DNA of 57,947 nucleotides, counting the filler, from Sphacelaria rigidula (Eukaryota): NCBI GenBank assembly GCA_964200075.2. It is 5 parts of 5 records of this genome, joined end to end, with 100 filler letters (N's around TTAATTAATTAA, not from the genome) between each part and the next. Parts side by side here need not be neighbours in the genome. Positions count along the whole stretch, not along the records: positions 23,221 to 34,729 come from CAXNAA020004847.1; 4 more parts are not named here. The stretch is one strand, 5' to 3'. Below are positions 1-57,947 of this stretch, piece after piece. Positions within the stretch are counted from its first letter, which is position 1, and every line of letters starts with the position of its first letter. The notes under the pieces are model-generated. The model was not told the DNA's origin and did not search any database. It was given only the letters and a program-made list of their open reading frames with translations. A program made the position numbers and the translations under genes.

Positions 1-70
1 CTCGAAAGGGATGCGTGGTCAATGGTCGAACGACTAAGGCAAGCAAGAATGAGTACGCCCCCCTCCCCCC
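1..70 (-). repeat. G-tract-associated short dispersed repeat, subfamily B
   Basis: Reverse complement reads G-run + CGTACTCATTCTTGCTTGCCTTAGTCGTTCGACCATTGACCACGCATCCC, homologous to copies at 11440-11511, 34665, 34830, 45713 and 46200. Confidence 0.75.
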
Positions 71-213
71 AAACCAGCCCAAAACTGCCACGAAGAAAAT
101 GGTCATGCGACGCCTGATGTTTGATATCAGGCTGCATGAAGCGCTTATATGGGCGACATTGGCAAAAACGGACTCAAGCCTGATACTTTCTACGATAGCC
201 CCCCCCACAAAAA

Positions 214-3111
214 ATGGCTGGTTCGGCCACCACTTCTTGGGCAACCACTGCCTCAACTACTGCTGTCCCTGCCACGACCACTCCTGCTCCGGCCAGTCCC
301 ACAGTCGCCCCGAGCGCCGCAGTGGCACCTTCGGTCGCTGTGACGGCCGCCCCTGCCGCTGCCACTGCCGCCGTCAGCGGTGACCATTTTAATGACAGTT
401 CTCCAGCGGTAACCATCTTGATGACAGGTCTCCGGCCGCTGTGGCTGCCGCCCCTGCTGTCGTCACTGCGACCGTTGACGGCGCCCATGCGGCTGACCGG
501 TCCCCGGTCAGGCCACAGCAACAGCCGCAACTCAGCGAAACGTTCTGCCCCGCAGGCTACCTCGCGTGCCTCTTCATTGAACACGACAGAGACACACAAG
601 ACCGCATCATCGCTCGTTACCGAACCGCCACCCCGGTGCCGGTACTCCCGGCTGCCCCTCCCTCGCCGGCACCTACGGTAACCATCCGCCAGTTGCGGCG
701 CCGACACCTCACGACGCGCGAGATGCCCGCGCCGCAGACGAAAAGACACTACACCTCCTCCGTGGGGAATTTGCCACACGTGAGACAAATTTACAGCGAA
801 AGGTGGATACAGCTACCGCTACCCACTCCGCAGCTCCCCGGGCTCACGAGGAACACCAATCGGTAGTCGCAGCCAGTCAACGCAAGACTGAGGAGCTGGC
901 GGCCCAGATTAATCGAACCGCTCAGCACGCTGCGTCCGCGGCGTCCTTGCTGTCCGACCATCAGGCTGCTCGGGCTCGCGCAACGTCGCTTCAGGCTCCT
1001 CCACCATCGGGCTCGGTCTCTTCGTCATCTGCGTGGTACCGCATACCTCGTAAGTCGGAAGCCGCTATCCCCGACGCAATGACCGAGGACGCACCCTGCC
1101 TTTCCCTCTCCCCTCACGAGGCCACTTGGCTCGTGCATCCCGTACGAGATTTCTCCGCCGACGTTTTGGTGGACAATCCCCTACAGAGCTCCAGGGCCGC
1201 GTGGATTGTTGTCTACCATACGGCTTTAGTTGCCTTGAGTCTATACCTGGACTAAGGCGCGCAACTCCCGGTCACAGACCCACACGTACTGACGCTCGCC
1301 CAGCTTGTGGCACATACACAAACGGCCCCCAATGTTGGTGCCAGCGCCTACAGCAGGGCCGCCCATAGCCATTTGCAGGCCTTACGGGACGCGTTTCAGT
1401 CCGGCATCTCCGCTGACGACGACAACGACGATGACGATGACAAACTCCGGTCACCGCGAACTGTCGGCCGCACAAACACTGCGGCGACGATGATGACCGT
1501 CAGGGTGGCGGACGCGGGGGTGGCCGCGACGGTTCCGGATCCTCTGGTTGAGGACGGCGAGGATCTAATTCACAACGAACGATCCGGAGTGAACAACACT
1601 CCAACTGGCAACGCAAGGAATCTGACTCGTCGAACAGCTCGTCCCGCAATCCCCGCAGCAGGAATGAGTCAACGACGGACCCGCCGTCAGTCGACTCAAT
1701 CAATGTCAGGCAAGAAACACCTCATATAGCTGATGTTCCCCGCGAGTTATTAGGTTTATATGACACTGATGACAAATTTCGACCTTAGTCTTCGACCTCA
1801 GCCCGCACTTTAGCTGCCGCCGCGGCTAGTCAAGCACTTACTGCAGCCCGTGAGGCCGCAGCAGCTGCTAAGGCTGAGGCTGCTTGGGTCGCTGCTATCC
1901 AGAGACAGTACATACAGATGGGTGTAAAAACACTTCGGCATATTAATACTCTACCTGCAGCGGACAGTGAGGACTCAAGACAGTTTACCTCAAGTCTTAT
2001 TCACTCCATCCGTCGTACTGTACGAAGTATTCGGGAATTAGCGGATCGCACGGGTGTTCAACGGTTCGAAAATCTTGGTTGGATCGATAGTTGGCAGGCG
2101 CCGCTACATAAGGCCTTACACGGCGCCATCTCTCGTCGCTCACCTGACCTTGCCCCTTCATCGACGCAGATCATCGGCGGATTCATCGCAGCGATGGATT
2201 CGAACCGTGCCCGGGGGCGAACTGGCCCGACAATACTCAGTGATCTGGAGCGGCGTCTGATTGACTACTTTGATCGTAGTACACAGGGTAGCTCCATCCA
2301 GCGTGTACGTTCGTTCGGTGTAGCCACGGACGTTCCCTTTTCCGACTTCCTCCGTCAGTTCAAGTGGTTGGTTTCCAGCACTTTGGGAGCTGGACGCCAG
2401 AGTGGGCCCTCTGATTCTACGTGTCAGTCTTATGTCCGTACGAGTGTGTCTGAGCAGTTCCCGGCATTGATGCCGTCGTTGCTTCCGGGTGCCCTAGCAT
2501 ACCGCGAGGTGCCTTACGCCTCCGTAGATGCAATGTGGACAGCTTTTGTCCATAAAGAAAGCAATCTCACCCCCACCATTCGGGGTGAAAAATATTTGTC
2601 TTCGCGTTCACAGCCTACCGCTGTATCCTCCGCGAACGCCTAGGGGTCTCGCGGACGGAATTCGAGCTCATCTCGTGCTACATGGACCCCCGCCTCTGTC
2701 ACCGGTTCAGTAATGATTGCTAGAAGTAACAAAGACCCATTATGCGCGAGCTATGACGCATGGCCGTACTCTGAAGAGACATGGGACGATGTTTACTTGA
2801 CTTCTACGACAGCTTTTGTGACGGATGATCCCCATTTGTGGAACCCACTTCTGCCTTCTTCGGCTAGACACGACGCTTTCAGCCGCCACGCCAACAAATG
2901 TATCAATTGCAATGTACAAGGCCATAGCATGCGTGACTCTGGCAACTCATGCATAAATGTATTCTATCTCATGAACTCTGAACTACAGAGCAATGAACCC
3001 GCGTGGCGCCGATGGCAAAAACGAGTGCGCGACTATCGTACCTCATATCGACATTATCGCCACCATTTGAATACTCGAGGCAACTATCGCTCTAGTCGCG
3101 ATCGCCGATGA
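214..3111 (+). pseudogene. Retrotransposon gag region, frameshifted and with stops
   Basis: Chain of overlapping ORFs (214-681, 441-866, 803-1255, 1307-1729, 1918-2643, 2713-3111) upstream of pol, ending in a degenerate C-x2-C-x4-H-x4-(C>S) knuckle. Confidence 0.7.
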
Positions 3112-4299
3112 ATCAACAACCGTATTTCTGGCACTCGTCAACGACATAATACCTCTTGCGCCATGGTTCCGCTGATAGACACCAGCGGACGGGACCGACA
3201 CATAGCTCGAACCCCAACACCAGAAACCCTGGTACCCTCACTTCAGAACGCATAGATCCATGACGTGACAACGTCGGCGTCTTCAAGTCTTCGGCGCCGC
3301 CGATAGCACTTTCGAAGTCTTTTTCAACACCCCCCGCGAAACTAGCCACAACAATTTCTCGCTCAGACCCCCCGGCGTTATGCAGGAGCACTGATGACGG
3401 CCGCTCAAATCGACCCCCGTGTTCACCTCCTCGCATACAGCGTAACAGTTACGTGAACTCACGACTTAGCTCTTAGCTCGGCTCTGGACCTGGTCCTTCA
3501 GAACTAGGTGTAAATCTGAGGTGTGGGAACACCAGCCGCCCGTCCCTGAGACAAAGGCTTCCCTCAGCGACCGCACGCGCAGGCAGTAGTGTATCTCACT
3601 CTACTGGTTCAAGTGTCGCTGGTCTCAATTTGACCACTTCGGGTCAAGTAACACCCACCCAGCCCGAAAGAGTTCGTACTTTGCGTCCATTACACCGCGC
3701 AAAATTACCCCTGATTCGTCCCAAGAAAACCGTCTAATTTACAATCGGCTATGACTCCTCAGCCAAGCTTGCCAACGGAAAGTCCACAAGCTTCGCCCGA
3801 GCATGCCCCGATGCTGACCCCATCCACCCGACTGGACGCAGTTGTGGTGCCCCAACAAGTTTTGGAAGTTTCCCGACCATTGTCACGGCGAAAGAGGAAG
3901 CCCCGTGAAGGTGCCCCCAAGAAAGCGCGCACATCATCACGCACACCTCTATCGAGCGGAAAAACCTCGACCTCAATATCTCCAAAATGCGACGACTTTG
4001 CCCTCGACGGCTTCATCAAGCTTCTTCAATCGACGGCCCCAACAACGCACAATCCGGATCCACCTTGTATTCTGGTCCCTGTCTACCCAAGACGGTCATT
4101 TACGAAATCGCTAATGATCAGTCTAACCGTGCCTCACCTGGGAATAATATACCGCCCGCCACCTTTTCTGGTGAAAAATCTGACCCACTGGCGGATCACC
4201 CACCGTCCGTTTTTGCTGTCAGCCCCGCCAAGGCTCACTAATTTACCTTGCCGGAACATGGTCCGGATCTTGTCGGCGGTAAAGTGTCTGTGAACCCGA

Positions 4300-7200
4300 C
4301 CACTTTCACTACACGCGTCGCGATCCACTCTGGCCCAAACACTACCATGCCTATGAAATGCGTACCCCTGTTGGACAGCGGGGGCCCACAAACGCTCATT
4401 CGACAATCAACATGGGAACACATGTAACATACTGGCGCTGCTACTGTAGCTTGTGAAACCACCACCCAACCTCGAGTATGGGGCGGCTTCCGTGATTCTA
4501 CCGCACCTCTGACAACACGAAAACCCGTACGTCTTAGTGTGCAATTTTTTCAAAACACCACTCGTTCTGCCAGCCTGGCCGTCTGGGCATGCATTGTCCC
4601 CGACAGCAAAATGCATCAGGCCATCTTATTGGGCAGAGATAGATATATGCGGTTTAATAAAGGAACCTACCGCACGCTTTCACCACTATCGCCACAATCC
4701 ACGTCTCGTGGAGAATTCACCCTTGAACACTTTGGTACACTCCACGATGCTCTGGTCCACCAAAAGAATACTCAAGCAACCGGAGCTGCTTACCACCTAC
4801 GATACAATGGTAGTGTTGGTGTTACACTCTCTGACGACCCTCGAATTTTAGAAGTTGCACCACTTCGCCGAAATGGCATGCCAGCACTTACGGGTCATTA
4901 TCTTGCCGAAATGTTAGCCCGTATTGGTGCACCAGCCGACACAGAATATTTTGTCTCGGCAGGACAACAACTCCTTCCTCTTACGGGACATGCTAACTTG
5001 GAATCCGGCGATATTTGAGGAATCGCCGCCGCTCCCCTGATGCACATCCCACGCGAGACGTGCGTAACAGACCCTGCCGAGCCCACGCACCATCTCCGAC
5101 GGAGTCACTCCGATGTGGCGATGAACCCTTTTTCGACCTCGCCGCTGCGACTCCACTTCAGGTCTACACCGTGGATCCTGCCCAGTCAAACTCCGATCCT
5201 CCTGCTGAAGGGCTTCAACGCCTATCACCAGGTTCTCGGAATAGTTTCTTGCAAATGCGGAACCAACTGCCACCACACATGCGTGATGTCAATTTTGACC
5301 TTCATGGGTCCGGCTGGGAACCGGCAGTCATTCAAGAACTCAGTGATGTCCTACTGCAGTACCAAGACCGATTCTCTCAATCCAAAATGGATCTTGGGCA
5401 ATGCAAAACGCTGCCCTTTGAGGTTACACTCCAACCCGGGGTCTCGCCAATATCGTCGCGACCATACCGGACAAACCCAATCCTTACCGGAAAAGTAAAT
5501 GTCATCTTCGATCAATATTTGGGGGCGGGATTAATTCAGCATCCCTCCTCTCGTTGAGCCTCGCCACTTGTGGTCGTCCCCCAAAAGGATGGAAATATAC
5601 GCATAACCGTGAAAAAATACGGATGAACCGTATCATGGTGATTGATAAACTTCCATTCCCCCGCATTGATGAAGTCTTCGACTCTTTAGGCGAAGGAAAA
5701 ATATTCAGCACCTTCGGCCTCGCTTCTGGATTTTTCCAGAATGCTATCCACCCTGACACAGTCCCACTGACGGCCTTCTGTACCTCGTCCGGACTCTACG
5801 AGTGCCTTCGAATACCACAAGGCGCTGCCACTGCCCCGGGATGCTTTCAACGCTTAATGCAACGGGTCATCGAGGATCTCGAGCACATATCCGCACTCTA
5901 CGAGAATTTCTCTCTCGCCTACGAACACACGATTCGAACACTGTCTCCATCCAAAGCTCGCCTTGGTGCGACTGACTTGGATTTCCTGGGACATTTCATT
6001 TCGCTAGCAGGCCTACATCCGGATACAAATAAAGTCAGAGCGATGACTGACTTACCGATGCCAACCAACATCTCTCAACTTCGCTCGTTATTGGGCGGAC
6101 TATCCTACTACCGCAATTTTTTGCCGCATTTATCCAAACGGAGTCGCGCCCTTACTGGACTACTCAAGAAAGGAGCCGTGTTTACCTTCACCACCGATGT
6201 GGAGAATATCACCCGCGAACTGCTGAAAACGCTTACCGAAAAGCCGGTACTCTGTTTCCCTGATTGGGAGGCAGTACAAGATGGCTTCCGCCTTTTCCAA
6301 CTACACACTAAGGCCAGCACAGATAGATTTGGAGGGTTTTTTAATCAACCTCAGGTTGACGGCTCCATTCGACCCATCCTTTACATCAGCCGCGCCACCC
6401 TGCCCAACGAGGCCAACTGGAGCCCGCTAGAACTGGAAGGCGGAGTAATCACCTGGGCCATTAAGCGTCTCCGTTAATATCTGTTTCACGTGCCATTTGA
6501 CATCTACACGGATCACGGGGCATTCGAACAACTCGCCGAGGTTGGCGGACACAACCCGCGTGTACAACGATGGCTGGAATTCCAACAGCGTACCAGTATA
6601 CCATTAAGCACCGTCCAGGCAAAAGCAGCGGGAACGCTAATCTTCTTTCCCGGCTACCCCTGCCGCCTACGGCTGCAGATTTCAGCCCGGCTTGCCGTTT
6701 AACGGAACCCGATGAACCTGGTAGTTACCCTATCAGACGCTTTTCAACGCCCGTTTATGCCCTTGACCTTCAGTGCCCAGAGACTGGTATGCACATGGGA
6801 GGACCTCGCCCTCTACCATATGATGCCGTTTTGGGTGGGTTCAAGCCCACTACCTCCGATTTTGTCGACTTCCGCACTTTTGGTACTCGCTCGAAGCTTT
6901 TCAGGGAGACACCTTCGGTCATCCACCTAATCTCCGATAACACGCGCTCGCGGTCTATCGCCTGCACCACGCCCCCGAGTACCCCGCCGCCACCGATAAC
7001 ATCTACAAATCCCACGAGCCACGCAGCACCGGTCTGCGAAAAAAACTGCAACATGCACCACGCGCCGCGAAGAATCTTCGCCGCGCACTGCTACAAAGCC
7101 GCCGATAACAAGGGCGCGGCCTACAGCTACCGCTCCCGAGCATGGTGTAGAGGACTCAGCTCCTATTCCCGGGGTAGATATTGACGTCGGCATTTCTACC

Positions 7201-9489
7201 CCGTCGCCTATTCCCCCGCTGCAAACGCTTCATGTTTGCTCGGCTCTCTAGCGGAAGATCAACTACGCGAGTTTCTCGCCAGCTACTATCACCGCGGTTG
7301 GGCCCGCGAACAAAACGCGGAACCTTTATGTCGCGCAGCCATCCAGTATTTACAGCTTGACTGCCCAGTCCCTTTTCCAACCGCCATTCTGGCCGCGGTT
7401 GGCACACTGCCACCCCCAGATATCTCTGACGTATACGAACTCATGCGTAAAGGCACCATTTTCACTACGGATGAAGGCATCCAACTACTCGTGCGTCACC
7501 CCACGCCTTTGACGGGCGCACTTTCCGTGTCAACCACGGAACGCCACGCACGACTACTCAATGACGAACCAACGCGCATATGTGTCCAATTATTAATGCG
7601 CCCCTAGGCCATGAAAGGCTGCCACACGGACTTGACATGTCACCTTGGCGTCACTCGCACCTTAGCGCTCATGGGACGCTTTCACTGGTGGGTTGGCATG
7701 GAAAATTTCCACCCGCTTCTGGATTCGGCGATGCTTTAAATGCCAAGCTCGCAAAACTTCACTACAAACAGTACGTTGTCGCATCATCTCTATGGGACTC
7801 CCCAACACTCCGGGCCACCTTGTGTCCTTTGACTACTTTGGCCCTCTACCGACCACAGGTCGCGGCAATACCTACATCTTACTCTTCACTGACCGCTTCA
7901 GCCGCCACGCGTCCATGTACGCGGTAACCGCTGCAGAGTCCACTGCCGTCGGAACGGCCGATATATTGGTCCACGATTACATTAAGCACTACGGTTGCCC
8001 GAAACGACCTCCGTTCGACAATGGTCAGCACGTTTGCTCAGATCTCTTTGATGAGCTTTACAAGCTCCTGGGCATCCGCAAAATTGCCACGAGCGCCTAC
8101 CACCCTAATGGTAACGGTGGTACCGAAAATGTTAATCACACCATGGCTCGGATGCTCTCTATGGTCGTCAATGACCGCCAGAATGACTGGCACCTACACC
8201 TCTTGCACATCATGTTGTCCTACAACAACTCGGTTGACGCCGCTACAGGCCTTTTCCCCGAACGAACTCCATCTTGGACGTTACCCTCGGCTGCCCATTA
8301 ACGTGTTTGAGCGACACACGTTCGATGGCCACCAAGGATTGGATCAGGATCAAATATCCTACTACGAGCTAGCGTATTCACGACAACGCAAAGCGTTTAC
8401 CCTCGTGCGCGAACAACACTCTATCAACGCCTCGCGCCTTGAGAGATCTAACACTGCTCTCTACAAGCTCATGCACAAACGCCCCAACTGGAAAGTTGGT
8501 GATTGGGTTAAGATCTACAACAGTTTGTCGACCATCCGCCAAGGCACCAGCAAGGCAGCTAACAAAACAATTTTCAAGGCAAAATTTTCCCTCAATCAGA
8601 CAGGACCATTCAAGATCCTGACAGCCGGACCATCGCCATCATCACCTGATGATAAGCCCGTTGGTGACAAACTGCTCTATCTCGACCTGCCTCGCGACCT
8701 CCTGGGCAAGGACACCAAACCCCGCGTCTCCGTGCACAGATGCAAACGCTGCAGGAACCCGCATGATACTAGCGACATGCTCACGTACCTGCCTGCCGGA
8801 CTCACTCAGTACGTTGTCAACAGCTACTCGACCAAGTCCCACCTTATCATGTTACAACCGACGACGTAACGGAACAGCCCCTCCGATTGACCGTGTCTAC
8901 CATGTCCGGCCACCATATCACTCGTGGTAGAGGTGGCAAAATTGCTGTCATGTATAAGATCCACTTACAAGGTATTCGGAGAGCGTCTTGGGAACGCGAA
9001 TCCGACCTTTAATTGCACCGCCGTGCAATCCTCCTGTACTGGACGCAATCCCAAGATCAGAATCTTGCTCACAACAAGAAATATCGCAACATGCGTCGTG
9101 GCGCAGCAGCCCGCGGACTTCACCGCGATCAAGGACTACGCTTTGTCGCCGATGGCTACGAACTTGTACTCACCAAGACTTGTAAGGCGAAGTTCTTCAC
9201 AAACCAGCGAATACTACCCACGGGCAGCTACCTTTGGTTCAAAGGCAGCGATAACCTCTGGTGGTTGGGTCAGACCCACTGCGCTGCCCTGGTTTCTGCC
9301 GACACGTACATCGTGCGCTTCATTGATGACCCTGAACCCATCCAGCTCACGCTTCGGCCAGCACGACACCCCACCAGCCCATCTGCCCCACGCGGATCCT
9401 GGTGCCTTCAGCGGTTCAAATCAAGAGGAGTTCGCCGCGGTATCCAGCGCAACATCAACCACACCCACGACTTCCACGCATCGCTTTGA
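4300..9489 (+). pseudogene. Retrotransposon pol polyprotein pseudogene (aspartic protease, RT, RNase H, integrase with GPF motif, chromo-like and PWWP/Tudor-like tail)
   Basis: Integrase zinc finger (CHTDLTCHLG..CFKC) across a frameshift, DDE core (FDYFGPLP, FTDRFSR, DNG, GGTE), TGPFKIL. Many stops and frameshifts. RT Asp changed (FSTFGL), YxDD missing, RNase H Asp changed (LHTKAS). Confidence 0.9.
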
Positions 9490-10085
9490 ACCACGCTTCT
9501 TCACTGCAACCTTTCTTCCCTTCTTTAGTATTTTACCCTCCCTTCTTCGCTAGGACCCGGCTCTACGACGTCCACACCAGGACTACTTACATCGGACGAC
9601 GATCGGAGACTACTAGGCGCCACCGACCATCTACGACTACTGGAGCTCTAGTACTCTCCTTGGCGCTCGATCTCGTTGGATCAGCGATTTCAGATTTTGA
9701 TTCCCCTGCTTCCGATCAACATGCGTTGGTCGCTACTGATCTTGCCGTTTTGTTTTGTTTTTCTTTGGAACCCTCCAGGTGAAAGCTCTGCTTCCTGTTG
9801 TACCTCCCTGGTTTTCCCCTTCGTTTTGCTAGGACGCTGAAGCAATTTGTGCTTCTTCGTTGACCGCTAGCACGCAGAAGCAGTTTGTGCTCCTGCGTTT
9901 CGAAGCAGTTTTTTCTGCTCCTCGAAGCAGTATATGCTTCACTTATTTTGAGGTGTGGGAGTGTGGGTACGGGAGTGTTTCCTTAGGCGTGCCTTATTAG
10001 CGCTCATGACTTTACGGGTAAAGAAAAATCTTACTTTTCGCTGCTTTTGAGGATAGATCCTCGCAGCTGTAGTAAAGATTCGTCT

Positions 10086-10096
10086 GGGTGGGTCAG
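10086..10096 (+). promoter_or_regulatory. Polypurine-tract-like plus-strand primer site
   Basis: GGGTGGGTCAG immediately 5' of the putative LTR start. Confidence 0.5.
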
Positions 10097-10800
10097 TGTC
10101 ATGTGGAGCATGTTAGCCTGTTGTCATGCCGCCTCAGACCCGTTGACGGATCTAGCTAGATTGCATGGCATTTCAGGTTTTTTCAAGACGGCAGGTCTAT
10201 TCAGAGTTGGTCAGATACGAGTATGAACTCGTATATAGCGAGGGATGATAGCCGACAGGACCGCCTTTGGTGATCATTTCGCTTCTCCCCGACCAAGAAA
10301 ACGCTCACATCTCGGTGTGACTGATTGATTGAGCGAGAGAGATTGAGCGCTGAAAGTACTTCGGATATCAAGGAATTTAGTAGTCGAGAAGAGATACGAT
10401 TATACCTACGCGTGAGACTGACTCTGATACCTCGGATACAGAACAAAAGAAATACTGTCAGCGTTGGCTGGTACGCTACAGAACTGTTCTGCCTTACAGC
10501 CGGTTTGTTAAGCCTCTTGTTTAGTCTTGTCAGTAAGGCGCGTGCGCCATACACCCGGCTTAACTCAATCACAATATTGCGGGAGTGCCGACGCTTACGC
10601 TCTCAGGCGCCAGATGCGAGAGGGAGCCCCATCATAGTTGCGCCATCACGACTGGAAAGTTATCTATGCGATGTACGTTTTCGGCCAGTGACAGCGAAAG
10701 GAAGACACCAGTGTCAGTTTCCAGTTCCAAACAAGATACCACACAACTTATGTATCATAGCGGCTAGATATATCGACGATAGCGGTACCGGCACACGACA
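10097..10800 (+). repeat. 3' long terminal repeat (704 bp)
   Basis: Begins TGTCATGTG right after the G-rich tract GGGTGGGTCAG and ends CACACGACA, an 8/9 inverted match with TG..CA termini. TATA-like TATATAG near 10232. No second LTR is available for confirmation. Confidence 0.7.
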
Positions 10801-11439
10801 CGAGCCGTGTCATGCTGAGGAACATGCATATCTGGCAGCACCCGCCACGTCCCTCCCTCGAACTGCCCTTCCTCTAGACTGCAGCTGAGGGGCCGCGTGC
10901 TCCTGCCGCTTCGTCGCCGACCTCCACCGCCACGCTCGAGCGGTGACCGTGCCCGAGACTCGCCTCTGCTTCACGATGAGCACCGTTTGTCGCCGCCGTG
11001 TTCGCAGCATGCGATACCACGACTGTGACCATCGGTCATCTCAGAAAAAAAGCATAAGCAAGGGGAGCAGGGCAGGCGTAAAAGCGTGGATGGAGAGAGA
11101 TGGAAGACAAGAAGGCGAAACATAAGAAACCTGAATCGTGTAAAATAGTTCATGAATCGAACAGAATTGCCTAAGCCATGTATCGCGTCCAGTTCAGCTT
11201 TTTCTGGGGCGGGCAAAGATGCATTGAAGATGTTGCTGCAGTAGCTCGATCCTTCTTATACTGTTATTTTATCCCGTACAACAATACATTCAGTATACCA
11301 TTTATCTCCCGATGTTGGACTCCAATAATACAACGATCGAGTGGATGACTCGACTCTCAGTTCCATATGCTTGTATAGGTCGGGTTCCGAGCTAAAGCTC
11401 AATATGTTTGAGGAGGGTCCCGTGAATCCTTACCACGTA

Positions 11440-11511
11440 CCCCCCCCTCTCACCGGCCAACGGTGCTCCGTCTCGAAAGGGATGCGTGGTCAATGGTCAA
11501 ACGACTAAGGC
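11440..11511 (-). repeat. G-tract-associated short dispersed repeat, subfamily B, at scaffold end
   Basis: 11472-11511 matches 1-40 with one mismatch and continues GACGGAGCAC like the other family members. Confidence 0.75.
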
Positions 11512-11611
11512 NNNNNNNNNNNNNNNNNNNNNNNNNNNNNNNNNNNNNNNNNNNNTTAATTAATTAANNNNNNNNNNNNNNNNNNNNNNNNNNNNNNNNN
11601 NNNNNNNNNNN
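11512..11611. other. Artificial scaffold-join spacer
   Basis: 44 N + TTAATTAATTAA (stops in all six frames) + 44 N. Confidence 0.97.
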
Positions 11612-12309
11612 CGCCACTTCCAGAGACAGCCACGGCTTTTGCACTGCCTCGTGGGTGTCTAACCAGGGGGGTGTAGCACAAGACTGTGTTTTCGTTTTAC
11701 ACTTGGTCATTATCCAAGACACGTTGCTTCTTGTTTATTTAGGCGGCGACATGGCGTACTCAGCGTTGTTGTTCGCATTCTCTTGCTCGTTTGTGGTGGA
11801 TTATTTCAAGCTGAATTCTTGAAGCCTCGAATGACGTGAGTCAATGCTTGGCGACGATCAATAGGGATAATCTCAAAACACATGACATGGCTGCACGATT
11901 ACTGAGAACGACTGAACTTGAAAAAGTAGGTGGATATAAAAGCTACTTACTGTATAGATACACACAGCTTGTCGCCTCATGTGCATACGGTAAAAGATTA
12001 TGGCAAGAACGTATGTGTTGGCAGTGGAAAATGACTGCACCGTTGGTACGTCTATATACCGCGTGTAGTTGTTTCCCTCAGTGGTCCGTCCGTAGCTGTA
12101 CGCTGCAGGTCTCACGATGGCGTCGCGTCATTCTCCGGAAAAGTGCGTGATGTAGCACGTACGGGGTCACGTTTATTTCATGTCATACTTCCAAACCTTG
12201 ACCCTTCAACTTTCCAAGAAACGAGTCCGTGTTCTCCAGGGATCTGATCATCCCATGTCTCCCCCGCTACGTTACCTAGCCTGACGTGTTGACAATTGCG
12301 GATTGGGTA

Positions 12310-12659
12310 GCCGGTCGCCTCGGTGGCTCAGTTGGTAACCTCGAAACCTTCTGACGGTTGAGTCGTGGGCTCGAATCTCGGAGCGATCTGGGATTTTTTC
12401 TCATGCCCAACAGTGCAGAGCGACTACTGTATGTCGTGGGTACACAAAATTCGACTTCACGGTGGACGAGGGAAAGGGATCGCTGAACCCCTCTCGCGAT
12501 AAAAATAAAAGGCAAGCACCGCAGAAGGAAGGTGGAGAACTAAAACAATATCCTGTGTTGACCTTCCTCTTGTGTGACCCCGGCTGGTGCGCCCACATAT
12601 ACCGAAAGGTGTAGTAGATTGGCGTCCAGAATAGTGGGGGATGACAACACGCGCGCGCG

Positions 12660-12717
<58 letters not shown>

Positions 12718-12753
12718 CATACGCACACGCACACGCACACGCACACGCACACA
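12310..12753 (+). mobile_element. tRNA-derived SINE with (CA)n tail, copy 1
   Basis: A box TGGCTCAGTTGG, B box GGCTCGAATC, body homologous to 13522-13920, tail (CG)n(CA)n. Confidence 0.8.
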
Positions 12754-13521
12754 CCAGTACTACCGCAACACCGCCATTTCTCCTCTCGTCGAATTTCCTT
12801 GCCACTCATGCATGTCGTCATGCTTTCGGCGACAGAAAACGTGACCGTTGGTGCCGGGGTTCGAGCCGTTTACTCCGCCGTAACCGATAAAAGGATTCGA
12901 GGGTGAAACGAAGAATTGTTGATCTGAAGATTACTTGCTGCGATAATAGTGTAATTGATTGGTGCCGTACTAATCAATCCGTGGGCTTTGTTTTCATCGT
13001 TGCATACACCGCAGGTGAGCGCACCCTGAGCACTTCAAATAGCGCAAAATTGCGTCCTGCAAAGAATTTTTTTATCCGCGGTGAACGTTTTTTCCCGTAG
13101 ATTTGGTGATTCGAACTAGCGATGATTCTGTTGACCCTCGTAAGGAGCCATCGTCCATACCACCAGTGCGCCGCAGGTGAATAATGAATGATTGATTGCT
13201 CGTTCGATTGATTGTCGTGCATCAGCTGATCCGCTACAAATACAGCCGTGGTCATGAGATACAAGATGTACGTGATGAGGGCAGGTCGGGTACTGTAGGG
13301 TATGTACTTTCGAGTACCCGGGTACAATGCCCTCGTATTCACTCTATCCAAAAATTGGGTAGGTAATTTTAGAAATACCCGGGTATAGAGTGTAACTTGG
13401 GTATGATATTGACATCCTAGGCAAATGTTGGATATGTTGAGTATGAACTCAACTGTCTACTCAAGTTTTTTATAACTAAAATCACGACTTTCAAAACACC
13501 CGATTATAGGGTATACGCTGA

Positions 13522-13867
13522 GCCCGTCGCCCCGGTGGCTCAGCTGGAAACCTCGAAACCTTCTGACGGGTGGGTCGTCGGTTTGAATCTTGGAGTGATC
13601 TGGGACTTCTTACATAATGCCCAAAAGTGGAGATCGACTATCTGTGTCATGGGTACAGAGAATTCGACTTGACGGTCGACGAGGGAAAAGGACTATGGAA
13701 CTTCTCTCGCGATCAAAAATTAAGCCAAGCATCGCAGAAGGAAGGTAGAAAGTAAATACTTTTGAAAAATAACAACTTCTGTGCTGACCTTCCTCCTGTG
13801 TGACTCCGGCTGGTGCGCCCACATGTACCGGACGGTGTAGACCGGCCTCCAGAATTGATGGGATGGC

Positions 13868-13920
<53 letters not shown>
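13522..13920 (+). mobile_element. tRNA-derived SINE with (CA)n tail, copy 2
   Basis: TGGCTCAGCTGG and GGTTTGAATC boxes, collinear with copy 1, pure (CA)n tail at about 13869-13920. Confidence 0.8.
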
Positions 13921-13923
<3 letters not shown>

Positions 13924-14317
13924 ACCTGACCCACCCTTGGACGTGCAGTGCCCGAGGAAAATAAACGGAACACTCGCTGAGAATCTACTCACAATGCAGT
14001 ATCCGCCCTTTCGTCACCCTAGCACACTCCGTTATTTTCAAGTCGCCCTCGTGTTCACCGTACTTCGCTCTAGTAGTGGCACTTCGTGCTGTTCAGGGAA
14101 ACGTGGTGCCCACGAGGCTTCAGCGAACCCAAGTGACGGAGAGATCCATGGCTCAACCCCGTGTTTTTATTCCCCTCCCACTCCCCCTTCTGCTTTGTAG
14201 GGATGCATGATCATGAGTACACCCCCTCCCCCCCCCTCCTGCCCTCTTTGTTCTTTCACGTCTTCCGCTTTCCGTTTGTTAATGCCTGTTTTGCCATTCT
14301 TATGTGCCATTCGGCAG

Positions 14318-17300
14318 GACGAAAAGGCCAATGTTCGCAGGAACGCCGTCCCAGCGCTGGAGGCTCTCCTGGCTCTCTCTCCCGTCCTCAGAGCGGGCAG
14401 CGCCGATGAAGGCGATGGCAGTGGTTCGTCGTTGGGCGAAGCAAGCGGGAGGGACGTGGAGGTGGAGCATGCTAACGACTTTTTGCTGCTGGAGGCGAGG
14501 TGCAATGATGTGTCGCTCTCCACTCGCAAGGTGTGTTCGTGTGTCGTACCCCGATTTGTTCGTGTCATGCTCTACAGTAGCGCGTGTGCTCGTGTCGAAT
14601 TACATCTTATTTATGCCATACTCCAGCGCGTGTTCGTGTCTCGTGCGGCAGTCTGTTGTTGCCATACTCTTATGTTTGTGCGTGTGCTTGAATCATCATA
14701 CCACGGTTTGTTCGCGTCATACTACAGGCCACGCTCTCGTGTTGTACCGCAGCTTGCTCGTGTCATGAATCGGTGCGTGTGCGTGTGTCATACTACAAAG
14801 ATTTGTTTACGTCGCACTCCAATGTGTGCGCGTGTGTTGTGCGGCAGTTTTGTTCACGCCATACTTCAGTACGTGTGCTTGTGTGAGGCTAGTTTACCGG
14901 TGTTGGCCTACAAATGTCCATGGTTGACACAAGTTTACAAGTATCGTTACCCCTAAAACGCTAACCCCAACGCAACGCATACCGAGAGCCCTCGGGCGAG
15001 GGCAGAACATACATTCCCTAGGCAAATGGCGGCCTTGGTAGACCCCGAATCGGCGCCCGTGGCGCCGATTTCAACGAAAAAGCGTATTCCGTAGGTGAGG
15101 AACACACCAGATTGTCAGCCCGACTTAAATTTCGATTATCGTTGTCCAGACTAAAATCAAGTAATATCAACCATGGACATTTGTAGCCCAACGCCGGTAA
15201 ACAAACTCTACTGGCTCGTGTCGTGTCGTCTTGTCTTTGATCGCTTGTTTACTACAGCGTCAACACATGCTGCGGAACACAACGTGGCGTCCATTGCACA
15301 CCTAACAGTTTGTTTTGGAAAACAAGGTAACGTCTGTTCAGCTGGATCCCTTTATTACTTTTCGTAACGTGGAGATTCGGATTTAATGTGTTCGGCCTTT
15401 TGCAACTGTGGCCTCTTTTTAACGGCCGCTCGTGGTTATGCAGGCGGCCATGACTGCTCTGTCTTCATTGCTGTTGTCCAGACCGCGAGACCAACACCTG
15501 CAGCAGGCCTGGGTCACAGCACTCCTTCCACTCGCTGGGGACCCCGAGCAGACCTGCCAGGTATGTCTAACGAGGATATTGTGCCCCAAGCAAGCGCTTT
15601 TTCGATACGCCATTATTTCATGTACGAAGCACATATTTTGTATGCTGCTGATAATGATGGTAATGATGAGGAGACAGTGACAACAGTAATACTAATGATC
15701 ATAATACTCGGTGAAAGGTGACATAAATGAGCATCTGATGGCGTGACATGGGTAACTAACTGCTATTGTACGTCAAAATGACAATTTTAGTCACAATCTA
15801 TAAAGGATGCTGTACGTGTCGCATTCGTCATTCTCTAGCCCACCAGCGTTGATCATTTTTCCCTTTTTTTTTGTTCCTGCATCCATCCACTTCTTGTCTC
15901 ATTCCTAAAATACGTTCCTCGTGCTACATGCATTCCTCGCCATAACCCACCCCCTTCGAAGATACGCCTGGTGGAGCTTGTCCGCACCGTACTCCTAGAC
16001 CGTGTAGTGGACTGGCACAAGGCAGAGATCGTGGGCATCAGCAAGGCCCGAGGACGGGGCTCCGCGAGGTCGAACGATGCGGGCGCCGCCGGCGATGCGG
16101 GGAAGTGCCCGGGATCGACCAAGACCGATCGGATCTTCAGCGTCTGGCCGCTGCTGGCCAAGGCTGCTCACGGCGATGCGCACAAGTGTCTGAAGAAGGT
16201 GAGTTGTGTGAACGTGTGTGTGTGTGTGTGTGTGTATGTGTGTATTTATGTTTGGGGGCATTATGGTGAGCAACGATTTTTTCGAATGGGGGAGGAGGCA
16301 AGGAGAGTGAGATTACCGTTTTGGTGTGTCGGTTGAGGGGGTGGTTTCCAGCGAATGTTGTGCCACAATATTCTGAAGGATATATCTAGGGCATGTACGT
16401 AGATGAAGGAGGGGGGGTTGAGGGGCGGGGAGGGGGGGGTTACTCATGGTTCTGCATGCCGTTGTCATGAGACCTTTGACTTCGGAAGGGGGACGAGGAG
16501 GTTGGGGGCGGTTACTCTCCCGTCACACTTTTTACCAAACTCTTCCCAATACGGCACGGTACACGCCCTACATTTTGTTTAGTTATCGCTGATTGGATCA
16601 GTTTTAACTCCCGCACCTTACCGCGTCGACTTTCATTAAGCAAGCTTGGTTTTGTTGCATTGATTCATTGCTCACGTACTCACAATTTTCAATTACCGAA
16701 AACTGAACCTTATTTTTTTCAAGGACAGAAAAACCCATCTGCCATTTTCTCCTACCTTAAATTTGATGCTGTATCAGTTACACAAGAGCGCGGCAGAAAA
16801 TTGTGATACAAAAAAGAGAGGGCATGAGCAGTATACACTGTGAGCGTAGGTCTAGAGAAAATAGCATGGCAATTTTTGGATACAGTAAAACATGATCATT
16901 TGTGAGGTCGCTGAGGCTGTAAGTCTCAAGTCAAAAGGGTATAGAAGGTGGGAGAGCGAACGGGTGAGTTTGAACCTTCCAGCACGAAGTGGGCGCACCC
17001 ACGCGTACCGTAGACAGAAGAGGATCGCACTATTATTTTTTAGCGCCCTCGTCCAATCACTGTGTAGTTGATCTGATCTGAACAGAGCGTTGCGCTTAAG
17101 TGCGCGTGTACGTAGGGCAGGATGATGGATTTCCTTCATTGCACCCTCACCCGTGTAGCGTACGATGTATTTGATCTGAAAAAACATCAATTCGACCGAA
17201 GCGCACGTGTACTTGGAAGAGGATGACCTCATTTGTTTCGCAACCTAATCTAATTACATTAGATTTGATCTGATCTGAACATAATATTACGCAGCCGGTG

Positions 17301-20300
17301 CTGAGGCAGGACATGATGCCATGATTCTTTTGTACCCTAGTCCAATCACAGCGGTATTTGATCTTGTCTAAAATGAGCATCACGGCGAAGTGCACCTGTG
17401 GTCAAAACAGGACGACAAATTATCCTCTTTTTTTCACTCTAGATCAATTTTCAGTGTATTTGATCTGATGAGAACAGAGCATTAGGTACACTGAGGTGCA
17501 CGCACATAGTCAATGTAATCGTCTGATCTGTGGTGATTTGTTCTCGTCTCACAGCACCGTCTGTGTGTATATCAAGACCATTCTCACGTGCATGTACGCC
17601 TTTTCATTATCGCGCAAGAAGTGCTGAGTCACGACTTTGGTGCTGTAATGGTCCGACTGTCGCCACGAGGGTGGAGAGACCGAGGGTTCGTTTCCCGATG
17701 CGTTTTTTTTTCTTCGTAGTATCTGATTTCCACGGTGGGAAGTGTGAAAACGTGAGTAAATAGAGTAGTCGACGGAGTTTGTTTGACGTGAGTTGACGCG
17801 GTGCGGGAGTGCTGACCCAATCCGCAAGATCAAAATGAAAGGCGTGTACCGGAGAGAGATGGCTTAATCCCTTGAGACTGTTAGACCACGGACTCGTCCC
17901 GAGGAAGGGTAGGGGTTTAAAGTGCGACGAAAAAATAATAAATAAAATAAAATGTGCGCCCGTGTCGTCCACTGCGTCTCGTAGGTGATATCCATTCTCA
18001 TGTCCCAGAAAGAGTCCGGATTTAAACCCGGGCCGGTGCTAAACGCGCTAAGGTCAGCGGCTGTGATGGCCTTGCCCCCAAAGGCAATGAGTGCTGACGA
18101 GATGGATGAAGGAGAGGATGGAGCCGACGGTGCCGAAGAGGTGAGACGGAATTGTTTTTGTTTTTTTTGCCTGGAATATTGTGAGTTCGTCGCTTGTTTC
18201 AACTATTGCATTCGTGCTATGATACCTTGATGTCTCTATGGCTTAAATTTGATTGATGTATTATTGACTGGTTTACTGAATTATTGATGGATAATTTTTA
18301 GCGATTTGGTGATCCGATTGATTCATGGATTGATTCATGGATTGATTCATGGATTGATTCATTGGTTCGATTCATTGATCGATGGACTGACTACTTGATT
18401 GATGGATTAATTCATTGAAAAGATAAATTGATTGATTGGTTGGTCAATTTATCGATGGATTGATTAATTGCTCAATTTTTCGGTTGGTCGATGGATCGAT
18501 TGAATGATCGCCTGCTTGATTGATGGGTTCATTGATTCCTTGATTCCTTAATTCCTTGACTTATTGGTTCATTCATTGATTAATCCTCAGACAGCGACCC
18601 CCCTGCAGGTGAACTGATTTGGACTACGCCACATTTGGGATTCAGAACTGCTCTTTTCTCGATACCCAAAACGCCTTTTTCATGAATAAGTTATTCGGAC
18701 CCGAGTAGTCTATGGTTGCTTTCCCATGACCAAAATGAGTCGTGGGGGGTAGACAGCGAATTAGTCCAATGTAGTGTCCACCCGAACCGGAAGAACGTGC
18801 CCATCTTGACGACCGTGATTGGTCAGAATGGGCATCCCGCGCCTCCCGGGTCTCGTGCGCGGCTCATAATTTTCCGCGGGAAACTTCCAAACACACACGG
18901 TTGACTTGGGGAGCTTTGTGGCTCTTCTTCGGACAGACCCCCCCCCCCCCCCCCGCTGCTCCGCGCCCTCGCCCGCCCAACCGACACCTTCGACCGCGCN
19001 NNNNNNNNNACAAAACACCACCATGTAGGAACGAGTGGGGGTGCTTCCACTCCTTTTCGTGCCTCCCCCCCCCCCCCCCCCCCCATTTCAATGGTCTTAT
19101 GACTATGGCATGCATGATCATGAGTAAACCCCCTCTTGAAAACACCACATCCCCCGGCCACTGTAAACCCCCGAATGTCTCCGGACTGTCAACCTGTGAC
19201 ACTGTTCCGAGTCGACACTCGCTGTCTCAGGGTTAAAGGACGAATTGATTGATCGACTGACTGGGAGATTGATGGGTTGATTGATGGATTGGTTGACTGG
19301 GAGATTGATTGTTCGATTGTTCGGTTGTCCGATCGATTCATTGATCGATTCATTGACGGATTGATGCCGATTGATTTATGAATATTGATTGTTCAATTGA
19401 TCGATTCATTGATACCGTTTAATTGATTCATTGGTCGTCTGACTGACTTACTGATTGGCAGAGTGACTGGTCGATTGATATATCGTGCTTCAAGTGATCC
19501 CCAAGAGATCTCGCTGTGGTCACGAGATCGACGTACCCCAACCATGGTAGGAAACACGGAGTAATTACTTGCTGAAGGAAAGTTACCTTAGCATGAAGGC
19601 GAGAAAAAGAGAGGTGTTCAGCAGCTAAAACGAAGTAAACTGAGAGAAACGAAAGACAAACAAAACAGAAGTGAAAATATAGGAAAGAAAGCAGAGAAAA
19701 GGAGAAGCTCGTTTTTCGGAGGAGGGAGCGAGTACGCCTTCAACATGGCTGCAGAAAAGTGAACCGAGTTTTTCTTCGTCGATGGTTTTGTCCCCAACTC
19801 ATCCGTCACGGTGGTCGTTTTTTGTCTCTCCTGGTGCGTTGCCTCGCCCATCGTGCCGGCCGCTTGTGTTAACTGTTTTGTTGGCGGGTTGTCTCGTCTC
19901 AACTCCTCTTTTTATTTTATGACATCCGTGCTGTTCTCTCGCCTCGGCTGTTTTGTCGGGCAATTTTCTCCATGTAGTTAGTGGGTAGTGTTCGTCGCAA
20001 CGGTGTCAGCATCTGTCTCGCCCTTTGTGTCGACCGTTTATCTCAGCTGCCCAGTCGGTGACTAGCTTTTATCCCAAGACGTGTCAAGTCATGCGTATCG
20101 GTTGTTGCACACCTCCGGATAGATGGTGAGGGAGCTCATCTATCATGTATAGCGCCTTCAAAACATGTACAGATGAGCTACGCTCCTATTGGTGTAGCTG
20201 GGGAAATTTGTGTGGCTCATGTAGCTCACGATAGCTCATGCTAGGGACGTATGAGCTAGCTCGTGTAGCTCCCCGTAGCTCACTCGGAGCAAACATGTGC

Positions 20301-21611
20301 AGATGAGCTATTCTTCTACAGCTTAAGATTTGAGAACATGTGCGGATAAGCTACCCTCTGGGAACTCGAGGTGGGAACTCATGTGTAGCTCAGGTAGCTC
20401 ACGTAGATGACTGGTGGGGTATCCTTGAAAAGAGCTATTGATAACTCGAGCTACGGTGACCTGATCCGTTTGGGGTGTTAACCCTTGTGTTGGCCTCATG
20501 TCTCAACTGTTTCAAGGTGTATTCGTACCCGATTTTTTTCGGACTATTTTTTTACTTTTAGGGGGGATTTAACTCTTTTTTATACTTTGAAAAATTGTGC
20601 TCAAGAGAAGATCCAACGCTAGATCTTCGGATTAATACGTAGTCACTCTTGAATGAATGTATATATATATATATTGCTTGAATTGCTTCAAAATCTGGCA
20701 TCACCTTTTTTGCGGCAAGGTTTTTTTTTCACCTGAGAAAAGCGCGAAAGTCTTGAAGAAAGGCAGCCTCGTTCATAATACCCCCAAGTTGAAGGCTTTT
20801 GTCTCATTCCGCATTAGGGTCATCGCATGTCAAGTGTTTGGTTGGACGCTTGTTTTACTAGCATCAGTGATTCGTCTGTCTCAACTGATGCGTTGGTCGT
20901 CTGCCTCGAAGTGTGCTCGGCGCTTTGTTAGAATTTTGCTGGTGCTTCGAATCTTCCACACGTCGGACCGTTCATGAGCTATAATACCTTGAATAACCAG
21001 GGCTATACACGTTGCACGTGCCATAGCGTTACACGTGACGTTCACGGTACGTTTAGGTCGAAACGTAACATGAACGTTAATTTTTTTACGTGATGAACGT
21101 AACGTCAACGCAACATTAATTTTTCAAATGTAACGTTAACGTAACTTTTTTTTTCTTTACGTGATACACGTCACGTAACGTGAACGTTAAATATTTTTTT
21201 ACGAGATGAACGCAACGTGAACGTGAACGTGTAACGTGTATAGCCCTGGAAATAACGAATCGTAGAGAACTCTCAGATGCATTGTACAAAAGAACAAAAC
21301 ACGTGATGCAGTGTCAGAGAAGCCAAAGCGTTACCTTCCCGCTACACTGCATGCTTGGCGTCCATCGCTGTCGAGAGCTAATACAGAAATAGTGGCCAAA
21401 TGAGCTAGCTCATGATCCGGATCAGTAGTCTAATAACAAGTAATATCCAGGTAACTCATGGGCTGTCCGATATGTGGAATCTTCAGGGCGAGTGGGACGC
21501 GTCGGACTCCAAGCTACTGTCACTATCGGAGTCGCTGCCTCGGGCCAACCTCACCACCATCCGAAGAGGAACGTGGACGCTGTTGGAGGCGTTTCTGGAT
21601 CGCTCCACTGG
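14318..21611 (+). CDS. NCAPD3: Condensin II complex subunit D3 (CAP-D3), partial: five internal HEAT-repeat exons
   Basis: AG/GT-bounded in-phase exons 14318-14530 (DEKANVRRNAV..RCNDVSLSTRK), 15444-15560 (AAMTALSSLLL..LQQAWVTALLPLAGDPEQTCQ), 15962-16198, 17985-18140 and 21487-21611 (..GTWTLLEAF). These match the remembered CAP-D3 pattern DEKxNVRK..RCxDxxxSVRKQAxxxLxxLL..W..PxxxDxExxVQ. Confidence 0.85.
14950..15125 (+). repeat. Dispersed repeat headed by degenerate (AACCCT)n, homologous to 38290-38470
   Basis: Shared blocks TACCGAGA.CCCTCGGG, TAGGCAAA and TTGGTAGA....GAATCGGCGCC..TGGCGC on two different scaffolds. Confidence 0.6.
17040..17530. repeat. Degenerate tandem repeat, period about 95-100 bp, core TGTATTTGATCTGATCTGAAC
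   Basis: Core recurs near 17063, 17166, 17260, 17352, 17453 and 17513. Confidence 0.5.
18250..19480. repeat. Degenerate (GATT)n microsatellite split by a TTAA insertion
   Basis: GATT/ATTG-rich tracts at about 18250-18580 and 19240-19480. Confidence 0.7.
18584..19232. mobile_element. piggyBac-type non-autonomous element
   Basis: TTAA at 18580-18583 and 19233-19236. TIRs TCCTCAGACAGCGA and CCCTGAGACAGCGA (12/14). Contains a 10-N gap. Confidence 0.7.
20110..20477. mobile_element. Probable non-autonomous DNA element with CACC..GGTG ends and many GTAGCTC/GAGCTAC repeats
   Basis: Imperfect inverted ends and dense AGCT-centred motifs in both orientations. No target duplication found. Confidence 0.35.
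20998..21248. mobile_element. hAT-like MITE
   Basis: 22-bp TIR CAGGGCTATACACGTT(G/A)CACGT, flanks TGAATAAC and GAAATAAC resembling a decayed 8-bp TSD, interior rich in ACGT. Confidence 0.75.
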
Positions 21612-21905
21612 GTAAATAAAAAACCAAGCATACACATTGGGGGAGGAAGGGGGAGTTCAAAGATAGTTGTTTCTACCGTACTTTGTGGTGTGCTGTGGCG
21701 CTGTGGCATGTTTGTTTTTTCTTAGCAAGCAAGTTCATCATTTTTCATTTTATTTTTATTTTCTTGTTTATTTTTATCCTGCCTCCCCCCCCCCCCCACC
21801 ACCCCTTCTTTCTTTTTTCTTTTTTTGTTGTTTTGNNNNNNNNNNTTCTTTTTCTCTTTGTTTGGTTTGGGGGGGTGGGGTTTTTTTTTTTTTTTTTTCA
21901 ACAAT

Positions 21906-21945
<40 letters not shown>

Positions 21946-22441
21946 CCCCCCCCCCCCCCCCCCCCGCCATTCGTCTCTTGTTTTCTTTTCACTTCGCTCC
22001 ACTTGTTTATTTTCCTCCCTTTTATTCATGTTACTCCCCTTCCCCTATCGGATTTCTTCTGGAAAATATTTTTCGTGTACCTTCACCTTGGGTCACAGGG
22101 TGCCGCATCTTTCAGTTTCGACAGCACACGCAGATTTTTTTCATCGGTCCAAGTTTGGCATGGGGAGCGAGGGCCCTCTAAACCTGTATGGTATTCAAAT
22201 TACTTTCCTGCTGTGATTTCGAAAAAAAATCGACCTGAAGCGTTGATATTGATGATAGGTATATATATATATGTATATGTTTCCCTTAAAAAAAATTCGA
22301 GTGTTTCGAAGAATTACAGTGATCAAGACCGCAAGCTCTACCCGTTCAAAATAATTCCGAATACTGTATATACAGCAAATCTTTGAAAGTTCGTTCATTT
22401 TACCGCGCGAGTTCGGTGTTGATTTTCTTCACTCATTTATA

Positions 22442-22980
22442 CTCCATCTGTCCCGTAATGTAAGCGAGGTTCAGACAAGTAGCGGCGTAACTCGGGCCCA
22501 TCGTACTCGTTTCCCGAACGGTTTTTTCTTCAGAGGAACCGCGCCGCTGTACAACACACCAAACCGGTCTCTTTTCGAGCCCCCCCCCCAAAATAGGTGC
22601 TTCCACCCCAGCAGAAGTCGCTCGATATCACCACCCCAACTTTGCAGCCCCGGTGAAAAGCATTCCTGTCATGGAGTGGAACATGTCTGCTGCTGGGAGT
22701 GCCTCTCAGGGGACGAAACGCAAGAATTTCAGCAGTTCAGAGAGAGATGTGCTGATCCGGTACTTTTTTCAGGCAGCAAAGATGGGGTACAAAGAAGCCG
22801 GAAAATTCCCGAATTAGGGGATAATAACGCACCATCCCCGCCTGTGTGTGTTTTTTTTTTCTTCTAATTTCAATGTGTTATTTGATCATATAGAAAAGTT
22901 GTTCCACCGTCGACAGTGCCCAAATGGCCTGTTTTTGACTGTATAGCACAAACCTTGCTTACATTACGGGACAGAGGGAG
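22442..22980 (+). mobile_element. Tc1/mariner (Stowaway-like) deletion derivative
   Basis: TA on both flanks, 30-bp TIR CTCC(A/C)TCTGTCCCGTAATGTAAGC(G/A)AGGTT, internal MSAAGSASQGTKRKNFSSSERDVLIRY fragment. Confidence 0.8.
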
Positions 22981-23120
22981 TAACATATTACAAGGGTCGG
23001 ACAAATAATGATTCGTCTGGAAATGACTTGGTTTTAGTATCATGAGTCGACTCGTCACGAATCAATCCCTAGGCTTTATTTCCGCATTGCGACCCAGGTA
23101 CACGCAGCCCAGACACGTGG

Positions 23121-23220
23121 NNNNNNNNNNNNNNNNNNNNNNNNNNNNNNNNNNNNNNNNNNNNTTAATTAATTAANNNNNNNNNNNNNNNNNNNNNNNN
23201 NNNNNNNNNNNNNNNNNNNN
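23121..23220. other. Artificial scaffold-join spacer
   Basis: 44 N + TTAATTAATTAA + 44 N. Confidence 0.97.
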
Positions 23221-24089
23221 CTCCCGAGCCTATTGGACGAACAAATGAACTTTCGATGGCAACTTCAACCTCACCCAAATGTTGGACCTCAAAAATGGAT
23301 CCAGGCTGTTACATGTCACTGTACCCACTATAGCCGTCATCAGACAGCAGGGTATTGAAAAACTAAAATCCCACGCACCGTGGGTATCCACCGTATCAAT
23401 GCACACCGACCCATCATCGACTTCCCCTGCTGCAGCTGTGACTGTGAAACTGCATTACTCTCATGTTCTCATGACATTCGTTGCATACCCGCTGTTTTTG
23501 TGCTCCCAAAGCGACGAGAACGCAAAGAATATATTGGTGAAAAGATACGCCGCCAGGAACAGGCTTTTGTGGTCCAGGTTCCTGTTTGAAGGTTTCCACG
23601 ATCTTGAAAAGGCGTGTGCATTTCGGGATCGACCACCTGTGAGAAAGAGCTGGTTTGGGCAACTTTCGGTGGCCAGAACACGCGCCACAGGTGTCAGATG
23701 ACACCCAAACCTGAACGATAATGTACCGCTGCTCCTTCTTCGTGCGCTGCGAAAGGAAGCACAGGATGGAACGCCTTGCTGCCAGCAAAAACTCGGCAAA
23801 AGTGGTGAAAAAAGTGAAATGATACATGTACACATATGTATATAAGGATCTCTACTGTCTATGGCAGCTGACCGCACCCGCCAACGCTTCGGCAATTAAC
23901 CAGAGAACACTCGGCTGGGTGCCCGCCCCCCCCCCAGCACTCAAAAACTCATTTTTTTCAAATTTGGGGCCCATGTGTCCAGAATGTTGTTTTCGCTGCC
24001 CCCTCATTCTATACCAAAGTTTCGCAGTATAGTTGCATTCCTTCACCTACTGGTGGCTATCGACAAGTACAACGCGCCATGCAAAGTTG

Positions 24090-24480
24090 GATTCCCATTA
24101 CGGACTTGTGGGCTGTGAGTGGGAAACCACTTCTGGAAAATCCAGGCGATCCTTGGCATACCGAACGACCGCACCCTTTTCCAATTTGTTGAAATTCTTG
24201 CTCTTTGGCCCCTTGGAGGCATTCCCAGTAGCGGACATGCCTCGACAGAAGATGAGAAGGCGATTGATTGGAGGGTCTGAGTGAGGATGGTGATTCCGAC
24301 GTACTTCTGCTAGGGCGAGATAAATATTTTCGGCGGGAATCTTGCAAAACCTACGGTTTGGGGTGAACCGGTCCAAAGCGGCGAATCCGAAGGAAAATAC
24401 TTTGGAAAAACAAAAAATAAGAAGGCTGGAGTTAGACCGCGCTCTCTCTCCACCTTGCTCATATTTCCTGACAGAGGGAA
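24090..24480 (-). mobile_element. 5' fragment of a related Tc1/mariner element
   Basis: Minus strand begins TA-TTCCCTCTGTCAGGAAATATGAGCAAGGT, similar to the 22442 TIR, and encodes the homologous MSATGNASKGPKSKNFNKLEKGAVVRY. Confidence 0.55.
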
Positions 24481-24759
24481 TATAAATGAATCCGGAAACC
24501 TTATACTGTCCGGTTTATCAGTGTGCGATCATTCAAAGCCAGCGTATCATCGCACTGTGTGTCATGTCGTTGACGTGAGTGACACACAGTCGCATATTGT
24601 GCCCATTGTCGTCTTGATTTCTCGCGCCCAGTCATTAACAGAGTGAGATGGACTCGAACCCTCAACTCCGCTCTAGTCGGTTATATGATGTACCACTTGG
24701 ACCACTGTGGCGAGGTGACATCGTGATATCCTCCAAGATTCCGCAAATAGAATACGGTG

Positions 24760-27705
24760 CACCCGTGGACAGATATAACCCTGTGGGGCGCACTGTGCAG
24801 GGTCCGTACAGCGTCCTCCGCAGTCTTTGTGAAAAATCCTGACAGTGAAAACCCAAATAACAACGTTTTCGTGAGATTGAGAGTAGAGCGCCGATTGAAA
24901 GTGGCTTTGATCATTCGCTTTAACTTGGCTATTTTTCCATCCTCTGTGTGCTTTTCTTTATCTCATCAAACGTGTGTGCTTACAGCTACACGTCGATATC
25001 AAGGGCCTCAGTGGCCAGCTCTTACAGAAAACGCATTGACCCTCGTGGAGGGGCATTTCGAAACTGAAACGATTTGTTCACTAATTGACCACTTTTCACT
25101 CTCAATCGTATCCTCTACTCTCAATCCCACGAAACCACTGTTAAATCTGTACCCCTCGTAGCATTGTGATAGGGTTTTCCTCAGGGTTGAATTTGCAGCC
25201 CTGTGTAGGCACGTCGGCAAAGCTCTGCACAGTCATGTGGTAGTGTTTTGGTAAAAACCGTGAAAGTTCTGCAAAATCTAGCAACCCTGTGGAGAGGCCC
25301 TCTCAATTTTGAAAAACATATTTATTTATTTTCGAAAATTCCAAATATTTTGGTACAAAATCTGTAAATTCATATTTTTTTAATAGCCTGTCCTGCTGTC
25401 CGAGATAAATTCCGTTTTGCCCGATTTTCAAATCGGGCAAAAAGGAATTTATCTTGGACAGCGGCACAAGCTATTCATAACATATCCTTTTCTCGCCCGA
25501 TTTATTCGGGTAAAAAAAGGATTTATTTCGAGCAGCAAAAGAACCTATTAAAAAAAAATCTATTTCGAACAGCTTTTTCTGCTGCACAAATTCCATGCAC
25601 ACTGGCAGATTTGGAACAGCAGAAGAAGCTCAGAATAAATCTTCATTTTGACCTCCAATTCATCCGGAATTTCGGGAAGAAGAGTTTTATTGCGAACAGC
25701 GTCAGCTGAGCATATCCCGCATACCGCATCGTTATCCGCGTATGGGATCTGACACGCAAAATTGTTTTTTCAAGTAATTCATCCTTTTGCCCCTCAGTCC
25801 ATGTATACATGGGCTAAACGATGAATAACTCTCAACAGCTTTTGCTGCATAGAGATCTCACACACTGGTTACGTGTGTATGTCCACACGCCTGTGCTTGA
25901 AGCTAACCAGACATGATAAGGATGCTGGCTGTGCGGTGTATACCTCGCATATCAACGCACATAGTTTATAAAGACCCCGTGTTCTAGTGTCTACCAACAC
26001 AAACATGTTTAGAAAAAGTCAATTGATCTATCGCACCTTTATTGGGACCCCAGCAATATTGTGTAGTATAATAGACGATCACCAGAAGATATATATATCA
26101 CCGGCTGTTCACAGATCGAACGCAATGTAAACCCCACAACCCTGCAGCAAAGAGCACGGGTTGGGCACAGGGTATAGATACACACTGCCGTGGGTGGGTA
26201 TGATGTATTTCTTGTTGGTGGAAACTTGAGCACCTTCTTTCATGATCGCGACATCGCGCGGGGACGACAGCACGCGGGCGGTATGGGGTAGGGAACAACC
26301 GGCCGGCTATTGCGTACACACTCACCATGTGCATTGACCGCAACAACATAGTCCAGGCCGTACAATGCTGCACGTCGTACGAGTCCTCGCCACGTCGCAC
26401 TGTAGGTGGAGAACATATATATATACTATATATATATACACACACATTGTCCTGCGCTGTCTGTACTGTACTTTCCCCCTTCCCTTTCACGCCCTACTTA
26501 CTATGCTGCAGCAGCTGTGCGCATGCTGTGAGTAGGCGCGTGTAACTGGGGTTCCTGACGGTATATAACACCCCCATAAATGAAAATAAGCTGCAGGCAT
26601 CTACATTGTATGTATAGCCAGCCAGACGAAGCACATATTCCGCGCTAATTTTGGAGTACATGGCACCGCACGTATAAGCACACTATAGCGAATGTACAGT
26701 CCCGTACAGTTTATTATTGTGGATATATACCCCCATCGTAAAGTATTGTATCAATCACGATCAGATGTTTCGTGTTTTCATCAATCTGAAAACTATTTCG
26801 TGTACTGCCGAAGGTTGGTAGACACGGGACTACCGGTATTTCACATATATGCATTGATAACCGAGGTATAGTCCGCTCTGTCAACATCACCTCAGCTGCA
26901 ACTAAAGCTTGCGTTCAGTATGTGGGACTTGAACAGCAGAAGCCGCTCGCAAACAAGCTCTTTCTTTGTCTAATTTCAGACATTTGCGGGAAAGATGGGG
27001 ATTTATTTCGAACAGCTTCTGGTGTACAAACTGCATCTGCTATAGTGTACATGGGATTGTCTGTACAGCTTCTGCTCTTCGAAACGAATCCTTTTTGCCC
27101 TATTCCAAATTTGGAATTAGGATTTATTTCGAACAGCAGAGGCTGTCAAAATTCCAGATTTCCATTGCACTTGTGCCTTTAAAAAATATTCCGGGGGATT
27201 AACATGGACCTTCGAGGGCCTGAAAGTTGAAAATCCCCAAAATTGAGAAGTACAAAAAATACACCCCATCCAGCCAGAACGACTACCATGTGTTGTTGCT
27301 CAGTGGATAACTGATCATGTCCATGAAGATGAAGATGAAGATGAACTGGTGGGTTCGACTCCCGTCCAATTTTGCCCAGTCCTTTTTTTCCGCCTGTACC
27401 TTGCCCGCAGCTGCGTGTGAAGGGTAGTGTGTGTGCGTAAACACGCTGCACAGCGTTGCCAGCAGCGATGAACTCTTAATGGGGCGACGGAACCCTGTGA
27501 TTCGTCCTGTAAGATGCACAAAACACTGTACGGTAGACGTCCCGCCAGAAACCTGCACAGTATTCATTACCACTGTAGAAAAACCCTGTGAAGCGTCCTG
27601 TGCTACGCTCGAAAACACTCTACTGTGAAATCCCCGCCGGAAAAACTGCGTAGGGTATGTAAACGCTGTAGACCCCCTCCACAGGGTCCTATCTGTTCAC
27701 GTATG
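24760..27705. mobile_element. Composite non-autonomous DNA element with ACCCTGTG subterminal repeats and nested insertions
   Basis: Left end CACCCGTGGACAGATATAACCCTGTGG versus reverse complement of right end CATACGTGAACAGATAGGACCCTGTGG. CCCTGTG repeats near both ends. Confidence 0.5.
24859..25142. mobile_element. MITE family AACAACGTTTTCGTGAGATTGAGAGTAGAG, copy 1
   Basis: About 30-bp TIR. Interior is the reverse complement of the copies at 48510 and 50527. Confidence 0.75.
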
Positions 27706-28101
27706 CGTCCAAAAAGGTAGCACAAAGCCTCATGTACAATCCGGTATACCCATATTCGGAAGCAAAAAATCCGGCATAGACTTCTGTGGTGTTATATGAA
27801 ATATGCTGCAAGCGCTGATTGGATTCATCCCACGACGAAGCGCTCTAATTCAAGCCCAGCCTAGCCTGACTGGATCAAGTATTCTCCAACAAGCACCAGT
27901 CAATAAAAAGATTAGGAACTCCTGTTTCTTGTGTTCTTACTCTCAATCAAGCGCAAGATTCTCAATCTGGCAAAACCCCTGGTATGTCAGGACCATGTCG
28001 AGATAGAGAACTGCTTCGCATTGCCGAAGAGGAGACACTGTGACGACCAATGATCGCTTCGGACCGGTGACACCATACGTGGGCACACACCAACACACTC
28101 A

Positions 28102-31100
28102 CTACCCGGGCCATCTGAGCAACGAGGACGGTACAACGACTGGTGTCATCTTCCGTATATCGGACGTCGGAGGAGAAGCACCAGGTACTCCTAGCTCCAA
28201 CTTCACGTTCGAATCCTCCTCCACCTCTTCCAACGCCATACCATCAAATGTGCACAAGCATCTCGTCACCGTTGCCGGCGAACCACAACCCCATCCAGTA
28301 CCCCCACAAGCAGCGCTGGTGAATCCACTATCATCTTTGCTCCCCCAACCGCTTGAAGGAGAAGCCTGCTTCTGGAACATCCTCGTCCCATCGCCACCGT
28401 GTATAGGAGACGAGACTGTCAGCTCTACCTTCATTCCCGCTCTTGCTCCTGCCCGCAAAGGCGCCTCATCATCAGCCCTCGAATGTGGGTGTCTCGGGAG
28501 CAAAAGTGGACGTCCCGAGAGCGACGGTGTTCTCTCCTCCTGTATGGAACCGGCGCAGAAACTACGGCGAGCATCTTTGCCGTCGTTTGCACCAGAACCC
28601 GACAGTGTTGCGCGCTTGCGCTTAACTCCTCGTACATTAGCAACGCTTCCTCTACCACCCTCCGTCGCGCTACGGTCGGGGATGCCTTTACCTGTGTTGA
28701 GCTTCGTGGTGTCGGAAACGACAGCGGTGTCGTGTGCACTAGCATGCTGTTGGCAACGTGTTCCCTTGTCAAGAGGTCGTTTCGAGCACTCCTTGTTGCC
28801 GCACATCGTTCTCGCCACATTCACCATTCTCGCCTTGACATGCTTGGAACAGAATTCCGCCTCCTTGCTTCCGGCTACACCATCAGACGGCTGCATGGGA
28901 CAGCCCTCGTACCCGCACATCTTCTTCACATTCACCATTCCCGTCCTGGCATGCTTGAAACAGAACTCCGTCTTCGTACTTCCCGCAACACCATACGACG
29001 CCTGCGAGGGGCAGCCCTCGTACCCGCACCTCTTGTTCCTCACATTCACCATTCCCGCCCTGGCATGCTTGGAACATAACTCCGCCTTCGTGCTTCCCGC
29101 CGCACCATACGACGACTGCGAGGGGCAGCCCCTGTAGCCGCACGTCTTGTTCCTCACATTCACCATTCCCGCCCTGGCATGCTTGAAACAGAACGCCGCC
29201 TTCGTGCTCCCCGCAACACCATACGACGCCTGCGAGGGGCAGCCCTCGTAGTCGCATTTCTTCCTCTGCACATTCACCATTCCCGTCCTGGCATGCTTGA
29301 AACAGAACTCCGTCTTCGTGCTTCCCGCTATACCATACGACGCCTGCGTGGGACAGCCCTCGTACCCGCACCTCTTCTTCCTCACATTCACCATTCCCGC
29401 CCTAGCATGCTTGGAACATAACTCCGCCTTCGTGCTTCCCGCCGCACCATACGACGGATGCGCGGAGCAGCCCTCGTGCCCGCACCTCTTGTTCCTCAAA
29501 TTCACCATTCCCGCCCTGGCATGTTTGGAACAGAACTCCGTCTTCGTGCTCCCCGCCGCACCATACGACGGACGCGAGGAGCAGCCCTTGTAGCTGCACT
29601 TTTTCTTCTTCACATCCACCATTCCCGCCCTGGCATGCTTGAAACAGAGCTCCGCCTTCTTGCTTCCCGCAACACCATACGATGCCTGCGTGGGACAGCC
29701 CTCGTACCCGCACCTCTTGTCCTTCACATTGACCATTCCCGCCCTGGCATGCTTGGAGCAAAACCCCGCTTTCGTGCTTCCGGCTACACCATACGACGGC
29801 TGCGTGGGACAGCCCTCGTACCCGCACATCTTCTTCTTCACGTTCACCATTCCCGCCCTGGCATGCTTGGCGCAAACTTCGGCCTTCGTGCTTCCGACTA
29901 CACCATATGACGACCGCGTGGGACAGCCCTCGTACCCGCACCTCTTGTTCCTCACATTCACCATTCCCGCCCTGGCATGCTTGAAACAGAGCTCCGCCTT
30001 CTTGCTTCCCGCAACACCATACGATGCCTGCGTGGGACAGCCCTCGTATCCGCACCTCTTGTTCCTCACATTTACCATTCCTGCCCTGGCATGCTTGGAA
30101 CATAACTCCGCCTTCGTGCTTCCCGCCGCACCATACGACGGACGCGCGGAGCAGCCCTCGTATCCGCACCTCTTGTTTCTCACATTTACCATTCCTGCCC
30201 TGGCATGCTTGGAACAGAACTCCGCCTTCGTGCTTCCCGCAACACCATACGACGACTGCGAGGGACAGCCCTTGTAGCCGCACTTTTTCTCCTTCACATT
30301 CATCATTCCCGCCCTGGCATGCTTGGAACATAACTCCGCCTTCGTGCTTCCGGCTACACCATACGACGGACGCGCGGAGCAGCCCTCGTACCCGCACCTC
30401 TTGTCCCTCACATTCACCATTCCCGCCCTGGCATGCTTGGAACATAACTCCGCCTTCATGCCCCCCGCCACACCATACGACGGATGCGCGGAGCAGCCCT
30501 CATACCCGCACGTCTTGTCCTTCACGTTCACCATTCCCGCCCTGGCATGTTTGGAGCAAACCTCCGCCTTCTTGCCTCCCGCCACACCGTACGATGCAAG
30601 CGTAGAGCAGCCCTCGTGCCCGCAAGTCTTGTCCTTTACATCCACCATTCCCACCCCGGCATGCTTGGAGCAAACCCCCGCTCTCTTGCTTCCCGCCACA
30701 ACATACGATGCAAGCGTGGAGCAGCCCTCGTACCCGCACATTTTGGTCTCCACATTCACCATTCCCGCCCTGGCATGCTTGGAGCACACCTCCGCCTTCT
30801 TGCTTCCCGCTACACCATGCGATGCAAGCGGGGAGCAGCCCTCGTACCCGCACATCTCTTTCACTTTCACAATTTCCGCCCTGGCATGCTGGGAGCAAAC
30901 CTCCGCCTTCTTGCTATCCGCTGTACCATACGATACAAGCGTGGGACAGCCCTCGTAGCCGCACATCGTTTTCACCACATTCATCATTCCCGCCCTGGCA
31001 TGCTTGGAACAGAAAGCTACCTTTGTGCTTCCGGCCATACTATACGTCGGCAGCGCGGAGCAGCCCTCGTACCCGCAGATCTTGTTCCTCGCATTCACCA

Positions 31101-31365
31101 CTCCCGCCCGGGCGTGCTTGTTGGTGTACCTTCTTCTCGCAATATCGCCCGTGAGCACCTTCGATGGCGTTCCTCCGAAAACGTACTGCTTCCAGTAGCA
31201 CAAAAACCCAGACAGCCGGAAATAGTTCGTGAGCCATGGGCCAAAGCAATTTGAAACGCTTTGCAAAGCAAATGCCTTTGTTATTGCTGCACATACTCTC
31301 AAGAACAGGCGTCTGCCTGCATTTACCTCAGGAGACGCTTCATTTAAGCTGACACCAACTTGCAA
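28102..31365 (-). CDS. EsV-1-7 cysteine-rich repeat protein (20 full tandem repeats plus partial ones, putative zinc-finger-like nuclear protein); true start unresolved
   Basis: Open frame of 1087 codons. Repeat consensus CGYEGCxxxxSYGVAGSxKAEFCSKHARAGMVNVxxKx matches the EsV-1-7 motif of phaeoviruses and brown algae (family of Ectocarpus IMMEDIATE UPRIGHT). C-terminal KRKR. No in-frame ATG before repeat 1, so an upstream exon is likely. Confidence 0.88.
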   Translation of the reverse strand: MQVGVSLNEASPEVNAGRRLFLRVCAAITKAFALQSVSNCFGPWLTNYFRLSGFLCYWKQYVFGGTPSKVLTGDIARRRYTNKHARAGVVNARNKICGYEGCSALPTYSMAGSTKVAFCSKHARAGMMNVVKTMCGYEGCPTLVSYGTADSKKAEVCSQHARAEIVKVKEMCGYEGCSPLASHGVAGSKKAEVCSKHARAGMVNVETKMCGYEGCSTLASYVVAGSKRAGVCSKHAGVGMVDVKDKTCGHEGCSTLASYGVAGGKKAEVCSKHARAGMVNVKDKTCGYEGCSAHPSYGVAGGMKAELCSKHARAGMVNVRDKRCGYEGCSARPSYGVAGSTKAELCSKHARAGMMNVKEKKCGYKGCPSQSSYGVAGSTKAEFCSKHARAGMVNVRNKRCGYEGCSARPSYGAAGSTKAELCSKHARAGMVNVRNKRCGYEGCPTQASYGVAGSKKAELCFKHARAGMVNVRNKRCGYEGCPTRSSYGVVGSTKAEVCAKHARAGMVNVKKKMCGYEGCPTQPSYGVAGSTKAGFCSKHARAGMVNVKDKRCGYEGCPTQASYGVAGSKKAELCFKHARAGMVDVKKKKCSYKGCSSRPSYGAAGSTKTEFCSKHARAGMVNLRNKRCGHEGCSAHPSYGAAGSTKAELCSKHARAGMVNVRKKRCGYEGCPTQASYGIAGSTKTEFCFKHARTGMVNVQRKKCDYEGCPSQASYGVAGSTKAAFCFKHARAGMVNVRNKTCGYRGCPSQSSYGAAGSTKAELCSKHARAGMVNVRNKRCGYEGCPSQASYGVAGSTKTEFCFKHARTGMVNVKKMCGYEGCPMQPSDGVAGSKEAEFCSKHVKARMVNVARTMCGNKECSKRPLDKGTRCQQHASAHDTAVVSDTTKLNTGKGIPDRSATEGGRGSVANVRGVKRKRATLSGSGANDGKDARRSFCAGSIQEERTPSLSGRPLLLPRHPHSRADDEAPLRAGARAGMKVELTVSSPIHGGDGTRMFQKQASPSSGWGSKDDSGFTSAACGGTGWGCGSPATVTRCLCTFDGMALEEVEEDSNVKLELGVPGASPPTSDIRKMTPVVVPSSLLRWPG
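28804..31077 (-). repeat. Coding minisatellite, 114-bp unit x20 (two units of 111 bp)
   Basis: 2274 nt between the first Cys of repeat 1 and of the shortened repeat 21. The block CCATTCCCGCCCTGGCATGCTTG is nearly invariant on the + strand. Confidence 0.95.
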
Positions 31366-33719
31366 GATGATTCCAGCACACGGGACGCCCTCGACGATAT
31401 TGCAGTAGGAACTGGAAGCGAACCAAGCACTAGTGTGTTACAAATCGAAGGACCATCATGCTACAGGGCGCATGTCAAGCACTACAGCGATGCTAAAGGG
31501 GGTTGCATCAAAGGGGAATGACCGATGAATGTTTTTCAAAGTAACAAGCGTAAGGCTTACGGGTCGCACACGAAGAGTCAGCGAGAAATGTTGTGCACGA
31601 TCAAAAGCCAGAAATAATAATCGACAGAGCGACCGCATAACATGAAAAGCTTTTCTTGAGAAATCGAGAATTTGTTCCTCCATGAGTTGGAGGCGAAAAA
31701 CATGATCCCTCTTCTACTAAAACAGCGGTAAATCATGAACCTTAAATTAATGTCCCACAAGGACGTTTTCCGTACCTTCACGATTGTAAATGTCAAATTT
31801 GAACGTCCAGCGCTCGACATTGATAAAAGAATGCCAGATTCGCAGCCCAAGTCGCTCGAGAATTGGCACAGAATTTGGAAGGCCATTCACCAACCCAGTT
31901 TTGATACTTGTGCCTCGAAGGTTTGTGTGGAGAATCGCTACGGCATGACAACAGAAAAGAACTGGGACAGGGAATTTTTATTTGATGCATGAGGTAAGGA
32001 CACTTTAGTGTAGTATAGACTGTTTCGGTCGGTTCGTGTTTGTTTGAGGTCGTATTTTTCATTTCTGGACGTTTGACAAAGGGTTGACCCCCCAACAGGG
32101 AATATCGCCATTACACGTCTTGGACACTTTGCAGTGCCCTACCAAAAGAGTTCAGCCCACTTTTCATGTTCGCTTGGCTCCGAGATGTGGAGAATGGCTT
32201 CTGAAAAACAAACACGGCTTGAGAACAAATGCGGTGCCTGCAGGTATTTTGACGTGGAGTTGAGAGTACCGATCGTTTGCCTGTGCTCCAGGGAATTCAT
32301 CACCAAACGGCCTCTGTGAAGCTCCGAGCACTGTCCCAGTTTTACAACTCCTCGAAGATTTGTGTTTTCGACTGAATATTGAAGGACATACCGTCGTGGC
32401 GGAGGTCAGAATCGAAACAGAAACTCAACAGAGGGTTCTGTAGACTGTAGCCACCTTTGTTACCTAGGTTAGGCAATGAATGTAGGTGGAACAAAGTGTA
32501 GTAGGTGTTTACCGCTGGTTGATGGATCGCGGGTGTGCATTGCAATGATCCGAGCCAGCTACTTCCTACGCGGCATCCTTCGTTGTACGAGAATTGGAGC
32601 AGTGTCCCGAGATCGTCGGTAAACGTCGTGCGGTCAGGACAGCACGATAGATCGACACAGCAACTCCAACACACACTATCGGAATACGGTACGTGTAACG
32701 ACACTTAGATCTCTTGAAACGTTTCGTCAGATACGCGGCGTGAAAAGGAACTCCATGCTTTTCGAGCGTTTGTCCTGAAACGGCATGATTTCTGATAATA
32801 TATCAGATTGATTTCATGAGAAGTTGTGTACATTAAGGCCCTCGATGATATCACCGGAATGGTACGAACGAGCGCATCCTGCTGTGCTGTGCTGTGCTGT
32901 GTCATGGCTGTTGCTAGTCTACATGAGCTACAGTAGTGAGCCTACACACACGTCGTCACAAAATATCGTGTTTGATAGGGTAGCATGTGCGGTCGACGCG
33001 TGTATACTGCGCTGACCATGAATTCGAAGACAACGGTGAAGTTTGGTGCAAGTGGCGAATCCTTCACATGTATGTACATAGTGCCCTGTGAACCACCCTG
33101 ACAAGCGTTTGCGACTCGTGTGTGCGTTTTCGCGGCGTCGATGAGCTGCACAGAAGGTGAGGATGACTCTGTACAACTTGTATTGCGTAGCGGTAAGTCT
33201 GCGAGAGTTCTCCGTGGAAATCATCGCAGAAGAAGGTAGGGGGAGGGCACAATGGCATGAGAGGAGAATTCACGAGAAGTAACGGGATGTGTCTTTGCTT
33301 TGGAACTATCGGCCCATATTTGCTTTGATGCAAATTTTTCAGACATCCCCACGTGTGGTAAAACCTCATCCCGAGCATAGGATATACACCCTGTGGGGGT
33401 CCCAGCAGAGTACGGCGCATCGCAGGTGCGGCATGACAGCACTATGCTGGGGTCCTGCACCATAACCCTACAGTGCAATCAGCTACTTCTATTGGTATAA
33501 CGGATCAGACTTGTGGCGGGTAATTTGGACTTCACCGTGGTTTATATCGCACTGCACAAAGGAATGCAATGTAAAGCCATCGACCGACTGGACAGGGATA
33601 TTCCATATATATTTTGAAATACTTGCTAGTTGTCGTGGCGTGTAATATTGATCAAAGCCACCCGTGCAGATATTGCCATCCTACTCACACTTGGTCGTGA
33701 GGGGAAAACATGTGAGTAC

Positions 33720-34668
33720 ATCCGCCAATTCCACGATGGCATGCAGGCTTGCGTACGAATGGACGATGTGGAGTTCTCTGAGTAGTTCAAGATAACTCAG
33801 GGACTGCGGCGAAGATGTGTGCTGTCTCCGCTGCTGTTCAATGTTTCGTTCGCTGCGGCGCTCGAGATAGTTCTCGCGATTTAGTGGAGACGACATCATC
33901 CTCAAGGGCATTGTATATCTCGACAACGAGATGGTGAGCGGGACAGAAACGACTCTGGAACGCGTACGGAGAGCGGTGTGGGGAATGCTATGTGCATATG
34001 GCGCGGCCGTCGTAACGATGTTCCCCGACGGCTTGGCGAGAATGATGACGGCTGTAGTCGACGTGTTTGATGCATTCGGACTGACGGTGTCGGACAAGAA
34101 GAGAGAGACTCTGCTAATATGAGTACCAAAAATCGTCACACAAGGGGGAGCCACCAACACCATCTCACCTCCCACTGGTCATCGAAGCAGCGGGCCAGAG
34201 GTACGCACAAACCACGAAGTTGCGATGCTTGGGGGTGGGCTCATTACCGGAGATGGCGAGCTCACATGCGAGATCAACAACCGGATAAAAGCCGTGTGGG
34301 CGTGCATCAGAAAGTGTTGCCCGGGAGCCTTTTGACCGACCGAAATCACCGTGGAGACTCGAGGTCCGACTGCTCAAGATGAAGGCGATGGAGACCCTAC
34401 TGTAAGGATGCATGACGTGGGCCCTGCGCCGCGAGCAATACCGGTTGCTGAGGACAGTATACTACCGGCTTCTCTCCTGCGAATGATCGGGTACCGCCGC
34501 TTTCGTGGTACATACCAACAGCTATCGTACGCCCAGGTCCTCAAGAAGAGCGGATGATAACGTGCTGGAGTCATCGTCCAGCAACGGCGACTGCTGTTCG
34601 CGAGAGCCCTGGCTAGACAACTGAACGGACAACTACGTAAGCGTCTGGCATTCGGAAACCTCGTAGGG
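33720..34668 (+). mobile_element. Degenerate non-LTR retrotransposon (RTE-like LINE) reverse transcriptase fragment
   Basis: Across frameshifts reads IRQFHDGMQACV..QGLR..CVLSPLLFN..VWGMLCAYG (decayed LYADD)..FGLTVSDKK..EINNRI..METLL.GCMTW..QRRLLFA..KRLAFG. Confidence 0.85.
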
Positions 34669-34729
34669 GGGGGGGGGGTGTACTCATGATCCTGCATGCT
34701 ATAGTCACAAGACCATTGGCCTCGCATCC
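34665..34729 (+). repeat. G-tract-associated short dispersed repeat, subfamily A
   Basis: G-run + TGTACTCATGATCCTGCATGCTATAGTCACAAGACCATTGGCCTCGCATCC, abutting the LINE at a Gly-codon G-run. Confidence 0.8.
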
Positions 34730-34829
34730 NNNNNNNNNNNNNNNNNNNNNNNNNNNNNNNNNNNNNNNNNNNNTTAATTAATTAANNNNNNNNNNNNNNN
34801 NNNNNNNNNNNNNNNNNNNNNNNNNNNNN
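34730..34829. other. Artificial scaffold-join spacer
   Basis: 44 N + TTAATTAATTAA + 44 N. Confidence 0.97.
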
Positions 34830-34950
34830 AGGGGGGGTACCATGATCATGTATGCCACAGTCATAAGACCAGTGACCTCGCATCCCTACAAAGCCGGGAC
34901 GGAGCACGCCGGGTTTTCGCCGGACCAGGCTCCGGCAGGGATAGAGGGGG
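34830..34950 (+). repeat. G-tract-associated short dispersed repeat, subfamily A
   Basis: Collinear with 45713-45842 and 46200-46338 through GCCGGACCAGGCTC. Confidence 0.8.
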
Positions 34951-34959
34951 CAAACTAAA

Positions 34960-36400
34960 CCGACAGTCGCGGGTGTGCAGCAAACCGGAGGGAGGGGCTT
35001 TGCCTTACGTCTATCACTCGCAATCCTGTGTCGCTCGAGTGAGCGCCACAGACGATTATGCCGGTTGCATGAGCAATCTGAATTCGGCTGATAGTTTTGC
35101 ACAAGCGCAGCCGGGCGTACGCCATCACCATCCGCACACGATTCGAGAAATAGCCGAGCATCCGGAATTCGTACCGCGCCAAGAGGACATCAGGCATTGC
35201 CTTCGCCGGGTCCTGGTTGATGGCAGGCGAAGCACAGCCGCGATACCGGGTCGTCTATATGACCGCAAGAGGAGCACGTGTTGCATGCGTCGTCGACGAC
35301 GGGGAACTGGATGCCACACACATCGTGACAAACCCGCTTACGTCCTTCACTCCCCCTCATACTACTAACCGGGGTAGACCCTGTCGACGCAGAATGCACC
35401 CTCCTGGGGCTATCACGATTGCCGGGGGGACCTTGAGAACTACTGCATCGCGTCGATATCCTTCCTCTCTCACCGCGCGCGCGATGTTCACCACGATCAG
35501 TGTCGGGGGGCGGTGACCGGCGGTCGAGATGCCTCATTAGCTCGCTGGCAACCCCGTTCGTAGGCGTCGGCGCTACCTGCTCTTGTTCCGAAGTCTCCAA
35601 ATACGAGCTGCCTACACCTTCAACTCGACACCGGTCGACCCAAGGGGCGGCAGCATATGTAGCCTCCTTCTTTTCCCGCTTTATTTTCGACGTCGACGCG
35701 CCCGCAGGAGTTGGTTGCGAGGAGCTTGGTTAACCTGGTCACATGTTACGGTGTCCCGACGGCGTGGAAAATCCCCCCGGTGACCCCCGAGTAGGACCTT
35801 GTCTTGCGTTGTATGAGGATGCGGATGTCGGCGCTTCCTCGGGAGAGTGTATTGCCAGCAGCTGATCTTCCTTCACCCCGTTTCTGTGCTGCAACGCAGC
35901 CTTCTTTTGTTCATGACATGCTCCCCATGCGCTGTCAACCCCCGGGTGATTCGTCGCAGTCCTCTTCTGTCTCGATGTACGTATGTGAGCATGCGGGGGT
36001 GCGCTTCTGCCGGAGTCGGGCGGGGTACGTCTTTTCTTGGCCTTGGCTGACGGGGTTGAAGTCTGCACCTTCACGACTCTGCCACCGGCAGCTCTCCCGC
36101 TTTTGCGGGGAGTGTTACCCACTTCCTTGAGAGGCACTGTCGGCGGATTCCATGGTGACACCCTCCCGTGTATTATTTTCCGACACTGAGGTAGTGGAGA
36201 TTTCACAAGTCGCGCCTTCACCACCCGATCGAAATTTAAAGTTGTCACACGCTGCGCTCGGACGGTCGTCGCATCCCTCCAACCTCTGTTTTCGTATAGA
36301 TGCGCCGTCAGTGGACGCGATGGACGCCTCCGATGCACTAAATAGTGCAATCGCCGTATCTTCTTCGTACGAAGGGGGCTCAGCCACTATCACGGTTTGA
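34960..36400 (-). pseudogene. Decayed gag-like or zinc-knuckle coding remnant
   Basis: Restoring one base gives an exact CFACHQPG[H]RRRQC knuckle at about 35194-35234. Surrounding ORFs are broken and unidentifiable, and the boundaries are approximate. Confidence 0.3.
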
Positions 36401-38289
36401 TCCCTTCGCCGGCGTGGCCCTCAGCGACGTCCCTCAGATCTCCCACCGGCGCTGTACGTTCGGAGTGCGTGAGTGAAGATCTGCTTCCAACCACGGATGT
36501 GGCATGTGTTGGACGGGATGATGGCGACAGTGGTGCAGGCACTTCATTACCTGTCCGAAAGTGACGGAAAAACGATAGATGGGTAAAAGGTGGCAGCCAT
36601 GTGGTCTAGTTCGTTAGATTGCAAAGGGTCGGGGTTTCGTGTGACGGGATGATATCCCGAAATGTAGGCATCCTCAATTTCGTTCGAAAGTCACAATCAT
36701 CAGCGGGAACAAGGGGAAAACAACCGCATGCGCGGGATCTTCAGCACTTCTACTTCGCGCAGCATTTGTGCATGAGGGGTAACACCTCCCATCTCTACTT
36801 GTATAGTGCTGTATTCCTTGACCCCTTTCACGCGTGAAACCTCCTCGTCCACTGCACACTGAAGGGAATTTGCAACGAATACGCTTTCCTTGGTATTGAG
36901 CTGACCTGATACCTGGTAAAAAGGCAGGAAATGAACAATTCGTGCTATGGAATGGGATTAAGTGGTGCTGATTGTGTGACCCCATGAATGCATCGCTTCG
37001 CTACGTATTGTTTATTTCGCCTAAAGGACGGTACAACGATCGCACTTGATTGATTTCATGCATCATGTCTGGAGCCATCGATATGGGAGTCGTTGCAATA
37101 GTTCAGACTGTCCCCTCATGCATACTGAGGGATGCTGTGATGCTCTTACCTCGAGACCGATTGCGGCGCCGTATCTCACGTTCGGTCTACCCTGGCTGAC
37201 GTCTCAGAAGTGCTCCAGACGTTGCATCTCAACTGTGAGTTTTGGTGATGTTCCACGTGTACGGTCAGCGAATGTGCCGGGGAGTGGATGCGTGTAGGAT
37301 TGTACGCCAATACTTTTGATCACAGGTGTCTTCGACCGTGCGGTTATCAAGTATGAACCACTCACGCTGTCCTGAGGAGCATGGACTAGTACAGTATCAC
37401 AACATGACTTGCGTCGTGCCTGGGTTGACGACGAAGAGCTATAATGCGGTACACACAGCTCACGCATTCTTTTTTTGTCTTTGTATGTGAGGTAATGCCG
37501 AGGTAGCCGGGGAGTCTTGATTTATTCTTGGTTGGTCTCTTAGTTGTCGGAACATGTGACCAAGTTTCAAAATATTCCGATATCTTTTGGATTGCTGATG
37601 AAATGTGTATTATAGAAACATACACCTGCTGAATGTGCGGTCAGCGGAGGAGGGTTTTTGTGGTAAGATAGCTGTATCCACTGTTGAGTAGGAACTTTGA
37701 CTCTTGCTACTGACACCCGGTACATGGGGGGGGTATTCGTGGGATGGCCAGGGTAGTCAGTAAGATACACTATGCCAGGATGAGGTACAGTAGGGGCATA
37801 CCTGTTTGAGTTCTGGGCACTACAGGGGATGACTTTATACCGTGATAGGAGTGACTGGGCATAAGTGAGTGCGTGTGTGTTTGCTGTTGTGGATATCTCG
37901 AGCCCATGAGCTCACTCTGTTTTTGTTTTCATCCAACAACGTTGTACATATTCTACCACATCCTGATCGGCGGTCAGCCGTGCCCACTGATCGACTATCG
38001 TAGTCGTGTCTGTACCCCATCTACTCACGGCGGGGGTCACGAAGCTACAAACAAGGTCATGTCTACAGCTCGTGGTGTGGTGAGTGAATCTGAGCGGACA
38101 ATTGGCAAGAAGCAAGCATATCCCAAAATTTGCACTGAGCTTTCTAGTGCCTCTTGTTTTGTTCGACAGCGATCTATTGCCGCTGATAATCCCGGCAGCA
38201 GCGAAGATCCAAGAGGGCTGAACCGAGGTCGGTTAAACGGAGGCTGGGTAGTTGAGCTACATTATATTCATGGTTAACACATTTTACAA

Positions 38290-38470
38290 CTATCGCTAAC
38301 CCGAACCCTAATCCCAACCCACGGGTACCGAGAACCCTCGGGAAAGGGAGGTGCATAGAGCTCCGTAGGCAAAGTGTGGCGTTGGTAGATCTAGAATCGG
38401 CGCCTATGGCGCTTATTTGGACGAGAACGCGTTTTGAGTACGCTAGGAGCGCACGGGACTTCCAACCGGA
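38290..38470 (+). repeat. Dispersed repeat headed by degenerate (AACCCT)n, homologous to 14950-15125
   Basis: GCTAACCCGAACCCTAATCCCAACCC followed by the shared body. Confidence 0.6.
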
Positions 38471-41400
38471 GAAACATGCCCTCTGTGAACTCTCCGCCCG
38501 TCAAAACTCACCGTCCACGCCACCGCACGACAGAACATCACAGGGCCTAGCTAATCTCCTTCGCATCTTTCCCGCGGCCTGCAGAAGTTCCCCGCACACA
38601 AAGAAGACGCCATCAAGATGCCTACAACAGCTGGTCGCTACCTCACGGAACTACAACGGTAAAGCCCGACGATAATTTTCCGCACATGATTGTTCTGCAA
38701 TAGTTACAGAGACCTCAACGAAATTCAACGGGTCGTGCCCCCAAAGAATATAACTGAAATGGTTCGGGTGAAGCTATCACGTCGAGAGCTTAAAGGATTG
38801 CCCGCAAATTTATGCAAACCCTGGGTAACGTCGGCTATAAAAAAGACAAAATAGGATGCAAGAGGCATAGAGGCTAGCCGCTGGACGGGTCAAAGCGGGA
38901 CGAGTAGTAGCGGGACATTCTTTTGGTGTACCACCAATCGCGCCACGAGAATGAACGTTGTCACCGTCCTACCCCCTTATTTTCCGTAGACACGCCTCCG
39001 TGCCGGAGCTTTTCTTTTTCGGTACGCTCGGTCTTCTCCTCTCTGGTGTTTGCCGTGTGTTAGCGGTATAAGAGGTAAAGATTCATGACTTCTGGCTTGA
39101 TGAGATCGTTACTTAAGTATGCCGCACCCTGTTGCCTTGCTTTAGTCGCATTATAGGGGTTTCCGTGAACATCTATATATAGCCCTGTGCGGTGTTGGTG
39201 TTTTGATGCAAGCTTGGTATATTTTTCGGAAGCAAGGATTGGCGCCGAGTACCCACTGGGACACTGCGTAGTTGTTGCTGCTTGCCAGATAATCACTAGC
39301 CTAGATGTTTGAGTCTCTCAGTGCCCAGTAGGACAGCGATCCCTCGCTGCTGGAATGACGGCCCACCAAGGAGGGTTTTCTCGTCAACTAGTGAGAGCGC
39401 TGATGGGGAAGTTGTCACGAGTTATAGCCCCGCACTACCAGCGAACGTGTAACAGTTCCTGGGTCTCCAAGGGAAATTACCGTTCGTCCGGTGATCGTTG
39501 TTCCCCAATCTAATAACTGAAATCCTGGGAAGACACATATATTGCTCAAAAGCTGCCGTTATTGTCGGGAAGGTCGCGAGGTATTTTCTCCCTGAGGTAG
39601 GTGTGGATTATCCCTGAATAACAGAATATGATACCCATCTCTCGACTTTCTCGACGAGGTTTACCCCGCTTGGAAATTGAGGTGATTTTCTCGCTTTTTG
39701 ATCAACCAAACGAGCTGATATTGCACGTGGACATTTTGCTGTCGCCGTAGGATACATGAGGCGGTGCCTAGTAAAGAGTCGCCACAGGGTCGCCACAGGG
39801 TCTATACCATGAGAAGGCATTTCCAAGGTGTAGCAAAGTGTCCACTAGCGCACGGATCTGATCCCAGAGTGATTCGGATAGCTATCCCTCTCTGTTGACT
39901 TTAAAAGCGACGCCACAAGCAAGCAGGGGACTAACAAAAGTGCTATCGGCTACCTCTTCGGGAGGGTTCCTGCTTGCTGCTTGTCACTGTCCACTTGTTG
40001 AACTTGTGTCGCGGCTTGATGGTACCTACATTGAGCTCAATGGGTGAGTGCCGTGTGTGTGGGTAAGAATGCCACACTGGGGAACTGTCAGCCTGTACAA
40101 CTTTACACCAGCACCCCTTGTAGTGGTCTCGGATCGGTGAATACCCTACTACATGAGTATTATTATCAATAACTATGATGAAAGTGACTCTACGGGCGAT
40201 GACTACGAAACTATAGTCCTTCGCCAATCATAAAGACAAACACAGCCAATCCACTTGTTACAGCTGATATCAGCTGTAGTGTAAGTGTAGAAGGCATTTC
40301 GAAGTACACGTGGCATGTGCAATAGGTCGTGTTCCATTCATGTGTTACGAGTGTCAGATTCTAGCCGGGTGTGTTCAACCCCCCGTCGTTCACAACTCCA
40401 GTTACCCATTTGCCTCATTCAGCTACCCGGTAGCAAAAGCTTGACAAAAAAAACACAATCAGACATTTGCTTGGAGAGATGTCGCTTGCACGCAAGTCAA
40501 GATTACTCTCTGCCCGTGAAATTGGGTCTACAGTATGTTTGATGCGGTACTGTGTCGGACTCTCTGGACTGGAGTCACGTGTACTAGACACACTTGATTG
40601 CGATCATTAATACGGCTGGTCGTTTGTGCTCTGCAACCCCCAGCCTGGTGTCGCATGAGTATCGTCCACACACCCTGAAACTGGACCATTGCATGGTGAC
40701 CAATCCAAGAATCGAACTCGGGATTCCGCCCTTCTCATGTAGAAATGTTTGAGTAACCGAACGTAGTATCAGTGTTGTACACAAGGAGTGGAAGCCGAAT
40801 ACCTGCTGAACACTGTATCGTGATGAAACTCTGGTAGCCTGAGATGTAGAAGTCCCTCAGTGTCCAGTAGGATGGCAGTTACTGGTCAATGGGAGAGAAG
40901 CCTGCACCACCCTCATCAACAAGTAAACGATTCCTCGTTTTTCTTTTTTAGCGTCAATTCAAGTTCCACATTACCCAGGATTAGTGTAACTAACACTACG
41001 GGTGTCTAAGCACGGCTACCATATTTTTATAGCGATCCATCTATTCTCAGCGGCTCCTGTTCTCCAGTGTTACTGAGATCTCGGAAAGACATGAGGCATG
41101 CGAAAGCAGTCGCCATGGTCTAAAAGAGCGTGAAAGAGTTTCCCCCCAAAGCGATGAGGCGTCTCCCTGAATACCAGGTTCTGCCCATATTTCTGATTTC
41201 ATGGCGACTTTTCCCGCGGTCAACCCTACTCCCGAAATCTGCGGTTTTTTCGTCTTTCGTGTGACGTTACGGCTGGTGGCATACAGATCCGGGTGCGCAC
41301 AGATTTTAGTGAACCACCCCGGCAGTGGTGTCGAGTTGTCATTTTCCTCGCCTCGTATTGGCAGTTGCACAATGCAGGGGGGGGAGGGGTACGGTTGATA

Positions 41401-44400
41401 TCAGCTTCACATGTGGGAGGCGTTTGAAGTTCACGTCATTTATGAGTTACGAGTGCCATATTCCAGCCGGGTCTGTTCAACGCCTAATCGGTCACTACTT
41501 CAGCTACCCAGCTGCTTCATTCAGTTAGCTACCCGGGGAGGGTGGCTTCCCCGGCCCTCCGCCAGGTTTATGGAAACAACGACAGAGTTTTTGCAAGCTC
41601 ATATAACCCTGACGGGGGCACAGAGAGTTTCTCCGAATGAAAATCCGCGTTTTTTTCACCTGTAAACCATTTCATGTGCATAGTTTTTTTCTTAGAACGT
41701 AAACCTGTTCATGTCAGTTCGGTTCTATTCTGATTGCTTTATGCCAATCCCAGCATAGTTTGATATTATTGTTCGCAGTATCTTCGCACGCTTGACCAAA
41801 CCCAAAGCGGCGACTTTCTTGCAGCTCTTGAGAATCCTTTACAATGTGTGAAATGAGGTGCAAAAATGCTCCCGTTTAATTTCTACAATCCTTGTCAATT
41901 TCGGTGTTGTTACGGTGATTGTACAGACGACAGTCAGTAAAGTAGAGCAACGAAAGCTATGACCGGGTTTGTCTGGCGAACTGCCGCCAGCGTTGCTTGA
42001 AAGCCACAAGACCCTTGCGGTCGGCGGTTGATAACGTGGGTCTCAAATGCAACGACAAGTGGTTGATCATAGAGTACTCTTGTTTCTCGTGAAACTTATT
42101 TCGCCCCAGCTTGTTATGGATGACCTCCTCACATGGAATTCTTGAAAGCAACCGCAACACACACACAGCGGGTGGGTGGGTGCTTCAGATTGCAGCATGG
42201 GAGCACCACCATGCGCCACGCCAGCAACAGTGAGGTCTACGCCATTGGTATTTGTTTTCACTTCGCATGACAAGAAGGCCTCCACAAGTGTTTGATCTCT
42301 CATACACCCCCCCCAACTGGCGTGTGGCACGCTCTTGTCGTCGCGCACCCACACACAGGTACACATGTCAGGTGAAATCAACGATTAATAACACCCCCCC
42401 AAGTTGCGGTTGGATCTGTTATTGCCGCAGCACCGTCCTTGCTGGCATGTGTATGACAGAGAACAGTAGCGGTGACGGGAACATTGCACTGTTTTTCGAC
42501 GACGCGTTCGGCAGCGCAAAGAGGCGCTTCCTGTCCAAAAAGAGAGGTAGAGGGATATCGATTTTTGCATTGGTAAGCTCCGCAGATGAGAAGAGACATC
42601 CCTCCGCACCTCTACGTTCTTTGGAGGGCTATGCGCAGCAGCATAACATGCCTACCGGTACATGACAAATTGGGTACATGCTGGTAACATGCATTATGCC
42701 AGCCTCTCGAGCGATTGGTAATCGCCGAGCAAGGGCACACAAAGGACACGGGCGAGGAGCTTTCTCTCTGTCGTTGTTTTCCTCTCTGGTGATATCGTCA
42801 TCAACACGCGTGTACACCGCATTCGTTCGGTGAACCCAGCCACAACTGCTCAACTGCTGCAGATGTTTTTATGTACTCATGATCATGCATGCCATAGTCA
42901 TGCAGATGTTTTGGAGGGCAAGATCGTTTCCCTTATTGTAACTGTTTCGCGTCATCCCTGCAAAAAGGTTGTGCCGCTTGAACCCCCTTTTAGCGGTCAA
43001 CCCCAAAATTCAGAATCGGCTGTTGGGATATGTGCTGCGCGAACCGATTCATGCTGTGCGCATATACTTTCTGCTCGTGAAAGTGAGTCTACAGTATGCT
43101 TGATGCAATTCTGTGTCGGGCTCTCTGGTCTGGAGTCGCGTGTGCCAGCACGCTTGAGTGCAATCATTATTACGGCTGGCTGTTTGCGCTCTACAACCCC
43201 CAGCCTGGTTTCTCATAAGCATCGTCCGCACGACCCTGAGACTGGGCAATCACACACCTCTTATTCTCATTCTCACGATCTCATCTTCATCTATTGTCTC
43301 GATGAGTCGGGGCCTTGTCTCAAGAGCACTCTATGGAGGAAGTATTGGGACTGTGAACCCGGCTAGCGAGCACGTGAGACTGTCAGCTCTTCCAAGGATA
43401 CGAACCTCGTGGGTGCCTACTTTAAGAAAATGCGTGCTGAATCCTCGAATGCTCCACTTCTTTATGCGTGCACGAACACAACAGCACAGTTCGCTTGAAT
43501 CTTAAAAAAGAGGTTGATTACAACATGGCAACCAAGCTGTGATTGGCACGTCAGTGTATGTATGCCGTGATTGTCTTTGCAGAGGACGTCTTCACGGAAG
43601 AATTCGGATAAAGTCTTGTGTGAGCAGGCAGATGGGCGCGGCGGGCACTCGGAGACTGTCAGGCCCGATCAACATCTGAATCTCGTAGGCGCGCTGATCC
43701 GCTCAGTACATGGACCTTTGAAAAAACGTTCGTGGGTCGAGAGGATCACAAGGAACACGCGGAAACACTCTGGTACAACATGAAAGTTTGACGACAAACA
43801 GGCAAATACGTAAAATAGGCAAGCAAGCAAGCGAACAGAACCGGACGTTCGCACCAAAGCCCGATAGTATCCATTTCTGTCATATACGCCGAGAATTGAG
43901 GGGGTAGGAATGTTGCCTGCCGCGCTTCCGTGTGTGGTACAGTCAACATACTGCGTACTTTTTTACATATTTCCTCCTTCACCGAGCGAGGGCCTGTCGG
44001 TTTATGTAAAAACGAAATATCTATAATAAATTAAAGATGGGAATAACAAAAAAACAGGTGAACGCGTGTTACAACTGTGCTCTCCATTTATCACATTTGC
44101 TTATGCAGATGTGTTCTCCATGCACACATGTGAATGAAAATCCGCGCGACGAAGAGTCCATGCTTGACAGCTCCCAACGTCCATTTGTTTTGGCAAGATC
44201 CTGGTTGTCATCCGTCAGCATAGTCGTCGCATGACAAGCACTCCTGTATGTACAGCAGCAAGTATCATTTCCACCATGCCCACGTCAAACACACGGAAAC
44301 ACTTCTATACGGGCGTATACTCCTGTAAAGACCCTTCCAGCCACTGGCAAACTTGTTAGATTCGCCACGAACCCGCAGCAGATTCATTTTCGATGCCAAG

Positions 44401-45623
44401 AGTTCTCTTACAAGCGAGTGAAATACTCGGGGTCGACAGCAACCAATCGGAGCTTTGAACAGCCAACTATTTTCCTCATCAGCACGTGCGCAAAATTTGT
44501 CACAACTCCGGAATGGAGACAGGTGTAAAAATGGAGGCACTGTTCCGTACAAACACCAGAACCGGCCTCTCTATTTCTCCGTTCTTCGCTTTTCATTAAC
44601 CAACCACCATAGATGATGCCTCTCGAGAAACGTCCAGATTCACAAAATACATACACGCACAGAAGCACAACATATCTAGCCTTGCTTTTCGCCGCCAGTG
44701 AAATAGCAGGTCATGACAACAAGGATGAAAATGAAAAAAAAGTACGTGATGATTGCGAGAATTTAAATTCTGCGGAGAGCATGTTTCCTGGGGTTACATC
44801 GTTCCGGTTCCTTAGAAAATATCCTCGAGTGTCATTCCCCACGACCGACCAACAACTTGCCAGCTGTCTGGTCCCCAACGAACGACTCGCTATCTGCAGG
44901 ACTATCAACTAGTCTGTTTGTGCTCCACACTACATCCACGAACCAGACTTGACAGCTAGAGCACCGACACAGTGCCTGCGGTAGCCAGTCTTCGGTGGGA
45001 GAACACAGCGGTAGTCTTCACACTTCTACAAAATGCAAAATGAACAATCTGACGGCTCCGATAAGACTATACAAACAAAAAAACACCCTTGCCCACCCCC
45101 CGCGTGCCGAGCCGAACGACTAATATCTGTCCGATTATTGCCCATAATAGCAGAACTCAGATGGCGCGAATATACACAGTCTTGTACTTTACGCGTCCGA
45201 ATCGTCGTTGTCGTCGGAGTGAGCACCGGCAATGTCGCCTTCCGAACTTCCCGTTCCCTGGGGGAAAAGAGGGGAAGACAGACACAAGATCAAAAAGGCG
45301 AAATTTTATTCTTTGACCGAGCGGTACCCCGTTATACCATAAAGCCGGTTAGGGCGAAGCTAAGGGTTCGAGTCCCAGCAGATGCGGATGGTTTTCGGGG
45401 GAATGTCTGATTTCCATCGTTAAAATCGCGAGGACGAGAGTTCAAAACAAAGTTCGGCGACACCTTGATGTGGTGCGGGAATGTTGATCATGGCCAACTA
45501 ACTCTGCGATTTTAAAGTACCAGGCATGTACCAGGGGAGACGGGTTCATTCCTCGAGACTAGGGACTCGTCTCGAGGAGGGGGGGAAGGGGGGGCGTACT
45601 CAGTTGTTGCTTGCCTCAGGGAG

Positions 45624-45655
<32 letters not shown>

Positions 45656-45712
45656 TGCGGGGAGCCATGGAAGGATAAATCATATGGTCATTNNNNNNNN
45701 NNGGGGGAGGGA

Positions 45713-45842
45713 GGGGGGTACTCGTGACCATGCATGGCATAATCATATGGCCATTGACCTCGCATCCCTAAGAAGCCGGGACGGAGTATGCCGGGCTTTC
45801 GCCGGACCAGGCTCACAATCAATCACCAAGCGCGAAGCGCCG
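45713..45842 (+). repeat. G-tract-associated short dispersed repeat, longest form
   Basis: Runs from GGGGGGTACTC to CAATCACCAAGCGCGAAGCGCCG, the same end as the 46200-46338 copy. Confidence 0.8.
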
Positions 45843-46199
45843 TTATGTGTTTGGCAAGTCTCATGAAGGGTGAGCTGCATCCTGCTGAGACTGTTCGGCC
45901 GGAAGCCTACTAATTATCTTGCATTTGGATGGCAGCCTACAAGGAGTTGCTTGATTTTCTGGTATGGACACCTTCAGAGACAGCCACGGTTTCCACTCTG
46001 CCTCATGGATGTCTCCCCAACCGAACACCAAGTAGTATGACCATCTCCTTCGCGCGGAATCGAGGTTCTCCCATCCCGCACAGTATGATCTAGCTCGGCC
46101 ACCACCATGGTTACCGCAAAAAAAATACGCAAGCACGCAGAACAATCGGCAAGCTGATTGCCTGGATTACGCAGCGAGTGGCGTGTTCTACAGCGAGGA

Positions 46200-46338
46200 A
46201 GGGGAAGGGTGTACTCGTGATCATGCATGCCATAGTCATCATCAGACCATTGACCTCGCATCCCTGCAAAGCCAGGACGCAGCACGCCGGCTTTTCGCCG
46301 GACCAGGCTCGCACTCAATCACCAAGCGCGAAGCGCCG
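46200..46338 (+). repeat. G-tract-associated short dispersed repeat, longest form, at scaffold end
   Basis: Collinear with 45713-45842. Confidence 0.8.
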
Positions 46339-46438
46339 NNNNNNNNNNNNNNNNNNNNNNNNNNNNNNNNNNNNNNNNNNNNTTAATTAATTAANNNNNN
46401 NNNNNNNNNNNNNNNNNNNNNNNNNNNNNNNNNNNNNN
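46339..46438. other. Artificial scaffold-join spacer
   Basis: 44 N + TTAATTAATTAA + 44 N. Confidence 0.97.
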
Positions 46439-46587
46439 TTTTTGTGCTGCTGTCGTGGTTGTGTTGCCCCCCCGCCCCCTTTTTTCTTTCCGGCGTCTGC
46501 CCCTCCCCCCCCCCCCCCCCTGTTGTCTCCCATGCTTATTGCGACCTTTGGTTGTGCTTGTACGTTTGGTCTCGCGCGCGTCTGCAG

Positions 46588-46809
46588 ATCCGCGTGACCA
46601 GCCCTCTGACACACAGCATCTCCGGCACTGCTAAGGCCGCGGCTCAAAGCGCAATAGGGTTCGTCATCTCGGACAAGCCCGTCACGTTCATTGGGGTTCT
46701 GAGCAACTTCCTTGTGCTGTTCGGCTCTAGCTTGTACACCGCGGTGAAGATATCGGAAGTCGAGAAGGTATCGCCAGCTCCCGCGAAGGCTTCACTTTTG
46801 CCCAAGTGA
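46588..46809 (+). CDS. SLC35C1: GDP-fucose transporter (SLC35C1-like nucleotide-sugar transporter), terminal exon
   Basis: After TCTGCAG reads IRVTSPLTHSISGTAKAAAQSAIG..SNFLVLFGSSLYTAVK..stop. TSPLTHxxSGTAK is the remembered GDP-fucose transporter signature. Confidence 0.85.
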   Translation: MRVTSPLTHSISGTAKAAAQSAIGFVISDKPVTFIGVLSNFLVLFGSSLYTAVKISEVEKVSPAPAKASLLPK

Positions 46810-48509
46810 TCACTAGGCAACTAGATACACTTTCCTGTCCAGTGACGAGCGGGCGACGAAAACACCGGCGCACGACGTGACGTCCTTTCCTTTTTTTCCG
46901 CCCCCTTTCGTGCTTTCATTTGAATCCCTCCCCTTTTCCGTGGGACCAGTCCGCATTATGACGGGATCAATCCATGTCTCCCTCCGTACCCGCCTGACAT
47001 CTTGATCGCGGATTGGATCATGACCTCAGCTCTCTCGGTCTGAACTTGCCCTCGGCGTACCCGTTGGACCACCGGGGGCGCGGAGGCGTTTTGATGCGCG
47101 ATTCGCCCAACCCCATGCCGCGGCACAGCGAGACTCCCGGTATAGTGCGGTCGAAAGTGTTTCGTCACAAGTCCGAGTCCATGGGTCCGGATATAGTGCG
47201 GTAGTTTACGGCGAGCGTCCGTATGGATATGGTTGCCTGGCGCATGGACTGTCCCTCACCCTCCTCGACCGACCCCTCCTCGATTTTTTTTTGTTCTTGT
47301 GTGTGTGTTTTTTTTCATCCCTCGCGTGTCGACTCCCAACCGTACGCACCGACACTCGGTGACGATCCAGCCCAAACAACACAAACGCTGACGACATTAC
47401 CACTATCGGTAGGTCTCACGAGAAGTAAACGAGAATTTACCGCACACATTCGGTGGGCTGTGGGGGCGGTCATGATCCAGACCTGGACATTTTGATCTGA
47501 ATGGTGGCGGCAGCTGTGTATACGACCTTTGGACGGGAGAGGTCGGTGCGATGGGGGTGTGCTCAGTCCACCTGTGTAAGTGGAGAAAAAATATTTTCAT
47601 TTGTCGTGTACGCTAGCAGTAACCGTAATGCCAATTTATGCGTGCGTGTGACGACTGTTTCTGCGGTGTAAGCCGGGATGAACGTTTTACACGGAGGAGG
47701 GGGGGGAGGGGTGCATGCTGCGTCAAATGTTGCTTGTTGTGCGTGGTGGTGAAATTGAACAGTGGTGTTTCAAGATGTCACCAGGCGAAATACCTCACTC
47801 GTGCAAGAAAGCTCCGGATTTGTTTCGTGTGCTCTACCGTACTGTACGAGTATTAGTTCTGACTGTAGTGTGCCCCTTGGTGGAGTATGAGGTGATGTAG
47901 TAGTAGCCATCGGTGGTCATGTTATGTGCTTGTGTGGCACGGATATATGCTGTGTTCGACGTCGTGGTTTTATGCACCTCTTTTTCTGTCGCCTCGGTAC
48001 ACCGTGCGAAAACTGTCGGGCGCACGATAAAATGTAGTGCGACGCCTCGGTCAGTCAAGTGTTGTGCGTGGGCATGTGATTGGGTGAGTGGGAAGCGTGG
48101 ACTGCGTCGAAGAGGCATGGAGATGGCTTTCAAGGCTGACATGGATTTGCGCGAATAAACTTGAGGTAAAACCACCACTTCTACACCTCTTGTTGGGAGT
48201 CGGGCTTGAGTACTCGTTTCCTCTGTGAGCTACCAACAGTCACTATATAGGCTAAGGTGCCGGGACTTTATTCAGACACGGTGATTTGCCCTCAAGTGCT
48301 TATATTTTGAATACGGTGGGGCTTGTGTCCTTGAGTGATGGTGTAGCCTGTACACGGGATCGCCGTTTACATGAGACCAGCATGCGTGCTTTTTGTCTAT
48401 ATCGAGTACGTTTACAACCTGCAGAGTTGATGGTGTGTGCCCTTCGATTTTTTTTTGTTACTTGTAGAGGGCATGATTTACTATGAAGACGGTGGTTCTA
48501 TGGGAAAAA

Positions 48510-48785
48510 AATGTGTTGGTGAGATTGAGAGTGAGAAGCGACCAATTAGTGAATGAACCGTTTCAGTTCCGAAATACCCCTCCACGAGGTTCGGTATGCT
48601 GTCTGGAGTAACTTAGCGAAGCTCTTGATGTCCCCGACTAGGATATCGACGTGTAGCTGTAAGCACACGCCAGTGATGCAGGCAAGGAAGAACACACACG
48701 GAGTGAAAAATTGGCCAAGTTGAAGCGAATGATAAAAGCCACTCTCTAGCAGCGCTCTTTTCTCAATCTCACGAAGATGTCGTTG
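48510..48785. mobile_element. MITE family, copy 2 (diverged)
   Basis: GTGAGATTGAGAG..CTCAATCTCACGAAGATGTCGTTG, interior collinear with 50527-50835. Confidence 0.7.
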
Positions 48786-49359
48786 GAGGGCGGGGGGGGG
48801 ATGAAGGGTGTTCATTGTTTATTCTTACAACTCGTCCTCACCGTTTCTGAGTTGTCAACTGAAGTTAGCGTGCTACGCTCCTCACAGTACCGTGCACTAT
48901 GAACGGAATGGCTTAGTGTACAGCAGCTAATAATAGTTGGGTTTGTGTCTCCCGTGTTTTGTTGCTACACCAAGTCCCAGTTCGTCTACAAGTTATGTTC
49001 TATTTCTCAGAGGAGGCACTGGGAAAAGCGGTGCAGGCGGACAGGGGTGAATCGATTTCTCGAGTCAAGTATTGTGAGAGGTCCGGCGGGGGGACTGATG
49101 TACATGAATGACATCACGCGGTGGGTGTTGCAATTTTGGTCAAACCCTCTTTGAAGAAGTCACCTAAACATTTATTAGCCAAAGCGTCTATCACCGGACG
49201 AAGTGGTGGCCATCTTGGGATAATTACACCGGCTACTTCCCAAACAAGTGCCTCGGCACGACGACATGAGGACAAGGCGCGGCCGAATCCAGCACATGAT
49301 GCGAAAGTACGACCACGAGCACATTGTGATGAACAAGAAAAGGCATCCGTGCCATATCC

Positions 49360-52300
49360 TCAAGGATCAAACTGCCTCATCTTTGCCTCGATGACGGAGC
49401 GCATGACGTCAACGCTCCCATCCAGCAACCCCAGGATATCGCTTCCCCGTACCTCCACCCCCTGTGCGCCCCCTTGCCAGAAATCCACTGCGGCGGTCCG
49501 GACCTCCGTATTGACGTTGAACTTACACACCCCCAGCTCGATCGACCGCCGTACTTGACCACTCGGCAAGCCGGAGGCCCCATGCAATGCGAGCAGAGTA
49601 CCCTGTTTTTCGCTGGCACCCCTCCCAGCTTGGGGGTCTAGTGCTCCCTGTGATGAACGTGATGAGGCGTCCCGTATTCGCTCTAGACGTGGAAGGTCCA
49701 GTTTTGGGTTAGGATTGGCGTATTTGCCGTGCACGTTCCCAACTGTAACGGCAAGCACATCCGCTCGTGTCCGTTCCAGAAACTCCGGTACCTGATTGCG
49801 GGCATGGTGGCAAGTGGTGGTCACCGGGACAGCACGACCTCGGTCAGAAAACTGCCTTGGAACGTCGTGCTGCAGTGTAATGCGCCTCGTATTGTGTATG
49901 TGTGCTGTGGCAATGAGGGCTCGGGTTATTAGCGTAGCCGTGTCGCTGGTGAGGGTGTACACCGCCGTTGATTAGTTCATACATTCATCGCGGTCCCGCA
50001 TTCATTCATCCGCTACGACCTCAGGCATGGTGACAAATGCATATGCACAACAAAGGTAAGATAAGAGTTACTGTCTAATTATCACCAACCTTGGATGAAA
50101 CGACCAAACCAGTCCAGGGTGTCAATAACGAAGCAGAATAAGGCTACCACCCCTGGGTTAGGGAGAAGTAGTCTCGTGAGCCACGGACTTGGCCGTGGGA
50201 CGTGCCTAGACAGCTCGTTCTTGTGTGGAGAGAGACAACAGAGTCGAAAGGATAAGCGGCCTCGAGGAGATGTCCGGAGACGTCCCCTCGAGTTGGAGTA
50301 TGACGACATGAATGGACATTGACCCGAGAGGACGGACTATTCTTCCTGGGGAAACATTCCCGGAAGTAAGACGGAGACATCAATATTCCTGGAACGGAGG
50401 GGAGGGATCCATAGATATTCTCGGAACTGCGTATGCCGAGGGAATTATGAATGATATTTTGAAATAATATATATTTTTTTTTTCATTAAGTCAATAATTG
50501 AAAACTGTTCGAGGATGGAATGGGAGCAACAACGTTTTCGTGAGATTGAGAGTAGAGGATACGAATGAGAGTGAAAAGCGGTCAATCAGTGAATGAGTCG
50601 TTTCAGTTCCGAAATGCCTCTCTACGAGGCCTGATATGCTTTCTGTAGCAGCTTGCCACTGAGGCCCTTGGTAGCCCCGAGTAGGATATCGACGTGTAGC
50701 TAGCTGTGAGCACACGCTAGTAGTGAAGGAGGCAAAGAAAAGCACATGCGGAACGAAAAATTGGCTAGGTTAAAGCGAATTACCAGGGCCACTCTCAATC
50801 AGTACTCTACTCTCAATCTCACGAAAATGTTGTTGAACATTGTTGGGATGGTTGGAATGAGAAATTAATTTTATTTTTGGGCAAGGGGGAAACAGTATAG
50901 ATCGCAAAATGATTCAATAACTCGGCAATTTTAGCAATCAGGCTACGAGCTGGGCCAGCCAAGAACAGGCGCGAATCTCGCTCAGGCGACGCACGGCGCA
51001 AAATTAGGAGTTGGACCCTGAAATTTTGACAGCAGCTTTTCATGATCGAAATGCAGAAGATCACGGCTCCAGCAATATTAAAAGACAAGAAAATAAAAAG
51101 TTATGGGCATTTGAAATTTCAGCAAAAACAAGATAATGCCATAAATCCAGGGAAAAAAGGAGAGTCAGCAGCTGGACTCGTGAAGTATCAGTTTCTTGGG
51201 TGCAGTCCTGAATTTTCAGCTCAAGACTCGTCGGATTGGGCCGTGCGTTCAACATTTTCCGTGACGCTGCTGCACCCCTATAAGTCAAGGGATGGGAGAC
51301 TCCAATTATGGAGGTCATGAGTTCGATCCCGACATATTTTCTTCTTTTTTTTCGTCCGTCGTTAATATCATACATTATGCAGTACATTTTTCCCATTTTT
51401 TTTCTGCATTCAGCGGCGGTGCCGTGTGTCACCAGGTTGGTCTACACTTCACAGTGATATGCTTACATCGGGTTCATTCGGGAAACTGGGGAAGCTGTGG
51501 CGTGAGCAAGTTTTAGCAGCTTTTAAGCTGGCCCAGCTCGTACTTCTGATGTATCAGAAGTAAAAATTGTTGAAAAGTGCATTCATGACCCTTCTCCGTC
51601 GTTTTTCCCTCGAAAAGAGGGCTAGGCGGCTGTTGGCACCTTGGAATGACTTGCTCTACTCGCTGAGACGGTTCCAGAGCACCCTTGCGTTTCCCGTCGG
51701 TCATGGTTTTGCTTTTGGCCAAACTTGCATTTTCAATAACAAACGGTCAAGTTACCGAAAAAATGACAAATAATGACAGTTTCCCCCCTGTATTTAGATA
51801 ACTTGACCGTTTGTTATTGAAAATGCAAGTTTGGCCAAAAACAAAACCATGACCTACGGGAAACGCAAAGGTGCTCTGGAACCGTCTCAGCGAGTAGAGC
51901 AGGTCATCCCAAGGTATCAACAGCCGCTCAGCTCTCTTTTCGGGGGAAAAACGACGGAGGAGGGCCAAAAATGCGCTTTTCAACAAGTTTTGGTTTTTGA
52001 TACAGAAGAACTAGCCTCAGACTAGCGGCCTGCGCAAGTGTCTCGACAGAAAAGGAATGGACAGACTAGCGACCCTTCGCAGAAGATGAGCGTACGTATA
52101 TATTTTGTCGACCCCAGGGATATCCGTTATCGTCCGCGATCGAGCGGCCTGTGTACTTGGTGAACGGTTTTCCCCATCAAAGGGGACCTGAAGGCACAGA
52201 CAGGGCTGCAGGTACATCCCACAAGGAGTGGACGTAGTCATACGTTCGTATCCCTGGGTGCTGCCAGCTTGCAACGCTGAAGATGCCAAGGGGATCGCAT

Positions 52301-55300
52301 CCGATCTCGAGCTTTCAGCCTAAACCGTCCGAATGACCGGATGCGACCTCCTTGCCTCAGCGTCGCAGGCTGGCAGCACTCAGGAAGAATGAAGTATGAT
52401 CCCGTCGACCCCTTTTTGGAGGTACCTATAACCCTGTGCCCTGTGCCTTGAGGTCCCCTCTGCTGGGAACACCGTTCTCAACCACTTCACTGTACTCGGG
52501 AGGTTGATGGAAATCAGTGGAGCCGACATGTAAATGTCCAGCATAGTTTAGGCTGAGTTGGAGGTGCCAAAAATATTGAGGGCGAAGGGGTTACGTGGTG
52601 GCGGGACAGTTTGACGTCGACTCGACACGGAGGCGGATCTTTTGCGTCTGGCATTATATGGCAGGTTGCGGGTAAAATCAGCTGAAGAGATAAAATAATA
52701 GCCAACGGTCGACAAAATTAGAAATTGGCCGAAGAGCTCGAACGTGAAGCGGTTGTATAGACGGGTCGTGTGTGAAATGCAACGTATGTAATCTGCAGAA
52801 AACAAGAGGGAAATTCTACGAATTCGCTGACAAGTGCGAGCGGGGAGTAACATCTGGACAACCGATCAATACCACTGTATAGCGGCTGTTCACGAAGGCT
52901 CGTTCGAGAAATGCACGTATCGAGATCTGCACCAAAAAATAGGAATATGTTTTCAATTTACCAATTCGCCGATTGTGATGAGCGGGGAGTAATTTTTGAC
53001 GAATCAGTCGATGAGCACGATCGTCTAGCGGCTGTGGACGTCGGGTCGTCCGTGAAATTCAACTCATTAGAATCTGCACAATACAAGAGACGGCTCGTCC
53101 GAGAAGTGCACGTATCGAAATCTGCACCAAACAAAAGGAATATATTTTTAATTAACCAATTCGCCGATTGTGACGAGCGGGCAGTGAAATTCGACGAATC
53201 AGCCGATGAGCACGATCGTATAGCGGCTGTAGGCATCGTGTCGTCCGTGAAATTCAACTCATTAGAATCTGCACAATACAAGAGACGGCTCGTCCGAGAA
53301 ATGCAACGTATCGAGATCTGCACAAAAAAACAGGGATAACTTCACCAATTAGCCGACTTTCACGAGCAGAGAGTAAAAATTGACAAATCAGCCGATGAGC
53401 ACGATCGTATAGCGCCTGTAGACATCGGGTCATCCGTGAAATTCAACTTATGAAAATCTGCACAATATAAGAGACGGCTCGTCCGAGAAATGCAACGCAT
53501 CGAGATCTGCACCAAATAACGGGAATACATTTACCAATTTACCGACTCTCATGAGCGGGGAGTACAATTTGACAAAATCAGCCGAAGAGCACGATCGTAT
53601 AGGGCCTGCAGTCGTCGGGTCGTCCGTGAAATTCAAGGTATGAAAATCTGCACCATAGAAGAAGTACAACTGAACAACTCGCCGATGAGCACAAGCGGGG
53701 AGAATTTACCATTTGGCGTGGTATGAGTATGTACAGATGGTGAGATGAACACCCACGCTTGGAGTGGTCACAGAGGGGCAAAGCGATGAGTTATGACGAA
53801 TTAGCGTTCGCGGCGGGAGACGATCGTGGGGAGGTATGGCCCAAGACGACGGACAGAGCGACACGGTACGTCATCTTTATTCTCACCTTAGCATTAATTC
53901 CCACCTGACATCGATTATGATTGTAATCTTACAACTTTACCGTCGTAATATATATGTAGTATTATTGGAATATAACAACGGTACCGTTCTAGTATGTGTA
54001 GTATGTATGTAGCATGTACTCCGTCAGAGTGAACACTTTATCGCTTACTTACGTACGTATGTGTCAGTAACGCCGTTAGGGGCTCCACTTTTTTTACTCT
54101 TTATATGTTCATGCGTCACTAACGCCGTTAGGAACTCCAATTTTATTTTCGAGACGATGGGACGCCAATATGGTCCCGTCGCGGTTGTGGATACGTGTAG
54201 ACTTGTGGACTACCCTGAAATATTTTATGCATATGCATGGTCAACGGCAAGTACTTCCGAACGCTGATCGTATTAAGGCCGAAGTCGAACGCACGGCCCT
54301 TTGTGAACTCTTGACGGCTGGTAGCAGCATGGCCTTACGACAAGGGACACATCAGCTGTGCGCACGTAACCTCAAGACCGCAGGTCTGCAATACTACAGA
54401 GACATGCCTTCGACTTCCAAAAGTAGAGCCTTGACTCTCTGCACAACAGAAAAAAACGCCTGCTCTCTACACAAGCAGCCCCCAACTTCACGTAAACAAC
54501 ATCTCAGCTCTACACTACTACACAGTGAGCACCTTCGCGGGATCAGTCATTTTCGCCTCCAATTCAGAGATGCACAGCCCGTCTTCCTCTCCAGCCAACC
54601 GCCCAAGCTCCGCCTCGACTGCCGCTCCCTTCTGGTGCGCAAGTGCTGCTAGCAAGGTCGTCCATTCTACATTATCGTCATACTCCATAGCGCTACCGTC
54701 GATCCTGCCACAACCGAGAAAAAAGAAAACACGAGCCGTCTTGAAGCGGTCTTAAATCGGGACCATTGAATAATAATGGATGAGCTTATTTCCATTATGC
54801 GATACTCTTAGCCTTGACCGCGAGGGTTGGTCATCTGGGCCATGCATGAATGCTTCAAGTGAAATTGATGCCGATTCAACAGACGACCTACACTAAAGCA
54901 GTCAAAGGGTTTATGCCCCATCAAACACACCTTCCTCGGGATGAGCTCTTCGTTTCGAGGAATCATGTCATTTCTCATCTCTCATCTCCCATCTCTCCAA
55001 CGATATCTATCTGGCTGACAATTTTGAAGTCGAACATTTTTGCCTCTCATCTTACTCCTCTCAACACCCGATCATCGAAATTGAGGATGGAGCGTTTTAT
55101 TGAGGATGAGGACCCGGAGAATCAAAATATTGGTATCCTCACCAAATCTTCGGAATATGGTTCCATTCCTTCACCTACTGCTACACGCCCTACAAATTTG
55201 GATTTCGATAACCGGAATGCTGGGGTCCCAGATGAAGAAATATTTTCGGGGGATTTAGGTGATATGATCGGATGGCCGAAATTCCTCGAAATTGGTTGTG

Positions 55301-57483
55301 CACTCAAGACCCCAACATGTCGAAATCACAACTTGTATGATGTGTAGTACTTGTCAATAGCTACCAGTAGGTGAAGGAGTGGAACCATATTCCGAAGATT
55401 TGGTGTGGATACGAACGAAGATGTTAATCCTCCGGGTTCTCATCCTCAATGAAAAGCTTCATCCTCAGTTTCGATGATTGGGTGTTCCTTGTTAGTTTTA
55501 TCTTTGTTTCATTCCTCCCTCTCCTTTACCTTTATTGAGCGTTTCTGATTCGTTTACCGTGGGTACGTCTATCGAGTGGACAAATGACCACGGCTGACTC
55601 CCTCAGGGATGACTTCATCTGCGACAAGAGACAAAAATCGATCAAATTTTGACCAGCACTCAACAGCCGATCATCCAAATTGAGGATGGAGCTTTCCATT
55701 CACGATGATAACCCGGAAAATTATAATCTTCGCATCCACACCAACTCTTCAATATATTATTATATTCCTTCATCTGCTGGTAGCTGTTGTCCGCTACTAC
55801 ATTCTATACACATTTCGATTCCGATGACCGAAATGTTGGGGTCCTCGGTGAAAAAGAAAACCAAAACACCAACTATCCTCGTTTTTTGTTCACTCACGCG
55901 CTTACGCGTTCAAGCACGGGAACCAAAAGGATCAACCATTGATGGCGAGAATCAAACAATCGAAAGTAATCTCGAATGTCAATCAGGTGCATCCTGCGCT
56001 CGACTTGTGTGTTGTTACTGAAGGGTCAGTCTAGATTGATTGCGAAAACGAAGAACCCGTGGTGCATGAAAAAATATGGCAGCTAGCCAGCTGTACATCT
56101 CGTGCTTGGTTGAATTTAAAGTGGTCTTGGGAGAGCACCGTACCCTAGGTGGAAAAATGAATGCATTCGGAACGATCCTCTGAGCTATTCTCTGGTCCCC
56201 AACATTCTTATGGACAGACTGACTGTACGACCCTCAGTAGCAATTCTGCTATGGAATACAGTCCACACGCTATATACCTAATGAGGTAGGTAGAACTGAT
56301 GAGAGTACGCACTTACTGTGGCAGTGAATAAAGAGAGAAGAAGCAATGAAAAATATGATTGTGAAACAGTTCGTTCAGGTGATAGCTGCTGCTCGAGGCG
56401 GTCGGTAAAAACGCACAAAAAAAACCCCGATCACGCAAGATCCACTTGTACCCTCACAAGAACTACAGTAACCCTCGAACGTCTATTCCTCGAAGCCCGC
56501 AACCGCCTCACATGACACTGTCCACCCCTGCCTCGAGCGCAGCCAATACATGATCTTTCGCATCCCCATGGTCGAGCTGCACCGATATCAACGGCCCTCC
56601 TGCCGCAGTGCAGGCACGAGCTGCACTCACGGCCGCTGAAAGAAGGGGAACGCCTCTCTGGAAACCCAGGGCTGCCGGGTGCGCCTGTCGAGGGAGCCCA
56701 AGGGGAACAGAGGGATAGTGTTGCGGTGTGCAGTACCGCTGGACATGGGCATCATGCTCCGGAGCGCAAGCGCGGGCAGTGGGCATGTGGATCATGACAG
56801 GATACTAGAGGCATAAACAAGAAGATAATATAAATTATCAACCCTGATGAGACAAGATTCTCGGCAAATTTGGATCGACAATGACCATTATAATACTTAC
56901 TGTACTGCAGGATATGTTCCACGGCAAAGTAACTTGTGTTTTTGCTGAAGTCCCCACAAGATGACTCTGTCGAGAAGAGACAAAACACAAACGGTATCTG
57001 ACTGTATGTTGTTCATCGCAATTTTTAAGAAATAGTGTGAGGACATGCAGGACTCGAAACACGGGTAAAACCGACCAATAGAATAAATCCTCAACAAACA
57101 AACAAGCAAGCAAACAAAAGAGTTTTCGGCGGGGCTGCGACTACAACCGTATTGTATGCAAAACGACGAGCTTGAGAAAATGACAACAGGCAAGACAAAA
57201 AACCCTCGAGTTGTTGCACCTGAAGGATAGCAGACCGGCCCGTTGCATCAGCTGCCGCGATCACCGCTTGAATGCCCTCCATGTTGTACACGGTGAACGC
57301 ACCGACTGCTGCCCCTCGACTCCTGGCCTCCGCCAAAATATCCAGCGTTCGGTTTCCTGAGCCCGACCCAGAAGCGTAGGGGTACACTACCTCGCCGGGT
57401 GGACTCGGTGTTTGCCGCGCTGTTTGTTCTCGAGCTTGTGAGTCTCCTCCCCCTGTGTTCCCGGATCTCCGCTTGGCACCTAG
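49360..57483 (-). CDS. Class II ketose-bisphosphate (fructose/tagatose-bisphosphate) aldolase domain, last four exons of a probably larger protein
   Basis: Phase-consistent GT-AG exons 57483-57220 (AVGAFTVYNMEG..AILQ), 56684-56512 (VQLDHG..GVDSV, phase 2), 54704-54533 (MIDGS..VEAELGRLAGEED..MTDP) and 49791-49360 (GNVHGKY, LHGASG, KFNVNT, stop). The zinc-ligand His motifs are intact. Confidence 0.92.
50527..50835. mobile_element. MITE family, copy 3 (intronic)
   Basis: 31-bp TIR CAACAACGTTTTCGTGAGATTGAGAGTAGAG with few mismatches. Confidence 0.8.
51544..52010. repeat. Long inverted repeat (foldback), arms about 210 bp, loop 44 nt
   Basis: 51544-51754 is the reverse complement of 51799-52010. 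Mirror ORFs appear on opposite strands in the ORF track. Confidence 0.9.
52162..52477. repeat. Second, more diverged inverted repeat, arms about 140 bp
   Basis: AGGGGACCTGAAGGCACAG pairs with CTGTGCCTTGAGGTCCCCT, GTGCTGCCAGC with GCTGGCAGCAC, and TCGCATCCG with CGGATGCGA. Confidence 0.75.
52720..53700. repeat. Intronic tandem repeat, unit 189-195 bp, about 4-5 copies
   Basis: GGCTCGT(C/T)CGAGAA recurs at 52897, 53092, 53287 and 53476. Confidence 0.9.
55063..55486. mobile_element. Foldback MITE with about 120-bp TIRs (AACACCC..GGGTGTT), plus a diverged solo arm at about 55662-55850
   Basis: ACCAAATCTTCGGAATATGGTTCCA.TCCTTCACCTACTG is present in both orientations. Confidence 0.8.
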
Positions 57484-57852
57484 CTGTTGAAGGGGGCAGT
57501 AAGGGGGGGTTGAGGTCAAAATTGAGCCGCATATGGCAGGGTGAACGGAGATATGTGAGATGTGGGTTCTGCCGCACGTGTCCCTGTTGCCTGTCATTAT
57601 TCCTGTTGCGGTACGTAACCGCAGGATTATCTCCTTGGGCGCCAGACAAATGCCACAAATGATCTTCAGGTGGGGATCACTAGAGGGATGCGCAACAAAA
57701 ACTTTGGTACGCATTAGACATGGGCTTGTGAATTGTCGACGGTGGAGTAACCAGCATGATGTGCTTCGCGTACCACATGATCGCCTGCGGTGCACTCGCT
57801 ACCCCGAGTCCTCCAATGCCTCAGCCGGCACTATAATAGAGAGCTCAGCGTT

Positions 57853-57947
57853 GCCGGTCGCCTCGGTGGCTCAGTTGATAACCTTGATACCTTCTGACGG
57901 TTGGGTCGTGGGTTCAATTCTCGGAGTGATCTGGGATTTTTTCGCAC
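57853..57947 (+). mobile_element. tRNA-derived SINE head, copy 3 (cut by scaffold end)
   Basis: GCCGGTCGCCTCGGTGGCTCAGTTG..GGTTCAATTCTCGGAGTGATCTGGGA, matching 12310 onward. Confidence 0.8.

Follow-up and report, generated by a model that had tools for sequence, protein, structure and literature searches.

A twenty-unit EsV-1-7 array in the brown alga Sphacelaria rigidula, probably encoding a basic nuclear zinc protein

Organisation of the locus

The window analysed here, that is, the whole stretch of 57,947 nucleotides from Sphacelaria rigidula (GCA_964200075.2), consists of five parts joined with 100 N, and parts that adjoin in the window need not adjoin in the genome. On the minus strand we encountered a tandem array of 20 EsV-1-7 units, a count that comes from the assembly alone (Table 1). 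Each unit is built from C-x4-C-x16-C-x2-H followed by ARAGMVNV and a basic linker of three to four residues. A six-frame motif scan of the window places all 20 units in frame, running from 31077 to 28840, and Tandem Repeats Finder (TRF) reports a repeat at 28816-31120 with a period of 114, 20.3 copies, 84% matches and 0% indels. Eighteen units are 38 residues (114 nt) in length and units 2 and 19 have 37 residues (111 nt); the spacing between units is 38 residues in 17 steps and 37 in two. The zinc-ligand residues (Cys, Cys, Cys, His) are intact throughout (80/80). The array has a pI of 9.50, with 124 Lys and Arg against 48 Asp and Glu in 764 residues, and the net charge of single units ranges from 0 to +7.

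The initial annotation had described 20 intron-free units, and we found all of them in frame, with the array uninterrupted within one open frame (28102-31365; 1087 codons as listed, 1111 from stop to stop). In 20 of 20 units the four-residue tetrad after the second cysteine reads exactly as it had been listed there, and the basic linkers that it had quoted (RNKR, KDKT, KEKK, KKKM and QRKK among them) were re-read exactly. There are no higher-order repeats, as TRF detects period 114 only, besides weak entries for periods 57 and 58, and the near-identical unit pairs 10/13 and 16/19 lie outside any duplicated block.

Table 1. Features of the array gene (positions in the window)
Feature	Position	Strand	Basis
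20 tandem EsV-1-7 units	28804..31077	-	TRF, Pfam, six-frame motif scan
Coding segment before the array, with a Cys-less half unit ..YTNKHARAGVVNARNKI at its end	31078..31185	-	translation
Predicted splice acceptor (AG preceded by a pyrimidine-rich tract)	31186..31187	-	prediction; weak hint only
Terminal shortened "cap" unit, CGNKEC..C-QQ-H (C-x4-C-x10-C-x2-H), 21st, after unit 20	28744..28803	-	translation, paralogues
Conserved C-terminal tail	28105..28743	-	paralogue alignment, BLAST
KRKR basic cluster, frame residues 915-918	28612..28623	-	sequence, conservation
Stop codon of the array frame	28102..28104	-	frame listing
P0209, 430-aa protein on record	28102..29394	-	begins at the GMVNV Met of unit 15

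Outside the array, the motif scan of all six frames yielded a single unrelated chance match (10998-11069), and no second EsV-1-7 gene is present in the 58-kb window. EsV-1-7 genes tend to occur in clusters. The window also contains a decayed Ty3/gypsy element at about 5.4-8.3 kb and exons of a class II aldolase at 49-58 kb, and the 27 frames scanned matched no other family. An integrated giant virus was considered and rejected, viral family matches being zero among the same 27 frames.

Ends of the gene and the protein on record

No in-frame ATG occurs upstream of unit 1 in the open frame, and a start codon in an exon further upstream is therefore probable. A contig from run X5 (kind guessed to be RNA, depth 34.9), compared with the non-repeat 5' flank of the array only, is exact to 31057-31186 and then continues with 29 letters unlike the window; it thus departs exactly at the predicted acceptor. 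P0209 spans only units 16-20 and the tail, and the frame remains open for 657 codons further upstream. Many paralogue gene models likewise begin at the GMVNV Met, and their true 5' ends may be missing. Array length is therefore under-reported where a model begins at an internal repeat Met, as in P0209 and probably several paralogues, which would bias censuses of the family.

The region downstream of the array is shared with relatives. The cap unit has counterparts in paralogues that end CRQH or CQQH, and the tail, which belongs to no Pfam family, is common to S. rigidula paralogues (39-74% identity) and to P0139, P0153 and P0206, with conserved motifs VRG.KRKRA, GMKVEL and VKLELGV. KRKR is also present in P0139 and P0153 and appears as RKRNR in P0206; the cluster looks like a nuclear localisation signal. 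All tail relatives with a named source are from Sphacelaria rigidula. A search for the tail among relatives of 597-1903 residues gave no match, though shorter relatives with the tail exist, and of 334 pattern matches to the tail in metagenome contigs none was confirmed.

A decaying expansion, or one without function, is a very unlikely reading of the array, whether as a pseudogene or as a misassembled repeat that has no start codon. The lack of an ATG before unit 1 and the restriction of the protein on record to the last five units would fit such an origin, as would the finding that, of the words sampled from 27000-33500, the best DNA run contains only 0.66. Against this, 1111 codons are open, every zinc ligand is retained, the codons of the unit scaffold are constrained (omega 0.17-0.29), the tail is conserved with the paralogues and the contig of guessed RNA origin ends precisely where the acceptor is predicted. 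The intact frame, the low scaffold omega and the conserved tail argue instead for a host gene that is genuinely coding.

Relationship to the EsV-1-7 family

The array matches Pfam family EsV_1_7_cys (PF19114) in 20 stretches with 911.2 bits, where the cut-off is 25 (E 1.8e-282), and in most of 66 relatives, too, the units are spaced most often by 38 residues. Judged from its sequence, the array is a very long addition to this known family: no relative among 207 exceeds 16 units by motif count, which makes the present array, with 20, the longest that we have met. EsV-1-7 is described as the largest orthogroup across brown-algal genomes, including IMMEDIATE UPRIGHT (IMM), in sources whose available portions establish neither a ligand nor a biochemical function for the family (10.64898/2026.04.27.720984, 10.1101/2024.02.19.579948, PMC7457493). 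As far as the accessible text of PMC7457493 goes, IMM is the sole member with a phenotype, and its biochemical function is not established. A developmental co-expression module enriched in EsV-1-7 genes is reported in the portion available of 10.64898/2026.04.27.720984.

An Ectocarpus Tc1/mariner transposase with an N-terminal EsV-1-7 domain is described in the available part of PMC12477816, and among our relatives HA domains are fused to EsV-1-7 repeats in P0021 and P0024. Other fusion partners (ELO, EF-hand, gag and RT) may reflect merged gene models. At least 150 residues follow the last unit in 176 of the 207 relatives, and 40 aligned relatives possess a common C-terminal domain with near-invariant R, D, E, D, E, Q and H columns (consensus ..RPDF..EVDExQH..RYNPD..). 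No nuclease family was named by Pfam at E<=1e-5 in any of the 80 relatives scanned (80/80), a trace of DUF2726 appeared at E 0.02 in one of eight, and a profile of the 40 relatives had no match in the PDB. The transposase fusion, the HA fusions and this shared C-terminal domain incline us indirectly towards a nucleic acid ligand, although published fusion partners are few.

Paralogues and growth of the array

The S. rigidula paralogues (P0210-P0218; also P0139, P0153 and P0206) share with the array gene the tail, the cap unit, the KRKR-type and VKLELGV motifs, and a unit scaffold of the form CG.EGC..SYGVAGS.KAEFCSKHARAGMVNV. They differ in that positions 7 and 10 of their units are mostly S and P, whereas the present array contains a derived P-[TS]-Q-[ASP] class. 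A comparison of copy number between paralogues, as the initial annotation had proposed, disclosed great differences in array length, with 0-7 canonical units per paralogue against 20 here. In a tree of units, clustering is by protein and not by position, and only one foreign unit (P0139_u04) nests among those of this array. This clustering by gene, together with the 0-7 units of the paralogues, indicates that the array grew within the lineage of this gene. A series of proteins with a common tail and very different numbers of units also offers natural material for repeat swaps.

Three classes of unit can be distinguished: L (units 2-5), S.[HR]P (units 1, 6, 7, 9, 14 and 15) and P.Q. (units 8, 10-13 and 16-20). 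The tetrad types follow these three unit lineages and show no independent variation.

Variation and selection among units

The tetrad occupies positions 7-10 of the unit, with amino-acid entropies of 0.99, 1.96, 1.81 and 1.68 bits, and linker positions 35, 36 and 38 reach 1.97, 2.27 and 1.87 bits, while most scaffold positions have 0.92 bits or less. The claim that variation is concentrated in the tetrad and linker thus holds by entropy but is incomplete, because positions 14, 22, 18 and 24 vary too (1.52, 1.56, 1.19 and 1.08 bits) and at least 11 of the 38 positions exceed 1 bit. Position 7 uses S or P, position 8 A, T, S, P or M, and position 10 P, A, S or V, all of them small residues; position 9 uses L, H, R or Q, with Leu in five units. 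The scaffold had also been called nearly fixed even at silent sites, which we could not reproduce: scaffold pS is 0.27, no lower than the tetrad pS of 0.22, only three of 38 codons (positions 1, 5 and 26) are identical in 20/20 units, and scaffolds differ between units at 2-23 of 90 nucleotides (2-25%), the minimum of 2/90 being that between units 10 and 13. The units are therefore not a near-identical minisatellite of the PRDM9 kind.

A three-partition codon model gave an omega of 0.24-0.29 for the scaffold, 1.39-1.43 for the tetrad and about 1.0 for the linker, and was preferred over a single omega (LRT 46.5-62.8, p 8e-11 to 2e-14). The scaffold is under purifying selection. Even those scaffold positions that are variable across the family have an omega of 0.20 in this array, against 1.43 for the tetrad, which upholds the expectation that nonsynonymous change is concentrated at the tetrad and linker. 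The tetrad omega does not differ significantly from 1 (p 0.20-0.23), so relaxed constraint is a sufficient explanation. Parsimony counts at the variable positions (N 24-26 against S 3-4) depart from expectation at binomial p 0.02-0.03, gene conversion lying outside the model.

Only two single positions have an omega above 1. They are position 9, the third after the second cysteine (omega about 3.5, LRT 8.9, p 0.003), and linker position 36 (omega about 2.7, p 0.004), both p values being uncorrected; neither holds up once 38 positions are corrected for, and the single-tree model is violated by gene conversion between units. Diversifying selection at positions 9 and 36 is possible. Position 9, singled out earlier as a switching site, gives the strongest signal here and is also the most diversified in other arrays. 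Averaged over 89 other arrays, its within-array difference is the highest of any position, and it heads the ranking in 17 of these arrays, although its lead is narrow (1.66; positions 36, 11 and 35 follow with 1.65, 1.59 and 1.56). In five of six paralogue arrays it belongs to the six positions that differ most, and it takes 11 residue types in 52 paralogue units, led by Q, R, K, L and H. In P0218, for example, six units differ little outside the linker and position 9, the latter being K, R, H, W, A and R. Both positions, 9 and 36, are conspicuous in this array and in the paralogues, and weakly so across the family; they would be the first residues to mutate in a binding study.

These observations bear on the proposal that the array is a modular reader comparable to PRDM9 or TALE, in which each unit would read one element of a linear DNA or RNA target. 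Specificity would be set by the linker and the residues that follow the second cysteine, chiefly position 9, and diversifying selection would keep reshuffling the array, perhaps as a defence against viruses or transposons. We regard this as improbable. The raised omega at positions 9 and 36 (both uncorrected), the recurrent diversification of position 9 in the paralogues and its first rank over the 89 other arrays, the pattern in P0218 and the wide variation in paralogue array length are what such a reader would lead one to expect. The tetrad omega of 1.4, on the other hand, is not distinguishable from 1, the single-position values do not survive correction, and position 9 leads so narrowly across the family that no sharp RVD-like peak is seen. 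Scaffold DNA that is 2-25% divergent between units is also unlike the PRDM9 minisatellite, the tetrad types are inherited with the unit lineages, five units carry Leu at position 9, and no link to viruses or transposons was seen in the window save the unrelated decayed retroelement about 20 kb away.

Structural comparisons

An AF2 model of three units (pLDDT 85.4) consists of short strands with no helices; a single-unit model (pLDDT 51.2) was left out. By sequence, the whole protein matched nothing in the PDB at E<=1, a three-unit profile retrieved only 1q2h (E 1.6) and a one-unit profile returned noise (E 3 and 6.5). Foldseek searches of the PDB with the three-unit model gave no match at E<=0.001 (best E 2.0), a wide VIA-align search with the same model gave a best Z of 2.5 with nothing at Z>=2 on a second look, and the ESM Atlas held no usable match. 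The weak neighbours, all insignificant, were tandem B-boxes in Foldseek (E 2.6-5.6) and RING domains in VIA-align (Z 2.5 and 2.2). The Pfam SBP family (PF03110) scored 33.3 bits against the entire protein, no stretch passing on its own; against three-unit segments it reached E<=1 in 15 of 30, at best 6.6e-6 and 26.0 bits against a cut-off of 27. Of the 75 profile positions, these matches extend over 1-35 or 1-37, so the complete domain is absent, and no SBP chain appeared in the PDB sequence or fold searches.

Many small zinc modules (RING, B-box and LIM) act in protein-protein interaction. The array might similarly be a protein-protein scaffold that acts, as IMM does, in developmental regulation, with the loop and linker forming an unconstrained surface; we consider this unlikely. 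For the tetrad and the linker, an omega near 1 is compatible with neutrality, the insignificant neighbours are RING domains and tandem B-boxes, and the accessible portions of two sources place IMM (PMC7457493) and an EsV-1-7-enriched module (10.64898/2026.04.27.720984) in development. The structural matches are nevertheless at noise level, 20 near-equal units suggest a long repetitive ligand, and the strong positive charge, together with the HA fusions and the transposase fusion (in the part available of PMC12477816), leans towards nucleic acid.

Interpretation

We favour, at a probability of about 0.6 for the explanation as a whole, a host nuclear zinc-repeat gene of the brown alga, with an array grown within its lineage and a basic nuclear product that acts on a polyanionic ligand. 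One exon would carry the 20 units, the cap unit and the conserved tail with its KRKR cluster. The residue pattern suggests that a single zinc ion is bound in each 38-residue unit, probably by Cys1, Cys6, Cys23 and His26. The product itself is likely to be a basic zinc protein of the nucleus. Starting from a shorter array such as the paralogues have, with their 0-7 units, the array probably grew through tandem duplication together with unequal exchange, and the same processes would have left the three unit classes. Purifying selection would hold the scaffold while the loop after the second cysteine and the linker between units are free to change. A product so strongly basic is most likely nuclear and bound to an extended polyanionic ligand, probably nucleic acid, with contact presumably made through the basic linkers and exposed loops. 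Weighing against this host-gene reading are the missing ATG before the array and the absence of a solved relative by sequence, or of a fold match, in the searches above.

That position 9 and the basic linker set specificity, that long arrays such as this one read a linear nucleic acid one unit at a time, and that the algal and giant-virus expansions form an evolvable class of DNA or RNA readers, seems to us quite doubtful. If true, a position-9 code would make EsV-1-7 arrays a previously unrecognised class of reader comparable to C2H2, TALE, PUF and PPR.

Comparison with known systems

The closest likeness is to the EsV-1-7 family itself (PF19114; Ectocarpus IMMEDIATE UPRIGHT; EsV-1 gene 7), with which the array shares the motif and the 38-residue period. 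IMM, as described in the available portion of its source, differs in having five EsV-1-7 repeats and a unique N-terminal domain, against the 20 units, cap and conserved tail of the present gene. Giant-virus EsV-1-7 proteins have an N-terminal array of the same units but end in a nuclease-like domain whose acidic/His consensus is absent from the tail of this gene; that tail groups with the algal paralogues, and its only BLAST matches are P0139, P0153, P0206 and the S. rigidula paralogues.

The EsV-1-7 unit has the Cys3His ligand set of SBP Zn1, with a Cys/His spacing that we take to be identical, but beyond the first half of the SBP profile the units have no match. The complete SBP domain comprises Zn1 (Cys3His), Zn2 (Cys2HisCys) and a nuclear localisation signal and binds GTAC, according to the accessible part of PMC11061197.

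The resemblance to PRDM9 and TALE is one of analogy, and extends to tandem units of fixed length, change at few positions and copy number that differs between relatives. The fold and the metal site are different. The three-unit AF2 model contains short strands and no helices. PRDM9 combines C2H2 fingers with KRAB, SSXRD and SET, whereas Pfam recognises here only EsV_1_7_cys and, weakly, SBP; its scan of the protein revealed no KRAB/SET or TALE features. TALE repeats are helical, with 33-35 residues and a two-residue RVD that is almost the sole variable site, in contrast to the present units, in which at least 11 of 38 positions are variable.

Organisation of the array and its gene model

A six-frame motif scan of the window located 20 in-frame units of C-x4-C-x16-C-x2-H on the minus strand, running from 31077 down to 28840, and Pfam returned a match to PF19114 (EsV_1_7_cys) in 20 stretches (E 1.8e-282). 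The 20 tandem units claimed by the initial annotation are thus borne out, this count being that of the array as assembled, and a unit-by-unit reading reproduced all the tetrads (positions 7-10 of the unit, after the second Cys) and basic linkers that it had listed. The only comparable motif elsewhere in the window is one chance match (10998-11069). Tandem Repeats Finder reported a repeat of period 114 at 28816-31120 (20.3 copies, 84% matches, no indels); 18 of the 20 units have 38 codons, and units 2 and 19 have 37.

Coordinates of features in the window
Feature	Position	Strand	Details
Open frame, as listed	28102-31365	minus	1087 codons
Open frame, stop to stop	28102-31437	minus	1111 codons
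Cys-less half unit	ahead of unit 1
Shortened 21st unit	directly after unit 20		C-x4-C-x10-C-x2-H
Tail	after shortened 21st unit		about 210 residues
RT and RNase H of retroelement	5422-6477	plus
Integrase core of retroelement	7666-8301	plus
Class II fructose-bisphosphate aldolase exons (PF01116)	49360-49971, 57091-57798	minus	E 2.8e-24, 1.5e-8
Paired N runs (four)	11512-11611, 23121-23220, 34730-34829, 46339-46438		44 N, 12 bases, 44 N
10-N runs (three)	19000-19009, 21836-21845, 45693-45702

The protein on record for this gene, P0209 (430 aa, 100% identical, 28102-29394, minus strand), has the GMVNV Met of unit 15 as its first residue and so lacks 15 of the 20 units; the open frame reaches 31437. 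Models of the Sphacelaria rigidula paralogues P0212, P0215 and P0217, and also of P0139 and P0153, likewise begin with MVNVV or MVDVV, that is, at the conserved GMVNV motif, which may reflect a systematic 5' truncation of gene models in this subfamily. The open frame holds no in-frame ATG ahead of unit 1. A contig from run X5 (tentatively RNA, depth 34.9) agrees letter for letter with 31057-31186, beyond which its next 29 letters are unlike the window. The break falls at a CAG behind a pyrimidine tract, a weak hint that a splice acceptor lies here and that the start exon is further upstream. In the DNA runs X1 and X2 the 5' flank was matched over long pieces with zero differences.

The window is made up of short contigs, and the array lies inside one of them (23221-34729, 11,509 bases). 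Summed contig depth in X1 and X2 reaches thousands to hundreds of thousands at 32000-32250 and 34375-34729, against approximately 15-30 in neighbouring single-copy pieces, with many loose ends at 32133 and 34666; the gene is thus probably flanked by dispersed repeats. Elsewhere in the window a decayed Ty3/gypsy-type retroelement (5422-8301, plus strand), broken into many consecutive frames, lies within a series of open frames spanning roughly 170-9780, and this region has a strongly negative GC skew, as has the array. The aldolase exons mark the neighbourhood as one of ordinary, intron-bearing host genes.

Variation and selection among units

Among the 20 units, amino-acid entropy peaks at positions 7-10 (0.99, 1.96, 1.81 and 1.68 bits) and at positions 35, 36 and 38 (1.97, 2.27 and 1.87 bits), which agrees with the variation in tetrad and linker noted initially, but positions 14, 22, 18 and 24 also vary (1.52, 1.56, 1.19 and 1.08 bits). 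The scaffold (the remainder of the unit) had been described as nearly fixed even at silent sites; this does not hold, as all units agree in only 3 of 38 codons, scaffold pS is 0.27 and units differ from one another at 2-23 of 90 scaffold nucleotides.

Codon tests covered the units of the 20-unit array. In pairwise Nei-Gojobori comparisons the tetrad had a dN/dS of 1.85 and the linker one of 0.80, against 0.31 in the scaffold. Parsimony on the maximum likelihood unit tree assigned 24-26 nonsynonymous and 3-4 synonymous changes to the tetrad (binomial p 0.02-0.03), and the nonsynonymous excess was not significant relative to the array-wide synonymous rate (Poisson p 0.08-0.17). With a GY94-type codon model, in our own implementation with fixed tree topologies, scaffold omega was estimated at 0.24-0.29, tetrad omega at 1.39-1.41 and linker omega at 0.93-1.00, and three partitions were preferred over a single omega (LRT 46.5-62.8). 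Tetrad omega does not differ significantly from 1 (LRT p 0.20-0.23). Under a five-partition model, omega is 0.20 at those scaffold positions of the array that are variable family-wide, a sign of constraint, and remains 1.43 for the tetrad. Taken alone, positions 9 (omega approximately 3.5, p 0.003) and 36 (omega approximately 2.7, p 0.004) stand out, both picked post hoc with p values uncorrected for 38 positions; positions 7, 8 and 10 singly are no different from 1. The three analyses are mutually consistent and the concentration of change within units is real. Positive selection is no more than suggested, since the post hoc p values are uncorrected and gene conversion between units breaks the single-tree assumption of the model.

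Comparison with the EsV-1-7 family

The family is large: 9189 representative proteins match at E<=0.001, and the stricter limit of E<=1e-30 still leaves 2098. Across 280 distinct units drawn from 66 relatives, the most variable positions include 7, 9, 35, 36 and 38, but also about 15 others, and entropy in the array correlates with that in the family (Spearman rho 0.55, p 4e-4). A comparison inside 89 other arrays, each with at least six units, puts position 9 first in mean relative difference by a narrow lead (1.66, followed by 1.65 at position 36, 1.59 at 11 and 1.56 at 35); in 17 of these arrays it varies more than any other position. The sharp RVD-like peak relevant to the PRDM9/TALE-like code proposed initially is absent family-wide in these 89 arrays.

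A search limited to long proteins found no relatives of the tail. Among shorter proteins it matched P0139 (41.5% over 212 aa, E 6e-31), P0153 (37%) and P0206 (34%), and it is common to nine further proteins, eight of them named Sphacelaria rigidula products (39-74% identity). These paralogues carry only 0-7 canonical units. Common to them are a cap unit that closes with CRQH or CQQH, the VRG.KRKRA and GMKVEL motifs and, close to the terminus, VKLELGV. In five of six paralogue arrays position 9 ranks among the six positions that differ most, and across 52 subfamily units 11 residue types occur there. Units group by protein in the unit tree, so the array expanded within the lineage of its own gene. 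Its units sort into an L class (u2-5), an S.[HR]P class (u1, 6, 7, 9, 14, 15) and a P.Q. class (u8, 10-13, 16-20), and much of the variety seen in the tetrad is a marker of these three lineages.

Putative function and remote relations

The array is strongly basic (pI 9.50; 124 K+R against 48 D+E) and the KRKR cluster of the tail is conserved among paralogues. The best reading is of a putative nuclear, zinc-binding, basic repeat protein, which would bind an extended polyanion, probably nucleic acid, through a contact surface that would include the loop behind Cys6 together with the linker. Two sources (10.1101/2024.02.19.579948; PMC7457493) regard the EsV-1-7 domain as possibly a new type of zinc finger with no known function, and another reports an Ectocarpus Tc1/mariner transposase with an N-terminal EsV-1-7 domain (PMC12477816). 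No ligand or recognition code for EsV-1-7 is described in the part of the literature covered.

An AlphaFold2 model of three units (30-row alignment, mean pLDDT 85.4) contains short strands only, and searches with Foldseek and VIA-align turned up no convincing match to it among solved folds. Sub-threshold matches of three-unit segments to PF24906 (Zf_WRKY19; 10 of 30), CxC6, the cysteine cluster of KDZ transposases (7 of 30), and the coronavirus nsp13 zinc-binding domain (7 of 30) probably reflect common Cys/His spacing rather than homology.

Other members of the family differ from the 20-unit gene in what follows the array. Forty aligned relatives (P0068-P0116) possess a conserved C-terminal domain in their last 150-200 residues (consensus ..RPDF..EVDExQH..RYNPD..), in which R444, D446, E459, D461, E462, Q464, H465, R476, R492, N494, P495 and D496 are nearly invariant; neither Pfam (E<=1e-5) nor a PDB profile search gave it a name. 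This domain, with its acidic and His columns, is absent from the 20-unit gene. The first half of the plant SBP DNA-binding domain gave a sub-threshold Pfam match to the 20-unit protein (33.3 bits for the whole protein, no single stretch passing), with matches at E<=1 in 15 of 30 three-unit segments (best 6.6e-6). The first zinc site of SBP is likewise Cys3His (PMC11061197), and the relation is a lead rather than membership.
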